DNA of 64,000 nucleotides. Origin: an uncultured Bacillota bacterium (lineage in GTDB: Bacteria > Bacillota_I > Bacilli_A > RFN20 > CAG-449). The position numbers and the translations under genes are program-made. The stretch covers positions 4,506 to 68,505 of the forward strand of contig CAJKZK010000001.1 of assembly GCA_905204225.1 (NCBI GenBank), read 5' to 3'. A model generated the notes under the pieces. The model ran no database searches, was not told where the DNA came from, and saw only the letters and a program-made list of their open reading frames with translations. Below are positions 1 through 64,000 of the stretch, piece by piece. The first letter of the stretch is position 1. Each line of letters opens with the position of its first letter.

Positions 1-675
1 TGTAAAGAAGTTTGTGATGAAGGTATAAGAATGATGGAACTTGTTTATAATGGTATTTTGTTTGAAATACTAGATAAATTAGGTAAAATGCCTTTACCAC
101 CTTATATTCATAAACAATGTGAAGATAATTCTAGATATCAAACAGTTTATGCGAAAGTTGAAGGATCAGCAGCAGCACCGACAGCAGGATTTCATTTTAC
201 AAATGAATTATTTGATAAAATAAAACAAAAAGGCATTGAAGTTCTAGATGTTACTTTACATATTGGATTAGGCACATTTAGACCAGTAAAAACTAATAAT
301 ATTCTTGAACATCATATGCATTCAGAAGAATTTGAGATGACTCAAGAAGTGGCTGATAAATTAAATAAAGCAAAACAAGAAAATAGAAGAATTATTGCGA
401 TTGGCACGACTTCAACTAGAACATTAGAAGCAATTTATAAAAAATATGGTAAATTTGTTGCAACTAAAGAATCTACAAATATTTTTATTTATCCAGGATA
501 CAAATACGAAGCTATTAATGCTTTAATTACAAATTTCCATTTACCTAAATCTACTTTAATAATGCTTGTTTCTGCTTTAGCAGGCAAAGATTTTATTTTA
601 AAAGCATATAATGAAGCAGTTAAAGAAAAATATCGTTTCTTCTCTTTTGGAGATGCAATGTTTATCCATGAATAA
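1..675 (+). CDS. queA: S-adenosylmethionine:tRNA ribosyltransferase-isomerase QueA, 5'-truncated by the window edge (frame is open back to position 1)
   Basis: C-terminal QueA motifs ([17 protein letters not shown]). The reading frame continues upstream of position 1. Confidence 0.8.
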
Positions 676-1312
676 TAAAAAAACATTATATTATGATAAA
701 TCTATCGAAGAAATAGAAAATATAAAAAAATTAAATAAAAAACCTATTTTAGGAATTCATGTTTGCTGTGGACCATGTTCAACATTTCCATTACTTTTTC
801 TTGCACCTTATTTTCAAATAAAAATATTATATTGTAATTCAAATATATATCCAAGCGATGAATATTATCGAAGATTAAATGAATTAAAAAAATATGTAGA
901 AATATTTAATAAAGAACATTCTCAAGATGTAGAAATAATTGAATTTGAATATGATAACATTTCATATAACAAAGATTTAGAACCATATAAAGATGATTAT
1001 GAAGGTGGCAATAGATGTAAACTATGTTATGAAAAACGAATGGATATGACCTATAAATACGCTGATGAACATAATTATGATTATTTCACTACTGTTATGA
1101 CTATATCAAGACAAAAAAATTCTTATGTATTAAATGAAATAGGAGAAAAATTATCTCATAAGTATAAAACAAAATATTTTTATTCTGACTTCAAAAAGAA
1201 ACAAGGGATAGATAAATCAATAGAATTAAGAAAAAAATATAATCTTTATAATCAAGAATATTGTGGATGTATATATTCATATCAAAAATATTTAGAAAAA
1301 ATAAGCAAATAA
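668..1312 (+). CDS. queH: Epoxyqueuosine reductase QueH (DUF208). The likely start is the ATG at 668, overlapping the queA stop; the ORF-track start at 611 looks too long.
   Basis: HVCCGPCS Cys motif typical of QueH. Adjacent to queA. Confidence 0.65.
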
Positions 1313-1367
1313 AAAGGTGTAAATAAATTTTACACCTTATATAAGATAGACTTGATAGTCTATTTTT
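1313..1367. terminator. Pair of hairpins (aaggtgtaaa..ttacacctt and atagact-tga-tagtctat followed by a T-run) forming a bidirectional terminator between the convergent queH and lipoprotein genes
   Basis: Inverted repeats with flanking T/A runs, read directly from the sequence. Confidence 0.6.
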
Positions 1368-2484
1368 ATTTTGCTGTTAAACCAGATTTATTTGTAAATG
1401 AATTACCAGCTGCTACTGCAAAGTCTTCCATAGTGATTGTACAACCTGGAACTTCAACTGTACCATTAGGATTGTGGTTTGATTTATATGTTTTACCAGC
1501 AATTTCACTTGCAATTTTACCTTTTGCATATTTTGCAAAGTTATCAGCTTGTGTGAACCATTCACCAGCAGTTGCTTTATCTTTCATTGCATATAATTCT
1601 TTTAATTCACGTTTTGAAAGAACAGATGTATAATATTTGTTAGCTTCAGATTCAACTGTATGGCCTTTGAAATTTTCAGCTTTTGTTTGAGTTTTTGTTG
1701 TATCAATTGCAATTTTTGGTTCTGTAACTTTTGTTCCATCTACTGTAACAGGAATTTGATATGCATTGATTGATGTTTCATAAATTTTTCCATCTTTATC
1801 TGTTGCAGAACCTGCTAATGTAACTGTTAAAACGTTATCTTTTGATAATGCAGAAACTTTATAACCTAAACCAGCACTTACTTTTCCAGCAGGAGCTTTG
1901 AATGTTTTTGTATCTGTAATAACTTTTAAAGCTGTTGTGAAGTTCTTTTGGCTAATTGAGCAACCAGTAACAACTTCTGTTCCTTTTTCATTGTAATGAC
2001 TCTTATAATTTTTTGAAGTAACTTCATCAATTGTTTTACCAACTGTGTATTTAGCAAAGTTAGCAGCTTGAACATTCCATTCACCTTCTGCTGCGGTTGA
2101 AGCCATTCCATATCTTGTTTTTAATTCTTGTTTTGTTTCAATTACTTTGTCACCAGCATCTTTTGTTTGGTTTTTAGTTGTGTCTAAAGAAACTGTATAA
2201 GTGACTTTTTCAGTCTTTTTATCTGTTGTAGAATCAATTTTGAAAGGTGCTTGTAATACATCAAAATATGCATCGACAATCTTATCTCCTTTTAAAATAA
2301 CAGCTGCTGTACTAACTTCGATTTGGTTTGCATTTGAACCTAAAGCAACATAAGATCCTACTTTAAGAGTGAAATTAACTTCATCGTTTGTTGCAGGTTT
2401 TGATGATGATGTACCTGTACCATTACATGCTACGAGCATTAATCCCATTGCTAAAACAGGTAATACTTTTAATTTTTTATTCAT
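1366..2484 (-). CDS. Surface lipoprotein with two tandem FMN_bind-like domains (PplA-like candidate flavinylation substrate)
   Basis: Signal peptide with lipobox LVAC. Two internal repeats ending ...VVTGCSISQ and ...VEVPGCTIT, resembling the FMN_bind DxxSGAT motif. Sits next to an ApbE gene. Confidence 0.55.
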   Translation of the reverse strand: MNKKLKVLPVLAMGLMLVACNGTGTSSSKPATNDEVNFTLKVGSYVALGSNANQIEVSTAAVILKGDKIVDAYFDVLQAPFKIDSTTDKKTEKVTYTVSLDTTKNQTKDAGDKVIETKQELKTRYGMASTAAEGEWNVQAANFAKYTVGKTIDEVTSKNYKSHYNEKGTEVVTGCSISQKNFTTALKVITDTKTFKAPAGKVSAGLGYKVSALSKDNVLTVTLAGSATDKDGKIYETSINAYQIPVTVDGTKVTEPKIAIDTTKTQTKAENFKGHTVESEANKYYTSVLSKRELKELYAMKDKATAGEWFTQADNFAKYAKGKIASEIAGKTYKSNHNPNGTVEVPGCTITMEDFAVAAGNSFTNKSGLTAK

Positions 2485-2595
2485 AAATAAATATATCCTC
2501 CTTGAATAAAATCAATTATATTATAGCTTAATAAATTAAAATGTAAACAAAATCGATAAAAGTTTATTTAATTGGTTTAATTCTAATTTAATTTA

Positions 2596-3096
2596 TTAAA
2601 TTCTATTTAGCTTTTTTATAACTAATGATGAAATTATAGCAATAAAAACACTTGAAATAATACTTGATAATAAAATAATTGGTAAATATAGAATCATACC
2701 TTTCTCTATGATTATCATTGCACATAATATTTGTCCTAGACAATGAAATATAGCGGACACAGTACTAAGGGTATATATTGATATCTTTTTAATAAAACTA
2801 AATAATATTACCATAATTGATGAAAGTAAAAAGCCGGATAATGATAATAAAAATGAATTTGAGAATAAACCATTAAACATAACTCCTACTAATAACACTC
2901 GTAGTATGCCAATAGAAAAATATTCTTTTCTACCATAATAATATAAAACTATTAAATTTACTGTATTAGCTAAACCTAATTTTACACCTGGAAAAGATAC
3001 AAATAGAGGAACTAATGATTCTATGTAATTTAGTAAAGTTGCTAAAGCTAGAAACATCGCTAAGGTTGTTAATTTTTTTATTTTATTGTTTCTCAT
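2596..3096 (-). CDS. Gx transporter family / heptaprenyl-diphosphate-synthase-component-I-like small polytopic membrane protein
   Basis: 166 aa with about 5 TM helices. Its position next to a NusG-II protein and ApbE is typical for this family. Confidence 0.45.
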   Translation of the reverse strand: MRNNKIKKLTTLAMFLALATLLNYIESLVPLFVSFPGVKLGLANTVNLIVLYYYGRKEYFSIGILRVLLVGVMFNGLFSNSFLLSLSGFLLSSIMVILFSFIKKISIYTLSTVSAIFHCLGQILCAMIIIEKGMILYLPIILLSSIISSVFIAIISSLVIKKLNRI

Positions 3097-3105
3097 AATT
3101 AGTAC

Positions 3106-3603
3106 CTACACGATAATATCATCATCAGGAGTAGATGAAGAATTAACAATTTTTATTCTAACATAATTAGGCATACAAACTAATGGTGGATTATTTGGGT
3201 TGGAAATAGAACCTTGGTTTGAGCATATATGATTTGGTGATGTTTCTTTAACAATGGTTACTTTTTTATTGTTTATTTCGATTACTAAATCGTCTAATAA
3301 TAATGAATTATTTGCAAATTTTCTATCACTTGTAGTTGGATAAATATCATCATATTTATTTGATATGTCTTCTTTGAATAATATAATATATCTAGGATCT
3401 AAATCGTCTTTAGAAGGAGCTAAATCTGTTTTATAAATAACTTTGTTATCATAATATACTTCTACTTTAGCATTATCATTATTACTAGGAAATAAATAAA
3501 TAAAAAGTGTAAAAAATAAAGATATAAAAACGGTTGAAATAATGACAATTATATCAACTTTATTCCAGTCTAAGGCGAATGTTTTTTTGCTTTCTATTCT
3601 CAT
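3106..3603 (-). CDS. NusG domain II-containing membrane-anchored protein
   Basis: N-terminal TM helix plus a C-terminal domain with ICSNQG...LVCMPN motifs. Typical partner of Gx transporter genes. Confidence 0.45.
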   Translation of the reverse strand: MRIESKKTFALDWNKVDIIVIISTVFISLFFTLFIYLFPSNNDNAKVEVYYDNKVIYKTDLAPSKDDLDPRYIILFKEDISNKYDDIYPTTSDRKFANNSLLLDDLVIEINNKKVTIVKETSPNHICSNQGSISNPNNPPLVCMPNYVRIKIVNSSSTPDDDIIV

Positions 3604-3608
3604 AATAA

Positions 3609-5003
3609 TTAATAGTCTAAATTATGATAAATAACTTTGCAATCAGTTGGATTACTTTTTGTAAATAATTTATTTTTTTGAATACCTTTTGAAAGGTAAA
3701 CATCGACTTTTTCTTCTTTAGTTGGATTATCTTTTTTAAAGAAAACAAACTCTAAATCACCAAAATTATTATCGTTTCTTATTTTAGTTACATAATCTTT
3801 TATTTCGTCAAATGAACAATTAGATAAGATAGTTGATAAAGCGTCCATTTTAGTAGAAGAAATTGTATTAGAAATTAATAATATTTGGTTATAATAATCA
3901 TTAGGATAACCTGTAGTAGGATCAATAATATGATTTCTTAAAACAATATTATCGCCTATTTGCTTATAATAAAAATTTACTTGTGCTCCAGAAGTTGAAA
4001 TAGAATATTTTTTATTATCAAGTTTTACTTTACCTAAATATTGATAATTAACACCATAAGGATTTGATAATGCAATTGACCAATTATCAGAAAAAACTCT
4101 ATCACCGAAAAAGACCATTGAAGAAGTACCAGCATTCACCATTCCATAAGTTAAATCATTATCTTTATATCTTTGATATAAATTTTCAGTTAAATAACCT
4201 TTTCCAATACCTCCAAGAGTAATAGAAACTTTTTCTGCATTTTTATATTTATTAAACTTTACTTGATATGGATATTTGGTATTCTCTGAATCTTCTTTAA
4301 ATTCTAAAATAGTATTTAAATCATTCACTTGTGGTGTTTCATTTAAGCATATATTAATTTCTTCACTTGTTGGATCTTTATTATATTTATAGTTATCTTC
4401 TTTATCACCAAACATGATATTATTATAAGAAATATATCTATCCCACATATCTGAAAGTTCACCTACAAAAATATTGAATTTTCCATCACTAAATTTAGAT
4501 AACTCAATTGATTCTTTTAGTATTTGATATAAACGCGTATCAATATTAATCCATTTATTAGTTCCATAACTATCATTGATAACTTTTAAATTAGGAATAA
4601 GATTATCATCTTCATCAAAATAATAATAATGTCTATCAAATAAATAATGTGTGGTAGCAGTATATTCTCCTAAAATATTTTCAATAGAATTAATAACTTT
4701 AGTTGAAGTTAATTTTTCTTTTGCGTATCTAGTATAGAGTACATTTGTGTTAAATGGATTAATGCTAACACTTTCTTTTTTTTCAATATCATTATAAGCT
4801 AAAACTGGCTTAATTTGGGCAAGAATAGGGTAGTTTTCATCATTTAATGAACTTATATTTGTTCTACAATACTTGTTTTCAACATAGTCAGAAAAAATGG
4901 ATGTATCTAAAGAATAAGAATATTTTATAGGATCTTTTTGACAAGATGTGAATGTTGTAGCACTTAAAATTAAAAATGTAAGTATCTTATTTTTGTTTTT
5001 CAT
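3609..5003 (-). CDS. apbE: ApbE-family FAD:protein FMN transferase lipoprotein (extracytosolic flavinylation enzyme, FmnB-like)
   Basis: Lipobox FTSC. GGIGKGY motif matching the ApbE GxxAKGY consensus. 464 aa. Confidence 0.65.
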   Translation of the reverse strand: MKNKNKILTFLILSATTFTSCQKDPIKYSYSLDTSIFSDYVENKYCRTNISSLNDENYPILAQIKPVLAYNDIEKKESVSINPFNTNVLYTRYAKEKLTSTKVINSIENILGEYTATTHYLFDRHYYYFDEDDNLIPNLKVINDSYGTNKWINIDTRLYQILKESIELSKFSDGKFNIFVGELSDMWDRYISYNNIMFGDKEDNYKYNKDPTSEEINICLNETPQVNDLNTILEFKEDSENTKYPYQVKFNKYKNAEKVSITLGGIGKGYLTENLYQRYKDNDLTYGMVNAGTSSMVFFGDRVFSDNWSIALSNPYGVNYQYLGKVKLDNKKYSISTSGAQVNFYYKQIGDNIVLRNHIIDPTTGYPNDYYNQILLISNTISSTKMDALSTILSNCSFDEIKDYVTKIRNDNNFGDLEFVFFKKDNPTKEEKVDVYLSKGIQKNKLFTKSNPTDCKVIYHNLDY

Positions 5004-5359
5004 TTAAAATCCCTCAAGCATAATTATGATAGTCTATAAGAAAGGTTTTGACAATATTTTATTATTTATACAAAATTTTATTTATTTGTATGAAGCAAAA
5101 AGAAACACGGAAAGGAGTTGTCATTAATACGCGTGCATGCGCGTTATTATCATATAAACAAAAAAATAAAATAAAAAATTGTAAATAAATTGTTGACATC
5201 TTCTTTTCTATATAGTAATCTTTAAAAGGTTGACGCCTATTATAGTCACCACGTTGACGTGTAAGATTGCTAAACACGGATGTCCGTTGTCAACAGGAAG
5301 TTTAGGTCACTTACATCGAGTGGAATGTCTAGCCAGATTTAGACAAGGAGGAAATTAAA
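5004..5359. promoter_or_regulatory. 356-bp divergent intergenic region between the ApbE operon and rpsJ, containing promoter elements and a structured rpsJ 5' leader
   Basis: TTGACA at 5193. Repeated GTTGAC(G) motifs and short hairpins at 5250-5300. GC-rich ACGCGTGCATGCGCGT element at 5129-5144. RBS AGGAGG just before the rpsJ ATG. Confidence 0.4.
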
Positions 5360-5668
5360 ATGGCAAGTAAAAAAATCAGAATTCGCTTAAAAGCTTATGA
5401 TTATCGTATTCTTGATGTTTCAGTTGAGAAAATCATTGCTGCTGTTAAGAATTCTGGAGCAACAGTTGTTGGACCAATCCCTCTACCAACAGAGAAACAA
5501 GTCTATACAATTTTAAGAGCAGTTCACAAATATAAAGATGCTCGTGAACAATTCGAGATTAGAACTCACAAGAGATTAATCGATATCGTTAATCCAAACA
5601 AACAAACAATCGATACATTAACTCACTTAGATTTACCAAGTGGTGTTGATATCGAAATCAAATTATAA
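5360..5668 (+). CDS. rpsJ: 30S ribosomal protein S10
   Basis: Conserved S10 sequence. First gene of the S10 operon. Confidence 0.95.
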
Positions 5669-5685
5669 GAAAGGAGCAGAATACT

Positions 5686-6366
5686 ATGAAATCAATCGTA
5701 GGAAGAAAAATGGGTATGACTCAAGTTTTCGCTCAAGATGGAACAATGTATCCTGTTACCGTCATTGAAGTCTTACCTAATGTTGTTACACAAGTAAAAA
5801 CAATGGAAAAAGATGGTTACAACGCAATTCAAGTAGGTTATGAAGATAAAAAAGAAGTTCGTTGTACAAAACCAGAATTAGGACAATTAAAAAAAGCAAA
5901 TTGCTCACCTAAATATGTCTTAAAAGAAATCGCAACTGATACTCAATACAATGTTGGCGATGAAATTAAATGTGATATCTTTGCTGCAAATGATGTTATT
6001 GATGTAGTTGGTACAAGCAAAGGTCGTGGATTCTTAGGTGCAATCCAAAGATATGGTTACACAATTGGTCCTAAAGGACACGGTTCTGGATACCATAGAG
6101 GCTCTGGATCATTTGCTACAAATGGTAGAACAAACAACAGAGTTCACCCAGGAAAGAAATCAGCTGGTCATGAAGGTAATGAAAGAGTTACAATTCAAAA
6201 TTTAACAATTGTTTCAGTTGATGCTGAACATAATGCAATTTTAGTTAAAGGTGCAGTTCCTGGACCAAAGAAATCAATCGTTGTATTAAAGAGTGCTGTA
6301 AAAGCTTCATTAGTAAAACCAAATATTAAAGAATTAGTAAATTACAGCGCATCAAAAGCTGAATAA
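5686..6366 (+). CDS. rplC: 50S ribosomal protein L3
   Basis: GRKMGMTQVF motif. Operon position. Confidence 0.95.
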   Translation: MKSIVGRKMGMTQVFAQDGTMYPVTVIEVLPNVVTQVKTMEKDGYNAIQVGYEDKKEVRCTKPELGQLKKANCSPKYVLKEIATDTQYNVGDEIKCDIFAANDVIDVVGTSKGRGFLGAIQRYGYTIGPKGHGSGYHRGSGSFATNGRTNNRVHPGKKSAGHEGNERVTIQNLTIVSVDAEHNAILVKGAVPGPKKSIVVLKSAVKASLVKPNIKELVNYSASKAE

Positions 6367-6386
6367 CTTGGAAAGGAGAATTAAAT

Positions 6387-7019
6387 ATGGCAAAAAGAAT
6401 TAGCATGGTAGTTCTTAACCAAAATGGTGAAGAATTAGAAAAGAAAGTTAATTTAAATGGCGATGTATTCGGAATTGAACCAAATACACAAGTCATGTTC
6501 GATGCAGTCCAAGTTTATCAAGCAAACAAAAGACAAGCGACTGCAAAAACAAAAACTAGAGCTGAAGTTCGCGGTGGTGGTAAAAAACCATGGAGACAAA
6601 AAGGCACTGGTAGAGCTAGAGCTGGATCAAGTCGTTCACCAATTTGGGTTGGTGGTGGAACAGTCTTCGGACCAATTGGAAACCAAAACTTCAAATTAAA
6701 AATGAATAAAAAATCACATGCTCTTGCATTAAAATCTGCTTTATCAATTAAAGCAAGTGAAAAAAATATTGTTTTAGTAGATAATTTAACTTCTGCAAAA
6801 ACAAAAGATGTTGTTAAAACATTAGAAGCTTTAAAAGTTGATTCTAAAGCATTAGTTGTTTTAGCAAAAGAAAATGAAGAATTTACTAGAGCAGCAAGAA
6901 ACGTTCCATTCGTTAAAGTTGTTCTTGCAAATAATGTAAGTGTCTATGATTTAATGAATTCAACAAAATTAGTTATGACAGTAGACGCTGCTAAAACAGT
7001 AGAAGGAGGACTTAAATAA
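6387..7019 (+). CDS. rplD: 50S ribosomal protein L4
   Basis: L4 sequence. Operon position. Confidence 0.95.
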   Translation: MAKRISMVVLNQNGEELEKKVNLNGDVFGIEPNTQVMFDAVQVYQANKRQATAKTKTRAEVRGGGKKPWRQKGTGRARAGSSRSPIWVGGGTVFGPIGNQNFKLKMNKKSHALALKSALSIKASEKNIVLVDNLTSAKTKDVVKTLEALKVDSKALVVLAKENEEFTRAARNVPFVKVVLANNVSVYDLMNSTKLVMTVDAAKTVEGGLK

Positions 7020-7372
7020 TGGCAAAAGAAAAAGAAGTTGAAGTAGTTGCAGAAAGAAAATTTGCTGCTCCAACACTTAAAGCATTAGATGTTATTATTG
7101 CTCCAGTTGTTACTGAAAAAACAATGAAACTTCAACAAGAAGAAAATAAAGTTACTGTTAAAGTTTCACCAAAAGCAAATAAAACAGAAGTTAAAATTGC
7201 TTTTGAATCAATCTTCAATGTAAAAGTTGTTGATGTAAATATTGTAAACGTCCGTGCTAAAGCTAAAAGAGTTGGACGTTATGAAGGTAAAGTTTCAGGC
7301 TATAAGAAAGCAATCATTACTTTATCTCCAGAAGAAAACTTAAATTTAATGGCACAAGATGCTGCTAAATAA
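7019..7372 (+). CDS. rplW: 50S ribosomal protein L23
   Basis: TAATG overlap with rplD. L23 sequence. Confidence 0.93.
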   Translation: MAKEKEVEVVAERKFAAPTLKALDVIIAPVVTEKTMKLQQEENKVTVKVSPKANKTEVKIAFESIFNVKVVDVNIVNVRAKAKRVGRYEGKVSGYKKAIITLSPEENLNLMAQDAAK

Positions 7373-7410
7373 TTAAGTATATTATATAAGATAAATATAG
7401 GAGAAAAAAT

Positions 7411-8244
7411 ATGTCAATAAGAGGTTATAAACCAACGACTCCAAGTCGCCGTCATATGACGAATTCCACATTTAGTGAAATTACAACTTCCACTCCTGAA
7501 AAAAGCTTGTTAGTTTCTATTAAGAAAACAGGTGGTCGTAACAATAATGGTTGTATCACAACACGCCATATCGGAGGTGGACATAAAAGAAAGTACAGAA
7601 TTATCGATTTCAAAAGAAATAAAGATGATATCTTAGGTACTGTAGCAACTGTTGAATACGATCCAAATAGAAATGCAAATATCTGCTTAATTAATTATCT
7701 TGATGGTGAAAAAAGATACATTATCGCACCACAAGGATTAAAAGTTGGAGATAAGATTGTTTCAGGAGATGCTTGTGATATTAAAACAGGTAATGCAATG
7801 CAACTTGCAAATATTCCTGAAGGTACATTAGTTCATAACGTTGAACTTGCACCTGGTAAAGGTGGACAAATGTGCCGTGCTGCTGGAACTTCTGCTCAAG
7901 TTCTTGGTAGAGAAGGTAAATATACAATTTTACGTTTAGCTTCTGGTGAAGTTAGAAAAGTTCTTAGTACATGCCGTGCAACAATTGGTGCTGTTGGCAA
8001 TGAAGATTGGAACTTAGTTAACTTTGGTAAAGCTGGTAAATCAAGATGGTTAGGCGTTCGTCCTACTGTTCGTGGTTCTGTAATGAACCCTAATGATCAC
8101 CCACATGGTGGTGGTGAAGGTAAATGTCCTGTTGGACGTGATGCTCCTAGAACACCTTGGGGTAAACGTGCTCTTGGTGTCAAGACTAGAGATACTAAAA
8201 AAGCAAGTAATAAATTAATCGTCAGAAGACGTAATGGTAAATAG
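7411..8244 (+). CDS. rplB: 50S ribosomal protein L2
   Basis: L2 motifs ([14 protein letters not shown]). Confidence 0.96.
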
Positions 8245-8262
8245 GAAAGGAGAAAATAGATA

Positions 8263-8556
8263 ATGGCACGTAGTATTAAAAAAGGCCCATTCATTGATAA
8301 ACATTTACAAAAGAAAGTTGATGCTTTGAATGCAGCTGGAAAACATGAATTAATTAAAACATGGTCAAGAAGATCTACTATCTTCCCATCATTTGTTGAA
8401 CATTCCTTTGCTGTTTATAACGGACACGAATTCATAACAGTTTATGTTACACAAGATATGGTTGGACATAAATTAGGTGAATTTGCTCCAACTAGAACAT
8501 TTAAAGGACATACTGGTCATACTGCTGAAGATAAAGCAGCAGCAGCTGGTAAATAA
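8263..8556 (+). CDS. rpsS: 30S ribosomal protein S19
   Basis: S19 sequence. Confidence 0.95.
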
Positions 8557-8569
8557 GGAGAGATAACTA

Positions 8570-8902
8570 ATGGAAGCAAAAGCAAAAGTTACTGGAGTTA
8601 GAATTACTCCTAGAAAAGTGCGCTTAGTTATTGATACTGTTAGAGGAAAGAATCTTGCTGTTGCATTAGGAATTCTCGCTAACATGAATCGCTCAGGTGT
8701 TACTGAAGTTACAAAATTAATTAAATCTACTGCAGCAAATGCAGTAAATAATAACAAAATGGATGAATCAAAATTATATATTGCTGAAATATATGCTTGC
8801 GATGGACCAAGACTTAAAAGATATCTTCCAAGAGCAAAAGGTTCTGCATCATCTATTTTAAAAAGAACATCACACATTACTTGTGTGATTAAAGAAAGAT
8901 AA
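8570..8902 (+). CDS. rplV: 50S ribosomal protein L22
   Basis: L22 sequence. Confidence 0.95.
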   Translation: MEAKAKVTGVRITPRKVRLVIDTVRGKNLAVALGILANMNRSGVTEVTKLIKSTAANAVNNNKMDESKLYIAEIYACDGPRLKRYLPRAKGSASSILKRTSHITCVIKER

Positions 8903-8919
8903 GAAAGGAGAAGCAAAAG

Positions 8920-9588
8920 ATGGGTCAAAAAGTAAATCCTGTTGGATTAAGAATCGGTATTAGCCGTGACTGGAATTCAAGATGGTATGCGAATAATAAA
9001 GATTTTGCTACTTTCTTAGATGAAGATATAAAAATTAGAAAATTTTTAGAAAATAAATTAAAAGATTGCTTATTATCACACATTGAAATTGAACGTATTA
9101 AAGGAAAAATCAATGTATCAATCTTTACAGCTGCTCCTGGCATGGTTTTAGGACAAGATGCTAAAAACATTAAAGAATTAACAGCTGCTGTTAATAAAGT
9201 TGTCAAAGGCAAAGAAATAAAATTAACTGTTGTTGAAGTTAAAAATCCTTCATTAGATGCAGTTATCGTTGCTAAAAAGATGGCTAAAGATCTTGAAGAA
9301 CGTGCTTCATTTAGAAGTGTTCAAAAAATGGCAATTCGTAATGTTTTAAAAGCTGGTGCTGTTGGTTGTAAAACAATGGTATCTGGACGTTTAGCAGGTG
9401 CTGATATTGCTCGTAGTGAAGGCTACAAAGAAGGTGTTGTTTCATTACATACATTACGTCAAGATGTTGACTATGCAGTTGCTGAAGCAAGCACTACTTA
9501 TGGAAAATTAGGATGTAAAGTTTGGATTTCTAAAGGTAAAATCGACCTTAAGAAAAAAGCTCTTCCTGATGAAGCGAAAGGAGAATAA
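8920..9588 (+). CDS. rpsC: 30S ribosomal protein S3
   Basis: S3 sequence (KH domain). Confidence 0.95.
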   Translation: MGQKVNPVGLRIGISRDWNSRWYANNKDFATFLDEDIKIRKFLENKLKDCLLSHIEIERIKGKINVSIFTAAPGMVLGQDAKNIKELTAAVNKVVKGKEIKLTVVEVKNPSLDAVIVAKKMAKDLEERASFRSVQKMAIRNVLKAGAVGCKTMVSGRLAGADIARSEGYKEGVVSLHTLRQDVDYAVAEASTTYGKLGCKVWISKGKIDLKKKALPDEAKGE

Positions 9589-9591
9589 TCT

Positions 9592-10002
9592 ATGTTACAA
9601 CCAAAAAGAGTTAAATATAGAAGACCACATGGCTTAAGCTATGAAGGTAAATCCAAAGCTGGTAATGAAGTATCATTTGGAGAATTCGGTTTACAAGCTC
9701 TTGAAGGCGAATACATTACAGCTAGACAAATCGAAGCTGCTCGTATCGTTTTATCAAGATATACTAATAGACAAGGACAAGTTTGGATTAGAATTTATCC
9801 TTCACATTGTAAAACAAAGAAACCTGCTCAAGTTCGTATGGGTTCTGGTAAAGGTTCACCAGATCAATGGGTTGCAGTCGTAAAGGCTGGAAGATGTATG
9901 TTTGAAATTGGCGGTGTCCCAGAAGCTACTGCACGTGAAGCATTACGTTTAGCAGCTTATAAACTTCCAATTCACACAAAAATTATTAAGAAAGGAGAGT
10001 AA
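9592..10002 (+). CDS. rplP: 50S ribosomal protein L16
   Basis: L16 sequence. Confidence 0.95.
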
Positions 10003-10007
10003 TAATT

Positions 10008-10205
10008 ATGAAATTATCTGAAATTAGAGAATTACAAACTACTGAACTTCAAGAAAAAGTTTATGAATTGAAACAAGAATTATTAACTCTTCGTTTCCAA
10101 CAAGCTACTGGTCAATTAGACAATGGCAAAAAGATTACTGCAGTTCGTAAAACAATCGCTCGCTGTTATACAGTATTAAAAGAGCGTGAACTCGGTATCA
10201 ACTAG
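10008..10205 (+). CDS. rpmC: 50S ribosomal protein L29
   Basis: L29 sequence. Confidence 0.93.
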
Positions 10206-10216
10206 GAGGAATTATC

Positions 10217-10477
10217 ATGGAAAAAATTAATAGATCTTTTCAAGGTGTTGTTACTTCTGACAAGATGGATAAAACAATCACTGTCTTAGTTGAAACACAT
10301 AAAAAACATGCTAAATATGGTAAGCGTGTTCAATATATTAAAAAGTATAAAGCTCACGATGAAGAAAATACTGCAAAAGTAGGAGATATAGTTGTAATTG
10401 AAGAAACTAAACCATTATCTGCTACAAAGCATTTCCGTTTAGTAAAAGTCGTTGCTAGAGCTGAAGATGTTAAATAG
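10217..10477 (+). CDS. rpsQ: 30S ribosomal protein S17
   Basis: S17 sequence. Confidence 0.94.
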
Positions 10478-10493
10478 GAAAGGAGATTAAGTT

Positions 10494-10868
10494 ATGGTTC
10501 AAAATGAAACAAATATGGTTGTCGCTGACAACTCAGGTGCTAAATCTGTCCGTATCTTCCGTCTTTATGGCGGTTCAAAAAGAAAATCTTCAACAATTGG
10601 TGATATCGTTCTTTGCTCAGTAAAGTCTGCTATTCCAAATGCTAAAGTTAAAAAGGGTGATGTCGTTAAGGCAGTTATCGTTAGAACTAAAAAAGGTATT
10701 AACCGTGAAAATGGTTCATACATTGCATTCGATGATAATGCAGTTGTCTTAATTAATGAAGATGGATCCCCACGTGGAACACGTGTCTTTGGACCTGTTG
10801 CTCGTGAACTTCGTGATAAGGGAGAAGGATTTATGAAAATAGTTTCTCTCGCTCTTGAAGTATTATAA
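10494..10868 (+). CDS. rplN: 50S ribosomal protein L14
   Basis: L14 sequence. Confidence 0.95.
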
Positions 10869-10880
10869 GGAGGAAATGAA

Positions 10881-11189
10881 ATGAAAATTAAAAAAGGTGA
10901 TAAAGTAATCGTTATCGCTGGTAGCGATAAAGGTACTGTTGGAACAGTTCAAAAAGCATTTCCAAAATTAAATAAAGTCGTAGTTGAAGGTGTTAATATT
11001 CATAAAAAACATCAAAAACCAAGACAAAATAATCCAGAAGGATCAATCGTTGAAATTTATGCTCCAATTGATGTATCAAATGTAGCAATTTACGATGCAA
11101 AAACAAAAAAAGCAAGTCGTGTTGGTTACAGCTTTGTAGATGGCAAAAAAGTCCGTATATCAAAAGCTAGTAAGACACAATTAGATTAA
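10881..11189 (+). CDS. rplX: 50S ribosomal protein L24
   Basis: L24 KOW motif. Confidence 0.94.
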
Positions 11190-11200
11190 GGAGGTCAACC

Positions 11201-11758
11201 ATGGCAGAACAAAAATATGTTGCTCGTTTAAAAGATAAATATACGAGTGAAATTGTTCCAGCATTAGTCAAAAAATATGGCTACACAAGTGTTATGCAAG
11301 TTCCACATATGGAAAAAATAGTTATTAACATTGGTGTTGGTGATGCTACTGCAAATTCTAAGTTGCTTGATGATGCAGTTAATGATTTAACTGTTATCGC
11401 TGGACAAAAACCACAAATTACAAAATCAAAGAAATCAATCGCATCATTTAAATTAAGAGCTAACCAAGCAATTGGTTGTAAAGTAACTCTTAGAGGAAAT
11501 AGAATGTATGAATTCTTAGATAAATTAATTTCAATTTCTTTACCTCGTGTAAGAGATTTCCGTGGAGTTAGCAAAAATGCTTTCGATGGAAGAGGTAACT
11601 ACACATTAGGTGTTAAAGAACAATTAATTTTCCCTGAAATCGATTATGATAAAATTGGAAAATTAAGAGGTATGGATATTGTTATGGTTACAACGGCTAA
11701 TACTGATGAAGAAGCATATTCACTTCTTGAAATGCTTGGTATGCCGTTTGGTAAGTAG
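11201..11758 (+). CDS. rplE: 50S ribosomal protein L5
   Basis: L5 sequence. Confidence 0.95.
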
Positions 11759-11769
11759 GAGGAAAGAAT

Positions 11770-11955
11770 ATGGCAAAAACAAGTATTAAAGTTCGTTGCG
11801 CCCGCCCACAAAAATATAAAGTAAGAGAATATACAAGATGCTCACGTTGTGGACGTCCTCACTCAGTAATTTCAAAATTCGGTATATGCCGTATTTGCCT
11901 TAGAGAATTAGCTTATAAAGGCGAAATCCCAGGAATGAAAAAATCATCTTGGTAA
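11770..11955 (+). CDS. rpsZ: 30S ribosomal protein S14 type Z (zinc-binding, 61 aa)
   Basis: CxxC...CxxC short S14. Confidence 0.93.
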
Positions 11956-11977
11956 TTAGAAGGAGGGAAATATTAAT

Positions 11978-12373
11978 ATGTCAATGACAGATCCAGTAGC
12001 AGATATGCTCACAAGAATCCGCAACGCAAATGCTAATAAAGCTGCAACAGTTGCAATGCCTTCTTCAAATCTCAAGGTTCATATTGCTGAAATCTTAAAA
12101 GAAGAAGGATTCATCGTTGATTTTATGGTCGATGGTGATGCTAAAAAAGAATTAACAATTACATTAAAATATACTGAAGATGGAACACGTGCTATTACAG
12201 GCTTAAAGAGAATCTCAAAACCTGGTTTACGTGTTAATGCTTCAAGTGATAAATTACCAAAGGTTTTAAATGGTTTAGGTATTGCTATTATTTCTACATC
12301 ACAAGGATTAATGACTGATAGCAAAGCTCGTAAAGCAAAAATCGGTGGCGAAGTTATCGCTTATGTTTGGTAA
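11978..12373 (+). CDS. rpsH: 30S ribosomal protein S8
   Basis: S8 sequence. Confidence 0.95.
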
Positions 12374-12390
12374 GAGAGGAGATATTTAAT

Positions 12391-12954
12391 ATGTCACGTA
12401 TTGGAAAAAAAGTTATCGTTCTCCCAACAAATGTTACAGTTCATTTTGAAGGTTCAAAAGTTACTTGTAAAGGACCTAAAGGTGAATTAAGTCATGAATT
12501 TAATCCAGCTATGAAATTTGAACTTGATGGTCAACATTTATCAGTTGTTAGACCTGATGATTCAAAAGAAATGAAAGAACTTCATGGAACAACAAGAGCT
12601 ATATTAAATAATATGGTTCATGGCGTTTCAGAAGGATTTAGTAAAAAACTTCTCATTAATGGTATTGGTTATCGTGCTGCAATGAGAGGAAAAACTTTAG
12701 TTCTTAACATGGGTTATTCTCATGAAGTATTAGTTGAACCAGTTGAAGGTATTGAATATAAATTATTCGAAAAATCAGTTGGAACAAGCAAAACACAAGG
12801 AATTGAAGTCTTTGGTATTGATAAACAAGTAGTTGGCCAAATGGCTGCTGAAATCAGAGCGGTTCGTGAACCTGAACCATACTTAGGTAAAGGTATCAAG
12901 TACGAAAATGAAGTTATCCTCCGTAAGGAAGGTAAACGTGCTGGTAAAAAGTAG
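12391..12954 (+). CDS. rplF: 50S ribosomal protein L6. Start taken at the ATG at 12391 (MSRIGKK), which follows RBS AGAGAGGAG; the track start at 12367 overlaps rpsH.
   Basis: L6 sequence. RBS position. Confidence 0.93.
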   Translation: MSRIGKKVIVLPTNVTVHFEGSKVTCKGPKGELSHEFNPAMKFELDGQHLSVVRPDDSKEMKELHGTTRAILNNMVHGVSEGFSKKLLINGIGYRAAMRGKTLVLNMGYSHEVLVEPVEGIEYKLFEKSVGTSKTQGIEVFGIDKQVVGQMAAEIRAVREPEPYLGKGIKYENEVILRKEGKRAGKK

Positions 12955-12985
12955 GAATTTGCTCAAATAAGGAGAAATAGGAACT

Positions 12986-13342
12986 ATGATTAATAAGGAA
13001 TCTAAAAATGTAAGTCGTGTTAGACGTCATGCTCGTGTTAGAGCAAAGATTTCTGGCACTGCTGATTGCCCACGTTTGAGTGTATATCGTTCAAATAAAA
13101 ATATACATGCACAAATTATTGATGATGTTAAAGGTGTAACTTTATGTTCTGCATCATCACTTCAATTAAAATTAACAAATGGTGGAAATATTGAAGCTGC
13201 AAAACAAGTTGGTGCAGCTGTCGCAAAAGCTGCTTTAGAAGCAGGAATCACAAAAGTTGTCTTTGATCGTTCTGGATATATTTATCATGGACGTATTGAA
13301 GCTTTAGCAAATGCAGCTCGTGAAGCTGGATTAAAATTCTAG
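12986..13342 (+). CDS. rplR: 50S ribosomal protein L18
   Basis: L18 sequence. Confidence 0.94.
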
Positions 13343-13356
13343 GAGGATTAGTAAAA

Positions 13357-13959
13357 ATGGCAGAAGAACAAAAAGTAGTTACTCCAGAAGTAACAGAAAA
13401 AGCTCCTGAGCAAGCAACAAAAGCTCCTAGAGAAAACAAAGGAAATCGTAAACCTAACGGAAAAGGACCTCGTAAATTTAACAAAGGTGCTAAACGTGAA
13501 GAAAAATTATACGAAGAAAGAGTTGTTGCAATCAATCGTGTATCTAAAACTGTTAAAGGTGGACGTCATATGCGTTTCGCTGTATTAATGGTTATTGGTG
13601 ATGGAAAAGGTAATTTTGGTTTCGGAACTGGCAAAGCTGGCGAAGTACCAGAAGCAATCAAAAAAGCATTAGCAGCAGCTAAAAATAACATGTATCATAT
13701 TAACATTGTTAAAGGTGGTACAGTTCCACATGATGTTATGGGTGAATACTCAGCATCAAAAGTTTACTTAAAACCAGCTAAAGAAGGTACTGGTATCATC
13801 GCTGGTGGTCCAGTTCGTGCTGTCTTAGAATTAGCAGGTATTAAGAACATCGTTTCAAAAGTTTATGGTTCAAGAACACCTATTAACTGTATTCGTGCTA
13901 CTATAAACGGTCTTAACTCAATGAAAACAGTTGCTCAAGTTGAAGCAATTCGTAAATAG
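13357..13959 (+). CDS. rpsE: 30S ribosomal protein S5 with a Lys/Pro-rich N-terminal extension of about 35 aa
   Basis: S5 core sequence. Strong RBS at the annotated start supports the extension. Confidence 0.93.
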
Positions 13960-13971
13960 GAGGTAGCTATA

Positions 13972-14415
13972 ATGAAACTTAATGAATTAACATTTACTGC
14001 TGGTTCACGCTACCAAGCAAAAAGAAAATGCCGTGGCTTAGGATCTGGCAAAGGAAAAAATGGTGGATCTGGAGTTAAAGGTCAAAAATCTAGAAGTGGT
14101 GGTGGAGTTCGTCTTGGATTTGAAGGTGGACAAAACCCATTATATAGAAGACTTCCAAAAAGAGGTTTCCACAACTTTACATCTACAGAATATGCAATTG
14201 TTAATGTTGCAGATTTAAATAGATTTGAAGATGGAACTAAAGTCACTCCAACACTTTTAGTTGAAGCTGGATTAGTTAAGAGAAATACTAACGGCGGAAT
14301 TAAAATTTTAGGAAATGGTAAATTAGAACATCAACTTACAGTCTCTGCAAATAAATTCTCAAAATCTGCAGAAGAAGCAATTAAAGCTGCTGGCGGTACA
14401 GTAGAGGTTCTATAA
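13972..14415 (+). CDS. rplO: 50S ribosomal protein L15. It follows rpsE directly with no rpmD (L30) gene in between.
   Basis: L15 sequence. Confidence 0.94.
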
Positions 14416-14416
14416 T

Positions 14417-15760
14417 ATGAAGAAACTCGTAGCCATATTTAGAAATAAAGACATTCGTGATCGTATATTGTTTACATTAGGAATAATATTGATCTTTAGA
14501 ATTGGTGCTTCTATTTCTGTTCCAGGTGTAACAATATCTAATGAGGCAATGGATACAAATAACGTTTTGGCGTTAATGAATCTTATGGGAGGTGGAGCTT
14601 TACAAAACTTCTCATTATTCGCTCTAGGTGTCTCTCCATATATTACATCATCAATTATTATTCAATTACTTTCAATGGATGTTCTTCCTGTCTTTACTGA
14701 GCTTTCTAAGCAAGGGCAAACTGGAAGAAAAAAGATTGAAATGGCTACTCGTTATTTAACATTAGTTCTTGGTGCTGTTCAGGCCTATGGTATTACAGTT
14801 ACCATGCAGAATTCAGAATCAATTACATTAAATGATACTAGCATTTGGGGATATATAAAAATTTGTATATTCTTAATTGCTGGATCAATGTTAGTAATGT
14901 GGATGGCTGACCAAATTACGACAAAAGGTATTGGAAACGGCGTATCAATGATTATCTTTATTGGTATTATCGCCTCATTACCAAATCAAATCTATAGCGC
15001 TTTATCTTATTTCTTTGGAAGTGAATTAAAAACAGGTGATGAAGCTTTAATTATAAGAGGTGCTATAAAAGTTCTTATATATATTATTGCTTATTTAGTT
15101 ATTGTTCTCTTTGTTGCATTTGTTGAAAAGTCAATTCGTAAGATTCCTGTTCAACACTCAAACAAAGGTGGAGCATTAAATGCTAAAGTTAATAATACCT
15201 CATTCTTGCCTATTAAAATTAATAGTGCTGGTGTTATCCCTGTTATCTTTGCTTCATCTCTTATGATGGCACCTGCAGTTATAGTTGGTTTCTGTGTTTC
15301 TGAAACTAACGCAACTATTGATAACATCTTAAAAGTATTTACAAACTCTGCTTTAACAGAAATGCCTTGGTTTAATGATCAAGTATGGTATATGCCTTGG
15401 GGTTTAATAATTTATATTGTTTTAACCTTTGCATTCTCATTCTTTTATTCAAATCTTACAATTAATCCAGAAAGATTAGCTGAAGATTTCCAAAAGAGTG
15501 GATCTTATATTCCTGGAATTAGACCTGGTAACGAAACTGAAAGATATATTCAAAAAGTATTAAATAGAGTTACCTTTATAGGTGCTACTGCTTTAACACT
15601 TATTGCAGCACTTCCTGTTGTATTAACTTTATGTAATGTGGTTCCTCAATCACTTGCATTAGGTGGAACAGGTATGATTATTGTTGTTGGTGTTGCACTT
15701 GAAACAATGTCTCAAATTGATGGCTTGCTTGCTTCAAATGAGCATGCTAATGTTATATAG
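14417..15760 (+). CDS. secY: Preprotein translocase subunit SecY
   Basis: 10-TM SecY sequence. Operon position. Confidence 0.95.
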   Translation: MKKLVAIFRNKDIRDRILFTLGIILIFRIGASISVPGVTISNEAMDTNNVLALMNLMGGGALQNFSLFALGVSPYITSSIIIQLLSMDVLPVFTELSKQGQTGRKKIEMATRYLTLVLGAVQAYGITVTMQNSESITLNDTSIWGYIKICIFLIAGSMLVMWMADQITTKGIGNGVSMIIFIGIIASLPNQIYSALSYFFGSELKTGDEALIIRGAIKVLIYIIAYLVIVLFVAFVEKSIRKIPVQHSNKGGALNAKVNNTSFLPIKINSAGVIPVIFASSLMMAPAVIVGFCVSETNATIDNILKVFTNSALTEMPWFNDQVWYMPWGLIIYIVLTFAFSFFYSNLTINPERLAEDFQKSGSYIPGIRPGNETERYIQKVLNRVTFIGATALTLIAALPVVLTLCNVVPQSLALGGTGMIIVVGVALETMSQIDGLLASNEHANVI

Positions 15761-15771
15761 GAGTTTGAAAA

Positions 15772-16422
15772 ATGCATAATATGATTATTATGGGTCCTCC
15801 TGGAGCAGGTAAAGGGACTCAATCAGAAAAGATTATTGCTCATTATAATATCCCTCATATTTCAACTGGTGATATGTTTAGAGCAGCTATTGCTAACAAA
15901 ACTGAATTAGGTTTATTAGCAGAATCTTATATAAAGAAGGGATTACTTGTCCCTGACGAAGTAACAATCGGTTTAGTGAAAGAAAGACTTTCTCAAGACG
16001 ATTGTAAGAATGGTTATTTACTTGATGGCTTCCCAAGAACAATTGCTCAAGCGGAAGCTTTGAAGGTTTTAACAAAAGATATAGCAAGAGAAGTTAATGT
16101 TGTTATTAATTTAGCTTGCGACCCTTCTGTATTAATTGGAAGAATATCTGGTAGAAGAGTTTGCAAAAAGTGTGGAAATTCATATCACATTGAAACTAAA
16201 AAACCATTAGTTGAAGGTGTATGTGACGCATGTGGTGAACCTTTAATCCAAAGACCTGATGATACAGAAGAAGCATTAAAGGTCAGACTTGATGCTTATG
16301 AAAACCAAACTAAACCTTTAATAGAATTTTATAAAAATGAAGGACTATTAAAAGAAGTAAATGGTTTAAAAGGCATTAACGATGTCTTTGGTGATATTAA
16401 AGATATTCTTGAAGGAAAATAA
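15772..16422 (+). CDS. adk: Adenylate kinase with a zinc-binding lid (CxxC...CxxC)
   Basis: P-loop GPPGAGKGTQ. Lid cysteines. Confidence 0.95.
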   Translation: MHNMIIMGPPGAGKGTQSEKIIAHYNIPHISTGDMFRAAIANKTELGLLAESYIKKGLLVPDEVTIGLVKERLSQDDCKNGYLLDGFPRTIAQAEALKVLTKDIAREVNVVINLACDPSVLIGRISGRRVCKKCGNSYHIETKKPLVEGVCDACGEPLIQRPDDTEEALKVRLDAYENQTKPLIEFYKNEGLLKEVNGLKGINDVFGDIKDILEGK

Positions 16423-16423
16423 A

Positions 16424-17170
16424 ATGATTATTATCAAATCGCAAAGAGAAATTAATTTGATGCGAGAAGCTGGTAGAATCGTTGCCCAAGTATTTGATGA
16501 ATTAGAAAAGTTTATTGTTCCAGGCGTTACAACAAAACAAATTTCTCAAAAAGCTGAGAAAATAATGCGTGACGCTGGAGCAATTCCTGCTTCTAAAGGT
16601 TATGAAGGGTTTCCAGAAGCAATTTGTACATCTATTAATGATGTTATTGTTCATGGAATTCCTAATAATACAAAATTAAAAGAGGGTGACATTGTATCAT
16701 GCGATATTGTAGCAACTTTTCAAGGATATAATGGTGATGCTTGTAGAACATACCGTGTTGGAAAAGTATCTAGTGAAGCTGATAAATTAGTTAGAGTCAC
16801 AGAAGAATGCTTACAAGAAGGTTTGAAATTTGCAAAACCAGGTAATCACCTATCTGACATCTCTGCAGCAATACAAAAACATGCTGAAGAAAATGGATAT
16901 TCGGTTGTTAGAGAGTTCACAGGTCATGGAATTGGTAGACAAATGCATGAAGATCCAATAATTCCAAATTATGGTGAACCAGGTCATGGACCAATATTAA
17001 AAGAAGGTATGACTTTAGCAATTGAGCCAATGGTACTCCAAGGTCAAAAAGAATGTAGAGTTCTTAATGATGGTTGGACTACAAAAACTTTAGATGGGAA
17101 ATTAGCTGCCCATCACGAAAATACAATCGTTATTACTAAAGAGGGTTATGAAATCCTCACAAAACTTTGA
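16424..17170 (+). CDS. map: Methionine aminopeptidase type I. Start taken at the ATG at 16424 (MIIIKSQ), immediately after the adk stop.
   Basis: MetAP-I motifs. The longer track ORF overlaps adk. Confidence 0.92.
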   Translation: MIIIKSQREINLMREAGRIVAQVFDELEKFIVPGVTTKQISQKAEKIMRDAGAIPASKGYEGFPEAICTSINDVIVHGIPNNTKLKEGDIVSCDIVATFQGYNGDACRTYRVGKVSSEADKLVRVTEECLQEGLKFAKPGNHLSDISAAIQKHAEENGYSVVREFTGHGIGRQMHEDPIIPNYGEPGHGPILKEGMTLAIEPMVLQGQKECRVLNDGWTTKTLDGKLAAHHENTIVITKEGYEILTKL

Positions 17171-17188
17171 AAAAAGGAGATTTAGTTG

Positions 17189-17407
17189 ATGGCTAAAGAA
17201 GATGTCATTGAAGTTGAGGCGGTAGTCGTTGAGAACTTACCAAACACAATGTTTAGAGTAAGACTTGAAAACGGTATCGAGATGCTTGCCAATGTTTCTG
17301 GTAAAATCCGCATGAATTACATACGCATTTTACCAGGTGATAGAGTCACGGTAGCAATATCGCCTTACGATTTAACACATGGCAGAATTACATTTAGATA
17401 CAAATAA
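17189..17407 (+). CDS. infA: Translation initiation factor IF-1
   Basis: IF-1 S1-like sequence. RBS AAGGAGA 7 nt upstream of the ATG at 17189. Confidence 0.93.
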
Positions 17408-17430
17408 GTATCAATTAGGAGGAATTTATT

Positions 17431-17544
17431 ATGAAAGTAAGACCTTCAGTAAAACCAATTTGTGACAAGTGCAAGGTTATTAAAAGAAATGGCAAAGTAA
17501 TGGTCATTTGTGTCAATCCAAAGCACAAACAAAGACAAGGTTAA
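17431..17544 (+). CDS. rpmJ: 50S ribosomal protein L36 (37 aa; absent from the ORF track)
   Basis: [46 protein letters not shown]. Confidence 0.93.
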
Positions 17545-17563
17545 TTTTAGGAGGAAATGAAAA

Positions 17564-17938
17564 ATGGCACGTATTGTTGGTGTAGATATACCAAATGATA
17601 AGCGTGTAGTGGTCTCTTTAACTTACATTTATGGTGTTGGACCATCTATTGCTAAAAAAGTTTTAGCAACATGTGGTATTTCAGAAGATGTTAGAGTTAA
17701 AAACTTAAGTGAAGAGCAACTCACTGCAATCAGAAATGAAATCAGTAAAATTAAAGTCGAAGGCGATTTAAGAAGAGAAATCTCAATGAACATTAAACGT
17801 CTTCAAGAAATTGGATGCTATCGTGGTATCCGTCATAGAAAAGGTCTTCCTGTACGTGGACAAAGAACAAAAAATAATGCTCGTACAAGAAAAGGACCAA
17901 AGAAAACGATTGCTAATAAGAAGAAAGCAAGCGCTTAA
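17564..17938 (+). CDS. rpsM: 30S ribosomal protein S13
   Basis: S13 sequence. Confidence 0.95.
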
Positions 17939-17959
17939 TAGGGAAAGGAGATTTGATTT

Positions 17960-18358
17960 ATGGCAGCAAATAAAAAAGCAGCAACTCCTCGTAAGAAAAA
18001 AGTTAAAAGAGCTTTTTCTAAAGGCGTTGCACACATTCACTCAACTTTCAATAACACTATCGTCACAATTTCTGACGAAGCAGGTAATGTTATAGCATGG
18101 TCATCTGCTGGTGCTATGGGATATAAAGGTGCTAAAAAATCTACACCTTTCGCAGCTCAACAAGCAGCTGAAGCTTGTGCAAAAGTTGCAGTTGATCAAG
18201 GATTAACAGCAGTTGATGTTGATGTTAAAGGACCTGGCCCAGGTCGTGAATCAGCTTTAAGAAGCTTACAAGCAGCTGGTTTACAAGTTCAAACAATTAC
18301 TGATACGACACCAATCCCACATAATGGATGTCGTCCACCAAAACGCCCACGTGGTTAG
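17960..18358 (+). CDS. rpsK: 30S ribosomal protein S11
   Basis: S11 sequence. Confidence 0.95.
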
Positions 18359-18420
18359 TATGGTAAATTTGAAGTAAATATAAATTTTCAAAATTTCAAA
18401 TGAACCAGGGAGGAAAATTG

Positions 18421-19371
18421 ATGAAAAAATTTGAAAAACCAGAATTCAACATTGCAACATTTGATGTTGCAACTAATGTAGGAAAATTCTCAATTGAACC
18501 ACTTGAACGTGGCTTTGGTACAACTCTTGGTAATGCATTGAGAAGAGTATTATTATCTTCTCTTCCAGGTGCAAGTGTTTTCGCTGTCGAAGTAGAAGGA
18601 GCTCGCCATGAGTTCTCTTCATTAGACGGTATCAAAGAAGATGTTACTGAAATTATTCTTAATCTTAAAAATTTAGTTTTAAAAATTGATGATGATTCAG
18701 AAGCAACTCATAAATTATATATTGATGTCCAAGGACCTGCTGTTATAACAGCTAAAGACATCAAATGTGAATCAGGCGTAAGCGTTGTTAATGAAGATCT
18801 TGTTATTGCTCATGCAAATGAAGAAGGTCATTTAGTTATGACAATCTATGCAAGAAATGGCAGAGGTTATGTAACAGCAGAAGGAAATAAAAATAAAAGT
18901 TTTCCAATTGGTATGATTCCAACTGATTCTAATTATTCTCCAATCACAAAAGTACAATATGATGTACAAGCTTCACGTGTTGGACAAAAAACATCTTACG
19001 ATCGTTTAGATATGGAAATTACCACAAATGGTTCTATGCTTCCACAAGAAGCTATATCATTAGCAGCAAAAATTTTAGTCGCTCACTTTGACTTATTTGT
19101 TGGCTTAACAGAAATTGCTAAATCAACAGATGTTCTTGCTGATAAAGTTGAAGAACCTAAGAATAAATATCAAGATATGACAATCGATGAACTTGATTTA
19201 TCTGTTCGTTCATATAACTGTTTAAAGAGAGCTTCTATTGCTACAGTAATGGAATTAACTCAAAAAACAGAAGAAGATATGATGAAAGTCAAAAATCTTG
19301 GTAAAAAGTCTCTCAAAGAAGTCAAAGAAAAGCTTGCAGCTATTGGTCTTGGCTTCAGAGAATATGAATAA
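18421..19371 (+). CDS. rpoA: DNA-directed RNA polymerase subunit alpha. Start taken at the ATG at 18421, after RBS GGGAGG.
   Basis: RpoA N-terminal and C-terminal domain sequence. Confidence 0.94.
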   Translation: MKKFEKPEFNIATFDVATNVGKFSIEPLERGFGTTLGNALRRVLLSSLPGASVFAVEVEGARHEFSSLDGIKEDVTEIILNLKNLVLKIDDDSEATHKLYIDVQGPAVITAKDIKCESGVSVVNEDLVIAHANEEGHLVMTIYARNGRGYVTAEGNKNKSFPIGMIPTDSNYSPITKVQYDVQASRVGQKTSYDRLDMEITTNGSMLPQEAISLAAKILVAHFDLFVGLTEIAKSTDVLADKVEEPKNKYQDMTIDELDLSVRSYNCLKRASIATVMELTQKTEEDMMKVKNLGKKSLKEVKEKLAAIGLGFREYE

Positions 19372-19382
19372 TAGGAGGCCAA

Positions 19383-19778
19383 ATGGGTACAATAGGACGT
19401 AAAAATGTTCATGGTAAAGGTGGCGTTCGTTTCAAAGCTGGCTTTACTGCAAGTAAGAACAAATCATTATTAAGAAATTTAGTTACTGATTTAATTCAAT
19501 ATGGCAAAGTAGAAACCACTTTAGCAACTGCTAAAGAATTATCACGTTTAGCTGATCGTTTAGTAACATACGGCAAAAAAGGCGATTTAAATTCACGTCG
19601 TTTAGCTGCAGCAATTGTTAGAAATGAAAAAGCTGGTGATGTCACTGCATTAAAGAAATTATTTGATGAAATTGCTCCATCATATAAAGATCGTAATGGC
19701 GGATATACTTCTGTTTTAAAAACAGGTGTCCGTAAAGGTGATAATGCTCCTACAGCATTAATTACTTGGGTTAAGTAA
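19383..19778 (+). CDS. rplQ: 50S ribosomal protein L17
   Basis: L17 sequence. Confidence 0.95.
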   Translation: MGTIGRKNVHGKGGVRFKAGFTASKNKSLLRNLVTDLIQYGKVETTLATAKELSRLADRLVTYGKKGDLNSRRLAAAIVRNEKAGDVTALKKLFDEIAPSYKDRNGGYTSVLKTGVRKGDNAPTALITWVK

Positions 19779-19792
19779 TTATCTTAATTTGT

Positions 19793-19818
19793 AAAACGCA
19801 CTTCGGTGCGTTTTTATT
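19793..19818 (+). terminator. Rho-independent terminator after rplQ (stem CGCAC/GTGCG, loop TTCG, T-run). This is copy 1 of a duplicated 35-nt element.
   Basis: aaaacgcacttcggtgcgtttttattatgcttaaa, read directly from the sequence. Confidence 0.8.
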
Positions 19819-19840
19819 ATGCTTAAAAATAAAACTTAAT

Positions 19841-19871
19841 TTGACAAACTAGACGGGGGGGGGGTTATAAT
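19841..19871 (+). promoter_or_regulatory. Sigma-A-type promoter with perfect TTGACA (19841-19846) and TATAAT (19866-19871) hexamers and a 19-bp spacer containing a G10 tract (19855-19864)
   Basis: Hexamers and homopolymer read directly. Lies about 25 bp upstream of the LytTR regulator start. Confidence 0.6.
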
Positions 19872-19896
19872 TTTGTTAATATTAATGAGGTGTTTA

Positions 19897-20610
19897 ATGA
19901 TTAGGATTGCTATAGTAGATGATGATACTACCGATGCAGAAACATTAGAAAATATTTTAAAAAAATATGAAAAAGAACATTCTAATGTTAATTTTTACAT
20001 TAAAAAATTTTCTACAGCAATTGCTTTTTTAGATAAATATCAACCATTTGATATAGTTTTTATGGATATTGAAATGCCAACAATGACAGGTATGGAAGCA
20101 TGTTATAAACTAAGAGAAATTGATCAAACAATAGCAATTATATTTGTCACAAATATGGCACAATTTGCAGTTGAAGGTTATATTGTTAGAGCATTTGATT
20201 TTGCAGTTAAGCCAATTAGTTATGGTAATTTGGCGTTAAAATTAGATAGAGTAATAGAGTATATTTCTCATTTTACTGGGAAAATAATACATATTAAAAC
20301 ACCTGAAAAAACATTACAAATTTCTTTAGAAGAAATTATTTATATTGATATTTATAATTATATTCTTACATATCATACTATTAATGATAAAATCGATGTA
20401 ACTACTACAAGCTTATTAGATATAGAAAAACAATTAATAAATTATGGATTTTTTAAAATCAATAGAAGTACAATAGTTAATCTAAAATATATAAAATCTG
20501 TTAAAGATACATTAGTTGATGTTAATGGTAATATTTTAACTTTATCAAGAAGAAGAAAAAAAGAATTTATGGAAAAATTAACAGAATATTTTGGAGAAAG
20601 CAATATTTAA
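19897..20610 (+). CDS. LytTR-family response regulator (receiver domain plus LytTR DNA-binding domain). Start taken at the ATG at 19897 (MIRIAIVDDD).
   Basis: Receiver aspartate context IVFMDIEMP. C-terminal LytTR-like region. RBS GAGG. Confidence 0.8.
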   Translation: MIRIAIVDDDTTDAETLENILKKYEKEHSNVNFYIKKFSTAIAFLDKYQPFDIVFMDIEMPTMTGMEACYKLREIDQTIAIIFVTNMAQFAVEGYIVRAFDFAVKPISYGNLALKLDRVIEYISHFTGKIIHIKTPEKTLQISLEEIIYIDIYNYILTYHTINDKIDVTTTSLLDIEKQLINYGFFKINRSTIVNLKYIKSVKDTLVDVNGNILTLSRRRKKEFMEKLTEYFGESNI

Positions 20611-20611
20611 T

Positions 20612-21964
20612 ATGTCAAATTTATTTTTCTTTAGACCCTTATTTATGTTAGAACTAATTTTAGCAGAAGCAATGTTTCTTTCAAAATTAAATATAAGAAC
20701 TAATTTTTTTATAAGATTGATTATTTCTTTGATTTTTTGCTTTGGTGTTTCTTTTATTTTACCAACAAATTTTGAAAATATTTATTATTATTCTTTTTTA
20801 TTTTTAATAATGTTTTTGGTTACTATTATAGCGAGTATGTTTTGTTTTAAAGCACCTCTTAAAAATATTTTATTTTGTGCAATTGCTGGATATACTATAC
20901 AACATATTGCTTCAGAATGTTATGAAATGTTTAATAATTATATGAACTTGATTATTGAAAAATCATTTAATTTTTATGATGCTGAAGGCACTATTGATAT
21001 AAATGCACAAAATTATTTCTTTTTATTAGTCTATTTTGCTATTTTTGTAATTATTTATGGCTTAGTATATTATTTAATTGTACCTAAAGTTGAAAAATAC
21101 AAAGTTTTACAAACTAACAATAAAGTAATATTATCTTTATCAATTTTTATTGTTTTAATTGATGTTATTATAGGAGCAATAATTTTATTTATTTTACCTG
21201 AAAAATATTTAGTGTCATTATCAAAATTAGTAAAATTTAGTGTATATTTTTTATTACATTTTTATAACATTTTATGTTGTGTTTTAGCAATAGTATTATT
21301 AATTGAGCTACCTCGCCGTAGTAGTGCGGAAAGTGATTTAATAACTGTTAATAAATTATATAAAATAGAACAATCACAATACAATTCAGTAAAAGAAAAT
21401 TTAGATTTAATTAATATTAAATGTCACGATTTAAAGCATCAAATGAGAAATATACTTAATAATAAACAAGTAGACACAAGTGAAATAAATAAAATAGAGC
21501 AAGCAATTGATATTTATGATTCTACATATAAAACAAAAAATGAAGCATTAAATATTGTATTAATGGAAAAAGGGTTAATATGTAAAAAAAATAAAATCGA
21601 ATTAACTTGTATAATAGATGCATCAAAATTATCTTTTATTAAAGATAATGATATTTATTCATTATTTGGCAATTTATTAGATAATGCGATTGAGGCAGTA
21701 AAAAATCTTGAACAAAGTAAAAGAGTAATTAGTTTGCAAATAAAGAATAGTGGAGAATTTTTAATTATAAAAACATATAATAATTATAATGGAAAAATCA
21801 ACTTTGTTAATAATTTACCAATTACAACAAAAGAAGATAAAGATTATCATGGATATGGATTAAAAAGCATTAATTATATTGTTAAATCTTATGATGGACA
21901 AATGAAAATAAAAACTAATAATCAAGTTTTTGATTTGACAATTCTTTTTCAAACAAACAAATAA
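20612..21964 (+). CDS. AgrC/HPK10-like membrane sensor histidine kinase (about 6 TM helices plus GHKL ATPase)
   Basis: N-terminal polytopic region. H-box KCHDLKHQ. C-terminal LLDNAIEA...HGYGL GHKL motifs. Translationally coupled to the upstream response regulator. Confidence 0.7.
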   Translation: MSNLFFFRPLFMLELILAEAMFLSKLNIRTNFFIRLIISLIFCFGVSFILPTNFENIYYYSFLFLIMFLVTIIASMFCFKAPLKNILFCAIAGYTIQHIASECYEMFNNYMNLIIEKSFNFYDAEGTIDINAQNYFFLLVYFAIFVIIYGLVYYLIVPKVEKYKVLQTNNKVILSLSIFIVLIDVIIGAIILFILPEKYLVSLSKLVKFSVYFLLHFYNILCCVLAIVLLIELPRRSSAESDLITVNKLYKIEQSQYNSVKENLDLINIKCHDLKHQMRNILNNKQVDTSEINKIEQAIDIYDSTYKTKNEALNIVLMEKGLICKKNKIELTCIIDASKLSFIKDNDIYSLFGNLLDNAIEAVKNLEQSKRVISLQIKNSGEFLIIKTYNNYNGKINFVNNLPITTKEDKDYHGYGLKSINYIVKSYDGQMKIKTNNQVFDLTILFQTNK

Positions 21965-21968
21965 ATAC

Positions 21969-21999
21969 CATTCACAAGATATAATAAATCATTCACAAG
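21969..21999 (+). promoter_or_regulatory. LytTR-box-like direct repeat: CATTCACAAG at 21969-21978 and 21990-21999, 21 bp between repeat starts, upstream of the 22088 lipoprotein gene
   Basis: Perfect 10-bp direct repeat read directly. This architecture is known for AgrA/ComE/PlnC operators. Confidence 0.5.
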
Positions 22000-22087
22000 T
22001 AAAGTATTTTCATTTCTTTACTTGTTTTTTATTATTAGTTCGCTTATAAAAGCAGTTTTTGTGCTTTTTAAGTAGAGGGAGGAAAAT

Positions 22088-23638
22088 ATGAAAATTAAAT
22101 CAAAACTTTTACTTTTGATTTCATTTATGTTGCCAATTTTTTCGTTAACAAGTTGTAATGAAACTCCTAAACATGTTTGTAATGAACCATGTCCAACATG
22201 TGGAGGTTGTCTTGATAATAAATGTCAAGAAGAAGCATGCTTAACAAAATGTAGTTGTGAAGTAATAGTTAAATCAGTGGATATAACAAGTATGCCGTTA
22301 AAAACAAATTATTATCCAGGAGAGATTTTTTCACCTGAAGGTTTAGTGGTTAAAGCTAATTTATCAAATGGAAAAACAAAAAAATATAGTTATAGAAAAT
22401 TTGATACTTGGACTCATAAGGACGAACCATTAACTGAAGATATTAAAAAAATCACTTTTACAATTCCGAAATATAATTTTGATTTTGATGTAGAGATTAA
22501 AGTTGAATTACCTAATGATTTATCTATTGTTGTTGATAAAAGTTTACTAAAAGAAACATATTTAACTACTGATATTATTGATTTTACAATAATAAATGTT
22601 AGAGCTAAAATTGGTGAAACAATGACTTTGCTAAAAGCTGATCAATGGAAATTATATGATGGTACAAATCTTATCGAAGATAAAACACAGGTAAGTCTAA
22701 GTGAAGGTGAACATTTAATAAAAATTGAATATGTACCAACTGTTGATTATAGTTTTACTTTAAAAATAAATGATCCAAATAATGTTATTTCTCCAGATCA
22801 TGTTGAAGCAGAAGATTGTGTTTATAATATAGACTCAAACGCACCATACACAATTAAAGAAAAAGTTGCAAATGCTCAATATCCTGATGAAAATGGTAAT
22901 TTATCAGATCAATTATTTAAAAAAATACCAAATGGAGCAAGTGGTACAGGAGCAGTTTCATCATTATCTGCATCACAAAATGGTAAGAATGTCTATTTTA
23001 AATTTAATATTAAAGTTCCTACAACTGGCGAATATGATTTATTAGCAAGAGTGCAAGGAACAGGTGAAAATCAAATTAAAAATAATTTTAAAGTTTCTAT
23101 TAATAATGGTGAAGAAATGATTTCAACAAGCACTGATACAATTCATGCTGGTAATCAAATTAAAAATCAATATGGTAAAGAAGGTTTTATTGGTTGGTAT
23201 AACATGTTTTGGTGGAATGTTGTCAATATTGGAACATATTCACTTACAAAAGGTGATAATGAAATAAAAATTACAATGCCAAAAGGATTAGGTGGAAATA
23301 TTGATTATTTTGAAGTTGTAAGTAAAGGTGAAATACATGAAACTCAATTATTTAGTATGAGAGAAGGAAGTAGAGTAAATTTATCAACAAATCCAATTTA
23401 TTTAAAATATGGTGAAAAATTAATAGATAAAGTAGCTACACCAATTGGTCACCCATGTAAATATACATTAATTTATTTAAGACTAGATGATGGTTGTGAA
23501 ATTCCTGTAACTGAAGATTTAATGAACGAAATTGATTATACCAAAACTGGTGAGCAAGAAGTAAATATAACATTTACTAAAAAAGAAAAAACATATAATG
23601 CTTCATTCAAAATAATAATTGAAGCTGAAGAAGAATAG
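22088..23638 (+). CDS. Surface lipoprotein with a Cys-rich N-terminal segment, a CBM6/CBM35-like carbohydrate-binding module and an Ig-like domain
   Basis: Lipobox LTSC. 10 Cys within about 35 aa after the signal peptide. EAEDCVY...GEYDLLARVQG...WWN...NIDYFEV jelly-roll motif shared with the next gene. Confidence 0.6.
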   Translation: MKIKSKLLLLISFMLPIFSLTSCNETPKHVCNEPCPTCGGCLDNKCQEEACLTKCSCEVIVKSVDITSMPLKTNYYPGEIFSPEGLVVKANLSNGKTKKYSYRKFDTWTHKDEPLTEDIKKITFTIPKYNFDFDVEIKVELPNDLSIVVDKSLLKETYLTTDIIDFTIINVRAKIGETMTLLKADQWKLYDGTNLIEDKTQVSLSEGEHLIKIEYVPTVDYSFTLKINDPNNVISPDHVEAEDCVYNIDSNAPYTIKEKVANAQYPDENGNLSDQLFKKIPNGASGTGAVSSLSASQNGKNVYFKFNIKVPTTGEYDLLARVQGTGENQIKNNFKVSINNGEEMISTSTDTIHAGNQIKNQYGKEGFIGWYNMFWWNVVNIGTYSLTKGDNEIKITMPKGLGGNIDYFEVVSKGEIHETQLFSMREGSRVNLSTNPIYLKYGEKLIDKVATPIGHPCKYTLIYLRLDDGCEIPVTEDLMNEIDYTKTGEQEVNITFTKKEKTYNASFKIIIEAEEE

Positions 23639-23648
23639 AGGAAAAAAT

Positions 23649-23780
23649 ATGGAAAAAAATATGTATTACACTCCAATTATAAGTGTAAAGAAAATTAATT
23701 TAGATGATGTAATTTGTGTCTCTTTTGATACAAAAGATGAAAATAACATTTATCAAAATGTTGATGTAACATTGGATTAA
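23649..23780 (+). CDS. Unannotated 43-aa ORF (MEKNMYYTPIISVKKINLDDVICVSFDTKDENNIYQNVDVTLD) with strong RBS AGAGGA, exactly filling the gap between the two CBM-protein genes
   Basis: ATG 8 nt after the RBS. Has a homologue at 33343-33480. No signal peptide. Confidence 0.4.
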   Translation: MEKNMYYTPIISVKKINLDDVICVSFDTKDENNIYQNVDVTLD

Positions 23781-23794
23781 GATGAGGTTATAAA

Positions 23795-26032
23795 ATGAAA
23801 AAATATAATAAATTAATGATATTATCATTATCAATGTTAATGATGATACCTTCAATAATTGTTAATAATGAAAACTCATTAATATGTTCTACAACTGATG
23901 TATTTAATGAAAAAGCACATATTGAAACAAGATTACTTAATCAATTAACTGATACTAATGAAACTGTAAAATGTTCTAATATGTATGTACAATATGGTTA
24001 TGATGGAACTAATTATTATTTAAGATACGCTACTGCAATTAAAGGTGATATTGAAACATTAAATTACAAAATGTTTATTAATGATGAAGAATATATTGCT
24101 GGAGAAAAAAATGCAGATGTTTTATACAAAAGCATATTATCTAATGGTACTAGACAATATTATAATGGTAACGAATTAACAACTACTCCAACTGAATATT
24201 TATGGACTTGCTATACTATAAAATTTGCTAGTGAAAAACATCAAGCAGATAATATAGCTGTTTATTTAAATATAAATAATGCAAACACTGTTTCTAAATC
24301 AACATCATTATTAGAAGAAATGAATGTTGAACCAGATCATATTGAAGCAGAAGATTGTGTTTATTTACTTGAAAATGATAATAAATACACTTTAAGTGAA
24401 GCTTCAGCAAATGCTCAATATCCTGATGAAAATGGTAATTTATCAGATCAATTATTTAAACAAATACCAAATGGAGCAAGTGGTAAAGGTGCAGTTTCTT
24501 CATTATCTAAAGGACAAAATGGTACAAAAGTATATTTTGAATTTACTGTTAACGCTCCAACTTCTGGAGAATATGAACTTTTAGCGAGAGTACAAGGAAC
24601 AGGTGAAAGCTCAATTAATGGATTATTTAATGTAAGTATTAATGGTGAAGAAGGAACTTTAAATACTTCAAATGATAAAATACTTAAAGGTAATCAATTA
24701 AAAGAACAATATAACACATCTAGTGATTATTTGAGTTGGTATAACATGTTTTGGTGGAATATGGTTAATATTGGAACATATTCTTTAAATAAAGGTGAAA
24801 ACACAATAAAAATCACATTGCCTAATGGATTAAGTGGTAATATTGATTATTTTGAAATTCAAAACAAAAATAGTGCAAAAACATCTAAAATTTTCAGTTT
24901 TAGAGAAGGATCAAGAAATGAATTATCAACAAATAATGGATTAACTTTAATTGAAAATGGATTATTATCTGATAAGTCTGGTACTCCAGCAAATCACCCT
25001 TGTAAATATACTTTAATGTATATAAGATTATTAGATGGTAGTGAACACCCAATTACTGAAGAAATGTTAACTAATTATAGTAATATTGATTATACAAAAG
25101 TTGACCAAGAACAAATTGTAACAATTAATTATAAAGAAAATACAGCGTCTTTTAAATTATTTATTGTTAAAGAAAATTATGATATTTATGAAGCAGAAGA
25201 TAATGTTTATAAGTATAAAAATGGAGAAGAAACCACAAATAAATATGCTTCAGTTAACAATTTAACTAATATAGAATATTATGAAAATGAAACATTAAAG
25301 TCAGAACAAACTAAAGATGGCTCAAGCAATAAAAAAGTTATAGCTTTAGGTGCAGGTGCTAGCAATCATGGTAAAGAAGTTTTCTTTAAATTTGAAGTAA
25401 ATGTACAAGAAACAAAAGATTATTATTTATTTTCAAGATTACAATCTTCAAATGAAAATGATTTGATTAATTGTTTTGAAATTAATATAAATGAAGAAAA
25501 AGATGAAAATGGAAAATTAAAATATTATAAAAATAATTATAGTCAAATTCCTTCATTATGTAATCAAACAACAACATTTAATAATGTATGGAATAATGCA
25601 ATGTGGTTTGGTATGGCAAATTTAGGAAAAATTCATTTAACTAAAGGAAACAATATAATTAGAGTTCGTATGCCAAATGGAATAAGTGCGAATATTGATT
25701 TCTTCCAAGTTAGAGAAACAGATTCATTTGGTGCAAATTTATTTACAGTAAGAGATGGATCACATACTAAACTTGATTCATTAACACTTGAAAAAAATCA
25801 AAAAATTACTGATATTATTTCAACTCCTAGTGCACACCCATATCAATATACATTAATGTATTTAAGATTACCAAATGGTAATGAGTATCCTGTTGTTACA
25901 AAACCTAGCGAAGGAACAAATGTAAATTATGTTGGTGTTTTAAGTGATATTGATTATACTTTATCTTCTCAAAAAGTCACCGTTACTAACGGAAATTACA
26001 AATTATCATTTACTTTAAATATAAATTTATAG
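23795..26032 (+). CDS. Secreted surface protein with two CBM6/CBM35-like modules and Ig-like domains (paralogue of the 22088 gene)
   Basis: Signal peptide. Two copies of the EAED...YxLxxRxQ...WxN...NIDxF module, the first closely similar to the 22088 protein. Confidence 0.6.
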   Translation: MKKYNKLMILSLSMLMMIPSIIVNNENSLICSTTDVFNEKAHIETRLLNQLTDTNETVKCSNMYVQYGYDGTNYYLRYATAIKGDIETLNYKMFINDEEYIAGEKNADVLYKSILSNGTRQYYNGNELTTTPTEYLWTCYTIKFASEKHQADNIAVYLNINNANTVSKSTSLLEEMNVEPDHIEAEDCVYLLENDNKYTLSEASANAQYPDENGNLSDQLFKQIPNGASGKGAVSSLSKGQNGTKVYFEFTVNAPTSGEYELLARVQGTGESSINGLFNVSINGEEGTLNTSNDKILKGNQLKEQYNTSSDYLSWYNMFWWNMVNIGTYSLNKGENTIKITLPNGLSGNIDYFEIQNKNSAKTSKIFSFREGSRNELSTNNGLTLIENGLLSDKSGTPANHPCKYTLMYIRLLDGSEHPITEEMLTNYSNIDYTKVDQEQIVTINYKENTASFKLFIVKENYDIYEAEDNVYKYKNGEETTNKYASVNNLTNIEYYENETLKSEQTKDGSSNKKVIALGAGASNHGKEVFFKFEVNVQETKDYYLFSRLQSSNENDLINCFEININEEKDENGKLKYYKNNYSQIPSLCNQTTTFNNVWNNAMWFGMANLGKIHLTKGNNIIRVRMPNGISANIDFFQVRETDSFGANLFTVRDGSHTKLDSLTLEKNQKITDIISTPSAHPYQYTLMYLRLPNGNEYPVVTKPSEGTNVNYVGVLSDIDYTLSSQKVTVTNGNYKLSFTLNINL

Positions 26033-26040
26033 GTTTAAAT

Positions 26041-29000
26041 ATGGAAAAATCACTTTTAAGAAAAGTAATTATTTTACCTTGCATGGCCGTAATATTAGCT
26101 GGCCTTGCAGTAGGTAATTACGAATGTTATATTCATGAAAATGAAATTACATCTCAACTTGTTCCTGCTAAAATAACTTATGATAATTCAAAATTATCAG
26201 AAGCACAAATGGCGGCAGGTAATGTTGTCAATCAAATAGCTCAAGAAGGTATGACATTAATGAAAAATGATGGAACATTACCTTTAGAAATTGATGAAGA
26301 CGATGAAGATGGTTATCCAATCAATTTATTTGGAATAGGAAGTACTGATGCCGAAAATGGCTTTTACTTATTTGGTGGTGGCTCTGGTTCTGTAACTTTA
26401 TATGATAAAGATAAAGTTACTTTACAACAAGGAATTGAACAAGCTGGCTTTGAAGTTAATACTTCCTTACTAAATTTCTTTAAAGAAGAAGGAGAAAATC
26501 CTAAAGAAAGTTGGTGGGAAAAAGAACAAAATATTCTTAAATCAGCAAAAGCATTTTCTGATACAGCTGTAGTAACTATATCAAGATTTACTGGTGAAAA
26601 TTGTGATGCTGATGAAAATACAACTGATCAAACTTCATATTCATTTAGTAAACCTTATCAAGCATCTTATAATGATAATGATTTAGATGGTAGAAATTTT
26701 TGTCAATTATCATTAAGAGAAGAAGCTATGTTAAAGTGGGTTAGCAATAATTTTGGTGAAGTAATAGTTTTAATCAATAGTGGAAACATGATGGAATTAG
26801 GTTTTTTAGACAATCCTAAAATTAATGCTATTTTGTATACTTCATATCCAGGAAAATCTGGAACAAAAGCAATAGGAGATATTCTAGCTGGAAAAGTAAA
26901 TCCAAGTGGACATTTAACTGATACTTTTGTTTATGATACCAAAAGTGATCCAACATGGGCTAATGTTATTGCTAAAAAAGATAATGGTACACAAATTCAC
27001 TATGTAGAAGATATTTATACTGGGTATAGATGGTATGAAACAGCTGACAAAGAAGGATATTTTAATTCTATTGGTAAAAACTATAATGAAGTTGTTTTTA
27101 GACCATTTGGATATGGATTATCTTATACAACATTTGAATGGAATTTTAAAAATATTTCTTTTAAAAATGGTGATACAATTATACCAGCAATTAATGGAGA
27201 TAATGTTAAAGATAAAGATACAAAAATTTTAATTCAGGTTGAAGTAAAAAATACTGGATTAGTCGCTGGTAAAGATGTTGTTCAATTATATTACACCGCA
27301 CCATACACAAAAGGTGGTATTGAAAAAGCGTATGTTAATTTAGTTGCATTTGAAAAAACAGAGATGCTATATCCACTTTCTCAATCAAGTGAAGACAAGC
27401 CGAATAGTCAAATTTTGTCTTTAGAATTTAGCTTGTATGATATGGCAAGTTATGATGCTTATGATAAAAATAAAAATAATTTTACAGGGTATGAACTTGA
27501 AAAAGGTGAATATCAATTAAAATTACAAAATAATGCTCATGAATTAAATAAGTGTGAAAATAGTACTATTAAAATAAATTTAACTAATGATTTAAAATGG
27601 GATAAAGATCCAAATACAAATGGAACTATAAAAAATAGATTTACAGGTTCGACAGCTGAAAACAATATTCCAATTGATGGTAATAATAATGGTGAAAAAA
27701 TAACATATTTGTCAAGAGCAGATTTTTTATCAACATTTCCAAAAACAACTACTCCAAATAGAACTTCAGGAGCAGATTCTACTAAAGATGGAACTTATGT
27801 TACAGATGAAGAATATTATAAAGATATTACAATGCCAACTTTAAATAGTACTGAAACAAATTTATTATTATATACTTTAGAAAATGGTGAAAAAGCGTCA
27901 ACTAATGATTTAAGTGGATATACAAACAATAAAATAATTCCTAACGAAGAATTAATTTTAAAATTAGGTGAAAACTATGATGCACCTGAATGGGAACAAT
28001 TATTGAATCAATTATCATATATAGAAATAGTTGATATTGTTGCTCGTTGTAGTTGTGGAACAGCTCCAGCTGAATCTATTGGAAAACCTAAAACAAGAGT
28101 TTTTGATGGACCTCAAGGAATTAACAATTCAACACTTTCTCCAGAACAATTAGCTGATGTAACTGCATTTCCAGCTGAAACTTTAGTAGGTATGACTTTT
28201 AACAAAGAACTTGCTAGATTAGAAGGTGCGGCAATGGCAACTGAAGCTTCATTAACAGGAACAATAGGAATATATGCTCCAGCAGTTGATTTGCATCGTC
28301 ATGCTTATAATGGTAGAAATTATGAACAATATAGTGAAGATCCTTATTTATGTGGAATTATGGGTGGTAAAATGGCAACAGGTGCTATTACACATGGTTG
28401 TCAAGTCTCTATAAAACATTTTGTTTGTTCTCAACCTGGAAGAAATCCTAGAGACTATAATACATGGTTAACAGAACAAAATTTAAGAGAAAATTATCTA
28501 AAACCGTTTGAAATTGCTATTAAAGAAAGTAAAGCAAATTTCTTGATGACATCATTTAATAACATAGGCGGAGTAAGATGTGCTTATTCTTATCAATTGT
28601 TAAATGGAGTATTAAGAGAAGAATGGGGATTCAAAGGATCAATTATTACGGATTATGATGTTAATAGTGCATCAAGAACTACTGCAAATTTAATTAGATC
28701 TGGTAATGATTTAAGATTCCAAGGAAGTGTTGCTAATAGAGCAGAACTTGATAAAAACAATGTAGTTGATGTTTATTTAGCTAGACAATCTGTAAAAAGA
28801 GACTTATGGTCATTTTGTAATACATATTATAGAACTAAAAATTATGATCCAAATTACACGTCAACAAATGTTATTGTCACTCAACCATTTGTATGGTGGA
28901 TAATGGTAGTAATAATGATAGATGTGATAATTATAGGTGGAATTGGTGTAGGAATTTTCTTCTTATTTAAGCCAAAGAAAAAAGCACTAGTAAATAATAT

Positions 29001-29193
29001 TGAGACAGATAGTTCTCAAGAAAAATCTGAACATAAATTTTTATACAAAAAGAAAGAAAATCTTTCTTCAACTAGCGCTCAAAATGTTGTAATTGATAAT
29101 AACCAAGAAAAATTTTCTATATCAAAAAAAGATTATGAAGAACTCATTGATTTAATTGATAAATTACAAGATAAATTAAAAAAATTAAAATAA
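26041..29193 (+). CDS. Glycoside hydrolase family 3 (beta-glucosidase/xylosidase-like) with permuted domain order and N- and C-terminal TM anchors
   Basis: GH3 C-domain-like region first (MKNDGTLPL, VNPSGHL, FGYGLSYTTF), then GH3 N-domain motifs (KHF, GFKGSIITDYD with catalytic Asp). One TM helix near each terminus. Confidence 0.65.
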   Translation: MEKSLLRKVIILPCMAVILAGLAVGNYECYIHENEITSQLVPAKITYDNSKLSEAQMAAGNVVNQIAQEGMTLMKNDGTLPLEIDEDDEDGYPINLFGIGSTDAENGFYLFGGGSGSVTLYDKDKVTLQQGIEQAGFEVNTSLLNFFKEEGENPKESWWEKEQNILKSAKAFSDTAVVTISRFTGENCDADENTTDQTSYSFSKPYQASYNDNDLDGRNFCQLSLREEAMLKWVSNNFGEVIVLINSGNMMELGFLDNPKINAILYTSYPGKSGTKAIGDILAGKVNPSGHLTDTFVYDTKSDPTWANVIAKKDNGTQIHYVEDIYTGYRWYETADKEGYFNSIGKNYNEVVFRPFGYGLSYTTFEWNFKNISFKNGDTIIPAINGDNVKDKDTKILIQVEVKNTGLVAGKDVVQLYYTAPYTKGGIEKAYVNLVAFEKTEMLYPLSQSSEDKPNSQILSLEFSLYDMASYDAYDKNKNNFTGYELEKGEYQLKLQNNAHELNKCENSTIKINLTNDLKWDKDPNTNGTIKNRFTGSTAENNIPIDGNNNGEKITYLSRADFLSTFPKTTTPNRTSGADSTKDGTYVTDEEYYKDITMPTLNSTETNLLLYTLENGEKASTNDLSGYTNNKIIPNEELILKLGENYDAPEWEQLLNQLSYIEIVDIVARCSCGTAPAESIGKPKTRVFDGPQGINNSTLSPEQLADVTAFPAETLVGMTFNKELARLEGAAMATEASLTGTIGIYAPAVDLHRHAYNGRNYEQYSEDPYLCGIMGGKMATGAITHGCQVSIKHFVCSQPGRNPRDYNTWLTEQNLRENYLKPFEIAIKESKANFLMTSFNNIGGVRCAYSYQLLNGVLREEWGFKGSIITDYDVNSASRTTANLIRSGNDLRFQGSVANRAELDKNNVVDVYLARQSVKRDLWSFCNTYYRTKNYDPNYTSTNVIVTQPFVWWIMVVIMIDVIIIGGIGVGIFFLFKPKKKALVNNIETDSSQEKSEHKFLYKKKENLSSTSAQNVVIDNNQEKFSISKKDYEELIDLIDKLQDKLKKLK

Positions 29194-29198
29194 TTGTA

Positions 29199-29225
29199 TA
29201 AAACGCACTTTGGTGCGTTTTTATT
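29199..29225 (+). terminator. Rho-independent terminator after the GH3 gene. This is copy 2 of the duplicated 35-nt element (one loop base differs from the copy at 19793).
   Basis: aaaacgcactttggtgcgtttttattatgcttaaa, read directly from the sequence. Confidence 0.8.
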
Positions 29226-29365
29226 ATGCTTAAACTAAATATTATAATTTAGAAAAACAAACAAAAGAAATAAAATATGAAATTGTTAAAACTAGTAGTT
29301 ATATTGCAACTGCTGAAGAAATAATTCTTCAACCATTAAATTAATTCAAAAAATTATAAAATTTA

Positions 29366-29394
29366 TTGATTTACTTGTTAAATTAGAATAATAT
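29366..29394 (+). promoter_or_regulatory. Promoter for rplM-rpsI (TTGATT, 17-bp spacer, TAATAT), followed by a leader with hairpin TTGGCActtaTTGCCAA (possible L13 leader)
   Basis: Hexamers and spacing read directly. Confidence 0.45.
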
Positions 29395-29459
29395 ATTTAT
29401 TGGCACTTATTGCCAATTGTAGTCCCGGTAAGACAGACAATTGCAAGGAGATTAAAATT

Positions 29460-29900
29460 ATGCAAAGACAAACAACAATTGCTAATGCTAAAACTGTAAC
29501 ACGTAAGTGGTACGTAATTGATGCAACAAACCTCCCATTAGGACGTTTAGCATCAGAAGTTGCTAGATATTTAACTGGCAAAAATAAAGCTATCTATACA
29601 CCAAATGTAGACTGTGGTGATTACATCATTGTCATTAACGCTGGTAAAGTTGCTTTATCTGGTGACGCTGAATACAAGAAGACATATTATAATGCTTCTG
29701 GTTGGGCTAGAGGAATCAGATCAAGAACTGCTGGAGTTATGAAAAGAGAATTCCCAGTTGAAATGGTTGAAAGAGCTGTTCACGGTATGTTACCTAAGGG
29801 TCGTTTAGGTAGACAAATTGAAAAGAAATTATTTGTCTATGAAGGTAATGAACATAAACAAGTTGCACAAAACCCAGAAGTGTTAACTTTAAAATTCTAG
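29460..29900 (+). CDS. rplM: 50S ribosomal protein L13. Start taken at the ATG at 29460 (MQRQTT), after RBS AAGGAG.
   Basis: L13 sequence. The track ORF is extended upstream. Confidence 0.93.
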   Translation: MQRQTTIANAKTVTRKWYVIDATNLPLGRLASEVARYLTGKNKAIYTPNVDCGDYIIVINAGKVALSGDAEYKKTYYNASGWARGIRSRTAGVMKREFPVEMVERAVHGMLPKGRLGRQIEKKLFVYEGNEHKQVAQNPEVLTLKF

Positions 29901-29912
29901 GAGGAATGAACA

Positions 29913-30314
29913 ATGGCAAAGAAAAAAGAAGTCAAATACTATGGCACAGGTCGTAGAAAATCATCTATCGCTAGAGTTTATTTAGTTCCTGGAAAAGGTG
30001 CTATTACAGTAAATGGTCAAGATGTTAATAACTATTTACCACATGCAACACTCGTTATGGATTTAAAACAACCACTTGAATTAACTGGAACAACTGAAAG
30101 ATTTGATATTATTGCAACAGTTACTGGTGGTGGATTTACAGGCCAAGCTGGTGCATTAAGATTAGGTATTGCAAGAGCTTTACTTGAAGCAAGCCCTGAT
30201 TATCGTGCTCCATTAAAAGTAGCAGGTATGTTAACAAGAGATTCTAGAGCTAAAGAAAGAAAGCACTATGGTCTCAAAAAAGCAAGACGTGCTCCACAAT
30301 TCTCAAAACGTTAA
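29913..30314 (+). CDS. rpsI: 30S ribosomal protein S9
   Basis: S9 sequence ending ...KRAPQFSKR. Confidence 0.95.
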
Positions 30315-30342
30315 TTTATTTCGTTTTAGGTTACAGAACATT

Positions 30343-30368
30343 AAAGAGGAGATTTTCTCCTCTTTTTG
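30343..30368 (+). terminator. Rho-independent terminator after rpsI (AAGAGGAGA-ttt-TCTCCTCTT plus T-run)
   Basis: Perfect 9-bp stem with T-run. Confidence 0.8.
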
Positions 30369-30518
30369 CGTGTTGCAAATTTTAATGTTTTAATATATTA
30401 TAAATTTAGAGCCTGTACTTATTTCGTTATTGTAAGATAGTGCATAGTCAGGCCATTATTTTAAATTTTACCTCTTGTTATGCAAGAGGTTTTATAAATT
30501 AAAGAGGGATGAAACATT

Positions 30519-32483
30519 ATGAATAAAATTAATAAAGAACAAATACTTATTTCTAGACATTATATTATGTCAAATGGACAAGAAGACAACAATAGAGATA
30601 AATATTATGCTTATTTATTAAATAAATTTGGCATCGAAATTGTCAATCCTAAATTTTTAAATAAAGAAGTTGTTCAACAATTAAAAAAATATTTAAAAAT
30701 TAATATACCTAATTCATTTTATAAAAATCCTCAAGATTTAAAATATTTTTCTTGTGAAGAATTATATTTAGAACAGCTTATTTCTTATATCAATATTGAT
30801 TTGATTGAAGGAAATCATAATAAAAATACAAATTTTAATCGTATAGAATTATTTAATAAAGTATTACCTAAATATGAGAATGGTAAAGAAATTAAAATAA
30901 GAAAATATAATATAATTCTAGAAAATGAAATTAATAAAATATTGAATGATATATTTGATGCATATTGTAATTATTCTCGTCCTTTTTCTATTGAAGAAGC
31001 AAATGAATTTTTATATTTATATTCATTAGGATTTTATCATAATCAAGATATTAAATGTAAAGATAATATTTTTTATTTATTAGATAAAGATATAAATTTT
31101 GCAAAATTACTTGATAGAAAAGATGTTGTAAAATTCTCTATTCTTAAATTTGGTAATGCAGATTTTAATAAAATGAACAAATCACAAAAAAACACATTGA
31201 AATTAATTAAAAATATGATTCCTTTGGTTAAAAAAACATCATTAAGTAAAAAGCAAGCTAAATTTTTTAATAAATTATGTAAAGAATGTAATTTAAAAAT
31301 TAGTGATAACAATGATAATTCACCATATAAAGCTGCAATAAAAGAAATAAAAAATGGAAATATTATTTCTGCTAGTAAAATATTTTTAGATAATGGATCT
31401 TTATTTGCTCGTAATTTTAGATTTTTATTATCAAGAGCTAATAATGAAGAAAAAAATATTTTAATAAATATGCTTCCTAATGACAATCCTATTTTGCTAT
31501 ATCAAATATTAACAACTATTTTAAATGATAAAGACAAAAGAATATTTACATTTAAAAATAATAATTTAGTGAAATGTCATATTGAAACTGATTATGAAGA
31601 AAAATATAGAAAATCAAAATTAGATTATGAAACATGTGAAACACTATCTAATATTATTAAAAATAAAATTGATTCATATTATTTGTCTTTACCAAAATTA
31701 GGAAAAATATATATTTCTGAAAAATTTAAAAAAATTGCTTTGCCTGTTAATAATTCGTGTTCAGGAAGAGGTTTAGATGTGCTTCCAACTGGTTCAAGAA
31801 TTAAAATTAATGGTAATTATATAAGAACTTTTTGTTATTGGAAAAATGTATTTGATATTGATACATCGGCATTATTTATAAAAGATGATTTTAATAAAAA
31901 TAATGATTATGTTGAACTTTCTTGGAGGAATTATAATACTCTTCCTTTAGGAAAATCTGCTTTATCTTCTGGTGATTGTAGAGATGAAAATGGAGCAGAA
32001 TATCAAGATTTTAAAATAGATGAATTGTTAGAATTAGGTTATAGATATGTTATTTATACTCTTAATGGCTATGGTGGAAAACTTAATGAAGGTGACATTG
32101 TATGTGGTTATCAAAATAAGAATAACTTAAATACAAGTGCATGGGATCCTAAAAATATTGAATTTAAAATTAATGTTATAAGTAATTCATGTGCTTATAT
32201 AGGCTTTGCAATAGATTTAAAAACAAAAGAAATTATTGTTTTAAACCTTAATTCAAGTGGAAATAATCAAGTAGTAAATAAAAAACAATTATTATTAATA
32301 GAAAGATATTTAAACGAAAATTATTTAAATTATAGTATGTATGATTTACTTAAATGTAGAGGAGAAATTACTTCAAAAGAAGAAGCAAATATCATATTTG
32401 ATGAAGACTATATACCTTTAGATAATCAAAAAACAATTAAATCTTATGAAATGGAAAAACTTGTTGCATTGATTAATGAATAA
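30519..32483 (+). CDS. Large cytoplasmic protein with a C-terminal TerD-like (Ca-binding, tellurite-resistance-family) domain. The N-terminal 400 aa are uncharacterised.
   Basis: C-terminal FCYWKN...DIDTSALFIKDD...SGDCRDENGAEYQDFKIDEL, matching the TerD signature GlgWD/DlDasa/GDnxxGeg.dDE. Confidence 0.45.
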   Translation: MNKINKEQILISRHYIMSNGQEDNNRDKYYAYLLNKFGIEIVNPKFLNKEVVQQLKKYLKINIPNSFYKNPQDLKYFSCEELYLEQLISYINIDLIEGNHNKNTNFNRIELFNKVLPKYENGKEIKIRKYNIILENEINKILNDIFDAYCNYSRPFSIEEANEFLYLYSLGFYHNQDIKCKDNIFYLLDKDINFAKLLDRKDVVKFSILKFGNADFNKMNKSQKNTLKLIKNMIPLVKKTSLSKKQAKFFNKLCKECNLKISDNNDNSPYKAAIKEIKNGNIISASKIFLDNGSLFARNFRFLLSRANNEEKNILINMLPNDNPILLYQILTTILNDKDKRIFTFKNNNLVKCHIETDYEEKYRKSKLDYETCETLSNIIKNKIDSYYLSLPKLGKIYISEKFKKIALPVNNSCSGRGLDVLPTGSRIKINGNYIRTFCYWKNVFDIDTSALFIKDDFNKNNDYVELSWRNYNTLPLGKSALSSGDCRDENGAEYQDFKIDELLELGYRYVIYTLNGYGGKLNEGDIVCGYQNKNNLNTSAWDPKNIEFKINVISNSCAYIGFAIDLKTKEIIVLNLNSSGNNQVVNKKQLLLIERYLNENYLNYSMYDLLKCRGEITSKEEANIIFDEDYIPLDNQKTIKSYEMEKLVALINE

Positions 32484-32522
32484 ATAAGTAATTAAAATTC
32501 AAATTCAATAATAAATTATAAT

Positions 32523-33191
32523 ATGAAAAAAATATTTATAATTATTTCATGGATTTTAGTTATATCTACAATTATATTCATTCCTTTAACATTTAATAAA
32601 TGTATAGATGTTTCATCTTTTATTGATTTTATCGTTTTTATTGATCCAGGCCATGGTGGAAAAGACAATGGAGCGACATATTTAGATATATATGAAGATG
32701 AAATAAATTTATCTATAGCAAAAAAATTATATGAAAAATGTATATCTAAAAATCTAATTGCGTATATATCTCGAACTGATGATTATGATTTGGCTTCATT
32801 ATACGCGAAAAATAGAAAAAATGAAGATTTATATAAAAGAGTAGAAAATATCAACCATTCAGGTTGTGATGTATTTATATCCATACATGTAAATAAATAT
32901 CCAACAAATGATGTTAATGGACCCATGGTTTATTATGATAAAAATAATGAATATTCATATTTATTATCTAAAAATATTCAAAAAGAATTAAATATTTTAT
33001 CTAACAAAAATAAAACAGTTCATTATGAAGATTTTTATTTATTCAAAAATTGTACTAAACCAGGTGTTATTGTTGAATGTGGCTTTATTTCTAATGAAGA
33101 AGAAAGAAGCAAACTTATTGATGATAAATATCAACAAGCGATAGTAGATGCTTTATATCAAGGAATATATAATTATTATTTAAATAATTGA
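32523..33191 (+). CDS. N-acetylmuramoyl-L-alanine amidase (Amidase_3, CwlD-like) with an N-terminal TM anchor
   Basis: IDPGHGGKDNGA and ISIHVN motifs. Confidence 0.7.
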   Translation: MKKIFIIISWILVISTIIFIPLTFNKCIDVSSFIDFIVFIDPGHGGKDNGATYLDIYEDEINLSIAKKLYEKCISKNLIAYISRTDDYDLASLYAKNRKNEDLYKRVENINHSGCDVFISIHVNKYPTNDVNGPMVYYDKNNEYSYLLSKNIQKELNILSNKNKTVHYEDFYLFKNCTKPGVIVECGFISNEEERSKLIDDKYQQAIVDALYQGIYNYYLNN

Positions 33192-33342
33192 AACCCCTTT
33201 CTTACAAATAATAAAAAATATTATTGACAAATAATATAACTTTTTATAAGATGAAATATCAAAAGATAGCATTTTTATGCTATTTTTTAAACTAAATTAT
33301 TAAAAAGAAAGGAGATACGTGTAATACGTAAAAATAAGAATT

Positions 33343-33480
33343 ATGAAAAAAGAATATATTATACCAACAATATCTTTTATTAATGTGAATTATGAAGATG
33401 TTATATTAGCAAGCAATTTAAAAGCAAATGAAACCCTTGATTGGAACACAAGTGTTAATGGTGAAACATGGGGTAAATAA
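33343..33480 (+). CDS. Unannotated 45-aa ORF (MKKEYIIPTISFINVNYEDVILASNLKANETLDWNTSVNGETWGK), homologous to the 43-aa ORF at 23649 and ending 1 nt before the LRR protein gene
   Basis: Shared Y-x-P-x-IS-x-x-x-N-x-[DE]-DVI motif. Weak RBS. Confidence 0.3.
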   Translation: MKKEYIIPTISFINVNYEDVILASNLKANETLDWNTSVNGETWGK

Positions 33481-33481
33481 A

Positions 33482-34648
33482 ATGAAAAAAATTAAAAAAT
33501 TATTTATTCTTCCATTATTAGCGTTATCTCTATTTAATGTTAATAATACTCAATTAACTAATTCTCAATTTCAATTAGAAGAAACAACTAATGATGAAAA
33601 TATCGTTGGAATTAGAAAAGAAATTACATCTACTTCAAATAATGATGTTAAAGTATCTAATATTCTAAAAGTACAAGCATCAAATGTAGAAAATGGTAAA
33701 AGATCATTAAGATTTGTTGCAGGCATATCAAGCCTTTCATTAAAAGCACATTTCCACAGAGAAGAAATCAAAGTAAATAATGAAGTAATAATGAAAGCAA
33801 ATGATATTGAAGTCACTTGTGCTTATTCAAAAATATTAAATGGAACTGTTGAACAAACAGCAAATACAGTATTTGAAAATAATGAGTATAAATATTTTGT
33901 TGCATATACATTAAAAGATATTCCAGAAGAATATTGGTCAACTGTAATTAATGTTTCTCTTATTTTAGAAGATGGTAATAAAGCCGCTACTAAAAAAGCT
34001 AATGTAGATGCGTTTGATGAATCAAAAACAAATGAAGAATGTTTTTCGTTTAGTAAATTGAATGATGGTAACTATGCCATTGCCGTGAAAAATGATTATA
34101 AAGCAACAATAAAGGAATTAAATATCCCATCATATTATTATGAAACGATTGATACAAACAATGAATTTGTAAAAACAAAAAATATGATAACGACTATTGG
34201 ATATAAATCAAATAGTAGTGTTGAAATTATAGGCTTTAGTGGTTGTACAAATTTAACTTACATTAATATTCCAAGTACAATTACACAAATTAAAGATTCG
34301 TCTTTTACAAATTGTAGTTCTTTAACAACTGTTATTTTTAATTCTGGTGTTAATATTGGACATTGGGTATTTGTTTCATGTAATAAAATTGAAAAACTAA
34401 TTTTACCAAAAGGTACAGTTCTTGGAATGCAACCATTTGGTGATCACCATGAAAATCTATCTGTATATTATGAAGGTGAAACAATACCTACAAGCTGGAA
34501 TCAATTCTGGAGAGAGGCGTCAAAATTTAAATTTTATTTATTTTCATCAACTCAACCTACATCAAATCCAACTAATGCAGATGGATATTGGCATTATGTA
34601 AATAATGAACCAGTTAAATGGGAAATTAGCACTGTAGTGAGCAAATAA
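33482..34648 (+). CDS. Secreted protein with BspA-type leucine-rich repeats. Start taken at the ATG at 33482 (MKKIKKLFILP).
   Basis: Signal peptide. C-terminal repeats of the form GCTNLTYINIPSTITQIKDSSFTNCSSLTTVIF (LRR_5-like). Confidence 0.5.
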   Translation: MKKIKKLFILPLLALSLFNVNNTQLTNSQFQLEETTNDENIVGIRKEITSTSNNDVKVSNILKVQASNVENGKRSLRFVAGISSLSLKAHFHREEIKVNNEVIMKANDIEVTCAYSKILNGTVEQTANTVFENNEYKYFVAYTLKDIPEEYWSTVINVSLILEDGNKAATKKANVDAFDESKTNEECFSFSKLNDGNYAIAVKNDYKATIKELNIPSYYYETIDTNNEFVKTKNMITTIGYKSNSSVEIIGFSGCTNLTYINIPSTITQIKDSSFTNCSSLTTVIFNSGVNIGHWVFVSCNKIEKLILPKGTVLGMQPFGDHHENLSVYYEGETIPTSWNQFWREASKFKFYLFSSTQPTSNPTNADGYWHYVNNEPVKWEISTVVSK

Positions 34649-34774
34649 AATACTAAATTTTTAGATAAAATTAACCCGAAAAAACGCTTAAATATGATAT
34701 AAATAAAAAAAATAAAAAAAGTTAAAAATATTGTTGATTTTTGAGTTGTATTATTATATTATATTTAAGCAATC

Positions 34775-34851
<77 letters not shown>

Positions 34852-34895
34852 TTGCTTAAATATTTCACCTTTGAAAAAAAGATGTTTATATAGAT

Positions 34896-34920
34896 GTTCA
34901 CCGTAAGGTGATTTTTTTTA
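34896..34920 (+). terminator. Terminator after the tRNA (TCACC-GTAA-GGTGA plus T8)
   Basis: Hairpin and T-run. Confidence 0.7.
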
Positions 34921-35069
34921 CTTGATTTTATAAAATTTTAATTTATTGATATTTTTAAAAAATATATACTTTTTTGACTTTGTTATTGTAGTTTACTGAT
35001 TTTTAGCTTGTAATCGCTTTCAAAAAATATATACTTTTTGTATACTTTAAAAAAAGGAGCTTTAAAACT

Positions 35070-36797
35070 ATGTTAGAAAAAGATCGTTTAATTGTACTTG
35101 AAAAAGAAAGAAAACATCAAGAAGAAAAAAACAATAAAATTAAAGAAAAAGAATTATATAAACAAAGATGTCGTATTTATGAAGAAATGGTTAAAAAGCA
35201 AAAAATCGAATCTCATAAAATAAAAAATGCTCCTAAAGATGCATATATTTCATTACGTCATATTAATAAGATATATGATAATAAGGTGCAAGCAGTATAT
35301 GATTTTAATTTAGATATTAAAGAAAAAGAATTTGTTGTATTTGTTGGCCCTTCAGGATGTGGTAAATCAACTACTTTAAGAATGATTGCGGGTTTAGAAG
35401 ATATTACTTGTGGTGATTTATTTATTGATAAGACTTACGCTAATGAATTACATCCAAAAGATAGAGATATTGCTATGGTTTTCCAAAGCTATGCGTTGTA
35501 TCCACATATGACAGTTGCGGGTAATATGGCTTTTGGCTTAAAAATAAAAAAATATCCTACTTTAAAAGTGGATGAAAATGGTAATCCTATCTTAGGCATT
35601 AATAAAAAAGCAATTAAAATATTAAAGAATCAATATAATAATTTAAATAAATATTTTGTTTCATTAGCTGAAGGTGAAGAAAAAAATAAAATAAAAAATG
35701 AATTAAATGAGATTAAGGAAAAAATTGAATATTTAGAAAAAACTCCTGTTGAAGTTTACGAATATAAACATTTGCCAAAAGATGAAATTAGATCAAGAGT
35801 AGAAAAAGCTGCTCAAATATTACAAATTTCTGAATACTTAGGAAGAAAACCAAAGGCTTTGTCAGGTGGCCAATGTCAAAGAGTAGCTCTTGGAAGAGCA
35901 ATTGTTAAAAATGCTAAAGTTTTCTTAATGGATGAACCATTATCTAATTTGGATGCTAAATTAAGAGTAGCAATGCGTAGTGAAATTATTAAATTGCACA
36001 ATGATTTAAATGCGACAACTATTTATGTTACACATGATCAAACAGAAGCTATGACAATGGCAACTAGAATTGTTGTTATGAATAAAGGTTATATTCAACA
36101 AATTGGTACACCAATTGAAATATATAATCATCCAGCAAATATCTTTGTGGCGACATTTATTGGTAGTCCTGCTATGAATTTAATTAATGCAAAATTTGTT
36201 AAAGATGAGGTTATATTACCGCAAGGAACAATTGTTAAGCTTGGTAAAGATTTTGAAAAAGCGGTTAACGATTTTTATGTAAAAGAAAAAGCAAATTTGG
36301 AACAAGAATTAAAACAAATTGAAGATAATTTTATTGAAAAGAAAGAATATGAAGATAAAATAAAAATTGTTGAAGAAAAAAATAAAAATCACTCAACAAA
36401 AATGTTAGAATATGAACTACAAAAATTGCATGAAGAATTAAAGCTTTGTTTGGAATCAAATGCTAGAAGAACTTATCTTATTAATTCATTAGAAAAGATA
36501 AATGCTCTTGATTTGAAAAAAGAAATTTCAGTTATTTTTGGAATTAGACCAGAAGATATTTATCAAGCAAATAGAATTTTGACTGATGAAGTTGTTTCTC
36601 AACAATTTGCTTTAAAAGTATCAGTTGCAGAATTATTAGGACATGAGTATTATGTTCATAGTGAGTTTGAAGGAGTAGAAATTGTATCTAAAATACATGC
36701 AAAAACATTAGTTAATGTTGGTGATGAATTGAATTTAGTTTTCGATCTATCAAAAATTCATTTATTTGATACAATAACTCAGAAGCTTATTAAATAG
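35070..36797 (+). CDS. Sugar ABC transporter ATP-binding protein (MsmX/MalK-like) with a 57-aa Lys/Glu-rich N-terminal extension and an insert of about 75 aa between the Q-loop and the signature motif
   Basis: Walker [15 protein letters not shown], Walker [12 protein letters not shown]-terminal regulatory domain. RBS AAGGAG supports the long start. Confidence 0.75.
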
Positions 36798-36805
36798 GAG
36801 TTTTA

Positions 36806-38107
36806 ATGGAAAAAAGTGTTTTACAACCATATAAAAATGAATTAAATCCACCATCATCTAGAAGAATAGAAGCGCATTTAATTGATGCGTTTTTAATAGT
36901 TATTATTTCTTTTCTTTTATTAATGCTTTCACATTTAATATTGGATAATTCATCTTTTTATAAACAAAAAGAAATAATACTTACTCAAGAAATGGTTAAA
37001 TGTTATGAAATAGAAGAAGAAGCGAAAATTTATTTTTTTGATGATAATGATAACCATTTGTATCAAAATCCTAGAGATCAAGAAAAAATATTTAATGAAT
37101 ATTGTTATAAACATATAGTATATTCTTTTAACATGAATAAAGAAGCATTTGAAAAAAATGGTATTAATATAGATAGCTTAAAAGATTATGCTCCTGCTTC
37201 TTATGAAGAAGATAATTTAGCTTATTTTTATGTTAATTATGTAGATAAATTTAATGAAAACAATGATATTTTAGATTTAAATGGAAAAAATGTTAAAGAA
37301 TATTATTATGGTATTTTAAAAAAGAATACATATAATCCGTTAGATAATGGTTCTTTATGGGTTTATAATGAAGAATTATCTTTACCTTATTTAAATTCTA
37401 AATACGCAATTGATTTATATAAATATTATCAAGATAATGATTATCAAGCTGGAAAATCTATTAGAAATTTACTTGCTTCAACATACCAAAAAATTTGGAA
37501 TGAAGAAGTAGAGTTATTAGTTAATTCTTCTAGATTTAAAGGCCATTACAATATATATAAAGAAAATTATGCTCAATGCTCATATATTTTAGATGGTTTT
37601 ACTGTTGGCTGTTATGCGTTAAGTTTTGTTATTGTTATTTTATTACCACAATTTATTTTTAAAAATATGCAAACGGTTGGGAAAAGATTATTAAAAATAT
37701 GTATTGCTGATAATGAAGGATACATTGTAACAGCTAAACAATTTGTTTTTAGAAATATTTGTTCATTTGTTTTATTCTTTGGGATAATGATTATTTCTTG
37801 CTTTTTTAGTGGTGGGTTACAAACTGGTTGGATGTATCCAATATTTGAAATAGCTGGAGCAGGGATTTCTTTGTTTTCATTTATGGCTATTTCAGCAATT
37901 ATGGCTTGTTTTTCATTTATTTTAATTTTTGTCAATAAGCAAAAAAGATCACTTCAAGATTTTATTTGTTCTACTCGAGGAATTGATGAAAGATATATTG
38001 TTTATGATAAAGAAGAAGATAAAATTGAAATTAAAGAAGATAATAAATATCTAGATTCATCTACTTTTTCAAATTCTGAACGTGTTGATCTAACAAAGAA
38101 GGATTAA
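36806..38107 (+). CDS. RDD-family-like membrane protein with a large extracytoplasmic loop
   Basis: N-terminal RRIEAHLIDAFLIVII (RDD-like) and C-terminal TM cluster. Confidence 0.3.
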   Translation: MEKSVLQPYKNELNPPSSRRIEAHLIDAFLIVIISFLLLMLSHLILDNSSFYKQKEIILTQEMVKCYEIEEEAKIYFFDDNDNHLYQNPRDQEKIFNEYCYKHIVYSFNMNKEAFEKNGINIDSLKDYAPASYEEDNLAYFYVNYVDKFNENNDILDLNGKNVKEYYYGILKKNTYNPLDNGSLWVYNEELSLPYLNSKYAIDLYKYYQDNDYQAGKSIRNLLASTYQKIWNEEVELLVNSSRFKGHYNIYKENYAQCSYILDGFTVGCYALSFVIVILLPQFIFKNMQTVGKRLLKICIADNEGYIVTAKQFVFRNICSFVLFFGIMIISCFFSGGLQTGWMYPIFEIAGAGISLFSFMAISAIMACFSFILIFVNKQKRSLQDFICSTRGIDERYIVYDKEEDKIEIKEDNKYLDSSTFSNSERVDLTKKD

Positions 38108-38960
38108 GATTATATTTAGATGGTGTTACTCCAAAATAATTTTTAAATTCTTTAGAAAAATAAAATTGATTTTTATATCCAACACAATAAGTAATTTGCG
38201 CAATTGAGAATGATTCTTTATTAAGTAATTCTACTGCTCTACGCATTCTTAACATAATTATATATTTCATAGGTGATATTCCAGTACTTTTTTTAAAAAT
38301 TCTTGTTAAATACGCTTGAGAAAAATAAAAATTATCAGCAATTTTTTTTATTGAAATATCTGGTGAAGTATAATTATTATTAACATATTCAATTATTTTT
38401 TTGATTTGATTTTCTTCTTTTGATAAAGAACTTTGATTTTTTTCAATACCATGTTCTTTAATTAAAAAAGATAAAATTTTCATTATTTCACTAGTGACTC
38501 TTAAAAATTCACTGTTTTGATTAGAAATAAATAGCTCTTCATTAAAAATGTTAGCAAAACAGTTAATTATTTGATTAAAGTCTTGAATTTTTAAATGCAT
38601 ATTGTTTGATTTAAAATTAATATGATCGCATAATTTTTTTAACCCGTTTCCATTTATTTCAATCCAAAAATAAGACCATGGATTGCTTGGATCTGGCCTA
38701 TATTTTACATGAGAATTTGGCTCAATTAAAAAACATTCACTTGATGATATTATTTCTTTTTTTTGATTTTGATTAATAATAATGCCCTTTCCTTTAACTA
38801 TAAAATGTAAAATGTAACATGATTTATTACTATCAATTAATTGTTTGTTTTTAATACATTCTTCATATCCAACAATAGATGTAGAAATATCTAAATTAAA
38901 ATCATCTATCATATTTCTAAAACAAAGACTCCTATTTATAAAATTTATTTTATTCATCAA
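38061..38960 (-). CDS. AraC-family transcriptional regulator (cupin-like sensor domain plus AraC HTH)
   Basis: C-terminal YFSQAYLTRIFKK...PMKYIIMLRM HTH. Divergent from the ABC permease genes. Confidence 0.75.
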   Translation of the reverse strand: MMNKINFINRSLCFRNMIDDFNLDISTSIVGYEECIKNKQLIDSNKSCYILHFIVKGKGIIINQNQKKEIISSSECFLIEPNSHVKYRPDPSNPWSYFWIEINGNGLKKLCDHINFKSNNMHLKIQDFNQIINCFANIFNEELFISNQNSEFLRVTSEIMKILSFLIKEHGIEKNQSSLSKEENQIKKIIEYVNNNYTSPDISIKKIADNFYFSQAYLTRIFKKSTGISPMKYIIMLRMRRAVELLNKESFSIAQITYCVGYKNQFYFSKEFKNYFGVTPSKYNLNPSLLDQHVQNLKK

Positions 38961-39172
38961 AAAAACCTCATCTAAATGTATCTTTATATATTTATATTAG
39001 TACATTTTATAAAAAGATAAATAATAAATATATTAAAAATATAAAAAATATATGTTAATTAGTACGTTTATGATATAAAATATCAAAAAAGTATATATTT
39101 TTAGTCATTTTATTTTATGGAAAAGAACTTATTTATTATTTATAATGTAAGTGCTTACAGAAGGAGAATAGC

Positions 39173-40144
39173 ATGGAAGCAAAAATTACAAAACAAGAAA
39201 TTGAAACATTATCAAGAACTCCAGGAAAACGTAAATGGTATTCTAAAATAGGATTAGCTCTTTTTGTAATGACAATTCCTACTATATTGTATATCTTTAT
39301 TTTTCATTATCTTCCTTTGAGTGGGTTAGTTATAGCATTTAAAGATTATACTTCTTTTAAAGGAATATTTGGTTCTCCTTGGACTTCAATGGGAGGCTTT
39401 AAACATTTTTATACATTTATAACTGCTCCAAATTTTTGGACTATTATAAGAAATACTTTAGTTTTATCAATAGCATCTATTATTTTTAATTCAATTTTAC
39501 CTATTATATTTGCTTTATTATTGAATGAAATAAAAGTAAAAAAATATAAAAGACTTATTCAAACTATAATGTATGCACCATATTTTATTTCAGTATCTGT
39601 TTTAGTTGGCATGATGTTTGCTTTCTTTAAAGTTGATAGTGGAATTTTTACAAGAATATTTGCTTTTTTTGGTTTTGATGCAACTAATTTAATGGAAAAT
39701 CCTGATTATTTTTGTATGCTATATGTTGTTTCTGGTTTGTGGCAAGGTTTAGGTTGGTGGTCAATTGTTTATATGGGTAGTTTAGCAAATGTTGACCCTA
39801 ATTTGCATGATGCTGCAATTATTGATGGAGCAGGAAGAGGTAGAAGAATTCTATATGTCAACTTACCTCAAATTATTCCTTTGGCAGTAATTATGTTTAT
39901 TATGTCAATTGGAAATATTTTAAGTGTTGGTTTTGAAAAAGTATATTTAATGCAATTATCAACGAACTTGTCTTCTTCAGAAATTATTGCAACATATGTT
40001 TATAATATTTCGTTCCCTAAATTTGGATCAGCTCAATATTCATACGCTACAGCAATTGGATTGTTTAATTCTGTGGTTAATATTATAATCTTATGTTTAG
40101 GAAACTTTGTTTCTAAAAAAGTTAGTGATAATTCACTATGGTAG
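39173..40144 (+). CDS. Carbohydrate ABC transporter permease (LplB/YtcP-like)
   Basis: 6 TM helices. Sugar ABC permease signature region. Confidence 0.75.
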   Translation: MEAKITKQEIETLSRTPGKRKWYSKIGLALFVMTIPTILYIFIFHYLPLSGLVIAFKDYTSFKGIFGSPWTSMGGFKHFYTFITAPNFWTIIRNTLVLSIASIIFNSILPIIFALLLNEIKVKKYKRLIQTIMYAPYFISVSVLVGMMFAFFKVDSGIFTRIFAFFGFDATNLMENPDYFCMLYVVSGLWQGLGWWSIVYMGSLANVDPNLHDAAIIDGAGRGRRILYVNLPQIIPLAVIMFIMSIGNILSVGFEKVYLMQLSTNLSSSEIIATYVYNISFPKFGSAQYSYATAIGLFNSVVNIIILCLGNFVSKKVSDNSLW

Positions 40145-40153
40145 GAGATAGTT

Positions 40154-41020
40154 ATGAATAGAAAAAGTAAAGGTTCAGAAAAAATATTTGATATTATCAT
40201 TATGATAATTATTGGCGTTCTTGCATTAATGTTCTTATTTCCTTTAATAAATGTTCTTGCGTCTTCATTGTCATCGGCTGATGCAGTAGTGGCAGGCGAA
40301 GTAGGACTATTTCCTCAACAATTTACATTAAGTGGATACAAAGAAATTTTTAAAAACGAAGATATTTGGAGAGGATTTAGAAATTCAATACTATATACAC
40401 TTATTGGAACTATTATTCAAGTTACCTGTCAAGTTTTATGTGCTTACCCTCTTTCAAGAAAAGATTTTAAAGGAAGAAAATTTTTAAACTTGTTCTTAGT
40501 TTTAACAATGTTTGTTTCTGGAGGTATGATACCAACATATTTGTTGATTCAGCAATTACATTTATATAACACTATTTGGGCAATTATTTTGCCTGGATGT
40601 ATATCAGTATTTAATATTATCGTTATTAGAACCTATATGCAATCATCAATACCAATGGAATTGCAAGAAGCAGCTATGATTGATGGATGTGGAGATTTAA
40701 AAATATTTACTAGAATTGTTTTACCTCTATGTAGACCGATAATTGCAGTTATGATTTTATATGCAGTTGTAGGGTATTGGAATTCATATTTTAATGCTTT
40801 AATGTACGTACAAGATTCTTCGCTCTATCCATTGCAAAACGTCTTAAATGATATTTTGATTTCTAATCAATCAAGCGTTGGTGGAGGCACAGATGTTAAT
40901 TTATCAGAACAGTTGAAATATGTTACTATTGTTGTTTCGTCATTACCATTATTAGTTATTTATCCGTTTTTTCAAAAATATTTTGAAAAGGGCGTTACTA
41001 TTGGTGGAATTAAAGGTTAA
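40154..41020 (+). CDS. Carbohydrate ABC transporter permease (LplC/YteP-like)
   Basis: 6 TM helices. Paired with the preceding permease. Confidence 0.75.
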   Translation: MNRKSKGSEKIFDIIIMIIIGVLALMFLFPLINVLASSLSSADAVVAGEVGLFPQQFTLSGYKEIFKNEDIWRGFRNSILYTLIGTIIQVTCQVLCAYPLSRKDFKGRKFLNLFLVLTMFVSGGMIPTYLLIQQLHLYNTIWAIILPGCISVFNIIVIRTYMQSSIPMELQEAAMIDGCGDLKIFTRIVLPLCRPIIAVMILYAVVGYWNSYFNALMYVQDSSLYPLQNVLNDILISNQSSVGGGTDVNLSEQLKYVTIVVSSLPLLVIYPFFQKYFEKGVTIGGIKG

Positions 41021-41031
41021 GGAGAAAAATT

Positions 41032-42762
41032 ATGCAAAGAAAAATAATTACATTCACATCAATTATTTTGATGGCACTTACTGCTTTTGCTGGATGCTCA
41101 TCATTACAAAAAAATTATGATCCAGATAATTTTTTATTAAATGGTACAGATGATAATCCATATAGAATTGTTAAAAATCCAGTAACAATTAAAATTTTTG
41201 CACCACATAGTTCTGGAAATCCTAATTATAGTGATTTAGAAATGTTTAAGTATTTATCTGAAATTACTGGATTAAATTTTGAATTTACAACTCCAGATAC
41301 TTCAGCTTATACAAATCAAAGAACTGGTGCTTGGTCGTCAGATAATACAATACCAGATTTATTTTTGTTCAATAATCCTATTTCTGAACTAGTAGAATAT
41401 GCAGAGAAAAAATATGACGCATATGTTCCTTTTAATGATGGTAATTATTCATATACTGTTAATGGAACTCAAGTAAATGTTGGTAATATTATCGATAATT
41501 ATATGCCTAATTATAAAAAAGGATTAGATAATAACTTTGGTGTTGATAAAGAAAAAGGTGATGCTAAAGAAACAGCTACTTTATCAGATGGATACATGTA
41601 TTCAACATTATCTGTAAAAGATGTTGCTAGAGATTTGACTTTTAAAATGTTTATCAATCAAAAGTGGATTGATAATATTAATAATGAATTTGGTGGTTAT
41701 AAAGGGAAAAAATTACCAAATGCTAATGATGTTACCACAATTGAAGAATACTTAACTATTTTAAGAGCGTTTAAAGAATTAGATGCAAATTTGAATGATG
41801 ACGCAAATGATGAAATACCTGTTACTTCAAAATCTCTTGAATATTTAAGAAACTTTATTTTAGCAAGCTATGGATATGTTTCTACAGGTGCTGAAATAGA
41901 AAATGATAATTCTAAATATAGTTATGTTCCATATCAAGAAGCATATAGAAAATATTTACAAATTGCTAGAACTATGTGGAATGAAGGATTAATGGATGTT
42001 AGTACCTTTTCTAATAAAACAGATAATCAAATGGCTCAAAATGGCGTTAAAAATCGTTTAGGAAGTTTTCCAGCTGCTGCAGCTTATTTGATTGTCGGTT
42101 ATGATTTAGAAGAAAATTATGTTACTTTTGGGCCTTTAACATCATCTTATTATACTGGTACTCCATTACAATGGGGATTTGGTTATTTTAATCCTGATGG
42201 TGCGACTATCCCTCAAAAATCAGTTTATGTTAGAGAAGTTGCTAGACTTCTTGATATTATGTATAGTGATTTAGGTGCTCAACTTATTTCTTATGGTGTG
42301 GAAAATAAAAATTGGACATGGGACAATGCTGAGCATACATCATGGACTTTCAATGTTCCTTCAACATGGACTGGTAATCAAGAACAATATAGAGCAACAA
42401 TTACTCCAAACGTAGGAAGTGCATCTGCACTATATTGGTCAAGTAACTTTGTAGAAAAAATGAATGATAAAATAATTGATTCACTTAATAAAATGTCACA
42501 AAAATATTTGCCATATTTAAAAAATCCAGAACCTTATGAAATTAAAATGAACGCTGAAGAATATAGTAAAATTACAACAATAAAAGCATCATTAGATCCT
42601 CAATTAGAATTTTTAGAAGCAAGTTATATTAGAGGAGATAATAAAAAAGACCCATATGATGATAATAGTTATAATGATTTTATTAATACATTAAAAGGAT
42701 ATAATGTTGATGAATTAATGAAATGCTATAACGATTCATTAGCTAGGTATAAAGGTAAATAA
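41032..42762 (+). CDS. Extracellular solute-binding lipoprotein (LplA-like, about 570 aa)
   Basis: Lipobox FAGC. Size and operon context. Confidence 0.65.
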   Translation: MQRKIITFTSIILMALTAFAGCSSLQKNYDPDNFLLNGTDDNPYRIVKNPVTIKIFAPHSSGNPNYSDLEMFKYLSEITGLNFEFTTPDTSAYTNQRTGAWSSDNTIPDLFLFNNPISELVEYAEKKYDAYVPFNDGNYSYTVNGTQVNVGNIIDNYMPNYKKGLDNNFGVDKEKGDAKETATLSDGYMYSTLSVKDVARDLTFKMFINQKWIDNINNEFGGYKGKKLPNANDVTTIEEYLTILRAFKELDANLNDDANDEIPVTSKSLEYLRNFILASYGYVSTGAEIENDNSKYSYVPYQEAYRKYLQIARTMWNEGLMDVSTFSNKTDNQMAQNGVKNRLGSFPAAAAYLIVGYDLEENYVTFGPLTSSYYTGTPLQWGFGYFNPDGATIPQKSVYVREVARLLDIMYSDLGAQLISYGVENKNWTWDNAEHTSWTFNVPSTWTGNQEQYRATITPNVGSASALYWSSNFVEKMNDKIIDSLNKMSQKYLPYLKNPEPYEIKMNAEEYSKITTIKASLDPQLEFLEASYIRGDNKKDPYDDNSYNDFINTLKGYNVDELMKCYNDSLARYKGK

Positions 42763-42765
42763 TTT

Positions 42766-44766
42766 ATGAAAAGAGCAAGAAATATATGTCTTTTGTTGGC
42801 TTTGTTTTCATTGTTTGCTTGTAATAGAACAGAAACTACCTCATCTAACAAAGCTTCTAATAGTAATAATTCATCAAATATTAGTAGTTTAGAAAGTTCA
42901 AATCAAGATAATTTCTCTAATGTTAATGAAGTTATTAATAGATTAAATTCATCTGCATTTTCTAATGAAATTGAATGCAAAGAAAATATTGGTTTAAATG
43001 ATATGAAAAATGTTGGCGTTAATAAAAATAGATTTGAAAATGAAACATTATATTTAATTCCTGAAGGGACAATTTACTTGGCTGAAGATTATAATATTAC
43101 TCCGTTAGGAGAAAATAATTCTGGCAATTTATCAAGTTTATTAGCTAGTTTAGTTAATGTTAAAGGAAATAAAATAATTAAATTTAAGCAAGGAGTATAT
43201 AAATTCTCTGCTACTGTTGATACTGATGGAATCGAAGATTTATATTTAGTTGGTGATAATACGGAATTTTTATATTCAGGATGGGGCACATATTTTGAAG
43301 CAAAAGTATCTAAAAATATCATGATTAGCAATATTTCATTTGATATGGAATATTCTCCAACAATTGCTGGAATAGTAAAAAGGGTTGATAGAATTAATAA
43401 TAATCCAGTTGTAGTACTTGATATTCCAAATGAATTTGATTTAACTCAATCACTTTATCAAAATTGGCAAAATAAAACATGTTCTTATATGGAATGTTAT
43501 TATGATGAAAAGACTGATGGATATGTACCAAATCGTAATGGTAATTTGTTTTATAATTCTCCATCAAGCTCAAATATTAAAGGTGTTTATGGGGCAAATT
43601 ATAGTAGTTCTAGTAAAGAGTTAGCAATTACTTTAAATGAAAATTTTGCTTATCGAACAAAAGATTATGCTGATCCAGCAATTGGCACAAAAGTTTCATT
43701 TGCATACACAATGTATGAAAACCATGGCTTTCATTTTGTAAATTGTGAAAATGTATATTTTGAAAACGTTAATGTTTATACAACAGGTGGAATGGGTTTT
43801 AGAGTAGAAAATGGAAAAAATTTCTATTTAAATAGAACAAATTTTGCCACTAAAAAGGGTTCTAATAGAATTATGACTTGTACAGCTGATATTATTCATA
43901 CTATTGGCTTAGAGGGTGATTTGAATATTACAAATTGTTTGCTTGAAGGAAGTCATGATGATGCATTGAACATTAAATCGTTTTATACAAAAGTTACTAG
44001 TATAAATGCTTCAAGTAAAGAAATAGATATTTCTCAAACTCAAAATGAAGTAGCTATAAATTACGAAATTGGTGATACTATAGATGTTTATAATCCAGAA
44101 AATATGGAGTTTATTGATACATTTAAAATTGTTGATTTAACAAAAATTGGTACTTCATATACATTAACTGTTGATAAAAGACCATCTAAAGTTAAAGAAA
44201 ATTATACAGTAGGAAATGCAAGCAAAATCACTAAAATGACTTTGGATAATTGTATTATTAGAAACAAAAGAAATCGTGGAATATTACTTCAATCTCGTGA
44301 TTCAAAAATTATTAATTGTACATTTCAAAATGTTGTAATGGGGGCAATTCAAGTACTAGCGGTTAATGATATTTTTAGAGAAGCTATTGTTCCTCAAAAT
44401 ATTGAAATTTGCAACAATAAATTTTTAAATAATTATAATGATTTAAGTGCATTTGCGTATGGTGATAATCCATCAAAATGTGTTACTGGTACTTTAAAAA
44501 ATGTTGATATACATAATAATTATTTCTTTAATGGAGTAGGAAATACTATTTGGATTTTAGCTAATGGTAATACAAAAATTCATGATAATTTAATTCATTA
44601 TAATAAGGCTTTAACAAGTGTAATTATGAATATTGAAAATTCGTCTTCTATTAATGTTTATAATAATGTTTTATATAATTTAACAACTGCAAATATGTCT
44701 ATTGTTGTATCAAAATCATGTCTAGATTTAATTAACAAAAATAATGAAGTGAGGAGTTCTTTATGA
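42766..44766 (+). CDS. Right-handed beta-helix (pectin-lyase-fold) lipoprotein, putative glycoside hydrolase or polysaccharide lyase
   Basis: Lipobox LFAC. Motifs TADIIH, SHDDALNIK, IRNKRNRG. Paralogue of the next gene. Confidence 0.5.
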   Translation: MKRARNICLLLALFSLFACNRTETTSSNKASNSNNSSNISSLESSNQDNFSNVNEVINRLNSSAFSNEIECKENIGLNDMKNVGVNKNRFENETLYLIPEGTIYLAEDYNITPLGENNSGNLSSLLASLVNVKGNKIIKFKQGVYKFSATVDTDGIEDLYLVGDNTEFLYSGWGTYFEAKVSKNIMISNISFDMEYSPTIAGIVKRVDRINNNPVVVLDIPNEFDLTQSLYQNWQNKTCSYMECYYDEKTDGYVPNRNGNLFYNSPSSSNIKGVYGANYSSSSKELAITLNENFAYRTKDYADPAIGTKVSFAYTMYENHGFHFVNCENVYFENVNVYTTGGMGFRVENGKNFYLNRTNFATKKGSNRIMTCTADIIHTIGLEGDLNITNCLLEGSHDDALNIKSFYTKVTSINASSKEIDISQTQNEVAINYEIGDTIDVYNPENMEFIDTFKIVDLTKIGTSYTLTVDKRPSKVKENYTVGNASKITKMTLDNCIIRNKRNRGILLQSRDSKIINCTFQNVVMGAIQVLAVNDIFREAIVPQNIEICNNKFLNNYNDLSAFAYGDNPSKCVTGTLKNVDIHNNYFFNGVGNTIWILANGNTKIHDNLIHYNKALTSVIMNIENSSSINVYNNVLYNLTTANMSIVVSKSCLDLINKNNEVRSSL

Positions 44767-47762
44767 AAAAAAGTATTTTATTAACGTTATCTTTATTTCT
44801 TCTTACCCCTAATTTAATTTCTTGTGGAGGAACAACTTCTTCCCAACAAGATATTATTAATGTTGAAAGCGTTAGTGTTTCTGCGAGCACTGAAACGTTA
44901 AAAATTGATGAACAATTACAACTAGTTGTCTCTATTTTACCTTTGAACGCTACAAATAAAAATGTTATTTATACAGCAAGTAATGATAACGCTATTGTTT
45001 CATCATCTGGTGTGGTTACTGGTAAAAAAGCTGGGAGTGTGACAATTGAAGTAAAAACAGAGGATGGTAATAAAACTTCCTCAATTAATTTAAATGTTCA
45101 AGATAATGATCCTAATAAAAATCTATCTATTAATGATTATGCTAGTAAATTAAGTGAATCTCCTTATGCAAATTTGGAACTTACTTCAAAAGAAAAATAT
45201 GGGTTAGAAAATAGCAATGTCGGGGTCAATCAAAATTTAGTTGTTGAGAAATATGGAAAAATTAATGATGATCAAGTAAATGCTATTATTGATGTAAATA
45301 GCATTACTTTACAACAAGTACAAACATACTTTGCTTCTTGTACAAAACTTAATAATTATTATAAGTTACAAACTGCTATTTATTTAGCCAAAGAAAAAAA
45401 TGATAATAATGAGATTGTTAAAATTAAATTGCCAAGTGGACAATTTGATATTGAAGCGTATTTGTCAAATGATTCATCTGCTTTGGTTTTTACTGGATTA
45501 AATGGAACATATTTTGAAGGTAATAATACAATTATTAATATTATAATTCAAGATCTAAATTATAAAGGATATTTTACTATTTCTAATTGTAAAAATGTTT
45601 ATTTTAATGATATTATTTTAAATCAAGAAATACCATCATCTTTAACTGGCAAAATTATTGAAGGAAGCACAGAAACTAAAAAAATTAAGATTGAAGTTGA
45701 TAAAGAATTTAATCCTTTAGTTAAAGAATTAATGAAAAAAAAGAAATCTTTACGTTCTTGGGTTGAATTTGGTCAAATTAATAAAACTCCTCTTGAAGGC
45801 GGAAATTTTTTAGTTGATTCATTTACTGATTATACAATTTCAGAACCAACTAATAATAATTATCAAATTGAAGTAACATTTTCAACAGGTATTAATAGAT
45901 CAAGAAATGGAACATTAGTTTCTTTACAATTTTCTCAATATGATGCACGTGGCGTTTCAATAACTTCTTCAAATGGAATTTATTTTGAAAATGTTACAAT
46001 GCATAATGCTTATGGAATGGCACTTGTTTCATCAGAAACTAGCAATTTATATTTAAATAGATTTAATTTAACCATTAAAGAAAATAGTTCATCTTTAATG
46101 ACTGCAACTGCTGATGCTTTACATTTTGAAAAGATGAGTGGTAATGTTGAAGTAACAAATTCAATTATTGAAAATTCACATGATGATGCTTTAAATATTA
46201 AACATGGTTATTGGTATAAACTTGTTTCAGCTGAAGGTGGCAGTGCTAAAACAATGACTGTCAATAAGTTAACTGGAACTGTTCTTGAACCTAAAGTTGG
46301 AGATAAAATTGCAATTTATAATGAAGATACATTTGAAGGATATAATCCAACTAATGGTTATTATACAATTGATACAATTGAAAAAACTTCATCTGGGTAT
46401 AATTTTAAAGTAAAGGAAAGAATGTCTAACGTTAGTGATTGGGGTAATTGTAGAGTAACATTTATCTCAAATACTCCAAAATTAACATTTACAAACAATA
46501 TTATTAGAAATAAAAGAAATAGAGGATTACTTATTCAAGTGCCTAATGCTTTAATTGAAAATAATGCATTTATGAATGTTGGACATGGATCTATTCAAGT
46601 TGCATCAGCAATGGATCAATATAATGAAGCTACTTTAGCGCAAAATGTTACTATTAAAAATAATAAGTTTATTAATAATTGTTATATTAAACCAGAACCA
46701 TTATATGGAGATATTTCAATTTTTGCTATTTCAAGTAATGCATCTGTTGCTCCTAAATCAACTTTATATGGAGCTACTATTGAAAATAATTTTATCGCTA
46801 AAAATGGTAATGCTGCTATTTCTTTTAGAGGTGTTGGTTCATCATCAATTAATGATAATTTGTTTTATGATTGTAGTTATATTCAACCATCTGGTGATAA
46901 ATTTAATACATTATTACAAACTGTTAATTGTGAAAAAATTGAATTAAATAATAATTATAATTATTATACTTTAAATAAAGGTTTAAGTGGAGTTACTCCA
47001 GAAGGAAATACTTCAGAAAGTGATATTAATATTGCTTCGTCAAATCATAATATTTCTTTTAAAACTAATGAAGAAGCAGGTCCAAAAGTTGATGTTGCAA
47101 AATTAAATAAAGCAATTACTATTGATGGTGATTTATCTGATTGGGAAGGTTCTAATGCTACAAATATTGATATAATTGGTATTTCTGATGCTGAAGGAAC
47201 ACAAAGAACAAGTGAGGAACTTGCTAATCATTTCAAAATTAATAAATTGGTTATGAGCTATGATAATCAAGGAATTTATTTTGGATTTGATGTTTATGAT
47301 AATAAAATCGATGTTAAAACTGTTAATGATTTCTGGCTTGGAGATTGTGTTGAGTTATTTATGTCAACGATTACTGATATGCCTAATGCTGATATGCAAA
47401 TTTATAAACAGAAAGGAGGTGTACTTCAAGCAGCTTTTGCACCAACGTGGGAAAGGAATGGTTATTATACTTTTTCAGAAGTAAGAACTAATTCTAAATA
47501 CATTGAGAATCAAGCATTAATGCAAGCTAATTTTACTACAAAGAGCGATGGATACGTTGGTGAATTTATGATTCCATTTACTTTAGCTCCGGAATTTAAA
47601 ACAGCAATTGATGAAAATAAAGCAATTGATATTGCAATTGTAATAGCCGATGCGGAACGTAATGATATGGGACTTAAGAGAGTTCAAATTGGTAATATTC
47701 CACATTTTGTTGAAGATTATAAGACAAAAACAGCGAGAATGCCACAATATTTATTTAAATAA
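44763..47762 (+). CDS. Large lipoprotein with a Big_2 Ig-like domain, a beta-helix catalytic-like core and a C-terminal CBM9/DOMON-like domain
   Basis: Lipobox LISC. Big_2 motif near the N-terminus. TADALH, SHDDALNIK, IRNKRNRG, NVGHGSIQV. C-terminal ITIDGDLSDWEG. Confidence 0.5.
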   Translation: MKKSILLTLSLFLLTPNLISCGGTTSSQQDIINVESVSVSASTETLKIDEQLQLVVSILPLNATNKNVIYTASNDNAIVSSSGVVTGKKAGSVTIEVKTEDGNKTSSINLNVQDNDPNKNLSINDYASKLSESPYANLELTSKEKYGLENSNVGVNQNLVVEKYGKINDDQVNAIIDVNSITLQQVQTYFASCTKLNNYYKLQTAIYLAKEKNDNNEIVKIKLPSGQFDIEAYLSNDSSALVFTGLNGTYFEGNNTIINIIIQDLNYKGYFTISNCKNVYFNDIILNQEIPSSLTGKIIEGSTETKKIKIEVDKEFNPLVKELMKKKKSLRSWVEFGQINKTPLEGGNFLVDSFTDYTISEPTNNNYQIEVTFSTGINRSRNGTLVSLQFSQYDARGVSITSSNGIYFENVTMHNAYGMALVSSETSNLYLNRFNLTIKENSSSLMTATADALHFEKMSGNVEVTNSIIENSHDDALNIKHGYWYKLVSAEGGSAKTMTVNKLTGTVLEPKVGDKIAIYNEDTFEGYNPTNGYYTIDTIEKTSSGYNFKVKERMSNVSDWGNCRVTFISNTPKLTFTNNIIRNKRNRGLLIQVPNALIENNAFMNVGHGSIQVASAMDQYNEATLAQNVTIKNNKFINNCYIKPEPLYGDISIFAISSNASVAPKSTLYGATIENNFIAKNGNAAISFRGVGSSSINDNLFYDCSYIQPSGDKFNTLLQTVNCEKIELNNNYNYYTLNKGLSGVTPEGNTSESDINIASSNHNISFKTNEEAGPKVDVAKLNKAITIDGDLSDWEGSNATNIDIIGISDAEGTQRTSEELANHFKINKLVMSYDNQGIYFGFDVYDNKIDVKTVNDFWLGDCVELFMSTITDMPNADMQIYKQKGGVLQAAFAPTWERNGYYTFSEVRTNSKYIENQALMQANFTTKSDGYVGEFMIPFTLAPEFKTAIDENKAIDIAIVIADAERNDMGLKRVQIGNIPHFVEDYKTKTARMPQYLFK

Positions 47763-47794
47763 TTTTTTTTGAAGTATATTTATAAGGAGGAACA

Positions 47795-49975
47795 ATGAAA
47801 AAGAAAATTATACCTTTTGCTGTGTTATTAGCAGCATTAACAACAGGAATTGTTGGATGTGGAGAGATAAATTCTTCTAATCCACAACCAACAACATCTA
47901 GTGAAGCAACATCTACAACATCAAGTGAGAAGGAGGTTGTACATGTCAGCTCAATTTCTATTATAGCTGAAAAAACTGAATTATTCATTGGTGAAAACAC
48001 AAAAGTAAAAACTAGTGTTTTACCTGAAAACGCTGATGACAAAACTTTCACACTAAAAAGTGAGGATGAAAGTATTTTAACTGTTGATCAAACTGGTAAA
48101 GTTACTGCTATTGCGGCAGGAACAACTAATGTTGTTGCAACAAGTACTGATGGAGCAAAAACTTCTAAAGTTAGTATTACTGTTAAAGCAGCAAGTAAAC
48201 CAGTTTTAAAAATGCCAGAAGTTTTAACTTATCAAGCATCAGTAGGCACTGCCTTTACATTACCTACAGTTACTGCTAAAGATTATAAAGGTAATGATAT
48301 AACTTCAAGTATTGAAATAGAAGATTTGAATGAAAAAGGATCTATTAAAAATGGTGTTTTTACTGCAGCAATTGCTGGCGAACATACTTTATCATATTAT
48401 GTTGAAGATCCAAATGATGCTAATTTATTTACAGAAGGTGAAATAAAAATTAATGTTGCAGCTGCTCATGAAGAAACTTTTGATGTTACTGGATATGATG
48501 ATCCTTCAGCTTTAGCAAATTATGGAACATTTAAAGAAAATTTTGGAAAAGGCATTAAATCTCCAACTTATAGAGCGATTGCTGATTCAAATAATGCTAC
48601 TCATTTGTCTGGTGGAGAAGATGCTATTAATGGTAACTCATTAATTGTTGATGCTAATAAAACTGCAGGAAGTGCTGCAAGATGTATATTCTTTAATCAA
48701 TTTAATGATTATTTTAAGCGTGGAATGTCTGCTACTTATACTGTTTCATTTTCGTATAAAATTTTATCTAATGATGTTGGAAATTTCTCTAATTTCTACC
48801 TTCAATTAAATTGGGATGGATCTAGTGGATTAAATCAAACATTTGTACCTTCAAATGCACAAGTTAATACTGTTTATGAAGCAAGTTTTTCTTTCCCTGG
48901 TACAAAAATTCCAACTACTGGTAATGCTTGGTTTGGTTTATTTAAATTAAGTGGATCTAATACTGACACTATTATTGCAATTGATAATTTAACATTTAGT
49001 GCAAAAGAAGTGGCACAAGTTAATGCAGTTGTACCTTCAAGTGAACAATTAACAAATGGCTTTACTTTTGATATGGAGAATAATGGTACAGAATCAACTA
49101 ATGGCGAAACTGTTATCATTGATAAAATTGAAAATACTGATGCAAAAACTGCTATGAAAGCAAATGATAATTTTGGCAAAAATGCTTTAAAATTAACAAA
49201 TGCTGATGACCATTTATTTGCAGGCTTAACCAAAAACAATATGGTTGTTGGTAAAAAATTAACTATTGAAGTGTATTATTATAGTGTTAATAATAAAGGT
49301 CTTCATTATATTATGATGGGTGATAATGGTAACCCAACTCTTCAAATTGAAGATAAAGAAGTAAGTGGTAATATTCGTGTTACTAAATATGAAGGTGTTA
49401 TTGAAAGTGGTTGGAATCAATTAAATATTTATGGTCAAGGTAATTCAAGCTTTGAAATTTATATTGGTAAAATTAATTTAAAATTAGCAGAAGCTGATCC
49501 TGTTCCAGAAGATGAAACCCCAAAAGGTTATAAAGTTGGTTTTAATTTTAATGAAAAAACACGTGCTTTTGGCACAGCTAATGAGACTTCTAGAGCAGTA
49601 GAAAATTTTGATAATAATGCAGCTGTCATTGCTAATTCAAATATGGGTGATGCACCTCAAAAAGTTACATTTAAAAATGCAAATACCACTATTGAATGGT
49701 TTAGAGGTGATGGTAGAATTGAAGATAAACAAAAATATAAAATCACTCTTGATTACTATGTTTCTAATTGGAGTGGTCGTTTGATGTATAATTTTGATAA
49801 CAATGTTTTCTTAGAAATTGGTTCTAATATGGAAGAAGGTTATCATCGTTCTGAAATTACTTGGACTGCAAATAGACAAGTTGATTTCTTCTCGTTCTAT
49901 ACTCCTGGAGATGGAGGAACAGGAACATTCTATGTTGGCAATATTAATGTAGAACTAATTGAAATTGCAAAATAA
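47795..49975 (+). CDS. Surface lipoprotein with a Big_2 Ig-like domain and jelly-roll/CBM-like domains
   Basis: Lipobox IVGC. Big_2-like region. No recognisable catalytic motifs. Confidence 0.45.
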   Translation: MKKKIIPFAVLLAALTTGIVGCGEINSSNPQPTTSSEATSTTSSEKEVVHVSSISIIAEKTELFIGENTKVKTSVLPENADDKTFTLKSEDESILTVDQTGKVTAIAAGTTNVVATSTDGAKTSKVSITVKAASKPVLKMPEVLTYQASVGTAFTLPTVTAKDYKGNDITSSIEIEDLNEKGSIKNGVFTAAIAGEHTLSYYVEDPNDANLFTEGEIKINVAAAHEETFDVTGYDDPSALANYGTFKENFGKGIKSPTYRAIADSNNATHLSGGEDAINGNSLIVDANKTAGSAARCIFFNQFNDYFKRGMSATYTVSFSYKILSNDVGNFSNFYLQLNWDGSSGLNQTFVPSNAQVNTVYEASFSFPGTKIPTTGNAWFGLFKLSGSNTDTIIAIDNLTFSAKEVAQVNAVVPSSEQLTNGFTFDMENNGTESTNGETVIIDKIENTDAKTAMKANDNFGKNALKLTNADDHLFAGLTKNNMVVGKKLTIEVYYYSVNNKGLHYIMMGDNGNPTLQIEDKEVSGNIRVTKYEGVIESGWNQLNIYGQGNSSFEIYIGKINLKLAEADPVPEDETPKGYKVGFNFNEKTRAFGTANETSRAVENFDNNAAVIANSNMGDAPQKVTFKNANTTIEWFRGDGRIEDKQKYKITLDYYVSNWSGRLMYNFDNNVFLEIGSNMEEGYHRSEITWTANRQVDFFSFYTPGDGGTGTFYVGNINVELIEIAK

Positions 49976-49985
49976 AAAAATAAAT

Positions 49986-50022
49986 ATATATGGAGTTAGG
50001 ATTAATTCCTAATTCCATATTC
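49986..50022 (+). terminator. 12-bp stem hairpin (ATGGAGTTAGGA-ttaa-TTCCTAATTCCAT) between the Big_2 lipoprotein gene and the next gene. Possible terminator or attenuator; no T-run.
   Basis: Inverted repeat with one mismatch. Confidence 0.35.
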
Positions 50023-50037
50023 ATATAAGGGGGCTTT

Positions 50038-51540
50038 ATGAAAAAAATACTAGGAGATCTATTTCGTAGAATAGAATTAAATAGAAATAGATTAAAAGAT
50101 TCTATGTACCTAGCAAAAGACCTTTTTGATCAAAATGATTCTTGGCCTGGTGATTTTCAAGGCAGAGATATTCTTGCTTTAACTTCTTTATATAAAGCTT
50201 ATGAAGGATATGATGATAAACAAAAAGATGTCTTAAAACAATTAGAAGATATATTTGCATTATTAGATCAAAAAGTTAATAGATATGGTTATTTTGGAAA
50301 AGAATTTAATGGTGAATATGTCAATGAACAACAAGTATCAAGTAATTCCTGGTTTATAAGAGGATTAGTTAATTATTATAATATTACAAAAAATGATAAG
50401 TATCTAAAACAAATTAAATCTATTGTTGATAATTTTTTAGTGCCAATTTCATCTTTTTATGAAAGATATCCTACTCAAAGAAAAAAACAAGATTTAGGTG
50501 GTGTAAGTGGATTTAATGATGGAACTGTTATAAATGGTTGGGAATTATCAACCGATATAGGATGTGCTTTTATTATGTTAGATGGTATAAGCGCAGCATA
50601 TGAAGTATATCAAGATGAAAAAGTTAAAAATATAATTGAATTAATGATTAATGCTTTTTTAAAAATTGATTATTTAAATTTGGAATGCCAAACGCATGCT
50701 ACATTATCATGTACAAGAGGTATTATTAGATATAGTAAATATAATAAAAAGTATTTTAATTACGCGGTAAGAATTTTTGATGATTATTTATCTAAAGGTA
50801 TGACATATGATTACGCTAATATAAATTGGTTTAATCGCTTTACTACTTGGACTGAACCTTGTGGAATAATTGATAGTATGATTATTGCTCGTAAGTTATA
50901 TGAAATTACAAAAGAGGAAAAATATTTGGATGTTTTCAATCGAATATATACTAATTCTTTAAGGACATTTCAAAGAATTAATGGTGGTGCAGGGTGTTCA
51001 ACTTGCGCAATTAAAGATAATTATTTAATGAAATCATATTTGTATGAAGCTTTCTTTTGTTGTACTATGAGATTAGGAGATGGATTATGTTATTTAACTA
51101 ATTTTTCAATAGTAAATAATGAAAATAACTTAATAGTTAATTTTCCTGTTAAATTAGAATATGAAGATGATAATATTTCCTTTTTATTAGATAATGAATT
51201 TTATTATAATGATAATAGAATTATAATTAATGTTACTAGATTAATTAAACCGATAGTTCTTAAAATTAGATTACCAAAAGATAGTTTTGTTGAAAAATAT
51301 GATATTAATGGAAGATGGTTAGAAGTTAATTTGACTGAAGAAAAAGAATATGTTTTTAATTTAAAAAATAATATTAATTCTCAAAATGGTATTTTATTTT
51401 TTGGTGATATGCTTTTAACAAAGAAAAAAGAAAAAATGGAGCATGAATTATTTATTAATAAAGAAGTATATTCATATGTTTATGATAATTCAAAATTTGA
51501 TGAAAGAGAATTAGATGAAAAAGTGCAGTATGTTAAATAA
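50038..51540 (+). CDS. Cytoplasmic putative glycoside hydrolase of six-hairpin type, GH127/GH146-like Cys-rich catalytic domain
   Basis: No signal peptide. TEPCG (E-x-C) and FFCCTMR (CC) resemble the GH127 Glu-Cys3 zinc/catalytic-Cys motifs. RBS AAGGGGG. Confidence 0.3.
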   Translation: MKKILGDLFRRIELNRNRLKDSMYLAKDLFDQNDSWPGDFQGRDILALTSLYKAYEGYDDKQKDVLKQLEDIFALLDQKVNRYGYFGKEFNGEYVNEQQVSSNSWFIRGLVNYYNITKNDKYLKQIKSIVDNFLVPISSFYERYPTQRKKQDLGGVSGFNDGTVINGWELSTDIGCAFIMLDGISAAYEVYQDEKVKNIIELMINAFLKIDYLNLECQTHATLSCTRGIIRYSKYNKKYFNYAVRIFDDYLSKGMTYDYANINWFNRFTTWTEPCGIIDSMIIARKLYEITKEEKYLDVFNRIYTNSLRTFQRINGGAGCSTCAIKDNYLMKSYLYEAFFCCTMRLGDGLCYLTNFSIVNNENNLIVNFPVKLEYEDDNISFLLDNEFYYNDNRIIINVTRLIKPIVLKIRLPKDSFVEKYDINGRWLEVNLTEEKEYVFNLKNNINSQNGILFFGDMLLTKKKEKMEHELFINKEVYSYVYDNSKFDERELDEKVQYVK

Positions 51541-53794
51541 ATTTATTAATGCAAAACCAATCTATCCAGAAAAATATCTTTTAGAAAAAAATATTTCTTT
51601 ATTTTTTATTGAAGAGATTGATTTAAAAAGAAATGGTAATTTAAAAATAACCAGTAATAATATTTATCGTTTATTTGATAATGGAAAACTAATTGGATAT
51701 GGTCCATCTAGAGCTAGTCATAATTATTTTAGATTAGATGAATATCATTTAAGTAAAGGTCATCATTATTTAGTGATTGAATTATTATCTTCACATTGTA
51801 ATTCTTATTATACATTAAATACTAATCCGTTTTTAGTGTGTGAAATATATGATAATAATATCTATTCTTATACTGGATTAGATAATCATTTTAAATGTTA
51901 TTTAAATAGTAGTCGTTATCAAAAGGTTTCTAGATTTTCATATCAAAGAACTTTTTCAGAATCATATCATTTTTCTTTTAATTTTCATGATTTTATTGAA
52001 GGAAAAATTAATCCTTTTTCTTTAATAGAATGTCAGTGTTTTGAACATGAAAATTATTTAAATAAAAATGTTGAATATGTTAATTTTCCTAGAGTAGGTT
52101 TTAAACAAATTGAAGAAGGTAAATTTTTATATAACGAACAAATAAAACCATATGAAGATCGTTATATGTATTTAAATGAATTAAAAATTTTTCCAAAAAA
52201 TGAATGGGAAGTTAATCCTAATGATTACATTTCTAGATTAGAATATTCTTTAGAAAAAATAGATTGTTTAAAACAAAATACATTTGTTACTTATAAATTA
52301 GATCATTCTTATACAGGGTTTATTGAATTTGAAATAGAATGTTTAAGTGATTGTGAAATTTATTTTATTTTTGATGAAATTGATGCTTCTTTAGGTAGTA
52401 AAGAACCTGTAAAAATTAATTTTTTTCGTAATACTACTCAAAATATTGTTTCTTATGAAATTAAAAAAGGGTTATTTAAACATATATGTTTTGAACCATA
52501 TACTATTCAATATTTAAGATTAGTTATTAAAAAAGGTGAAATAAAAATTAAGAAAATTGATTTTATTAAATATGAATCAAGTGAAATTAATAAATTTAAA
52601 TTTGAAATAGAAAATAAGAAAATTAAGAAAATTTTTTCTGCAGCGATTAATACTTATGCTCAAAATAGTGTGGATATTTTAACTGATTGTCCTTCTCGAG
52701 AAAGAGCAGGGTGGTTATTTGATTCTTATTTTACTTCAATGAGTGAATTTTTAATTACTGGTCAAAATAAAGTTGAACACAATTTTTTAGAAAATTATGC
52801 TTATTTAAAGCAATATCAAACCTTACCAAAAGGAATGATTCCAATGTGTTATCCCGGTGAATTTCCAGATGGTAACTTTATTCCTAATTGGTCAATGTGG
52901 TATATTCTTGAATTAAATGAATATTTGAAAAGAAGTAATGATCAAAATTTAATTGATTTATCAAAAGAAAAAATTGTTGGTTTACTAAATTATTTTGTAA
53001 ATTTTGAAAATGAATTAGGATTACTAGAAGATTTAAAGGGTTGGATTTTTGTTGAATGGTCAAAAGCTAATGATGAAGAATTTATTAAAGGAGTTAATTT
53101 TCCTTCTAATATGTTATATTCAGCATGTTTAAAGGCTGCAGGCGAATTATTGAATGATTATAAGCTAATTGAAAAATCTAATAATGTTATTAATAAAATA
53201 AAGGAATATTCTTTTAATGGTGAGTTTTTTATTGATAACATGATAAGAGTTAATAATGAATTTGTTCTAACTAATAATATTACAGAAACTTGTCAATATT
53301 ATGCATTTTATTTTAATGTAGCTACAAAGGAAGAATATCCAAATTTATTTGAAACTTTATTAAAAAAATTTGGACCTAGTAGAGATTATGAAAAAGTTTA
53401 TCCACATGTTTATAAATCTAATGTTTTAATTGGCGATTATTTAAGATTATTTATTTTATTAAGATATGGGTATTTAAATGAAGTAAAAGAAGAAACTATT
53501 TCTTACTTTTATAAAATGGCTGCTTTAACTGGCACTATTTGGGAGCATGATAGTGTTTTTGCTTCTCTTAATCATGGTTTAACAAGTTGTGTATTAGTCA
53601 TTTTAGTTAATGCGATTTTTTCTTTTTCTTCTTTTGATGAAAAAAATAAAATTATTTATTTAAATAAACATTTTATCAATGAAAAGGGTAAAATTGAAAT
53701 TAATTTAAAAGGTGGTAAATTAATTTTAATTAATGATGGAAAGAAAATTGATATTATTAAACCTGATAACTATCAAATTGAATATTTAAAATGA
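51515..53794 (+). CDS. Alpha-L-rhamnosidase (GH78-like), cytoplasmic
   Basis: DILTDCPSRERAGW matches the GH78 DCPxRER.GW signature. Size 759 aa. Confidence 0.6.
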   Translation: MKKCSMLNKFINAKPIYPEKYLLEKNISLFFIEEIDLKRNGNLKITSNNIYRLFDNGKLIGYGPSRASHNYFRLDEYHLSKGHHYLVIELLSSHCNSYYTLNTNPFLVCEIYDNNIYSYTGLDNHFKCYLNSSRYQKVSRFSYQRTFSESYHFSFNFHDFIEGKINPFSLIECQCFEHENYLNKNVEYVNFPRVGFKQIEEGKFLYNEQIKPYEDRYMYLNELKIFPKNEWEVNPNDYISRLEYSLEKIDCLKQNTFVTYKLDHSYTGFIEFEIECLSDCEIYFIFDEIDASLGSKEPVKINFFRNTTQNIVSYEIKKGLFKHICFEPYTIQYLRLVIKKGEIKIKKIDFIKYESSEINKFKFEIENKKIKKIFSAAINTYAQNSVDILTDCPSRERAGWLFDSYFTSMSEFLITGQNKVEHNFLENYAYLKQYQTLPKGMIPMCYPGEFPDGNFIPNWSMWYILELNEYLKRSNDQNLIDLSKEKIVGLLNYFVNFENELGLLEDLKGWIFVEWSKANDEEFIKGVNFPSNMLYSACLKAAGELLNDYKLIEKSNNVINKIKEYSFNGEFFIDNMIRVNNEFVLTNNITETCQYYAFYFNVATKEEYPNLFETLLKKFGPSRDYEKVYPHVYKSNVLIGDYLRLFILLRYGYLNEVKEETISYFYKMAALTGTIWEHDSVFASLNHGLTSCVLVILVNAIFSFSSFDEKNKIIYLNKHFINEKGKIEINLKGGKLILINDGKKIDIIKPDNYQIEYLK

Positions 53795-54600
53795 ATTTAA
53801 ATTTTAATAAAGATAAGTTATATAAATTATTAAGAAGTTTTTATATTTTAAGTGGAATTAGAATTGTTATTTATGATATTGATTATAATGAAGTTATTTC
53901 TTATCCACCAAATAATTGCTCTTATTGTAAATTAATGGATCAAAAAAAATGCCAATTATCAAATAATAAAGCATTTTTAAAGTGCAAAGAAAGTGATGAT
54001 TTATATATTTACCATTGTCATGCGAATTTAGTAGAGGCTATGATTAATTTAAAAATAAATGGTGAAATTGTTGGTTTTATTATGTTTGGACAAATTAGTG
54101 ATATTGCCAATGAAGAAAAAAGAGTTAAACTCTTGAAAAATAATACTTCTAAAAATGTTCTTTCTTCTATTCAAGAAATTAAGTATTTAGATGATGAAAA
54201 GCTACAAAGTGCATCAACTATTTTGTTGAGCTTAGCAAAATACGCGATAAGTGAAAAAATGGTTTCTATTGAACAAGAAAAATTTATTAATCAAATTAAT
54301 GATTTTATTGAAAAAAATTATGATAAGAATTTAGTGATTAATGATTTTTTAGAATATTTTAATATGAGTAGAACTAGCTTTTATACAATGTGTGATAAGT
54401 ATTTGAATATGGGAATTAGTTCTTATTTAAGATTAAAAAGAATAGAAAAAGCTAAAGAATATCTTCAAAATTATTCTTTATCGTTGAAAGAAATATCTTA
54501 TAAGGTTGGATTTAATGATTATAATTATTTTAGTCAAATTTTTAAAAAAAATGTGGGTATATCTTCAAAAGAATATCGAAAAAAATTCGGACAAAATTAA
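53791..54600 (+). CDS. AraC-family regulator with an N-terminal PocR-like ligand-sensing domain
   Basis: N-terminal Cys/His-containing PocR-like region. C-terminal AraC HTH (SQIFKKNVGISSKEYRKK). Confidence 0.6.
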   Translation: MNLNFNKDKLYKLLRSFYILSGIRIVIYDIDYNEVISYPPNNCSYCKLMDQKKCQLSNNKAFLKCKESDDLYIYHCHANLVEAMINLKINGEIVGFIMFGQISDIANEEKRVKLLKNNTSKNVLSSIQEIKYLDDEKLQSASTILLSLAKYAISEKMVSIEQEKFINQINDFIEKNYDKNLVINDFLEYFNMSRTSFYTMCDKYLNMGISSYLRLKRIEKAKEYLQNYSLSLKEISYKVGFNDYNYFSQIFKKNVGISSKEYRKKFGQN

Positions 54601-54675
54601 AGTAAAATTGAACATTTAATAATATTTTTAATCTTTTTGTATATTTAAAATTTAAGTATATGAAAGGATTTTTTT

Positions 54676-56079
54676 ATGAAAAAACAAACATTTGCATTAT
54701 TTTTTGGTAATCGTGGATTTATGCCTGCTGAATTAATTAAGCAAGCTAGAATTGATATGGTTAAAGCTTTAACTGACGCGAATTATGATTATATTATTAT
54801 GGATGAAGATTTAACTAGATATGGAGCAGTTGAAACTAGAGATGAAGGACTTTTATATCATCAATTTTTAAAGAAACATGAAGGAGAATTTGATGGAGTA
54901 ATTCTTTGTTTACCTATTTTTATTGATGAAAATGGCGCTATTAATGCTTTAAGAGATTGTAATGTGCCTATTTTAGTTCAAGCGTATCCTGATGAAATTG
55001 GTAAAATGGATTTTGCACATCGTCGTGATGCTTTTTGTGGAAAGTTTTCAATTACTGATGTATTAGGTCAATATAAGGTTCCTTTTACAGTTTTAAAACC
55101 ACATGTTGTTCATCCTTTAAGTCCTAAATTTAAAGAAAATTTAGATGACTTTGCTTCTATTTGTAGAGTAGTAAAAGGAATGAAAAGATTTACTATTGGT
55201 TGTTTAGGTGCTAGAACTACTGCGTTTAAAACAGTTAGATTTGATGAAGTAACATTAGAAAAATATGGTATTACTGTTGAATCGTTTGATTTATCAGAAT
55301 TATTTCATAAAGTGGATGAATTGAAAAGTGATGATATTAGAGTTTTAAAGAAGAAAGAAAGATTAATAAATTATACAAATTTTTCTTGTGTTCCTACTGA
55401 TAGATTGATAACATTAGCTAAGTTTTCAGTGGTAATAGATGAATATATAGAAGAATATCATTTAGATGCTATTACATTAAGATGTTGGAATGAAATGGAA
55501 ACTTATTACCGTGTTTGCCCATGTGTATTATTATCAGAATTAAATGATCGAGGAATTGTTGCTTCATGCGAAATTGACTTGTGTAGTGCAATTACTATGA
55601 GAGCTTTATCATTAGCTAGTTTAAAACCTAGTGCATGTTTAGATTGGAATAATAATTATGGTAATGATGAAAACAAAGTTATTTTATTTCATTGTGGCCC
55701 AGTAGCGCAAACTCTTATGAAAGAAAAGGGATTAGTAACTGATCATAAGATGTTTTCTAAAGTTGATCCTGACTCTGGTTGGGGTAGTAATGAAGGAAGA
55801 ATTTCACCTTTTAAAATGACTTTTTCAAATTGTAAAACTGAGGACGGGAAATTAATTGTTTATACTTCAGAAGGTGAATTTACTGATGATAATATTGAAA
55901 AAGATTTTTTTGGATGTGGAGGAGTGGCTTACATTAATAATTTACAAGATAAACTAATTAATTTAGCGAGACATGGATTTAAACATCATACTACTATTGG
56001 TATTGGACATATAAAACAAATTTTAGATGAAGCTTTTAAAACTTATCTTCATTATGATTTAGTGGATATTGATAAATAG
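54676..56079 (+). CDS. Sugar isomerase of the L-fucose/L-arabinose isomerase superfamily
   Basis: About 467 aa. Next to FGGY kinase and aldolase genes. The family assignment is tentative. Confidence 0.4.
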   Translation: MKKQTFALFFGNRGFMPAELIKQARIDMVKALTDANYDYIIMDEDLTRYGAVETRDEGLLYHQFLKKHEGEFDGVILCLPIFIDENGAINALRDCNVPILVQAYPDEIGKMDFAHRRDAFCGKFSITDVLGQYKVPFTVLKPHVVHPLSPKFKENLDDFASICRVVKGMKRFTIGCLGARTTAFKTVRFDEVTLEKYGITVESFDLSELFHKVDELKSDDIRVLKKKERLINYTNFSCVPTDRLITLAKFSVVIDEYIEEYHLDAITLRCWNEMETYYRVCPCVLLSELNDRGIVASCEIDLCSAITMRALSLASLKPSACLDWNNNYGNDENKVILFHCGPVAQTLMKEKGLVTDHKMFSKVDPDSGWGSNEGRISPFKMTFSNCKTEDGKLIVYTSEGEFTDDNIEKDFFGCGGVAYINNLQDKLINLARHGFKHHTTIGIGHIKQILDEAFKTYLHYDLVDIDK

Positions 56080-56080
56080 T

Positions 56081-57505
56081 ATGATATATGCAGGCTTAGA
56101 TGTTGGTACAACTAATTGTAAAATAACAATTTTTGATAATGATTTAATCATTGATAATATTTCTTTATCTTATCCATCAATAAGAAATAAAAATAAGCAT
56201 GTTATTGATCCTCTAATTGTTTTAAATATAGTAAAAAAAGTAATTTTAAAAGCAAGTAAAAAATATTCTTTACGAGGAATTGGTATTACTTCTTTTGGCG
56301 AAACTTGTGTTTTTTTAGATGATAAAGACAATGTTGTTCTACCTTCGTTATTATATACAGATACTAGAGGTGAAAAAGAAAGTAAAGAATTAGAAAATTT
56401 AATTGGTAAAGATAAATTGGGCCAAATAACTGGTCAAATTGGAAGAGGGATGTATTCATTAAGTAAAATTTTAGCTTTAAGAAATGAGTTTAAAGAAGAA
56501 TTTAAAAAAGTTAATAAAATATTTTTAATAGAAGACTTTATTATCTATTCTTTAACACAAAATAGATATATTGATTATACTTTAGCAAGTAGAACTTTGT
56601 GTTTTGATATCAATAATCACTGCTGGTCAAAAGAAATATTAGATAAAGTAAATTTGGATGTTAATTTGTTTTCTATTCCATGTGAAAGTGGTAGTTATGT
56701 TGGCGATTATTTAAAAATAAAAATATTTGCTATTTCTCATGACCAAATAGCAAATGCAATAGGTGGACATGTTCTATCTGAAGGAGATGCAATAGATGGA
56801 TGTGGAACATGTGAATGTATTACAATCCCTTTTAAAACTAAAAAAAATATTTTATATGAAAATGGATATGGTGTTATACCATATATAAATAATCTATATG
56901 TTTGTTATGTGTTAAATAATACTTCAGGAGCTTTACTTAATTGGGTTAAAAATAATTTCTTTTCCCATTTAAAAGAAGATTGCTTTTCTTTTTTAAGCTC
57001 AAAAATAAAAGAAGAACCAAGTGAAGTATTAATTCTTCCTTATTTTGCTGGTAGTTCGACTCCATATATGGATTTAAATGCAACTGGTATGATTTATAAT
57101 TTATCTTTAGGTGTTAATAATTATGAAATATATCAAGCAACATTAGAATCTTTAACATATGAAATGAAATTATCTTTAGACTTGTTAAAAGAAAATGGTA
57201 TTCATATAAATAAACTTTATGTTTCAGGAGGAGGGGCTAGAAATGATAAATGGATGCAAATAAAAGCTGATATTTTAAATATAGATATTTATCAATTAGA
57301 AAATATTAATTCTGGAAGTGTAGGATGTGGAATTGTTGTTGGAAAATGTTTAGGTGTTTTTTCTTCAATTAAAGAAGGGATGGACAAAATGATTAAAGTA
57401 AAAAAAATATATCATCCTAATAAAGCTAAATATGAAAGATATTTAAGCTTATTTAATAAATATAAAAAATTATATCCATTAATGAAAGGACTAGAAAATG
57501 AATAA
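56081..57505 (+). CDS. FGGY-family carbohydrate kinase (rhamnulokinase/xylulokinase-like). Start taken at the ATG at 56081.
   Basis: N-terminal AGLDVGTTNCK. C-terminal GGGARN motif. Confidence 0.7.
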   Translation: MIYAGLDVGTTNCKITIFDNDLIIDNISLSYPSIRNKNKHVIDPLIVLNIVKKVILKASKKYSLRGIGITSFGETCVFLDDKDNVVLPSLLYTDTRGEKESKELENLIGKDKLGQITGQIGRGMYSLSKILALRNEFKEEFKKVNKIFLIEDFIIYSLTQNRYIDYTLASRTLCFDINNHCWSKEILDKVNLDVNLFSIPCESGSYVGDYLKIKIFAISHDQIANAIGGHVLSEGDAIDGCGTCECITIPFKTKKNILYENGYGVIPYINNLYVCYVLNNTSGALLNWVKNNFFSHLKEDCFSFLSSKIKEEPSEVLILPYFAGSSTPYMDLNATGMIYNLSLGVNNYEIYQATLESLTYEMKLSLDLLKENGIHINKLYVSGGGARNDKWMQIKADILNIDIYQLENINSGSVGCGIVVGKCLGVFSSIKEGMDKMIKVKKIYHPNKAKYERYLSLFNKYKKLYPLMKGLENE

Positions 57506-58475
57506 ATTAAATTATATAGGTCACGAATATCAATTGTATGGTAAACAAGAATACGTTTTAACCTCAGGCTTAGGTAATGGTTGCAAAATATGGCACATAA
57601 AAAATGGTTTAGGGCTAGAAATTTATATTAATTTAGATCGCGGATTTGATATAGTTTCAATATCTATTGATGGGAAAAATGTTAGTTATCTTACTCCTAA
57701 TGGATATGTAAATAGCAAATATTATGATGATAAAAAAGATGGTTTCTTAAAATCTTTTTCAGGTGGATTTTTAACAACTTGTGGATTAACTCAAGTTGGA
57801 GCAAGTAATATTGATAATAATGAAGAATTACCACTTCATGGAACTTATAGTAATATACCTTGCGAAAATACATGTTATTTAGAAGATGATAAATATTTAA
57901 TATGTTCTGCTTTGATATTAGATGAAAAAATTTTTTCTCATAAATTAATTTTAAATAGAACTATAAAAATATCTAAGTATGATTGCTCTTTTAAGGTAAT
58001 TGATTCAATTAAAAATAGAGGTGATGAAATAACACCTATAGAAATATTATATCATATTAATATAGGATATCCTTTTTTGGATGAAGATGTGATTTTAGAC
58101 ATTAATTCAAATGAAATAGAATCAAGAAATGATTATGCTGAAAAAGATATTAAAAATTATAAATTAATTCATGCTCCATTAAGTAACATACAAGAGAAAT
58201 GTTATTATCATAAATTTTTATCTAATGGAGAAGTTAAAGTATATCAACCAAAATTTAATAAAGAATTAATTATTAGTTTTGATCATAATGTTTTACCTTT
58301 TTTAACTGAATGGAAAATGCTAAGAATAAGAGACTATGTTTTAGGCCTAGAACCAGGAAATTGTTTTCCTGATGGAAGGAATGTCGCAAGAAAAAAAGGT
58401 TATTTAGAATTTATAAAACCAAATGAAATAAAAAAATATTATTTTGAAGTTAGATTTCAAGAAAGGAATAAATAA
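57498..58475 (+). CDS. Hypothetical protein, possibly an aldose-1-epimerase-like / DUF4432-type sugar-cluster protein
   Basis: Position within the sugar catabolic operon. No strong motif recognised. Confidence 0.25.
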   Translation: MNKLNYIGHEYQLYGKQEYVLTSGLGNGCKIWHIKNGLGLEIYINLDRGFDIVSISIDGKNVSYLTPNGYVNSKYYDDKKDGFLKSFSGGFLTTCGLTQVGASNIDNNEELPLHGTYSNIPCENTCYLEDDKYLICSALILDEKIFSHKLILNRTIKISKYDCSFKVIDSIKNRGDEITPIEILYHINIGYPFLDEDVILDINSNEIESRNDYAEKDIKNYKLIHAPLSNIQEKCYYHKFLSNGEVKVYQPKFNKELIISFDHNVLPFLTEWKMLRIRDYVLGLEPGNCFPDGRNVARKKGYLEFIKPNEIKKYYFEVRFQERNK

Positions 58476-59320
58476 TGTTAGTTAATTTAAATAAAGTATT
58501 AAAATATGCAGAAGAACATAATTGTGCAATTGGTTCATTTAATACGCCTACTCTAGAAAATATAATTGCAGTTATTTCTGCAGCTGAAGAAAAAAATGTT
58601 CCTGTTATTATTATGCATGCTCAATGTCATGAAGAATATGCTCCTATTGATATAATTGGACCAATTATGATATTAATGGCAAAACAAGCGAAAGTAGATG
58701 TATGTGTTCATCTTGATCATTGCGAAGATCTTGAATATTTAAAAAGAGCATTAGATTTAGGTTTTACTTCAGTTATGATTGATGCATCAAGTTTACCTTA
58801 TAAAGAAAATGTTGATTTAACTAAAAAAGCTGTTGGAATAGCTAGAAGTAAAAACGTTTCTATAGAAGCAGAAATTGGTATTTTAGGAGGTAGAGAAGCT
58901 GGTGATAGTAAACCATTATCTAAAGAAGAAATGTATACAGATCCAGCTTTAGCAAAACAGTTTGTTAATGAAACAAAAATAGATGCTTTAGCTTGTTCAT
59001 TTGGAACTGCTCATGGGATTTATAAACAAAAACCAGAATTAGATTTTTCTCGTATTGAAAAAATATCTCATTTGTGTAAATTACCTTTAGTAATGCATGG
59101 TGGTTCTGGAGTTAGTGATGTGGATTATAAAAAAGCAATTAAATTAGGGGTGAGAAAGATTAATTATTATTCTTATATGGCTAGAGAAGGTGTATTTGCT
59201 TGCAAAGAAATATGCCAAAAAGATATAACTTTTTTTCATGAAATTGCTTTATTTGCTACTAAAAGAATGAAAAAAGATGTTCTACGTGCAATGAATATTT
59301 TTTACGATTTTAGTGATTAA
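58475..59320 (+). CDS. Class II (metal-dependent) fructose/tagatose-bisphosphate aldolase family protein
   Basis: IGSFNT, HLDHC, HGGSG motifs of the FBA class II TIM-barrel family. Confidence 0.7.
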   Translation: MLVNLNKVLKYAEEHNCAIGSFNTPTLENIIAVISAAEEKNVPVIIMHAQCHEEYAPIDIIGPIMILMAKQAKVDVCVHLDHCEDLEYLKRALDLGFTSVMIDASSLPYKENVDLTKKAVGIARSKNVSIEAEIGILGGREAGDSKPLSKEEMYTDPALAKQFVNETKIDALACSFGTAHGIYKQKPELDFSRIEKISHLCKLPLVMHGGSGVSDVDYKKAIKLGVRKINYYSYMAREGVFACKEICQKDITFFHEIALFATKRMKKDVLRAMNIFYDFSD

Positions 59321-59640
59321 TTATTTCTTTTTGTTCTTTATCTCTATAATACATTACTAATTTATTTTTGCTTAAATGATACGCATCAACATTATTTGTA
59401 ACACTACATTAATGAAGTAATTTATTTGCTTTATTTGTTACTATAGAGTTATCATTTACAAGCGCTTTTTTGTAGTTATCAATGAGTAAATAACGCATAA
59501 TTAATAAAAATTCTAAAGAATAATAAAATATATAATGATTATATGTAAAGAGATGCTTAAAATATTATTTTGAATTAAAAGTGCATCATTATATATTTTG
59601 TTATATAAAATTAACTTTAAACGATAAATTGACCATTTAA

Positions 59641-59669
59641 AAAGGTGGTTTTTATTTGAACCACCTTTA
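59641..59669. terminator. Bidirectional hairpin AAAGGTGGTT-tttatttg-AACCACCTTT flanked by A/T runs
   Basis: 10-bp perfect stem, immediately downstream of the minus-strand gene ending at 59686. Confidence 0.6.
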
Positions 59670-59685
59670 TTATTTTTTATAATAA

Positions 59686-60051
59686 TTATTTATCTAATTT
59701 TGCACCACATGATTGACAGGTATCAACATTATTTGTGTTTGTACATCCACATTCAGGACATACTTTATTTAATTTGTTTGTTGCAACTGAATTATCATTA
59801 GCGATTGAACCTTTAGTAGCTACTAAAGAACAACCAATCCATAATGACCAAATTCCAAATGTTAATAATCCTAAACCGATAATAATTAAAATCGCACCAA
59901 AGACGCTAAATAAGACGATAGGAAGGATTTCTGTGTTGTTTGATATTCCTAATACTAACATAAAAATACCGCCTATAATGGCTCCTAAAGCGAGAATTAA
60001 AATAAAGATGCTAAGAGTGATAGAAATTGTTTTTCCTTTTGTTGGTTTCAT
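59686..60051 (-). CDS. Small membrane protein (3 TM helices) with a C-terminal CPECG...CQSCG zinc ribbon
   Basis: Hydrophobic segments and CxxC-x10-CxxC. Confidence 0.5.
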   Translation of the reverse strand: MKPTKGKTISITLSIFILILALGAIIGGIFMLVLGISNNTEILPIVLFSVFGAILIIIGLGLLTFGIWSLWIGCSLVATKGSIANDNSVATNKLNKVCPECGCTNTNNVDTCQSCGAKLDK

Positions 60052-60063
60052 AAATAATCCTTT

Positions 60064-61143
60064 CTAACTATTGTAATAGTTTATAAATAAAATTATGACA
60101 ACTATAATAAATATTAAAATAATACCTGCAACAATTGATACTTTAATAGGTGATATTGGTAAACCTTTACCAATTTTTCCTGTTTGCCCATTCATAATTG
60201 TACAATAATTTTTATTACGATAAACAAAATTAACATAATAAAGAGGTAAGAGTTGATAATTATATTTTTCATTATCATAATCAGTATCAATATTTAAATA
60301 TTGAACACCATCATAAGTATATTGACTAAGAATTCCAGATCTAATAGAAGATTTAACAATATCATTAGCTTGATCATAGCATTTATCAAGAGAATCATTA
60401 TAATGTTCGACATAATAACCTCTTAAGAAATTATTATCAAATAAACAACTCTCTGCTAAATTATAAGGAAGTACACTATTAAATTGATCAGTATCAATTT
60501 GAGTGCAAGATTCAACTAAAATATTTTTATAATCATAATCATAAGTACCACTAATATTAAATGTCTTAACTTCTGTTCGAGTTCTACCTTTACTATCAGT
60601 AACAGTCTTTGTTCTAGTTAATACACCATAATAACTAGAAGAAGTATCTCCATCAAATGAGAAAGAAGGAATATAAATACCTTTAATACATTCTGCTTTA
60701 AAAGTTTTTTTTAATTTTGAAGGAACAAAGAATTTCTTTTTAATACCTTCTTTAAAAATTTTACATGCTTCTTCTTTATCAAATTTAAATGGAATGACAC
60801 AATCGGGTTTTAAACCAGGTATATTATTTATTTCAATAACATATTTACTTCCACAATATGGACATTCTTGAGTTAAAGCCAAACCATTTACAACAACAGT
60901 TGCACCACATGTTTGACATTTTACCATTTTATTTTCTTCTGCCCAGTTATCAGTATCAAAAGATTGTTTTGATAAATTTAAATCATGTTTTTCATTGCTA
61001 ACAGTGATTGGAAAATTAAATATAGATCCACAAGAATTGCATTTTAATCCTTTGGATTTGGGATCAAAGAATAGCTCTGATCCACAATTAGCACATTTAG
61101 AAGAAGAAGATGTTAATTCTTTTTGTTCAGTATCTAAATCCAT
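60064..61143 (-). CDS. YdjG-like protein with two N-terminal zinc ribbons and a C-terminal TM anchor. Start taken at M7, giving a TAATG overlap with the upstream gene.
   Basis: CANCG...CNSCG and CQTCG...CPYCG. C-terminal hydrophobic helix. RBS GGAGA. Confidence 0.5.
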   Translation of the reverse strand: MDLDTEQKELTSSSSKCANCGSELFFDPKSKGLKCNSCGSIFNFPITVSNEKHDLNLSKQSFDTDNWAEENKMVKCQTCGATVVVNGLALTQECPYCGSKYVIEINNIPGLKPDCVIPFKFDKEEACKIFKEGIKKKFFVPSKLKKTFKAECIKGIYIPSFSFDGDTSSSYYGVLTRTKTVTDSKGRTRTEVKTFNISGTYDYDYKNILVESCTQIDTDQFNSVLPYNLAESCLFDNNFLRGYYVEHYNDSLDKCYDQANDIVKSSIRSGILSQYTYDGVQYLNIDTDYDNEKYNYQLLPLYYVNFVYRNKNYCTIMNGQTGKIGKGLPISPIKVSIVAGIILIFIIVVIILFINYYNS

Positions 61144-62192
61144 TATAATTTTTCTCCACATTCAGGGCAAAATTTAGCATTAGCATCAACTTTAGCACCA
61201 CATTGTGGACAAAATTTACTAGCTGGGACTTTAGCACCACATTCAGGACAGAATTTAGCACCTGCAGGAATGTCTTTACCACATTCAGGACATTTTTTTG
61301 TATTGGCAGGTTTTTCTTTAGGTGTGTTTTGTGCAGAAGATAAACCTTGTGCAAATAATTGACCTAAACCAGCACCAGCACCTAATCCAACACCAAGACC
61401 GGCCAAATTATTTCCATTTGGATTATTAGCAGCATCTTTTAAAGCTGTTGCAGCTTGATATTGAACAAATGTTCCCATTTTATCTTCCATAACTCCGAGC
61501 TTTGTTCTTTCATCAAGAGCAGCTTCGACTTCTTGTGGAAGGGAAATATTTTCAATAACTAAAGAACATAATTCTAAACCGTAATCATTAAATTCTTTTT
61601 GAGTAGTATCAATAATAGTGGAAGAAAATTCTTTATAATTTGCAGCTAAATCTAATGCAGAAATTTTACTTTCAGCGACAGAATCAGTAAAACCTTGAAT
61701 AATTATTGGCTTCATTTGTTCGCTGACATCACTTGTTTTATAAACAGCATTGGTACCAAACATTTGTTCCATAAATACTTTTGCATTTTTAACTTTGTAA
61801 CTATAAACACCAAATGCACGAATTCTTACATTACCAAAATCATTATCTCTTATCATGATTGGATTTGAAGTTCCCCATTTTTGACCAACCATTTGTTTTG
61901 TGTTTAAGAAATAAACTTCAGCTTTAATTGGTGAATCAAAACCAGTTGGCAAACTAAGAATTTTAGTCAATAAAGGTATATTTTCAGTTGCTAATTGGTA
62001 AGTACCAGGTGCGAAAATATCACAAATTTGACCTTTATGAACAAATAATGCAATTTGAGATGGTCTAACTACTAAAGTAGAACTATTCATTATTTCTTCA
62101 CGATCTTTGAGTTCATAACGATACACAATGGTATCTTTAGAATCATCTTGCCATTCAATGACTTTTAATAATTGTTTTTTAAAAAATCCCAT
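61143..62192 (-). CDS. SPFH/Band-7 (Band_7_1, YdjI-like) protein with four C-terminal zinc-ribbon half-motifs (KFCPECGAKV x4). Start taken at M8, after RBS AGGAGG.
   Basis: N-terminal GFFKKQLLKVIEWQD typical of PF13421. Gly/Ala-rich linker. Repeated CPxCG. Confidence 0.6.
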   Translation of the reverse strand: MGFFKKQLLKVIEWQDDSKDTIVYRYELKDREEIMNSSTLVVRPSQIALFVHKGQICDIFAPGTYQLATENIPLLTKILSLPTGFDSPIKAEVYFLNTKQMVGQKWGTSNPIMIRDNDFGNVRIRAFGVYSYKVKNAKVFMEQMFGTNAVYKTSDVSEQMKPIIIQGFTDSVAESKISALDLAANYKEFSSTIIDTTQKEFNDYGLELCSLVIENISLPQEVEAALDERTKLGVMEDKMGTFVQYQAATALKDAANNPNGNNLAGLGVGLGAGAGLGQLFAQGLSSAQNTPKEKPANTKKCPECGKDIPAGAKFCPECGAKVPASKFCPQCGAKVDANAKFCPECGEKL

Positions 62193-62268
62193 AAACTTTC
62201 CTCCTTGGAACAATTTTATTATAATTTTTTATTATATAAAAAACAATCACTAATTTTAAAATAAAAAG

Positions 62269-63915
62269 CTAATTAAATTCCTTTTGACTAATTTGAATAT
62301 TATTATTTTTAATATGAATATTTTGATAATTATCTTTAGTAATAAATTTAGTATTATCTTTTTCTTTAATATTACTTATTTTTTTAACTTTTTCTTTTAT
62401 TTCTAAATTAGATAACAAAATAACTAAAGGAGCAGATAAACAACTAATTAATATTAAAATGACAGGTAAAACACTTCTACAAGATAATATACTTAAAGTT
62501 AAAATAATAATTCCGAAAATAATAGAATCTAAAGAACCTAAAAAAGCTAATTTTAAAGAATATTTTTTATTATCTTTAGGCGTGACATTAAAGGTGGCTT
62601 TTTTACCAAAGATTCCCAAAAAAACTGTTCTAATCATCATTGGAGAAAGCGAAGCATAAGTTATTATATTTAAGATAAAATATGGAATTAATAAAAATAT
62701 ATTTTTATCTTTGTGATAAACAAATAAATCTGGTATCAAAGGAGAGCAAAGAAAAATAATCATGATTATATATATGCCTAATGAATAATGAATAATTGGA
62801 TAACCTAAAAAGCCTAATATTATTGTAAAAACTGCTAAAAAGAAGCCTAAAATTGGAACAATTGGTAAAGAATAATGAGATAATTTTAAATCTAATTTTT
62901 CAAACCATGACATTTTACAAGAGCCAATTTCTTTATTATATTTTTGCATATATTCAAGATTTCCTTGAGTCCATTTACATTGCCTTTTCTTTAAGCTTAA
63001 ATAATTTATAGGAAACTCTTCATAACAAAGAATATCTGGAGCGTAAATAATATTAAAACTAGCATTTCTAATATCAACTGCAAAAGAAATATCTTCTGCT
63101 ACTACTAAAGGGAAACCACCTGTTTTTAAATAACAATCTTTGCTTATAGTCATACCGTGACCAATTAATGCGTTAGATCCATAAAAATTTTTAACAATTT
63201 GAACAGAGGCACCATTGCTACCAACAGATAAACCTAATAATCTTTGAAACCAATTATTACCTTTTGTAGCTTTATGTCTTGCTTGAACAGCACCACAATT
63301 TTTATCATAAATAAAATATTTTAAAACTTTATTAATATAATCAGTTGGTAGAATTTCATCACTATCTAAAACAACAAAATAATCATAATCAGTTTTACCT
63401 TTTAAATAATTATTTAAATTACCTGCCTTAAAACCAGATTTGTTCTTTCTTCTAACAACTTCAATATTATTTTCTTTACTAAATAAATCAATTTCATTTA
63501 AAAATTCTTCTTTATCACTGTCATCAAGAATAATAACTTGGAAATTATCATAATTTTGTTTCATTGATTCAGTTAAAGCATTTTTATTAAAATCATTTCT
63601 AGTACAATATAATAATAAAAACTTAGGTCTATAATCTTTTTTAATTTTAATTTTAGAAATATCATCATATTTTCTTAATAATTTCTTTCCATAAAAAGCA
63701 TGAGTACAAGAAAAAACTAAATCTTTTATGCTTCCAAACCATAAAATGCCAAGGATTATGGAGTTTAAAATTAATATAATACCAATAAAAATTGATCTTA
63801 TTAAATTTGAAGTATCTAAATTATTTAAAATAAAATATAAACTTGTTATTAATAAGCCTAAACATAAAATCCAAATAAATATAATAATTACATATAAAGT
63901 AGGTTTTTTTTTCAT
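62269..63915 (-). CDS. Polytopic membrane family-2 glycosyltransferase, processive-synthase-like. Start taken at MKKKPTLYVI, after RBS AGGAGA.
   Basis: DD (ILDDSD), DxD (LDSDE), ED, and QCKW (a QxxRW variant) motifs. TM helices at both ends. Confidence 0.6.
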   Translation of the reverse strand: MKKKPTLYVIIIFIWILCLGLLITSLYFILNNLDTSNLIRSIFIGIILILNSIILGILWFGSIKDLVFSCTHAFYGKKLLRKYDDISKIKIKKDYRPKFLLLYCTRNDFNKNALTESMKQNYDNFQVIILDDSDKEEFLNEIDLFSKENNIEVVRRKNKSGFKAGNLNNYLKGKTDYDYFVVLDSDEILPTDYINKVLKYFIYDKNCGAVQARHKATKGNNWFQRLLGLSVGSNGASVQIVKNFYGSNALIGHGMTISKDCYLKTGGFPLVVAEDISFAVDIRNASFNIIYAPDILCYEEFPINYLSLKKRQCKWTQGNLEYMQKYNKEIGSCKMSWFEKLDLKLSHYSLPIVPILGFFLAVFTIILGFLGYPIIHYSLGIYIIMIIFLCSPLIPDLFVYHKDKNIFLLIPYFILNIITYASLSPMMIRTVFLGIFGKKATFNVTPKDNKKYSLKLAFLGSLDSIIFGIIILTLSILSCRSVLPVILILISCLSAPLVILLSNLEIKEKVKKISNIKEKDNTKFITKDNYQNIHIKNNNIQISQKEFN

Positions 63916-64000
63916 ATTTAATTCTCCTATCAACAAAGTAAAAAGCTTTGTCAACAATAAAACAAAATAAAAACCAAATTTGTCCACAAAAAGATGAAAA

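Follow-up and report, generated by a model that had tools for sequence, protein, structure and literature searches.

The 64 kb stretch of DNA analysed here (the window) comes from an uncultured low-GC gut 'Mollicutes/Bacilli' bacterium and carries four adjacent genes on its minus strand, in the order apbE-eetA-eetB-lipoprotein (Table 1). The open reading frame calls bear out the four co-directional genes described in an earlier interpretation made from the letters alone (the sequence-only reading). The cassette is flanked by the S10 ribosomal operon on one side and by queH on the other. A consensus scan placed promoter-like sites upstream of apbE and of the lipoprotein gene; both are weak evidence, as shuffled versions of this AT-rich region contain such sites no less often.

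Table 1. Features of the flavinylation cassette, in window coordinates
Feature	Position	Strand	Basis or remark
apbE/fmnB-like gene; lipoprotein of 464 aa with lipobox Cys21, FAD:protein FMN transferase	3609..5003	-	PF02424
eetA homologue; single-pass membrane protein with NusG_II domain, 165 aa	3106..3603	-	PF07009
eetB homologue; predicted FAD exporter of 166 aa, polytopic and ECF-S-like	2596..3096	-	PF07456
Two-domain lipoprotein gene; 372 aa, lipobox Cys20, FMN-bind2-like, predicted ApbE substrate	1366..2484	-	family profile and context
Lipoprotein domain 1, residues 28-187	1924..2403	-	domain HMM, i-E 2.1e-58
Lipoprotein domain 2, residues 189-367	1384..1920	-	domain HMM, i-E 1e-59
Predicted flavinylation site 1, T173-G174-C175-S176, acceptor Ser176	1957..1968	-	translation, family alignment
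Predicted flavinylation site 2, P346-G347-C348-T349, acceptor Thr349	1438..1449	-	translation, family alignment
Promoter-like site 5' of apbE, TTGTCA-17-TATCAT	5026..5054	-	consensus scan
Promoter-like site between eetB and the lipoprotein gene (gap of 111 bp), TTTACA-16-TATAAT, 11/12	2520..2547	-	consensus scan
Terminator-like hairpin 3' of the lipoprotein gene	1314..1338	-	sole terminator-like site in 1200-5400

The four-gene order is kept in eight relatives at 98% to approximately 33% identity. All four genes are under purifying selection, with dN/dS values below 1 that range from 0.04 to 0.51 against the closest relative and reach 0.63 against more distant ones. The conserved order together with these values shows that the association of the four genes goes beyond chance.

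ApbE, EetA and EetB

The ApbE, NusG domain II and Gx-transporter-like assignments made in the sequence-only reading all scored above the Pfam gathering thresholds: PF02424 for ApbE (E 2.6e-35, 122.7 bits, cutoff 25.6), PF07009 NusG_II for EetA (E 1.2e-15, 58 bits, cutoff 29.6) and PF07456 Hpre_diP_synt_I for EetB (E 1.2e-30, 106.9 bits, cutoff 30). The N-terminus of ApbE, MKNKNKILTFLILSATTFTSC21, was read by eye: charged residues at the start are followed by a hydrophobic run and a lipobox cysteine. Its relatives in the PDB are all described as 'FAD:protein FMN transferase', the best being 7esa (E 6.7e-14), and ApbE residues Asp387, Ser338 and His358 align with D281, S237 and H253 of that entry. 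We take 7esa to be FmnB with a numbering offset of +20, so that these three residues are assumed to be D301, S257 and H273. The catalytic triad of FmnB is D301/S257/H273 (PMC12052999). The alignment indicates that the catalytic Asp-Ser-His triad of FmnB and of V. cholerae ApbE is kept in the cassette's ApbE, for which FMN-transferase activity is predicted. The FmnB-specific Arg262 aligns with Asn343.

EetA has a single hydrophobic segment (residues 13-40) on the N-terminal side of its NusG_II domain, and its gene is paired with eetB. It retains Cys127 and a Cys143-x-Pro-Asn motif; in an alignment of 43 sequences both cysteines and the proline were invariant and the asparagine was 91% conserved. 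EetB has hydrophobic segments over most of its 166 residues, matches a family of ECF permeases in NCBIfam weakly, and has the expected residue at 26 of the 28 positions that are conserved at 80% or more in a 44-sequence alignment. Its gene adjoins eetA and lies in the same cassette as apbE. Of 4,214 genomes in a published survey, 3,328 have eetB colocalised with eetA and 2,169 have it colocalised with apbE (PMC9973259).

The sequence-only reading had stated that no EetA or EetB gene was adjacent. This was an error, since the two neighbouring families are EetA (PF07009, as labelled in Data Set S1 of PMC9973259) and EetB (PF07456, PMC9973259). The Listeria EetB is an ECF-S-like protein that binds FAD, is required for flavinylation of PplA and exports FAD to supply ApbE with strict directionality (Rivera-Lugo 2023, PMC9973259). 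The role of this gene pair, which had been left open, thus remains so for EetA alone, as EetB can be read as the FAD-export subunit that feeds ApbE (PMC9973259). Genes for ECF-T (FmnA/EcfT) and EcfA/A' were found neither among the open reading frames of the window, inspected by eye, nor among the annotated genes within 10 kb in relatives.

The two-domain lipoprotein and its predicted flavinylation sites

The fourth protein carries a lipoprotein signal (..LVAC20), is annotated as a hypothetical protein only, and consists of an internal duplication with domains of 160 and 179 residues. AlphaFold2 models of the whole protein (pLDDT 88.9) and of domain 2 singly (89.5) show long beta strands. The sequence-only reading had described a lipoprotein with two FMN_bind-like repeats. 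The duplication was confirmed, but recognition by Pfam was not: PF04205 gave no match to the lipoprotein even at E<=0.1. That reading had proposed that the repeats must pass FMN_bind models in an HMM search, and on this point it formally fails, because Pfam recognises neither repeat as an FMN_bind domain. Nor did Foldseek find a structural match to FMN_bind.

The lipoprotein belongs to a large, unannotated family of approximately 2,000 clusters at 50% identity, whose members diverge to about 25% identity. The family has no InterPro or Pfam entry, and no homologue of the lipoprotein has a precomputed Pfam domain. The profile of this family matches the FMN_bind protein 2KZX (E 4.2e-7), with 'agCSI' aligned to 'SGATI', and the same segment of 2KZX scores 25.7 bits against PF04205 (cutoff 22). 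An hhalign comparison with 35 RnfG sequences gave the same register (P 1.7e-5, at a probability of only 56%) and places an insertion after the third strand in the lipoprotein family relative to FMN_bind. When Pfam FMN_bind was searched against 128 family members it matched 10, and in the four that were inspected the match was to an extra domain fused at the N-terminus; some members join a canonical FMN_bind domain to the family's own domains. Most members have an even number of domain copies, with two in 236 proteins, three in 9, four in 11 and six in 2. The repeats belong to a divergent class, detectable by profile methods only. The family fits the description of the FMN-bind2 class (PMC11334425), a comparison made with the published description only.

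Each domain contains one predicted flavinylation site, and the two peptides quoted in the sequence-only reading, VVTGCSIS and VEVPGCTIT, are present in the translation. Compared with the canonical D-x-x-[S/T]-G-A-[S/T], the sites E-V-V-T-G-C-S and V-E-V-P-G-C-T differ at two or three positions and do not match the motif: the glycine and the Ser/Thr acceptor are kept, the alanine is replaced by cysteine, the aspartate by glutamate or valine and, in site 2, the [S/T] by proline. Published substitutions in the canonical motif show that about 50% of flavinylation remains after Ala-to-Val and that Asp-to-Ala has little effect (PMC12052999). Across the family the acceptor column is Ser or Thr in all 544 ungapped domains (Thr 410, Ser 134), and the profile matches put it opposite the Thr of the SGAT found in 2KZX and RnfG. 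The case for the two GC[ST] sites as flavinylation sites draws support from genomic context and from remote homology. Our literature search found no report of flavinylation at a G-C-[S/T] site.

The cysteine had been put forward as a non-canonical feature. It does replace the alanine but it is not peculiar to this gene, since cysteine is the family's commonest residue at this position and alternates with valine or alanine (Cys 376, Val 134 and Ala 23 in 555 domains). A thiol-specific role is unlikely given this variation. Within the lineage the cysteine precedes the acceptor in 196 of 198 domains, the mature lipoprotein contains only two cysteines (C175 and C348, each next to an acceptor), and across the family the paired domains tend to share the residue, with either Cys in the two of them or Val.

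Genomic context and predicted function

Neighbourhoods were compared at 80 species-representative loci of the lipoprotein family. ApbE lies within 10 kb of the lipoprotein gene at 74 of these and immediately downstream at 66. The lipoprotein gene precedes an Rnf operon at 29 loci, and at 11 it follows a complete Ndh2-polyprenyl synthase-UbiA set, taking the position of PplA in Ndh2-DmkB-DmkA loci. The family is thereby tied to Rnf or Ndh2/Dmk electron-transfer loci in 38 of the 80 species.

From these results we propose, as the probable explanation, that the four genes form a self-contained extracytosolic flavinylation cassette. Cytosolic FAD would be exported by the ECF-S-like EetB, probably helped by EetA, its conserved partner, and by ECF-T and ATPase subunits of a housekeeping kind whose genes lie elsewhere. 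The membrane-anchored ApbE would then use this FAD to attach FMN by phosphoester bonds to Ser176 and Thr349. Like PplA, the doubly flavinylated lipoprotein may then relay electrons at the cell surface, from a donor in the membrane to acceptors outside the cell or to reductases that depend on flavin. The overall view of the sequence-only reading is supported: the four genes look like an extracytosolic flavinylation module akin to FmnB and PplA in flavin-based extracellular electron transfer.

The window encodes no electron donor that could be assigned to the cassette. HMM searches for RnfC, D, G, E and A gave no match in it, and genes for Ndh2, DmkA/B and quinone synthesis were found neither there nor within 10 kb in close relatives. 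The earlier statement that Ndh2 and DmkA are not adjacent was correct and extends to the whole window, and its view of the electron source as open still stands. The absence of any electron donor or acceptor gene from these regions would suit flavin salvage or trafficking, in which ApbE acts like the Ftp protein of Treponema pallidum, the lipoprotein binds or stores surface flavin and the ECF-S-like protein imports it into a reduced, probably vitamin-auxotrophic cell. ApbE homologues with hydrolytic and trafficking roles are described in T. pallidum (PMC4767422, PMC4436053), and ECF-S proteins are classically importers, their direction not being given by sequence alone (PMC9973259). We nevertheless consider salvage unlikely. 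The Listeria member of PF07456 exports FAD with strict directionality (PMC9973259), the ties to Rnf and Ndh2/Dmk loci point to electron transfer, the invariant Ser/Thr suits covalent attachment and not reversible binding, and the FMN-transferase triad appears to be kept in ApbE.

Another proposal is that the main client of ApbE and EetAB is a membrane complex encoded elsewhere (RnfG/RnfD, an NQR-like complex or another flavinylated protein), with the lipoprotein as its accessory partner and not an independent PplA-like relay. The commonest arrangement in Clostridia, lipoprotein-ApbE-RnfCDGEA-EetA-EetB, favours it; this was seen at nine loci, one of them in an uncultured Bacilli genome, and 572 Clostridia genomes have eetB colocalised with Rnf (PMC9973259). 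It is improbable for the present lineage, however, as Rnf subunits are absent not only from the window but also within 10 kb in eight lineage relatives. In published models gut RF39-type lineages are fermenters, and Rnf is reported to be retained in other Tenericutes groups (Izemoplasmatales and a wastewater group) and not in the gut RF39/RFN20 models (PMC7301438).

It is tempting to speculate, although we regard it as rather doubtful, that the cassette is a minimal, donor-independent surface redox device in which the near-invariant cysteine is functional. A thiol-flavin couple, or a Cys-Cys couple between the domains, might then act on disulfides or oxidants outside the cell or on acceptors from the host. 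The frequency of the cysteine in the lineage, the lack of any further cysteine in the mature protein and the pairing across domains would fit this idea. If true, this Pfam-invisible family of approximately 2,000 clusters, with its G-C/S-V-[S/T] motif, would mean that censuses of ApbE substrates lack a major class. Finally, the lipoprotein could be a non-flavoprotein, an unrelated surface adhesin or solute binder merely syntenic with apbE and with a fortuitous GC[ST] match, as its hypothetical annotation, its failure to match FMN_bind by Pfam or Foldseek and its relatively high dN/dS (0.51) might suggest, but this is very unlikely in view of an acceptor residue conserved despite the family's divergence, significant profile matches that place it on the flavinylated Thr of FMN_bind proteins, the frequent proximity of ApbE and the fusions to canonical FMN_bind domains.

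Comparison with known systems

The cassette most directly recalls the FmnB, PplA, EetA and EetB sub-module of the Listeria monocytogenes FLEET system (Light 2018; Rivera-Lugo 2023, PMC9973259). Both consist of adjacent, co-directional genes that encode an ApbE lipoprotein, the PF07009/PF07456 pair and a further lipoprotein, in which two flavinylation sites are predicted. The cassette differs in being without Ndh2, DmkA, DmkB and FmnA (ECF-T), and in having Asn where FmnB has Arg262. Its lipoprotein is not a PplA orthologue, since Pfam FMN_bind does not match it and its sites are of the G-C-[S/T] form, whereas PplA/Cad has canonical SGAT/TGAT sites and was modelled on 3O6U, of the FMN-bind1 type (PMC7074142).

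The two-domain FMN-bind2 proteins (Huang 2024, PMC11334425), likened here by description only and from the available text of that paper, share with the lipoprotein domains of about 160 residues, mostly even copy numbers, an insertion after the third strand, long beta strands (seen here in the AlphaFold2 models) and the lack of an InterPro or Pfam entry. The example published there, NTW96865.1, is from an Erysipelotrichaceae bacterium, and our lipoprotein family occurs in Erysipelotrichaceae and other Bacillota. The Cys/Val motif variant and the Rnf/FLEET contexts are not discussed in that available text.

Clostridial ApbE-Rnf-EetAB clusters (Rivera-Lugo 2023; Meheust 2021, PMC8238504) have all four gene families in common with the cassette, and many genomes of Oscillospiraceae and Lachnospiraceae carry a gene of the lipoprotein family immediately ahead of apbE-rnfCDGEA-eetA-eetB. 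In contrast, the cassette has no Rnf operon at its locus, and its gene order, between the S10 ribosomal operon and queH, is rearranged so that apbE comes first and the lipoprotein gene last. With Ftp of T. pallidum it has in common an ApbE-family lipoprotein anchored to the membrane of a host-associated bacterium, whose genome is here probably reduced, judging from RF39-like relatives. Ftp, however, is described as an FAD pyrophosphatase that accompanies an ABC riboflavin importer, while the cassette combines EetA and EetB with a candidate covalent acceptor protein. The cassette is an ordinary member of the known flavinylation kit.

The four-gene cassette

Three of the four cassette proteins matched, above the curated Pfam cutoffs, the families that the sequence-only reading had named for them: ApbE (PF02424, E 2.6e-35), the NusG_II protein (PF07009, E 1.2e-15) and the Hpre_diP_synt_I protein (PF07456, E 1.2e-30). 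The GC content is approximately 25% across positions 1-6000, and genetic code 11 gives clean reading frames. Gaps of 5, 9 and 111 bp separate the four genes. The neighbours are queA/queH at one end and the S10 ribosomal protein operon at the other, and both of these run on the opposite strand. Lipoprotein signals are found at the N-terminus of ApbE (Cys21) and of the fourth protein (Cys20), the NusG_II protein has a single, N-terminal hydrophobic helix, and the PF07456 protein is hydrophobic over nearly its full length. Two promoter-like sites and a terminator-like hairpin may be compatible with an operon, possibly with an internal promoter before the lipoprotein gene; the promoter evidence is weak, since such sites were no commoner than in shuffled sequence. 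An Rfam scan of the whole window gave one tRNA as its single match, and no FMN riboswitch or other leader near the cassette.

Positions of the cassette genes, candidate signals and other features of the window
Feature	Position	Strand	Remarks
Promoter-like site	5054-5026	minus	scan against shuffles; weak
ApbE	3609-5003	minus	464 aa
EetA (NusG_II)	3106-3603	minus	165 aa
EetB (PF07456)	2596-3096	minus	166 aa
Promoter-like site before the lipoprotein gene, possibly an internal promoter	2547-2520	minus	scan against shuffles; weak
Lipoprotein	1366-2484	minus	372 aa
Terminator-like hairpin	1338-1314	minus	scan
LytTR response regulator and GHKL-type sensor kinase	19873-21964		
Secreted paralogues and polysaccharide-related genes	22088-29193 and 39173-53794		

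The genes, their order and their neighbours are kept on contigs with 98% identical lipoproteins (loci L001-L003), and the cassette order is also kept in L008 (45%) and in L009-L011 and L013 (87% to approximately 30% lipoprotein identity). The closest named relative genome among the matches listed is "uncultured Mollicutes bacterium UMGS1395"; other relatives are labeled uncultured Bacilli or Firmicutes, or Clostridium sp. CAG:288. Against L009, the closest relative compared, dN/dS was 0.14 for ApbE, 0.06 for EetA, 0.04 for EetB and 0.51 for the lipoprotein; all four genes are under purifying selection, and the surface lipoprotein is the least constrained. In the same comparison (L009:6805-7914) the lipoprotein gene had a dS of 0.15, below the 0.34-0.60 of its neighbours, and a dN of 0.074, above all three; the cause may be recombination, or diversifying pressure acting on it as a surface protein.

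The sequence-only reading had stated that EetA and EetB were not adjacent. This was incorrect, because PF07009 and PF07456, the families of its NusG-II/Gx pair, are the EetA and EetB families. Listeria lmo2639 was earlier reported as a DUF1312 protein, DUF1312 presumably being the former name of PF07009. Homologues of eetB have been defined by PF07456, and "NusG_II (PF07009)" carries the label EetA in Data Set S1 of the same study (Rivera-Lugo et al. 2023, PMC9973259). The EetB of Listeria binds FAD and is similar to the substrate-binding subunits of ECF transporters, its deletion leaves PplA unflavinylated with partial rescue by external FAD, and together with FmnA (ECF-T) and EcfA/A' it appears to export FAD, supplying the ApbE homologue FmnB (PMC9973259). 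The eetB gene was colocalised with eetA in 3,328 and with apbE in 2,169 of 4,214 genomes, and with Rnf in 572 Clostridia (PMC9973259). Published work thus largely explains what the pair does, EetA itself being poorly understood: its loss has no phenotype in Listeria, yet flavin-dependent EET in L. plantarum requires it. The window EetB retains 26 of the 28 positions conserved at ≥80% among 44 aligned homologues, and the window EetA retains an invariant Cys127 and a Cys143-x-Pro-Asn motif. Across the 43 NusG_II sequences collected, the Cys residues and Pro145 are invariant and Asn146 is present in 91%; these residues are candidates for a disulfide or metal site outside the cytosol, which could bear on the role of EetA.

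The best solved relative of the window ApbE was 7esa ("FAD:protein FMN transferase", E 6.7e-14), in which S237, H253 and D281 align with Ser338, His358 and Asp387. If, as we assume, 7esa is FmnB with its numbering offset by +20 for a missing signal peptide, these residues would be the FmnB triad. That triad is Ser257-His273-Asp301 (ApbE review, PMC12052999). The extra Arg262 of FmnB is replaced by Asn343 in the window ApbE and is likewise missing from enzymes such as V. cholerae ApbE. From its sequence, the window enzyme looks catalytically competent.

A lipoprotein family outside Pfam

Even with the threshold at E≤0.1, the lipoprotein matched no family of Pfam or NCBIfam, including PF04205, the model suggested for it. 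A PDB sequence search with the single protein gave no match, and neither the full model nor a single-domain model gave a significant Foldseek match or any FMN_bind entry in the PDB. Among 111 homologues from a word-indexed search none had a Pfam domain and the sole name was "hypothetical protein"; searching a database again with the family profile brought neither names nor Pfam labels, and the cluster annotation reads just "hypothetical protein [Bacilli bacterium]". An exhaustive search with the profile gave 1,992 cluster representatives at E≤1e-3, of which 711 reached E≤1e-30, a family of approximately 2,000 clusters at 50% identity. Most members have two domains and 330-390 aa, and a domain HMM divides the window protein into residues 28-187 and 189-367. 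Four- and six-domain forms also occur, and the long members P0112-P0124 (630-990 aa) are listed with these.

The profile matched only one solved protein, 2kzx (E 4.2e-7), placing the family's "..agCSI.." on the 2kzx sequence "DAISGATI", and the aligned part of 2kzx itself scores 25.7 bits on Pfam FMN_bind, above the cutoff of 22. Profile-profile comparison with 35 collected RnfG sequences gave a P of 1.7e-5 and a probability of just 56%; its register agrees with the 2kzx alignment from the first hairpin to the motif, with an insertion after the third strand. These alignments argue that the lipoprotein is a divergent FMN_bind relative invisible to Pfam, and covalent flavin is predicted. Matches to PF04205 in 10 of 128 family members might have been taken for the family's own domain; the four that were inspected come from a fused N-terminal canonical domain, and the match is evidence by fusion, not identity. 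These four proteins (P0148, P0163, P0169 and P0214; 470-500 aa) carry the canonical FMN_bind domain ahead of the two-domain unit and are predicted to be three-flavin proteins.

The FMN-bind2 class, in the description drawn on here, comprises domains of approximately 160 aa with sheet-extending insertions, occurring in twos or fours as a pseudo-symmetric two-flavin unit, detected by BLAST, without an InterPro entry and with an example from Erysipelotrichaceae (Huang et al. 2024, PMC11334425). The lipoprotein family fits this published description. Circular permutants occur among close relatives of the lipoprotein (L008:5141-6223, encoding P0097; also P0091, P0092, P0094 and P0096), in which the beta segment that opens domain 1, "YTLKFGS..VEVSTAAV..DVLQAP", has moved from the N-terminus to the C-terminus. 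The published description of permutation that was found concerns FMN-bind1 proteins, not FMN-bind2 (Huang et al. 2024, PMC11334425).

The residue before the predicted flavin acceptor

The canonical ApbE motif is D-x-x-[S/T]-G-A-[S/T], in which Ala-to-Val retains approximately 50% flavinylation and Asp-to-Ala has little effect (PMC12052999). The window sites read E-V-V-T-G-C175-S176 and V-E-V-P-G-C348-T349. The non-canonical Cys is present in both, as had been noticed from the sequence, but it is a common family trait and not a peculiarity of this gene. In 555 domains from 257 proteins, the column aligned on the flavinylated Thr holds Thr (410) or Ser (134) in all ungapped cases, the preceding residue is Cys in 376, Val in 134 and Ala in 23, and the residue before that is Gly in 342 and Ser in 148. 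Two pairs are favoured, Gly-Cys in 319 domains and Ser-Val in 98, and this points to a packing role for the Cys, not a thiol role. A functional role for the Cys is kept barely open by its occurrence in 196 of 198 domains of the window's own lineage, by Cys175 and Cys348 being the only Cys of the mature window protein, and by the rarity of mixed domains: two-domain proteins are Cys/Cys in 63 cases, Val/Val in 38 and mixed in 6. This sharing between domains could be subfamily inertia or site-to-site coupling.

We found no report of flavinylation of a G-C-[S/T] motif. Should such sites carry flavin, G-A-[S/T] would be too narrow a definition of what ApbE recognises, and a family unseen by Pfam and NCBIfam would be a major class of extracytosolic flavoproteins in gut Bacillota. 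The family is a large group of predicted ApbE substrates that lacks annotation and has a motif outside the accepted consensus.

Genomic context, electron donors and known systems

A scan of one genome per species gave at least 496 relatives of the lipoprotein, and the best 80 loci, taken as the best tblastn matches to a single peptide pattern, were analysed by calling ORFs and screening these with HMMs derived from the window genes and from annotated loci. ApbE lies within 10 kb in 74 of the 80, directly downstream on the same strand in 66; three of the six loci without it end within approximately 190 bp downstream of the lipoprotein gene. EetB was nearby in 34 loci and EetA in 33. At least two Rnf subunits were nearby in 29, typically as lipoprotein-ApbE-RnfCDGEA-EetA-EetB, and 11 had an Ndh2-like gene, a polyprenyl synthase and a UbiA prenyltransferase upstream, all three confirmed by Pfam. 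The Ndh2-like product has 700 aa, with a Pyr_redox_2 match at residues 4-324 and a long hydrophobic C-terminal extension. Neither context was found in 42 loci, an upper bound since many contigs are short. Rnf and the Ndh2 set occur together in two loci, L030 and L063 (Lachnoclostridium MAGs), with Ndh2-DmkB-DmkA upstream and RnfCDGEA downstream of one lipoprotein-ApbE pair, which suggests that two membrane donors may share a single flavinylated lipoprotein. Surveys based on PF04205 miss this family, which usually adjoins ApbE and often Rnf or Ndh2.

Genes for Rnf subunits, Ndh2, quinone synthesis, ECF-T and ECF ATPases are all absent from the 64 kb window. The lipoprotein has no relative of its family there, and no further protein is a plausible ApbE substrate; the only [ST]GA[ST], in ribosomal protein S10, is in a cytosolic protein and was dismissed as chance. 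The point made on the electron source in the sequence-only reading therefore stands. Gut RF39/RFN20 lineages have been modelled as fermenters with PFOR and [FeFe] hydrogenase, and Rnf retention was reported for other Tenericutes groups (PMC7301438); we infer that the window belongs to RF39 from its relatives' names.

The remainder of the window holds ribosomal and housekeeping genes and a large polysaccharide-utilisation region. The LytTR and GHKL-type genes come straight after rplQ, at the end of the ribosomal protein/alpha operon; in many Bacillota ecfA-ecfA'-ecfT directly follow rplQ. Two paralogous secreted proteins have a common repeated C-terminal module, read by eye as "PDH[VI]EAEDCVY..QYPDENGNLSDQLFK", and are followed by a GH3-like protein of 1050 aa with a C-terminal membrane anchor, the GH3 label resting on Pfam matches to a similar gene in relatives' loci. 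Further along, a large sugar-ABC cluster and proteins resembling beta-helix polysaccharide-utilisation enzymes were read by eye.

The original observation was largely right, and its overall reading as an extracytosolic flavinylation module is supported. It is less novel than claimed, the pair being EetA/EetB, the Cys family-typical and the lipoprotein in keeping with published FMN-bind2. The remaining interest lies in a cassette that comes without a donor, in a gut lineage whose genome is probably small; the cassette suggests that a small-genome fermenter retains a surface flavin relay, the electron source of which is a concrete question for gut redox ecology.

The closest comparison is with Listeria, where PplA is a surface lipoprotein with two predicted flavinylation sites. 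In the 11 Ndh2-type loci this lipoprotein family holds the locus position of PplA. The sites of PplA and enterococcal Cad are the canonical SGAT/TGAT, and both proteins are modelled on 3O6U, an FMN-bind1 type (PMC7074142), which rules out orthology and makes the family an analogue of PplA. The logic of the cassette, FAD export with ApbE and a two-flavin lipoprotein, is already published and introduces no new principle.

Follow-up and report, generated by a model that had tools for sequence, protein, structure and literature searches.

What occupies the interval between the ribosomal protein genes rplQ and rplM in this genome, how did it come to lie between two copies of the rplQ terminator, and how is it expressed? 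The window, the whole 64-kb stretch analysed here, comes from an uncultured human-gut 'Mollicutes'/Bacilli lineage of ~25% GC whose GTDB representative is UMGS1395. A Pfam scan bears out the gene content given for the interval in a preliminary description: rplQ is followed by a LytTR response regulator, a GHKL kinase, secreted proteins of 516 and 745 aa (SP1 and SP2) and a GH3 glycoside hydrolase, and then by rplM and rpsI. The features of the locus are as follows.

19383-19778, plus strand: rplQ (ribosomal protein L17; Pfam Ribosomal_L17, E 6e-33), last gene of the S10-spc-alpha ribosomal super-operon
19789-19831, plus strand: T, predicted intrinsic terminator of rplQ (35-mer at 19793-19827, inside the 43-nt segment TTGTAAAACGCACTTCGGTGCGTTTTTATTATGCTTAAAAATA)
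19841-19871, plus strand: Pisl, candidate phase-variable island promoter (TTGACA 19841-19846; G10 19855-19864; TATAAT 19866-19871)
19897-20610, plus strand: response regulator, 237 aa (Pfam Response_reg 7.7e-18, LytTR 6e-13; gene call in L001)
20612-21964, plus strand: membrane histidine kinase, AgrC/ComD-like, 450 aa (Pfam HATPase_c_5 1.4e-25)
21970-21999, plus strand: candidate LytTR-type operator, a perfect 9-bp direct repeat ahead of SP1
22088-23638, plus strand: SP1, lipoprotein of 516 aa (signal peptide ending LTSC; Big_3 Ig-like, CBM6/35-like and C-terminal beta domains)
23649-23780, plus strand: 43-aa ORF, called in every island contig
23795-26032, plus strand: SP2, secreted protein of 745 aa with two CBM6/35-like modules
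26041-29193, plus strand: GH3 glycoside hydrolase (Pfam), with hydrophobic segments at both ends (membrane-anchored)
29194-29234, plus strand: T′, second terminator copy (35-mer at 29200-29234), predicted to end the island operon; the right-hand repeat
29236-29344, plus strand: lipoprotein 3′ remnant (last ~35 codons and stop codon), aligned with the 3′ ends of both L009 10532-12403 and the L034 lipoprotein
29366-29900, plus strand: rplM promoter/leader and rplM (29460-29900; Pfam Ribosomal_L13), right border of the slot
29913-30314, after rplM: rpsI (Pfam Ribosomal_S9)

The 64-kb window contains exactly two copies of the 35-mer AAAACGCACTT[C/T]GGTGCGTTTTTATTATGCTTAAA, which had no match in 100 shuffled controls. 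As first described, the two copies differ by one loop base (34/35 identical), although the second starts at 29200 and not at 29199. Each hairpin pairs over 9 bp around a loop of 4 nt and runs into a T-rich TTTTTATTAT tail, with folding energies of -11.3 kcal/mol for T (z -3.2) and -12.9 kcal/mol for T′ (z -3.9); T starts 14 nt past the rplQ stop codon and T′ 6 nt past that of GH3. Intrinsic terminators take the form of a G+C-containing hairpin and, directly after it, a U-rich tract where a transcription unit ends, and T and T′ are thus predicted to terminate the units upstream of them. Across strains the loop differs (TTCG, TTCA, TTTG, TTTAT) and the stem is unchanged. Pattern scans of GTDB species genomes and JGI metagenomes found the element solely at the rplQ-rplM locus and none away from it, so that it is not a genome-wide repeat. 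The identical RplQ protein is present on many human-gut metagenome contigs, and the same T and T′ copies bracket the same block in at least 12 independent metagenome samples handled with different assemblers; the arrangement is therefore not an assembly artefact.

Conspecific strains display four alleles of this slot, designated A, B, AB and D. Allele B (L009) consists of rplQ, T, a lipoprotein gene and rplM, with a single terminator copy, while allele AB (L034, L035) has rplQ, T, Pisl, the island, T′, the lipoprotein promoter Plipo, an intact lipoprotein gene and rplM. In AB the 43-nt segment is completely duplicated as a direct repeat (seen in L034), and T′ is followed by exactly what follows T in block-less strains. 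Allele A, that of the window (contigs L001-8, L010 and L021-23), has the AB layout but with the lipoprotein gene reduced to its last ~35 codons. Allele D (L032/L033) carries a lipoprotein gene and a restriction-modification block including an HTH_38 gene, then T′ and the same lipoprotein remnant; the T′/remnant junction of allele A recurs here, and D is not derivable in one step from the other alleles. The lipoprotein gene, which is hypervariable, is intact in B, AB and D, and the rplM leader, for which an Rfam search gave no match, is kept across all alleles.

Block-less conspecific contigs, with flanks ~98% identical, have one terminator copy (L009; L011, the GTDB representative UMGS1395), and the window is collinear with island-less contigs up to 19831. 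Left-flank distances define three subclades, all of which include the island allele; island-less alleles nest 0.6-0.7% from island-bearing ones, the alleles being interleaved in the flank phylogeny. With direct repeats at both borders, and presence or absence among close strains that include an intact empty site, the block is a strain-variable accessory insert with the duplicated terminator at its borders, in agreement with the insertion or recombination first suggested for this site.

It had also been suggested that the island sits in place of the ecf and truA genes. Neither ecfA, ecfT nor truA was found anywhere in the 64-kb window, but every allele of the species lacks them at this site, and their loss or relocation therefore preceded the island. 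The ecf and truA genes are not what the island displaced; the gene truncated in the window allele is the lipoprotein gene. A relative at 84% RpoA identity has the order rplQ-LRR_5-...-ecfA-ecfA-ecfT-truA-...-rplM, and in relatives at 96% and 91% RpoA identity other genes follow rplQ and the rplQ-rplM linkage is entirely broken. The composition of the island does not deviate from that of its flanks: its tetranucleotide correlation with the remaining non-ribosomal window is 0.97-0.99, GC3 is 0.08-0.11 in the island and about 0.1 everywhere, and its apparent drop in GC arises because the ribosomal operon is GC-richer. Pfam detected no integrase, recombinase or transposase among the island proteins or the other scanned ORFs of the window, no circular form of the island was found, and the island had no match among plasmid and phage records. 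Orthologous modules of response regulator, kinase, surface protein and GH3 lie at unrelated sites in other Bacillota, in hosts of 38% and 48-54% GC.

Immediately inside the left border lies Pisl, with the layout TTGACA-8 nt-G10-T-TATAAT. Its G10 tract is the sole G-run longer than 5 in the window, and a G tract is found at this promoter in every strain. In 14 sequences the tract ranges from G8 to G12, giving spacers of 17-21 nt, these being assembly consensus lengths in which short-read homopolymers can err by ~1, so that part of the spread could be technical. Pairs of contigs whose 800-nt flanks are 1-2 nt apart differ by 1-2 G in the tract. The layout TTGACA-N8-10-Gn-TAnnAT is found at four independent promoters in three lineages (Pisl, the lipoprotein promoter and promoters of relatives), and all runs of at least 7 G or C in the scanned loci (L001-L036) fall in such sites. 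The Pisl tract thus probably switches the island on and off at random, as a phase-variable promoter. Most observed tract lengths give spacers of 19-21 nt, which would mean either that the promoter is 'mostly off' or that the assignment of the hexamers is imperfect. Both this promoter and the LytTR operator had been overlooked in the preliminary description.

The first two genes of the island encode a regulator with receiver and LytTR domains and, adjoining it, a polytopic HATPase_c_5 kinase with a hydrophobic N-terminal half, an H-box HDLKH and a GHKL domain; the sensor half of the kinase occurs as two allelic types with about 89-94% identity. The candidate operator ahead of SP1, which has a single match in the window and is invariant in 12 contigs, fits the form of LytTR targets, two ~9-bp direct repeats ~12 bp apart, and a candidate -10 element (TATTAT, 22030-22035) lies downstream of it and upstream of SP1. 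In the corresponding place, one orthologous module has ATTCACTAG-N12-GTTCACAAG (L024) and another a different repeat with the same 21-nt period (L027). No operator was found ahead of the regulator's own promoter, and no AgrB-like gene, ABC exporter or pheromone peptide with a recognisable leader was found in the module.

SP1 is 56% identical to residues 158-460 of SP2, and no stretch of the island varies more than the N-terminal part of SP2. Both are secreted proteins, but their first designation as CBM-containing should be read as tentative, being based on sub-threshold matches and a low-confidence model: Pfam scores for CBM-like domains (E ~0.002) lie below the curated cutoff, the PDB CBM35 entries 2w47/2w1w match at E ~0.02, and an AF2 model (pLDDT 59.6) has CBM35 or CBM6 structures as most of its top Foldseek PDB matches, the best included (lowest E 5e-7, target TM ~0.5). 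The 43-aa ORF has no Pfam match and no recognisable leader. GH3 contains both catalytic domains in permuted order (Glyco_hydro_3_C at aa 71-329, 6.5e-25; Glyco_hydro_3 at aa 704-873, 1.4e-30), an arrangement shared by 120/120 of those listed among its > 7900 homologues. It is 99-100% conserved among strains, and the closest protein outside the species, among the matches listed, is 68% identical.

We propose, with a probability of about 0.6, that the interval from rplQ to rplM is a slot with exchangeable cassettes, and that the window carries in it a self-contained island whose phase-variable promoter and LytTR control govern a sugar-degrading surface module. The stretch bounded by the rplQ terminator and the rplM promoter would act as a neutral slot in which accessory cassettes are gained, lost and exchanged. 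Allele A would be AB with a deletion that starts just past T′ and spares only the last ~35 codons of the lipoprotein gene, and allele B may be either the product of recombination between T and T′ or the pre-insertion state. The G8-12 tract, in the spacer of a sigma-70-type promoter, would change length by slipped-strand mispairing, with spacers of ~17-18 nt active and those of 19-21 nt weak or off, and these changes would stochastically switch transcription of the LytTR regulator and the AgrC-like kinase. Upon a signal, the phosphorylated regulator would bind ATTCACAAG-N12-ATTCACAAG and activate SP1, the 43-aa ORF, SP2 and GH3, so that the cell surface would bear two CBM6/35-like glycan binders along with an exo-glycosidase anchored in the membrane, for a putative glycan substrate, while T′ would halt transcription ahead of the rplM promoter.

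The duplicated terminator admits two other histories. T-Plipo-lipoprotein may have been duplicated in tandem, after which the island took the place of the first copy (AB) or the second was truncated (A, D), T′ being a by-product of the duplication and not of island insertion. In allele D, the 3′ end of a second lipoprotein gene accompanies T′ and an intact lipoprotein gene within one locus, which is most simply explained by two lipoprotein copies once in tandem, and both promoters are of one design (TTGACA-N-Gn-TAnnAT). However, no allele with two intact lipoprotein genes occurs among the contigs examined, the island and lipoprotein promoters have nothing in common beyond the motif, and more steps are needed than for insertion with duplication, hence we regard this history as unlikely. 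The island could also be a present or former integrative element that uses the terminator hairpin for attachment; T and T′ would then be attL and attR, and the tyrosine or serine recombinase that made them would be encoded at another place or have been lost. A 43-nt direct repeat exactly at the borders, unaltered downstream sequence in AB, polymorphism among close strains and the acceptance by the slot of other mobile DNA (the restriction-modification block of allele D, with its HTH_38 gene) are all as such integration would leave them. Yet the island encodes no integrase, excisionase or transposase and none was found among the other scanned ORFs of the 64-kb window, plasmid and phage records hold no match, the composition of the island is identical to that of the host, and its genes form a regulated operon of chromosomal type that other taxa carry at ordinary sites of the chromosome; site-specific integration thus appears very improbable.

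A further objection concerns the promoter, whose G tract may be a mutational or technical oddity, with the island expressed constitutively or under two-component regulation and the duplicated terminator an ordinary recombination scar that functions solely in termination. Homopolymer length calls are error-prone, and the genes are intact and conserved, GH3 almost completely so, although the spacer predicted from most tracts (G10-G12) is a poor one. Against this, a run of at least 8 G at 25% GC is very unlikely to last without selection. No other such run occurs in the 64 kb, all strains have this one, and its length differs by as much as 2 nt between contigs whose flanks are almost identical. 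It is one of four such promoter tracts from three lineages, each lying between the same two hexamers. We consider the absence of any real switch to be quite unlikely, and favour the exchangeable slot with a phase-variable island.

Several parts of this locus have counterparts in known systems. As in the Bacillus-type arrangement rplQ-ecfA-ecfA′-ecfT-truA-rplM-rpsI, rplQ and rplM-rpsI remain co-oriented neighbours, whereas ecf and truA are missing from the site in every allele of the species. The island resembles direct-repeat-flanked genomic islets at hot spots in being strain-variable and in lying between core genes in a slot with alternative cargo; unlike these, it has no integrase, tRNA target or compositional signature, and its repeat is a predicted intrinsic terminator. 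With AgrCA, ComDE, PlnBCD and BlpRH it shares a receiver and LytTR regulator, a polytopic HATPase_c_5 kinase and two 9-bp repeats 12 bp apart, and the concentration of allelic divergence in the sensor half of the kinase is reminiscent of pherotypes. It differs from those systems in that no precursor peptide bearing a recognisable leader, AgrB or ABC exporter was found in the module, and in that its predicted targets are glycan-binding proteins and a GH3 rather than toxins, competence genes or bacteriocins.

Hypermutable repeats in promoter spacers have precedents in the poly-A tract of Mycoplasma hyorhinis vlp and the TA repeats of M. mycoides Vmm (PMC10502178), and in the poly-G and poly-C tracts of N. 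meningitidis porA and opc, respectively, as cited in PMC5084427. Like these, Pisl has such a repeat between the -35 and -10 elements of a surface-protein promoter, with length polymorphism among close strains. Unlike these, it belongs to an uncultured lineage of genome-reduced gut commensals and its switching is predicted from sequence; moreover, where porA, opc, vlp and Vmm each concern a single antigen, one of the two units switched here would be a two-component system controlling a glycoside-hydrolase/CBM operon. The slot, the poly-G promoter and the LytTR operator would be new examples of known mechanisms.

Judged from sequence, the interval between rplQ and rplM is a strain-variable cassette slot lying between two ribosomal operons, with two candidate phase-variable promoters and a predicted LytTR-controlled glycan-binding/GH3 module. 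Pfam confirmed the gene content that the preliminary description had placed between the two copies of a duplicated terminator (T, 3' of rplQ, and T', 3' of the GH3 gene), with rplM and then rpsI downstream of the GH3 gene. The island and its borders comprise:

19793–19827: T, 14 nt past the rplQ stop codon
19897–20610: regulator with receiver and LytTR domains
20612–21964: GHKL/HATPase_c_5 membrane kinase
next: SP1, a 516-aa lipoprotein with a Big_3 domain
then: SP2, a 745-aa secreted protein (Pfam scan of the gene set)
26041–29193: GH3 enzyme, 1050 aa, domain order permuted
29200–29234: T', 6 nt past the GH3 stop codon

SP1 and SP2 have one module in common. Its sequence matches to CBM-like or CBM35 families are sub-threshold, and CBM35/CBM6 folds account for most of the top matches, the best ones included, to a structure model of low confidence (pLDDT 59.6) that serves as supporting evidence only; the label 'CBM-containing' originally given to the two surface proteins is therefore plausible rather than proven. 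Between their genes, every island contig carries a 43-aa ORF (23649–23780) with no family match, which might conceivably encode a signal-peptide precursor for the AgrC-like kinase. In the GH3 protein, GH3_C (aa 71–329) precedes GH3_N (aa 704–873), both termini bear hydrophobic segments and there is a charged tail of ~85 aa; it has > 7900 homologues, and the permuted order occurs in all 120 among the matches listed. Divergence between strains is concentrated at 20283–21480 and 24183–24480: the sensor half of the kinase occurs in two allelic types of ~89–94% identity (L002, L034 and L035 vs the rest), and strains share 84–88% identity in the N-terminal part of SP2, as against 99–100% in GH3. The shorter kinase calls are due to a nonsense mutation (an in-frame stop in L006), a scaffold gap (L035) and a different start call (L034) and not to homopolymer slips, so frameshift-type phase variation in this gene was rejected.

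The 35-nt element was correctly described as duplicated with a single loop base different (C vs T); there are exactly two copies in the window, the first starting at 19793 as reported and the second at 29200, one base from the 29199 originally given, and none of 100 shuffled sequences gave a 35-mer match. Both copies are terminator-like, with a 9-bp stem, a 4-nt loop and a T-rich tail (folding energies -11.3 kcal/mol for T and -12.9 kcal/mol for T'). The loop varies across strains (TTCG, TTCA, TTTG, TTTAT) and the stem is constant, a pattern compatible with selection for the hairpin as a terminator. One scan each of GTDB species genomes and JGI metagenomes, following the suggestion that the element be sought elsewhere, recovered only this locus, and a genome-wide repeat was rejected. 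The sole match among the GTDB species genomes was a 4.9-kb contig of 'uncultured Mollicutes bacterium UMGS1395', the species representative; this is a fragmented MAG whose contig stops just past a poly-G tract, and its element count is thus a lower bound. In an Rfam scan only a tRNA reached gathering score, the single sub-threshold match, of T' to an sRNA terminator, being judged chance. The rplM leader (29366–29459), conserved and with two hairpins (TTGGCA...TGCCAA and CAATTG...CAATTG), matched no Rfam family, L13 leader included.

Comparison with contigs of the same species, whose flanks are ~98% identical, revealed four alleles of the rplQ–rplM gap. Allele A, the arrangement of the window, is found in L001–8, L010 and L021–23, always with both terminator copies. 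Allele B (L009) consists of rplQ, one terminator, a promoter, a single gene for a 623-aa lipoprotein, and rplM, and is collinear with the window up to 19831 and again from 29236. Allele AB (L034 and L035, from two samples) has rplQ, T, the island and T', followed by exactly what allele B has there, its promoter and intact lipoprotein gene, and then by rplM, and carries a 43-nt direct repeat, TTGTA[A/T]AAACGCACTTC[G/A]GTGCGTTTTTATTATGCTTAAAAATA. In allele D (L032/L033), T precedes the lipoprotein gene with its promoter; then come a block of 5.4 kb that includes an ApaLI-like restriction-modification system, the greater part of T', and the same lipoprotein remnant that allele A has. The block (L032 12132–16949) encodes an ApaLI-like restriction endonuclease, an N6/N4 methyltransferase, an HTH controller, an HTH_38 protein and two ORFs without assignment. 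Since window positions 29236–29344 correspond to the final ~35 codons and stop codon of the lipoprotein gene, the window allele is AB with a deletion from just past T' into that gene. We do not claim a role for the microhomology AAATATT on both sides of this junction, because 2–3 extra bases are present there and short motifs of this kind are frequent in DNA of 25% GC. In a left-flank distance matrix the contigs fall into three subclades, each of which contains the island allele, and island-less alleles lie 0.6–0.7% from island-bearing ones. The content of the slot therefore either turns over repeatedly or is exchanged by recombination within the species.

The family of the slot lipoprotein (L009 10532–12403, L034 10001–11860, L032 10001–11875) is very small, with only 25 clusters at E <= 1e-5 and identities from 98% down to 33%; from these sequences the protein looks like a surface antigen under diversifying selection. 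Remoter family members (36%, 52%) are encoded in other organisms, at different genomic positions. At the end of the UMGS1395 contig (L011 4760–4880), the lipoprotein promoter (with G12) and ~40 nt of shared leader give way to sequence unlike all other alleles before the contig ends, which points either to one more cassette or to a break of the assembly at the poly-G tract.

As had been proposed, the island is an accessory insert with a duplicated terminator at its borders. The k-mer and GC deviation that the preliminary description had suggested looking for was not found, its tetranucleotide usage correlating at 0.97–0.99 with that of the window's other non-ribosomal parts and GC3 being ~0.1 throughout, and foreign composition was accordingly rejected; the window has ~25% GC, and the step at 19.8 kb reflects nothing more than the end of the ribosomal operon, which is richer in GC. 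For the duplication we tentatively favour a Campbell-like event, in which DNA with its own copy of T integrated by recombination at T, or some other duplicative insertion, either of which would have produced allele AB directly; AB would later have given A by deletion, and B would be either the pre-insertion state or a product of T x T' recombination. Next in our preference is tandem duplication of the T–promoter–lipoprotein unit followed by replacement, a route favoured by allele D, in which an intact lipoprotein gene is accompanied by T' and a second lipoprotein 3' end. We place third the action of a site-specific recombinase on the hairpin; Pfam identified no recombinase in the island or in the other ORFs scanned across the 64-kb window, and a plasmid or phage origin of the island was rejected as megablast gave no match. 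A more far-reaching idea, to which we give very little credence, is that the T hairpin is the recombination site of a cassette-exchange platform behind the ribosomal super-operon. In this picture a trans-acting recombinase would take up units made of a poly-G promoter, genes and a copy of T, cut them out again (T x T') and move them between strains. If true, a genome-reduced gut lineage would possess an integron-like reserve of foraging and surface functions, each phase-variable on its own.

A Bacillus-type gene order at this site is known from B. subtilis. It was correctly noted that ecf and truA are missing here: they are absent at the site from every allele of the species examined, and from the 64-kb window. 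That the island sits in their place was not borne out, as the island-less alleles also lack them, and direct displacement was therefore rejected. In the 84% relative (relatives being named by RpoA identity), rplQ is followed by genes for an LRR_5 surface protein, dCMP deaminase, ecfA, ecfA, ecfT, truA, PHP, YebC, one more gene, and rplM, so the Bacillus-type order once existed in the clade. As no allele of the window's species has ecf or truA at this site, their loss or relocation came earlier than the island. The proposed synteny comparison supports a strain-variable insert but places the loss or relocation of ecf/truA before it. Upstream of the LRR_5 (BspA-like) gene, the first past rplQ in that relative (L017–L020 11366–11660), poly-T/poly-A run lengths differ between contigs, as do gene-start calls. 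The 96% and 91% relatives have quite different genes 3' of rplQ; the relatives' records are labelled 'Bacilli bacterium'. Orthologous modules (LytTR regulator, kinase, Big_3-like surface protein and permuted GH3, the last with 68% and 59% identity) occur at unrelated sites in organisms of 38% and 48–54% GC, which indicates that the module is a conserved functional unit, lying behind rplQ only in this species.

Elsewhere in the window, a 24.7-kb block (34921–59673) beside a tRNA (34775–34848) is a second strain-variable island: it is missing from L009, which joins the tRNA region straight to the zinc-ribbon/Band_7 genes (window 59674 onward). It encodes an ABC sugar transporter, Big_2 surface proteins, GH127-like and rhamnosidase-like enzymes, AraC/PocR regulators, a fucose-isomerase-like protein, an FGGY kinase, DUF4432 and a class II aldolase. 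A search of its borders for long direct repeats yielded none.

Directly 3' of T lies a feature that the preliminary description does not mention, the island promoter, Pisl, with TTGACA (19841–19846), 8 nt, G10 (19855–19864), T and TATAAT (19866–19871), followed by a GAGG ribosome-binding site and the regulator ATG at 19897. No other G-run in the 64-kb window exceeds 5. Among 14 sequences of this promoter (window, L001–8, L010, L022, L034, L035) the tract length takes the values G8, G9, G10, G11 and G12, giving a spacer of 17–21 nt, although these are consensus lengths and homopolymers in short-read assemblies may err by ~1 base. Contigs whose 800-nt flanks differ at just 1–2 positions differ by 1–2 G in the tract. 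The promoter of the slot lipoprotein gene, Plipo, has the same design (TTGACA–9 nt–G10–12–TAAGAT), and two such promoters precede surface- or membrane-protein genes in the 91% relative:

L014, 13337: TTGAAA–10 nt–G7–TATGAT, 17-nt spacer
L015, 4128: TTGACA–9 nt–G9–TAAGAT, 18-nt spacer

As these stand before other genes 3' of rplQ, the design is clade-wide, and all G/C runs >= 7 in the scanned loci (L001–L036) fall in such promoter sites. Behind the L015 promoter, a 41-aa ORF (4176–4301) with an MEK... start like that of the 43-aa ORF directly precedes a Big_2 surface-protein gene. In architecture, Pisl and Plipo match promoter-spacer contingency loci, and we infer that they may switch.

The gap between the kinase gene and SP1 contains a perfect repeat, ATTCACAAG-N12-ATTCACAAG (21970–21999), the single such site in the window and invariant across all island contigs. 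In one orthologous module (L024) the corresponding site reads ATTCACTAG-N12-GTTCACAAG, and another (L027) has a different 12-mer repeated at the same 21-nt period. Two 9-bp direct repeats 12 bp apart are the classical layout of LytTR binding sites (AgrA, ComE, PlnC/D), and with this candidate operator a two-tiered control of the island is most likely. The poly-G promoter would set whether the sensor-regulator pair is produced, and the activated regulator would in turn switch on SP1, the 43-aa ORF, SP2 and GH3, with T' insulating rplM.

The organism is one of the uncultured genome-reduced 'Mollicutes'/Bacilli lineages, which are, to our knowledge, common in human guts and experimentally almost uncharted in their biology; the identical L17 protein occurs on contigs from many human-gut metagenomes. 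The slot is a hot spot where gene content differs among co-circulating strains, and our literature search returned no paper tying rplQ/rplM to an integration hot spot or RF39-like gut lineages to phase variation. One of the two candidate contingency promoters would gate the sensor-regulator pair of a glycan-binding and glycosidase module, a form of bet-hedging by a commensal both in carbohydrate foraging and in what it exposes at its surface; the hypervariable lipoprotein family is a third item at the locus that existing metagenomes allow to be tested. For annotation, the locus shows that a GC drop beside a ribosomal operon should not be taken as a sign of foreign DNA, and that a duplicated terminator becomes readable as an insertion footprint only once alleles are compared. 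Each of the proposed mechanisms is of a known kind; what would be new is the host lineage and the pairing of a contingency promoter with the two-component control of a glycosidase module. Such promoters are otherwise known from pathogens (Neisseria, Mycoplasma): vlp of M. hyorhinis and Vmm of M. mycoides are promoter-spacer contingency loci of like architecture (PMC10502178), and porA and opc of N. meningitidis belong to the same class, as cited in PMC5084427.

Follow-up and report, generated by a model that had tools for sequence, protein, structure and literature searches.

To our knowledge, repeat-driven phase variation is known almost wholly from pathogens, and the systems closest to the one considered here carry a simple repeat in a promoter. 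In Neisseria meningitidis, a poly-G tract lies between the −35 and −10 hexamers of porA, and expression decreases from 11G to 10G (2.2-fold lower) and further to 9G (13-fold lower) (PMC3639595). In porA and opc alike, the spacer contains a G (or C) homopolymer of about 9–12 nt and slippage alters the spacing, with porA expression being graded. In Mycoplasma hyorhinis, according to the passage of PMC10502178 that cites Citti and Wise 1995, indels in a poly-A promoter tract switch the transcription of the vlp lipoprotein genes. The hifA/hifB genes of Haemophilus influenzae have overlapping promoters in whose spacer a simple repeat sets the −35/−10 distance, according to the account of van Ham 1993 given in PMC11868660. 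The same source, in its account of Stibitz 1989, describes a phase-variable two-component system in Bordetella pertussis, in which bvgS undergoes a frameshift at a C-tract (PMC11868660). This last example places a stochastic genetic switch on signal transduction, and a whole regulon varies as a result. Campylobacter flgS/flgR and C. difficile cmrRST are phase-variable signal-transduction systems to which the same description applies. The phase-variable two-component systems known to us rely on coding frameshifts or inversions.

The locus described here lies in a stretch of 64,000 nucleotides (hereafter the window) from an uncultured human-gut commensal, and it resembles both groups of systems. 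As in porA and opc, a G homopolymer occupies much of a promoter spacer; however, porA belongs to a Gram-negative pathogen and its tract directly controls an outer-membrane protein, whereas the present tract belongs to gut Bacilli, precedes a two-component pair and is known from sequence. The likeness to hif is the repeat-set spacer, the hif repeat being a TA dinucleotide in the divergent promoters of a structural operon. With vlp the locus shares a promoter homopolymer located before surface lipoprotein genes, and the taxa are loosely related, the window's lineage having formerly been filed under ‘Mollicutes’; in contrast, vlp uses poly-A rather than poly-G, is a multigene family and has no regulator between the switch and the lipoprotein. 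Compared with bvgS, flgS/flgR and cmrRST, which switch in an all-or-none manner through a coding frameshift or an invertible element, the present locus would act through promoter spacing, should give a graded output and leaves the coding sequences intact. An earlier first-pass annotation of this DNA had named Haemophilus fimbrial, Neisseria and Mycoplasma vlp promoters as precedents, and these are indeed switches of the same kind, with repeats of TA, G and poly-A, respectively. The mechanism is therefore already known from promoters of the porA/opc, hif and vlp kind, and what is new is the organism and the wiring to a two-component system, together with natural allele data. In a literature search, no description of such poly-G promoter switches came up for RF39, gut Firmicutes or gut former Mollicutes; one apparent lead, PMC11032452, refers to polyG only in citing Campylobacter phages.

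Read directly in the window, positions 19841–19871 of the forward strand, on which all features given below also lie, consist of TTGACA, a 19-bp spacer (aactagac, G10 and t) and TATAAT. The −35 hexamer (19841–19846) is the same in 37 of the 38 assemblies compared below (TTGCCA in L017), and the −10 hexamer (19866–19871) is kept in 36 of them (AATAAT in L003 and L017), while the spacer (19847–19865) measures 14–21 bp across assemblies and the hypermutable G10 homopolymer on the non-template strand (19855–19864) ranges from G6 to G12 elsewhere. Transcription is predicted to start near 19878–19880. The first-pass annotation had reported two perfect hexamers 19 bp apart with G10 at 19855–19864, which agrees exactly with this re-reading. 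Its GC content of about 30% has to be lowered to the 27.5% measured for the window, and its view that G10 is improbable is upheld, as a run of at least 10 G is expected only about 5e-4 times per window under an iid model and no other run of G or C in the 64 kb reaches 6, two runs of G5 coming closest. The element is also the only perfect TTGACA-N15–21-TATAAT on either strand of the window. However, at least one such perfect hexamer pair occurs in 45% of shuffles, showing that the pair by itself is not rare, and the significance of the element therefore rests on the G10, its position and the comparative data.

The element begins 26 nt past the intrinsic terminator of rplQ (19793–19819), which was recognized by a terminator scan and RNA folding as a 9-bp stem with a UUCG loop followed by a T run; its hairpin (19793–19814) folds at −11.3 kcal/mol with z = −3.5. 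This terminator separates the promoter that follows it from transcription of the ribosomal genes. A sub-threshold Rfam match to TarB over the terminator was treated as chance. On the other side, the element ends 25 nt before the ATG of a response regulator gene (19897), ahead of which lies the Shine–Dalgarno sequence GAGGTG (19887–19892). A promoter scan from the terminator to the ATG found nothing better than the TTGACA/TATAAT pair, and an Rfam search of 19600–22200 matched no family. Like the repeats of promoter-located SSR-type switches, the G10 is thus found inside the spacer between −35 and −10, the use of this promoter being predicted, and the tract very probably sits in a functional promoter.

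The first gene behind the promoter (19897–20610) encodes a response regulator with a receiver domain (Response_reg, PF00072, 7.8e-18; acidic residues D8–D10 and phospho-acceptor D57) and a C-terminal LytTR DNA-binding domain (PF04397, 6.1e-13), i.e., the domain composition of the LytTR family. The second gene (20612–21964), which begins 1 nt after the regulator, encodes a membrane histidine kinase of 450 aa, whose hydropathy and motifs reveal about 6–7 hydrophobic segments in residues 1–235, an H-box CHDLKHQ (His272) and an N-box LLDNAIE. Pfam assigns HATPase_c_5 (PF14501, 1.4e-25), the GHKL domain of AgrC/ComD-type kinases, such that the protein possesses the polytopic sensor, H-box and HATPase_c_5 of the AgrC/ComD-type (HPK10) class. 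An exact look-up of the window's kinase sequence returned no record, and in a PDB sequence search the kinase had no match and the regulator matched generic receiver domains only. The operon consists of the regulator and kinase only, and no agrB/agrD, peptide-pheromone or ABC-exporter genes were found at the locus. Since agrB/agrD are absent, the locus is not an Agr quorum-sensing system, and an agrBDCA assignment was rejected; the sole small ORF (43 aa, 23649–23780) belongs to the downstream operon and has no Pfam match. The gene assignments of the first-pass annotation, a LytTR regulator and an AgrC-like kinase, therefore stand according to Pfam, while AgrC-likeness holds at the domain level only. 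A phasevarion was also rejected, because the switched genes form a two-component system rather than a methyltransferase, the likeness being functional only.

The length of the tract was compared among 38 assemblies of this species, all independent and derived from different human-gut samples. They were retrieved by exact-protein look-up with RplQ, RpoA, RplM, the regulator and two of its other alleles, and they are about 96.7–100% identical to the window over alignments of 4–12.7 kb that span the locus. Hardly any variation affects the flanks or the two hexamers, but the G tract varies, being G6 in one assembly, G7 in five, G8 in four, G9 in eleven, G10 in ten, G11 in four and G12 in two, with one interrupted tract, GGGTGGGAG, in L004; each assembly represents the majority allele of its sample, and some ±1 differences may be Illumina homopolymer errors. 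The spacer measures 14 bp in one assembly (G6 with the adjoining T lost), 16 bp in five, 17 bp in six, 18 bp in ten, 19 bp in ten, 20 bp in four and 21 bp in two. A comparison with related genomes had been proposed in the first-pass annotation, and the spread from G6 to G12 (spacers of 14–21 bp) is what it predicted, as opposed to an invariant G10; the loss of one or two G, which it expected to bring the spacer to 17–18 bp, exists in nature as the G9 and G8 alleles.

Ten control tracts (A7, A8 or T7) in the same 12 kb are invariant across the assemblies. The variation of the G tract is evident even between nearly identical strains: L009 shows 0 mismatches to the window in 4,038 nt, yet its spacer is 17 bp rather than 19 bp, and the tract is G10 in L011 but G9 in L020, although 2 SNPs in 3 kb are all that separates the two. 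When 23 strains are placed on a tree derived from 3 kb of flanking sequence, the tract must have changed length independently at least 13 times (16 one-nucleotide steps), vs. 0.12 changes per flanking site. Where one strain was recovered from replicate or related samples, its length was the same (L009/L104, L005/L007 and L018/L102), suggesting that the lengths are not random assembly noise. Four contigs (L006, L109, L265 and L267) end in or beside the tract, which would fit either heterogeneity or poor reads and is weak evidence. These breaks and the homoplasy on the tree are indirect hints of the frequent, reversible length changes that are predicted within a clonal population. Length polymorphism among close strains far above background mutation, as expected of an SSR-type locus, is thus observed, and the G tract is almost certainly hypermutable in a genuine sense.

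More than 1,600 full-length homologues of the kinase were found. In five other taxa, whose kinases are 47–56% identical and whose GC content is 41–52%, the order of regulator, kinase and surface protein(s) is kept, with a GH3 gene in four of the five. The operons of L110, L116, L248 and L250 exhibit a promoter of the form TTGACA-N17-(TG-extended) −10 with no G tract, and the tract is absent from all five homologous operons, showing that it is not conserved across the kinase family. Poly-G/poly-C runs at the start of L119 were discounted as contig-end artefacts. The fixed 17-bp spacer of the homologues marks 17 bp as the functional or ancestral working spacing and supports the promoter assignment. 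Length-dependent expression is then suggested by sequence-level reasoning, namely the sigma-70/sigma-A spacer rules and the fixed 17-bp spacers of the homologues, according to which G8 (17 bp) would be the strongest state, with weak promoters expected for G10–G12 and for the shortest alleles. The range expected to be active (spacers of 16–18 bp) would take in 21 of the 38 natural alleles, i.e., about half. By analogy with porA, a graded rather than binary output is expected.

Between the stop codon of the kinase and the next gene lies a candidate LytTR binding site (21970–21999) in which ATTCACAAG-N12-ATTCACAAG forms perfect direct repeats whose period is 21 bp. The 9-mer ATTCACAAG has only these two copies in the 64 kb, the 21-nt period was recovered independently by TRF, and no strain departs from the sequence of the site. 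The geometry of LytTR sites is a pair of 9-bp direct repeats with 12 bp between them, located just upstream of a weak −35, and the paired repeats at this predicted site conform to it. A promoter scan places a putative regulator-dependent promoter, TTTTCA-17-TATTAT (22007–22035), 7 nt past the proximal repeat. The layout of 9-N12-9 repeats followed after 30 nt by a −10 or −10-like element is found in the window and in the divergent homologous cassettes L244, L110 and L116, where the 9-mer begins (A/G)TTCAC. The agr P2/P3 promoters of Staphylococcus and the plantaricin and ComE boxes have 9-bp repeats 12 bp apart in the same geometry; however, the repeats here read (A/G)TTCAC(A/C/G)(A/G)(G/A) vs. 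ACAGTTAAG, and the present locus differs from agr-type loci in having neither agrB/agrD nor pheromone/ABC-exporter genes, nor an autoregulatory site at its own promoter, where LytTR boxes were looked for and none was found.

The likely target operon (22088–29193) starts with a 516-aa lipoprotein (lipobox LTSC, with Big_3 and weak CBM-like matches in Pfam), followed by the 43-aa ORF mentioned above, a paralogous 745-aa CBM-like protein (23795–26032) and a 1050-aa GH3 glycosidase (26041–29193), the latter two assigned by Pfam. An apparently ‘split’ lipoprotein in L005 was discounted, as it results from a scaffold gap of Ns. The link between the two-component system and this operon is plausible because the repeat layout and the spacing to −10 are kept in divergent homologous cassettes and the gene order is conserved. 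The idea that a whole regulon might be switched, raised in the first-pass annotation, accordingly gains plausible support, at the level of sequence, from LytTR-type repeats before the lipoprotein/GH3 operon, and the odds lean slightly toward the tract length modulating the adjacent surface operon via the two-component system.

The mechanism that may be proposed from these observations is as follows. A sigma-A-type promoter with perfect hexamers, whose spacer is mostly a G homopolymer, would drive the operon of the LytTR regulator and the multi-pass kinase. Slipped-strand mispairing at replication would gain or lose G, shifting the spacer within about 14–21 bp. G8 would give the canonical 17 bp, i.e., the fixed spacer of homologous operons in other taxa, while G10–G12 (19–21 bp), or G6 minus the adjoining T (14 bp), would misalign the hexamers and weaken the promoter. 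The outcome would be a heritable, unstable and probably graded amount of the two-component system in each cell lineage. When signalled, the regulator would most likely activate the adjacent lipoprotein/CBM/GH3 operon via ATTCACAAG-N12-ATTCACAAG, and the tract would for this reason gate a module for binding and degrading glycans at the cell surface. Four steps of this scheme are predicted, namely that the promoter is used, that transcription responds to tract length, that changes can revert inside a population and that the regulator binds its site. Taken together, the promoter is probably a contingency (phase-variable) promoter in which spacer length modulates the expression of the two-component system. 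The distribution of alleles is unimodal and centred on 18–19 bp, with 6 of the 38 assemblies at 17 bp, rather than bimodal, and is thus more in keeping with a graded rheostat of the porA type than with clean ON/OFF switching. The phase-variation switch envisaged in the first-pass annotation is borne out by the 38 assemblies as far as length variation is concerned.

The promoter and the operons behind it form a 9.4-kb island (19832–29235) with two copies of the rplQ-terminator sequence at its bounds, the second and near-identical copy (29200–29235) marking the right boundary. In L019, the alignment with the window stops at 19831 and resumes at 29236. The interval between rplQ and rplM takes four forms, i.e., the island (A) only, as in the window, A together with a cassette B, B only, as in L019, and a degraded remnant of B. 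A 3′ remnant of cassette B is located at 29236–29350 of the window, and the cassette is intact with its own poly-G promoter in other strains. Cassette B consists of a gene for a 619–629-aa lipoprotein behind the promoter TTGACA-ttttattac-Gn-TAAGAT, which makes it a direct analogue of vlp. Three strains carry G10 at this promoter and one carries G13, and the tract is interrupted (GGGGAGGTGGG/A) in two strains in which the gene is degraded (L275/L276). A further promoter, TTGACA-aaattactc-G10-TATAAT, lies directly after rplQ in the MAG L023 (Erysipelotrichaceae SIG216; RplQ 69% identical), with an AraC-family regulator gene and six genes for lipoproteins behind it; among the matches listed, it is the sole such promoter in about 30 related 20-kb loci. 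Among the RplQ matches listed for GTDB representatives, the best is 78% identical (‘uncultured Bacilli bacterium’), the other relatives listed being Erysipelotrichaceae MAGs, Ca. Enterosoma, Ca. Onthovivens and ‘uncultured Mollicutes’. GTDB presumably files these candidate genera under RF39.

Other explanations of these data have to be considered. That the length differences are short-read or assembly artefacts of a fixed homopolymer is hardly credible: Illumina accuracy does drop in long G runs, and the four contig breaks in or beside the tract would agree with this, but a range of 6–12 G far exceeds a ±1 consensus error, the lengths agree between replicate or related samples of one strain and show clade structure, the data come from different assemblers and studies, and the control A/T tracts are invariant. 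It is very improbable, too, that the operon is transcribed from elsewhere, by read-through from rplQ or from another promoter, with the G tract acting as a leader, protein-binding or structural element whose length is irrelevant. The hexamer pair could have arisen by chance, as the shuffles show; however, there is a strong terminator immediately upstream, the interval from the terminator to the ATG offers no better promoter, Rfam has no matching family, homologous operons carry TTGACA-N17-10 promoters at the equivalent place, and the design of hexamer, G tract and hexamer recurs widely. More weight is due to a reading in which the tract switches the two-component system only and the lipoprotein/GH3 operon is independently regulated, so that there is no phase-variable regulon. 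The distant homologues L248 and L250 have no obvious repeats, and a two-component system can buffer its output when protein levels shift, which makes that output robust to dosage. Against this stand the perfect 9-N12-9 repeats, which are unique in the 64 kb and lie 30 nt from the −10 as in three homologous cassettes, and the synteny with surface-protein/GH3 genes that is kept across 47–56% kinase identity, and the reading is therefore considered unlikely, though with about a quarter-share of belief it is to be taken seriously.

The tract might also be a neutral, hypermutable site in an accessory island that is decaying, its length varying by drift and having no regulatory role under selection. 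This would be compatible with the unimodal distribution centred on 18–19 bp, which mutation and drift at a weakly selected tract would also produce. The island is missing or replaced in some strains, interrupted and apparently ‘locked’ alleles exist (L004; L275/L276), and the kinase or regulator is disrupted in four strains. The kinase is disrupted by a frameshift or by stop codons in L001 (a frameshift at an A6 tract), L006 and L016 (a CAAA insertion near the 3′ end), and the regulator is disrupted in L103 by an A6-to-A5 frameshift, in a strain with the ‘optimal’ G8; the tract is G12 in L001 and L006 and G10 in L016, the cases being few. These disruptions hint at relaxed or negative selection in some strains. 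However, there is very little chance that drift would create and maintain a G10 in DNA of 27.5% GC, the tract lies exactly between the hexamers at three separate promoters in the clade and in many metagenome families, which, among the matches listed, are enriched for secreted proteins, the tract varies while the hexamers stay conserved, and most strains keep the regulator and kinase intact. Drift alone is thus an improbable account, and the contingency promoter remains the preferred reading.

The recurrence of this design was evaluated by scanning metagenome contigs for TTGACA-N6–10-G9 or longer-N0–3-TATAAT, which returned at least 120 stretches, compared with a rough chance estimate of the order of ten. 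Among the matches listed, 80 loci were kept, with GC contents of 0.26–0.66, many of them from the human gut and belonging to many promoter families, and in 8 of the 11 multi-member families listed, contigs that share their flanks carry tracts of different length. A signal-peptide-like N-terminus is found in 40 of the 61 distinct downstream proteins among the matches listed vs. 20% of other ORFs (binomial p of about 1e-14, by a crude heuristic, so that the enrichment is approximate), and 15 of those 40 listed proteins possess a lipobox. The recurring design resembles a repertoire of contingency loci and suggests that this architecture is common among gut Firmicutes, the window's locus being one instance of it. 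In its broadest form, which we put forward tentatively and at slightly less than even odds, poly-G tracts in consensus sigma-A promoters would be widespread and undescribed contingency loci of non-pathogenic gut Firmicutes, including uncultured reduced-genome Bacilli, that lie mostly in front of genes for lipoproteins, pilins and other secreted proteins and repeatedly also in front of regulator genes, such as the LytTR pair here and AraC in L023, giving rise to phase-variable regulons in which promoter spacing sets the dosage of the regulator; the present locus would then be a stochastic glycan-foraging module (CBM lipoproteins and GH3) at an rplQ–rplM recombination hotspot that swaps poly-G cassettes. 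The locus matters as a textbook-type switch with natural alleles in an uncultured human-gut commensal, wired to signal transduction beside carbohydrate-active surface proteins. If the proposal is true, strain-level metagenomics must read such tracts as functional states rather than assembly noise, and heterogeneity in glycan foraging or surface antigens would have a simple genetic basis that is readable from sequencing reads. The downstream regulators among the matches listed in the scan include PucR, Rrf2 and MarR-like proteins and a response-regulator receiver domain.

Promoters with a G tract in the spacer are not confined to the LytTR regulator and kinase operon of the window. In the same species, a second poly-G promoter, TTGACA-ttttattac-G10 or G13-TAAGAT, precedes the gene for a 619–629-aa lipoprotein in a second cassette, cassette B, and was located on four contigs (L019, 6450–6480; L271, about 1940–1972; L272, about 1908–1942; L274, about 1930–1960). 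In two strains (L275/L276, about 3480–3510), the cassette B tract is broken up (GGGGAGGTGGG/A), and the lipoprotein gene is degraded in both. The window itself retains only a remnant of cassette B, i.e., the 3′ end of the lipoprotein gene (29236–29350).

The rplQ–rplM interval, in which both cassettes lie, is a hotspot for cassettes, with one copy of a terminator sequence of about 38 bp on either side (window 19793–19830 and 29200–29235; also contigs L019 and L268–L277). Four configurations of this interval were found within the species, namely cassette A (the regulator, kinase and surface-protein island), A + B, B, and a remnant. In several strains (contigs L253, L254 and L258–L260), the terminator after rplQ is replaced by an rve-family IS element, which is inserted upstream of the poly-G promoter, and in three further contigs (L106–L108) unrelated sequence begins immediately 3′ of rplQ.

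A parallel locus was found in the Erysipelotrichaceae bacterium SIG216 MAG (L023, 10573–10603), where TTGACA-aaattactc-G10-TATAAT, again with a 19-bp spacer, lies immediately 3′ of rplQ. The promoter design and genomic position are like those of the window, but the regulator is different: the gene after the promoter encodes an AraC-family protein, and behind it lie six genes for lipoproteins (an esterase, a Tyr-phosphatase-like protein and others). Such promoters are common in metagenome contigs, with at least 120 stretches of the form TTGACA-N6–10-G9–13-TATAAT (L124–L203 among them). Among the matches listed, tract length differs between same-flank contigs in many promoter families, 40 of the 61 distinct downstream genes encode secreted- or lipoprotein-like products, compared with a background of 20%, and several of the downstream genes encode regulators (PucR, Rrf2, MarR-like and response-regulator proteins).

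At the cassette A promoter, one strain (L004, 5946–5975) carries an interrupted, fixed 18-bp spacer, TTGACAAACAAAACGGGTGGGAGTTATAAT. The core of this spacer, CAAAACGGGTG, is also present in the ordinary 17-bp spacer upstream of the regulator in the homologous operon of a 52%-GC organism (L110), and the interrupted spacer may represent an ancestral or 'locked' allele. Within the coding regions, short repeats are the sites of inactivating slips in some strains: A6 in the regulator (window about 19992–19997) is A5 in L103, a strain which also has a G8 promoter; A6 in the kinase (about 21528–21534) is A7 in L001; and near the 3′ end of the kinase gene, where CAAA is repeated (21949–21960), L016 has a CAAA insertion. 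In addition, the kinase of L006 contains stop codons. Further downstream, a paralogous segment of about 0.5–0.8 kb occurs in the genes of both the 516-aa lipoprotein and the 745-aa protein (window 22793–23314 and 24332–25144); it spans the CBM-like region and shows 76–83% DNA identity across strains.

The G17, G12 and C9 runs at the start of contig L119 (49–92) are most likely a contig-end sequencing or assembly artefact. In a single strain (L273, 5050–5056, corresponding to window about 30505–30515), a G7 run lies in the ribosome-binding region of a 654-aa gene downstream of rpsI, a site that reads AGAGGGA in other strains.

What the first reader, a model, noticed from the sequence alone, without database searches (positions are those of the whole stretch)
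21969..21999. Perfect 10-bp direct repeat at 21-bp periodicity (LytTR-box-like) upstream of the first CBM lipoprotein gene
CATTCACAAG occurs twice (21969-21978 and 21990-21999). Two turns of helix separate the repeat starts. This is exactly the architecture bound by AgrA/ComE/PlnC-type LytTR regulators (9-10 bp repeats with a 12-bp spacer). It lies immediately downstream of the LytTR/HK pair and about 90 bp upstream of the 22088 ATG. This links the possibly phase-variable TCS to expression of the glycan-binding surface proteins and the GH3.
Basis: partly seen in the sequence, partly recalled or inferred. Interest (0 to 1): 0.7.

Follow-up and report, generated by a model that had tools for sequence, protein, structure and literature searches.

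The report
Predicted LytTR regulator binding site
A pair of 10-base repeats two helical turns apart is very probably the docking site through which the neighbouring two-component regulator switches on an operon for sugar-binding surface proteins and a beta-glucosidase-like enzyme; the same layout recurs in many gut Firmicutes, but nobody has tested binding.

Summary
CATTCACAAG occurs exactly twice, at 21969-21978 and 21990-21999, and nowhere else in the window. The repeat alone is not significant: this 27.5% GC window holds 11 comparable exact 10-mer repeats, against about 9 expected.

The support comes from related loci.
- Kinase homologues at 55-56% identity sit in the same module (regulator, kinase, Big_3 lipoprotein, GH3). 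They carry the same motif (CCGTTCACNAG) twice, 21 bp apart, in the same intergenic gap.
- Across 82 homologous loci, near-perfect repeats just downstream of the kinase gene peak sharply at 21 bp: 20 loci, against 0-4 for every other spacing.
- Repeat 2 sits 7 nt upstream of a -35/17 nt/-10 promoter, at the same distances in the window and two relatives.
- 53 of 73 loci have the same domain-permuted GH3 downstream.

This is the 10 bp + 11 bp spacer, upstream-of-the-35 layout shown experimentally for SilA, and the 21-bp period known for ComE and AgrA.

I conclude it is a new member of a known operator type (confidence about 0.8). Binding and activation remain untested.

Two additional findings: the regulator's own promoter has a G8-G12 tract that varies between near-identical strains, and the kinase gene's terminator hairpin is embedded in the target promoter.

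The parts
19793..19814 (+). Intrinsic terminator after rplQ. It marks the left edge of the five-gene island.
   Evidence: Terminator scan: 9-bp stem with 4 GC pairs, followed by a T-run. A 35/36-identical copy follows the GH3 gene.
19841..19871 (+). Promoter of the two-component operon: TTGACA (19841-46), a 19-nt spacer containing G10 (19855-64), and TATAAT (19866-71).
   Evidence: Read directly from the sequence. G-tract length in near-identical strains is 8, 9, 10, 11 or 12, and the tract is interrupted in two others. L096 is identical to the window over 2077 bp except at this tract. Relatives have TTGACA-17-TAnAAT here with no G-run and no direct repeat.
19897..20610 (+). Response regulator with a receiver domain and a LytTR DNA-binding domain (237 aa).
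   Evidence: Pfam Response_reg 8.5e-18 and LytTR 6.5e-13. The exact protein occurs on 21 or more metagenome contigs.
20612..21964 (+). AgrC/ComD-type (HPK10-like) histidine kinase, 450 aa.
   Evidence: Pfam HATPase_c_5 1.4e-25. About 6 transmembrane segments and an H272 HDLKH box. N- and G-box residues are invariant in a 28-sequence alignment.
21969..21978 (+). Direct repeat 1 (CATTCACAAG; extended form ACCATTCACAAG from 21967). Proposed distal half-site for the regulator.
   Evidence: Orthologous half-sites are CCGTTCACCAG (L002) and GCCGTTCACAAG (L006).
21979..21989 (+). 11-bp AT-rich spacer (ATATAATAAAT).
   Evidence: Its sequence is not conserved in orthologues, but its length is.
21990..21999 (+). 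Direct repeat 2 (CATTCACAAG). Proposed promoter-proximal half-site.
   Evidence: It lies 7 nt upstream of the candidate -35, the same distance as in L002 and L055.
21995..22031 (+). Hairpin ACAAGTAAAG / CTTTACTTGT with an 11-nt loop, followed by T6. Inferred terminator of the regulator-kinase transcript. It overlaps repeat 2 and carries the -35 hexamer in its loop.
   Evidence: Inverted repeat I22. RNA fold -11.7 kcal/mol, z = -4.1. L002 and L055 have analogous hairpin + U-run structures built from different stem sequences; L006 has none.
22007..22035 (+). Candidate regulator-dependent promoter: TTTTCA (-35), 17 nt, TATTAT (-10).
   Evidence: Promoter scan, 9/12. On its own this match is not above the shuffle background. 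The support is positional agreement with TTGAAA-17-TATAAT in L002 and TTGAAA-17-TATGTT in L055 when the loci are aligned on repeat 2.
22088..23638 (+). Lipoprotein, 516 aa, with Big_3 and CBM35-like domains. First gene of the target operon.
   Evidence: Lipobox LTSC. Big_3 8.1e-08. AlphaFold model pLDDT 86, Foldseek hits to CBM35 structures.
23649..23780 (+). Small ORF of 43 aa between the two surface-protein genes.
   Evidence: Read from the sequence and called as a gene in L001. Function unknown. Absent in L002 and L006.
23795..26032 (+). Secreted or anchored protein, 745 aa. Paralogue of the lipoprotein's C-terminal half.
   Evidence: 745-aa proteins of the same family (probable near-identical orthologues from related strains) are 53% identical to the lipoprotein over 54% of its length. 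Weak CBM-like and CBM35 sequence matches. Hydrophobic N-terminus.
26041..29193 (+). GH3 beta-glucosidase-like enzyme, 1050 aa, with permuted domain order (GH3_C before GH3_N) and an N-terminal membrane anchor.
   Evidence: Pfam. PDB sequence matches to beta-glucosidases such as 2x40 and 5k6l. N-terminus. A homologue lies downstream of the kinase in 53 of 73 related loci.
29200..29226 (+). Terminator after the GH3 gene, a duplicate of the rplQ terminator. It marks the right edge of the island and the end of the target operon.

Best explanation
The two CATTCACAAG copies are the operator of the LytTR response regulator encoded immediately upstream.

**Proposed mechanism**
1. The regulator-kinase pair is transcribed from its own sigma-70 type promoter (TTGACA, spacer containing a G-run, TATAAT).
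2. That transcript probably ends at a hairpin + T-run lying inside the next promoter. Target expression would then depend on activation rather than read-through.
3. The kinase phosphorylates the regulator in response to an unknown signal.
4. Two LytTR domains then bind in tandem to the two half-sites, one per repeat, on the same face of the helix (21-bp period).
5. Because the proximal half-site ends 7 nt before a weak -35 (TTTTCA-17-TATTAT), the bound dimer recruits RNA polymerase.
6. This turns on the operon: CBM35/Big_3 lipoprotein, 43-aa ORF, 745-aa paralogue, GH3.

**Shown here**
- The repeat and its exact position.
- The domain content of the neighbouring genes.
- Conservation of motif, spacing and position in orthologues.
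- Family-wide 21-bp periodicity.
- The family-wide link of this kinase clade to the GH3 gene.

**Inferred, not shown**
- Binding of the regulator to the repeats.
- Activation rather than repression.
- The transcription start.
- The terminator role of the hairpin.
- The signal sensed by the kinase.
For: 1. **Cognate regulator next door.** Receiver + LytTR regulator and HATPase_c_5 kinase.
2. **Same motif in orthologues.** In L002/L101 the site reads CCGTTCACCAG-N10-CCGTTTACAGG, and in L006 GCCGTTCACAAG-N9-GCCGTTCACCAG. Both are 21 bp start to start and both lie in the kinase-lipoprotein gap. The kinases are only 55-56% identical, GC content is very different and the flanking genes differ. The degenerate pair pattern, written from these three sites, matches once in each of these loci and always in that gap; this shows it is unique within each locus, not an independent test.
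3. **Family-wide periodicity.** In 82 loci, direct repeats of at least 9/10 within 250 bp downstream of the kinase occur at spacing 21 in 20 loci. Every other spacing from 12 to 33 gives 0-4 loci. Controls inside the kinase gene give 2 and 0. At a threshold of 8/10 the counts are 36 against 12 or fewer.
4. **Fixed promoter geometry.** Repeat 2, then 7 nt, then -35, then 17 nt, then -10 is identical in the window, L002 and L055. Most other loci show TTGAnn beginning about 4-10 nt after repeat 2.
5. **Same motif at two promoters in one locus.** L032 has ATTCGTGCG twice at 21 bp both upstream of its regulator gene and downstream of its kinase gene.
6. **Conserved targets.** The first large gene downstream is the same permuted GH3 or a Big_3 protein in 9 of 9 loci scanned. 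A GH3 homologue lies within 6 kb on the same strand in 53 of 73 loci.
7. **Published architecture matches.** SilA uses 10-bp repeats with an 11-bp AT-rich spacer, and changing the spacer by 1 nt abolishes activity (PMC2766830). ComE uses 9 bp + a 12-mer linker (PMC4005675). AgrA sites are 12-13 bp apart, upstream of the -35, with consensus [TA][AC][CA]GTTN[AG][TG] (PMC5600425). The orthologue half-site ACCGTTCAC fits 7 of 8 specified consensus positions by inspection; the window half-sites fit 6 and 5.
8. **No competing RNA family.** No Rfam family matches the region.
Against: - There is no experimental evidence of binding, of a transcription start or of regulation.
- Within the window alone, an exact 10-mer repeat at a short spacing is not unusual.
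- The candidate promoter match (9/12) is no better than background in this AT-rich DNA: 46 promoter-like sites found against 41 expected.
- The window half-sites have A where the LytTR consensus and the orthologues have the core G, and score only 6/8 and 5/8.
- The regulator's LytTR domain is too divergent to match solved LytTR structures by sequence; only its receiver domain matched.
- The 3' half of repeat 2 is also the 5' arm of a hairpin, so part of its sequence may be constrained for another reason.
- No second site was found in the 64 kb window. Regulon size could not be assessed.
Confidence: 0.8

Rival explanations
1. Chance repeat. In AT-rich intergenic DNA, a 10-mer repeated once at a short distance arises by chance or by local slippage and has no function.
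For: The window holds 11 non-low-complexity exact repeats of at least 10 nt at spacings 11-40, against 8.7 in shuffles. Another 21-bp-spaced one lies in a coding region.
Against: The same motif, at the same spacing and in the same gap, occurs in L002/L101 and L006 despite about 45% kinase divergence and a large GC difference. By my own estimate with uniform base frequencies, finding two 10-mers within 2 or fewer mismatches of the window repeat at fixed spacing within 250 nt has a probability of about 4e-5. The family-wide peak at 21 bp points the same way.
Confidence: 0.04
2. Terminator by-product. The conserved sequence is there because it forms the intrinsic terminator of the kinase gene. 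Repeat 2 is simply the 5' arm of the stem, and repeat 1 is an incidental duplicate.
For: ACAAG of repeat 2 pairs with CTTGT in a 10-bp stem followed by T6, with a fold z-score of -4.1. L002 and L055 have equivalent hairpins at the same place.
Against: - Only 5 of the 10 repeat bases are in the stem, and repeat 1 is wholly outside it.
- The stem sequences differ between loci while the repeat motif is conserved.
- L006 keeps both repeats but has no hairpin.
- A terminator does not explain a 21-bp repeat period in 20 or more loci.

The two functions are compatible, one acting on RNA and the other on DNA.
Confidence: 0.05
3. A real operator, but used differently. Either the repeats are bound by a different regulator encoded elsewhere, or the adjacent LytTR regulator binds them to repress or block rather than activate.
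For: No binding data exist. LytTR proteins can act negatively in some systems (my own knowledge). The window lacks a second site that would tie the motif to this regulator.
Against: The repeat co-occurs with this regulator-kinase clade in many genomic contexts. Its sequence changes along with the two-component system between distant loci, yet is shared by the two sites within L032. Its position abutting a weak -35 is the activator position in AgrA, ComE and SilA.
Confidence: 0.1

Closest known systems
SilA/SilB operator of the Streptococcus pyogenes sil locus
   Same: Two 10-bp direct repeats separated by an 11-bp AT-rich spacer, bound by a LytTR response regulator and placed upstream of the regulated promoters. 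In sil the exact spacing is essential, and the system behaves as an autonomous local unit (PMC2766830).
   Different: - sil is a peptide quorum-sensing locus with a pheromone gene and an exporter, and it controls bacteriocin-like genes. No pheromone or exporter gene is present in this island.
- Here the targets are a CBM35 lipoprotein, its paralogue and a GH3.
- The repeat sequence differs.
ComE box of Streptococcus pneumoniae (comCDE, comAB, comX promoters)
   Same: Imperfect direct repeats DR1 and DR2 with a 21-bp period (9 bp + a 12-mer linker). The LytTR domains are arranged in tandem to match the repeats (PMC4005675).
   Different: ComE autoregulates its own operon. In the window no box precedes the regulator gene, although some relatives do have one. 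The biological output is also different.
AgrA sites at the agr P2/P3 promoters of Staphylococcus aureus
   Same: Direct repeats 12-13 bp apart, immediately upstream of the -35. The consensus [TA][AC][CA]GTTN[AG][TG] is close to the orthologue half-site ACCGTTCAC. The kinase is an AgrC-type polytopic HATPase_c_5 protein (PMC5600425).
   Different: There are no AgrB or AgrD homologues here. The window half-sites carry A in place of the core G. The regulator's LytTR domain is too diverged for a sequence match to solved LytTR structures.
LytTR regulator + kinase pairs listed within Gram-positive polysaccharide utilisation loci of Roseburia
   Same: A LytTR response regulator and a histidine kinase are listed among the regulators of a CAZyme locus (Ros-7) in a gut Firmicute (PMC5320581).
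   Different: That paper is only an inventory, with no operator or mechanism described. The enzyme set differs (GH43/GH51, not the permuted GH3), and an ABC transporter is present, which this island lacks.
Homopolymer tracts in promoter spacers that give phase variation (for example Neisseria porA and opc, Mycoplasma vlp; from my own knowledge)
   Same: A G8-G12 tract lies between the -35 and -10 of the two-component operon promoter, and its length varies among near-identical strains.
   Different: Here the tract would switch a regulator, and through the repeats a whole operon, rather than a single surface-protein gene. An effect on expression has not been shown.

Membership tests
LytTR response-regulator operator (AgrA/ComE/SilA/PlnC type) | Two direct (not inverted) repeats of 9-10 bp | tested here: met
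   Exact 10-mers at 21969-78 and 21990-99.
LytTR response-regulator operator (AgrA/ComE/SilA/PlnC type) | Half-sites 21-22 bp apart start to start (9+12/13 or 10+11) | tested here: met
   21 bp in the window, L002, L006 and L104. Family-wide peak at 21 bp. Literature values.
LytTR response-regulator operator (AgrA/ComE/SilA/PlnC type) | Located just upstream of the -35 of the regulated promoter | tested here: inconclusive
   A candidate TTTTCA-17-TATTAT starts 7 nt after repeat 2. It aligns with near-consensus promoters in L002 and L055. There is no transcription-start data, and the window match alone is at background level.
LytTR response-regulator operator (AgrA/ComE/SilA/PlnC type) | Half-sites resemble [TA][AC][CA]GTTN[AG][TG] | tested here: inconclusive
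   The window scores 6/8 and 5/8. Orthologue ACCGTTCAC scores 7/8 by inspection. Pairs matching the generic consensus peak at 21 bp in the family: 9 loci against 0-4.
LytTR response-regulator operator (AgrA/ComE/SilA/PlnC type) | A LytTR-domain regulator is encoded with it | tested here: met
   Pfam LytTR 6.5e-13 in the gene at 19897-20610. A regulator gene lies directly upstream of the kinase in 81 of 84 related loci.
LytTR response-regulator operator (AgrA/ComE/SilA/PlnC type) | The site is conserved in orthologous loci | tested here: met
LytTR response-regulator operator (AgrA/ComE/SilA/PlnC type) | The regulator physically binds the repeats and transcription depends on them | not testable with these tools
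   Needs EMSA or footprinting and reporter or RNA-seq experiments.
Peptide quorum-sensing HPK10/LytTR systems (Agr, Com, Blp, Sil, Pln) | Polytopic HPK10-type kinase with a HATPase_c_5 domain | tested here: met
Peptide quorum-sensing HPK10/LytTR systems (Agr, Com, Blp, Sil, Pln) | Pheromone precursor and processing or export genes in the locus | tested here: not met
   The island holds only the regulator, kinase, lipoprotein, a 43-aa ORF, the 745-aa protein and GH3. No AgrB, AgrD or peptidase-ABC exporter domains were found. The 43-aa ORF shows no double-glycine leader on inspection and is absent from L002 and L006.
Peptide quorum-sensing HPK10/LytTR systems (Agr, Com, Blp, Sil, Pln) | Autoregulatory box upstream of the two-component operon | tested here: not met
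   None in the window or its closest relatives. Present in some distant relatives such as L032.
Phase-variable promoter (homopolymer in the -35/-10 spacer) | Homopolymer of at least 8 nt inside the spacer | tested here: met
   G10 at 19855-64 between TTGACA and TATAAT, giving a 19-nt spacer.
Phase-variable promoter (homopolymer in the -35/-10 spacer) | Tract length differs among otherwise near-identical strains | tested here: met
   Lengths G8 to G12 in 10 assemblies. L096 has 0 mismatches over 2077 bp apart from the tract. Homopolymer assembly error cannot be fully excluded.
Phase-variable promoter (homopolymer in the -35/-10 spacer) | Tract length switches expression on and off | not testable with these tools
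   Needs reporter fusions carrying G8 to G12, or read-level metatranscriptomics.

The most novel reading that the evidence does not exclude
The repeat may be the output end of a previously undescribed, widespread class of AgrC/AgrA-like two-component systems in gut Firmicutes that do not use a locally encoded peptide pheromone. Each such system would instead be dedicated to one local module: a permuted, membrane-anchored GH3 plus CBM35/Big_3 surface proteins, turned on through a private 21-bp-period operator. In this species the whole module would also be phase-variable, because the regulator-kinase promoter carries a hypermutable G8-G12 spacer tract. That would put a population-level ON/OFF switch over a glycan-foraging or glycan-binding surface phenotype, routed through a transcription factor rather than through the surface-protein genes themselves.
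Probability: 0.35. Interest if true: 0.65.

Novelty: new member of a known kind. Interest (0 to 1): 0.45.

Why it matters
AgrA/ComE-type systems are known mostly as peptide quorum-sensing switches for virulence, competence and bacteriocins.

**What is new here**
- The same operator logic appears wired to a carbohydrate-active surface module, with no pheromone genes in the locus.
- The wiring recurs across dozens of mostly uncultured gut Clostridia and Bacilli. A few cultured species have the same kinase-GH3 arrangement, such as Hungatella effluvii and Robinsoniella peoriensis.

**What it makes possible**
- It gives a concrete, testable cis-element for an uncharacterised regulator family.
- The family rule (21-bp repeat, then about 7 nt, then the -35) can be used to predict regulons in metagenome-assembled genomes.
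- It identifies a candidate case of a phase-variable regulator controlling glycan-binding surface proteins in a gut commensal.

The element itself is a conventional type, so the surprise for a specialist is moderate.

Tried and rejected
- **Regulon search in the window.** A search with a degenerate pair pattern and up to 3 mismatches found only the site itself and a 3-mismatch hit at 1537-1568. That hit lies inside a 372-aa ORF, so I rejected it as an operator.
- **Metagenome-wide scan.** The hits were almost all unrelated soil or water contigs and coding 21-nt tandem repeats. Only L133, which is the same contig as L006, was relevant. This says nothing about regulon size.
- **Regulator against solved structures.** A sequence search matched only receiver domains, not LytTR structures. 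Identification of the DNA-binding domain therefore rests on Pfam.
- **Rfam.** Neither the region nor the whole window gave anything at the repeats.
- **TATAAT in the spacer (21980-85) as a -10.** Rejected. No -35-like hexamer lies 16-18 nt upstream, and orthologue spacers have no TATAAT.
- **43-aa ORF as a pheromone precursor.** I see no support: no leader motif, and it is not conserved in L002 or L006.
- **Repeats as an insertion scar of the island.** Rejected. The island's flanking duplication is the rplQ terminator, and the repeats lie inside the island.
- **Organism.** Not identified. The closest named relatives of the kinase are Christensenellaceae, Clostridia, 'Mollicutes' and Bacilli metagenome-assembled genomes at 40% identity or less.
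Full report
**1. Observation**

The sequence at 21960-22000 reads aataaatacCATTCACAAGatataataaatCATTCACAAGt.
- The two 10-mers are exact, on the + strand, at 21969-78 and 21990-99.
- They are 21 bp apart start to start, with an 11-bp AT-rich spacer.
- They are the only exact copies in the window.
- Repeat 1 begins 5 nt after the kinase stop codon. Repeat 2 ends 88 nt before the ATG at 22088.

So the coordinates and description are right. Taken alone, the repeat is not remarkable.
- The window is 27.5% GC.
- It contains 20 exact direct repeats of at least 10 nt at spacings 11-40. Eleven of them are not low-complexity, against 8.7 in block shuffles.
- At spacing 21 there are two against 0.42 expected. 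The other one, at 13398, is inside an ORF.

**2. Context**

The repeat lies inside a five-gene island between two ribosomal-protein operons: rpoA-rplQ on the left and rplM-rpsI on the right. In order, the island contains:
- the rplQ terminator (19793-19814);
- a promoter TTGACA-N19-TATAAT whose spacer holds G10;
- a receiver + LytTR response regulator (19897-20610);
- a HATPase_c_5 kinase (20612-21964) with about six transmembrane segments and an HDLKH box;
- the repeats;
- a lipoprotein (lipobox LTSC) with a Big_3 domain;
- a 43-aa ORF;
- a 745-aa protein of the family whose members match the lipoprotein's C-terminal half at 53% identity;
- a 1050-aa GH3 with permuted domain order and an N-terminal anchor;
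- a terminator that is a 35/36 copy of the rplQ terminator.

The 'CBM' label is weak at sequence level. It is supported by structure: an AlphaFold model of the lipoprotein (pLDDT 86) matches CBM35 domains with probability 1.0 and target-normalised TM-scores of 0.5-0.67.

**3. Orthologous loci**

The kinase has about 1800 homologues. I retrieved contigs for those at 55-56% identity.
- They show the same order: regulator, kinase, Big_3 lipoprotein or large surface protein, GH3.
- Their genomic neighbourhoods are unrelated to the window's, and their GC content is much higher.
- In the kinase-lipoprotein gap, L002/L101 have ttttCCGTTCACCAGcaaaatagaaCCGTTTACAGG.
- In the same gap, L006 has GCCGTTCACAAGatttaatttGCCGTTCACCAG.
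- Both sites are 21 bp start to start.

A degenerate pair pattern covering the three versions matches exactly once per locus, always in that gap. Near-identical strains (L001, L090-L094, L097) have an unchanged repeat region, which is uninformative.

**4. Family-wide signal**

A scan of species-representative genomes with a kinase alignment returned 80 further loci at 29-40% identity. They are mostly Christensenellaceae, Clostridia, Bacilli or 'Mollicutes' metagenome-assembled genomes, plus a few cultured species. For each locus I asked, at each spacing from 12 to 33, whether a direct repeat of at least 9/10 (low complexity excluded) occurs within 250 bp after the kinase gene.

| Region and threshold | Loci at spacing 21 | Loci at any other spacing |
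|---|---|---|
| Downstream of kinase, at least 9/10 | 20 | 0-4 |
| Inside the kinase gene, two control windows, at least 9/10 | 2 and 0 | 0-7 |
| Downstream of kinase, at least 8/10 | 36 | 12 or fewer |

The repeat sequences differ between distant loci:
- ACCGAATAAG
- ATTCGTGCGG
- GCAAAATTCG
- CAGCTTACGA
- GTTCACGAAG

Many begin with ACC(G/A) and contain a GTT or TT core. Pairs matching the generic LytTR consensus also peak at 21 bp.

The region upstream of the regulator gene shows a weaker 21-bp peak: 7 loci at 9/10 or better. In L032 the same motif, ATTCGTGCG, is present at both places. That ties the motif to the local two-component system. The window and its closest relatives have no such upstream box. 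Their two-component promoters are near-consensus sigma-70 promoters.

**5. Promoter geometry**

When aligned on repeat 2, the window, L002 and L055 all show repeat 2, then 7 nt, then a -35 hexamer, then 17 nt, then a -10 hexamer.

| Locus | -35 | -10 |
|---|---|---|
| Window | TTTTCA | TATTAT |
| L002 | TTGAAA | TATAAT |
| L055 | TTGAAA | TATGTT |

Most other repeat-positive loci show TTGAnn starting 4-10 nt after the displayed repeat 2. The window's promoter match is at background level on its own: 46 sites found against 41 expected. Its positional agreement with strong promoters in the relatives is what makes it credible. The predicted start is near 22042, which places the half-sites at roughly -73..-64 and -52..-43.

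**6. Hairpin**

ACAAGTAAAG (21995-22004) pairs with CTTTACTTGT (22016-22025) and is followed by T6.
- The RNA fold is -11.7 kcal/mol with z = -4.1.
- The stem starts inside repeat 2, and the loop contains the -35 hexamer.
- L002 and L055 have hairpin + U-run structures at the same place, built from different stem sequences.
- L006 has a long gap before its repeats and has no such hairpin.

I read this as the terminator of the regulator-kinase transcript, packed into the target promoter. It would insulate the target operon from read-through. This is an inference. It does not explain repeat 1, the motif conservation or the 21-bp rule.

**7. Conserved targets**

In nine distant loci, the first large gene after the kinase is the same permuted GH3 (seven loci) or a Big_3 protein (two loci). 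By tblastn, a GH3 homologue lies within 6 kb downstream on the same strand in 53 of 73 loci that have enough flank. A regulator gene sits directly upstream of the kinase in 81 of 84 loci. The link between this two-component system and GH3 is therefore old and conserved, not a peculiarity of this genome.

**8. Comparison with known systems**

| System | Published architecture | Source |
|---|---|---|
| ComE | Two imperfect 9-bp repeats separated by a 12-mer linker; LytTR domains in tandem | PMC4005675, |
| SilA | Two 10-bp repeats with an 11-bp AT-rich spacer; a 1-nt spacer change abolishes activity | PMC2766830, |
| AgrA | Sites 12-13 bp apart, upstream of the -35; consensus [TA][AC][CA]GTTN[AG][TG] | PMC5600425, |

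The element here has the SilA layout exactly. Its orthologue half-site ACCGTTCAC fits 7 of 8 consensus positions. The window half-sites fit 6 and 5, with A in place of the core G.

It works like these operators and meets their sequence-level criteria. Physical binding is untested.

It is not a member of the peptide quorum-sensing systems in the full sense. No pheromone or exporter genes are in the island, and there is no autoregulatory box. LytTR regulator + kinase pairs have been listed next to CAZyme loci in Roseburia without further analysis (PMC5320581). I found no paper in the searchable library describing a LytTR-GH3 module.

**9. The G-tract**

The spacer of the two-component promoter holds G10, making it 19 nt. 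In near-identical strains the tract is G8 (L001, 17-nt spacer), G9, G10, G11 or G12. Two strains have an interrupted tract, GGGTGGGAG. L096 is identical to the window over 2077 bp except at this tract. Relatives at 55% identity have an ordinary 17-nt spacer containing only GGG.

This fits a hypermutable, probably phase-variable promoter. Assembly error at homopolymers cannot be fully excluded, and no expression data exist. If the tract is real, the repeats are the route by which the switch reaches the surface-protein and GH3 genes.

**10. Verdict**

- The element is a new, unverified member of the LytTR direct-repeat operator class (confidence about 0.8).
- The wider module and the G-tract give it moderate interest (0.45).
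- The signal sensed by the kinase, the size of the regulon and the organism's identity remain unknown.

Noticed in passing
window 19841-19871; L001, L090-L099: A G-run in the -35/-10 spacer of the regulator-kinase promoter varies from G8 to G12 among near-identical strains. It is interrupted (GGGTGGGAG) in two of them. L096 differs from the window only at this tract over 2077 bp. This is a likely phase-variable promoter.
   Followed up: partly
window 19792-19828 and 29199-29235: The rplQ terminator and about 15 nt after it are duplicated (35/36 identical) right after the GH3 gene. The five-gene island is therefore bracketed by a direct duplication of a terminator. This may be a trace of how the island was inserted.
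   Followed up: partly
window 21995-22031; L002 about 7418-7450; L055 about 7373-7405: A terminator-like hairpin starts inside repeat 2 and holds the -35 hexamer of the next promoter in its loop. It recurs in two diverged relatives with different stem sequences and is absent in L006.
   Followed up: partly
window 23649-23780: A 43-aa ORF (MEKNMYYTPIISVKK...) with its own ribosome-binding site lies between the two surface-protein genes. It is called as a gene in L001 but is absent from L002 and L006. Function unknown.
   Followed up: no
window 22088-23638 and 23795-26032: The lipoprotein's C-terminal 54% is 53% identical to 745-aa proteins of the family to which the neighbouring 745-aa gene appears to belong, so the two neighbours look like paralogues sharing the CBM35-like region.
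   Followed up: partly
L001 about 5388 and 7709; L090 (window equivalent 21535); L094 (window equivalent 22558); L097: Several natural variants carry disrupted module genes.
- L001: a 1-nt deletion in the regulator gene, and an in-frame TGA in the lipoprotein gene where the window has GGT.
- L090: +1 in an A-run of the kinase gene.
- L094: a 4-nt insertion in the lipoprotein gene.
- L097: a split kinase gene.

These may be real decay, real switching or assembly error.
   Followed up: partly
window 26041-29193 and related loci: The GH3 has permuted domain order: GH3_C, then GH3_N in the window protein, with an Fn3-like domain between them in most relatives. It has an N-terminal membrane anchor. 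This unusual form is the one that travels with this kinase clade.
   Followed up: partly
L032 802-832 and 3061-3091: One distant relative has the same 21-bp-spaced motif (ATTCGTGCG) both upstream of its regulator gene and downstream of its kinase gene. This implies autoregulation there, which the window lineage lacks.
   Followed up: partly
L110 4403-4433 (- strand) and 7186-7902 (- strand): An unrelated environmental contig has CATTCACCAG-N11-CATTCACAAG about 2.7 kb downstream of a gene for a LytTR-regulator homologue at 25% identity. It may be another system using a similar half-site, or coincidence.
   Followed up: no
window 13398-13428: This is the only other exact 10-mer repeat at 21-bp spacing in the window (AAAAGCTCCT). 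It lies inside an ORF of the ribosomal-protein cluster, so it is a coding-sequence repeat rather than an operator.
   Followed up: yes
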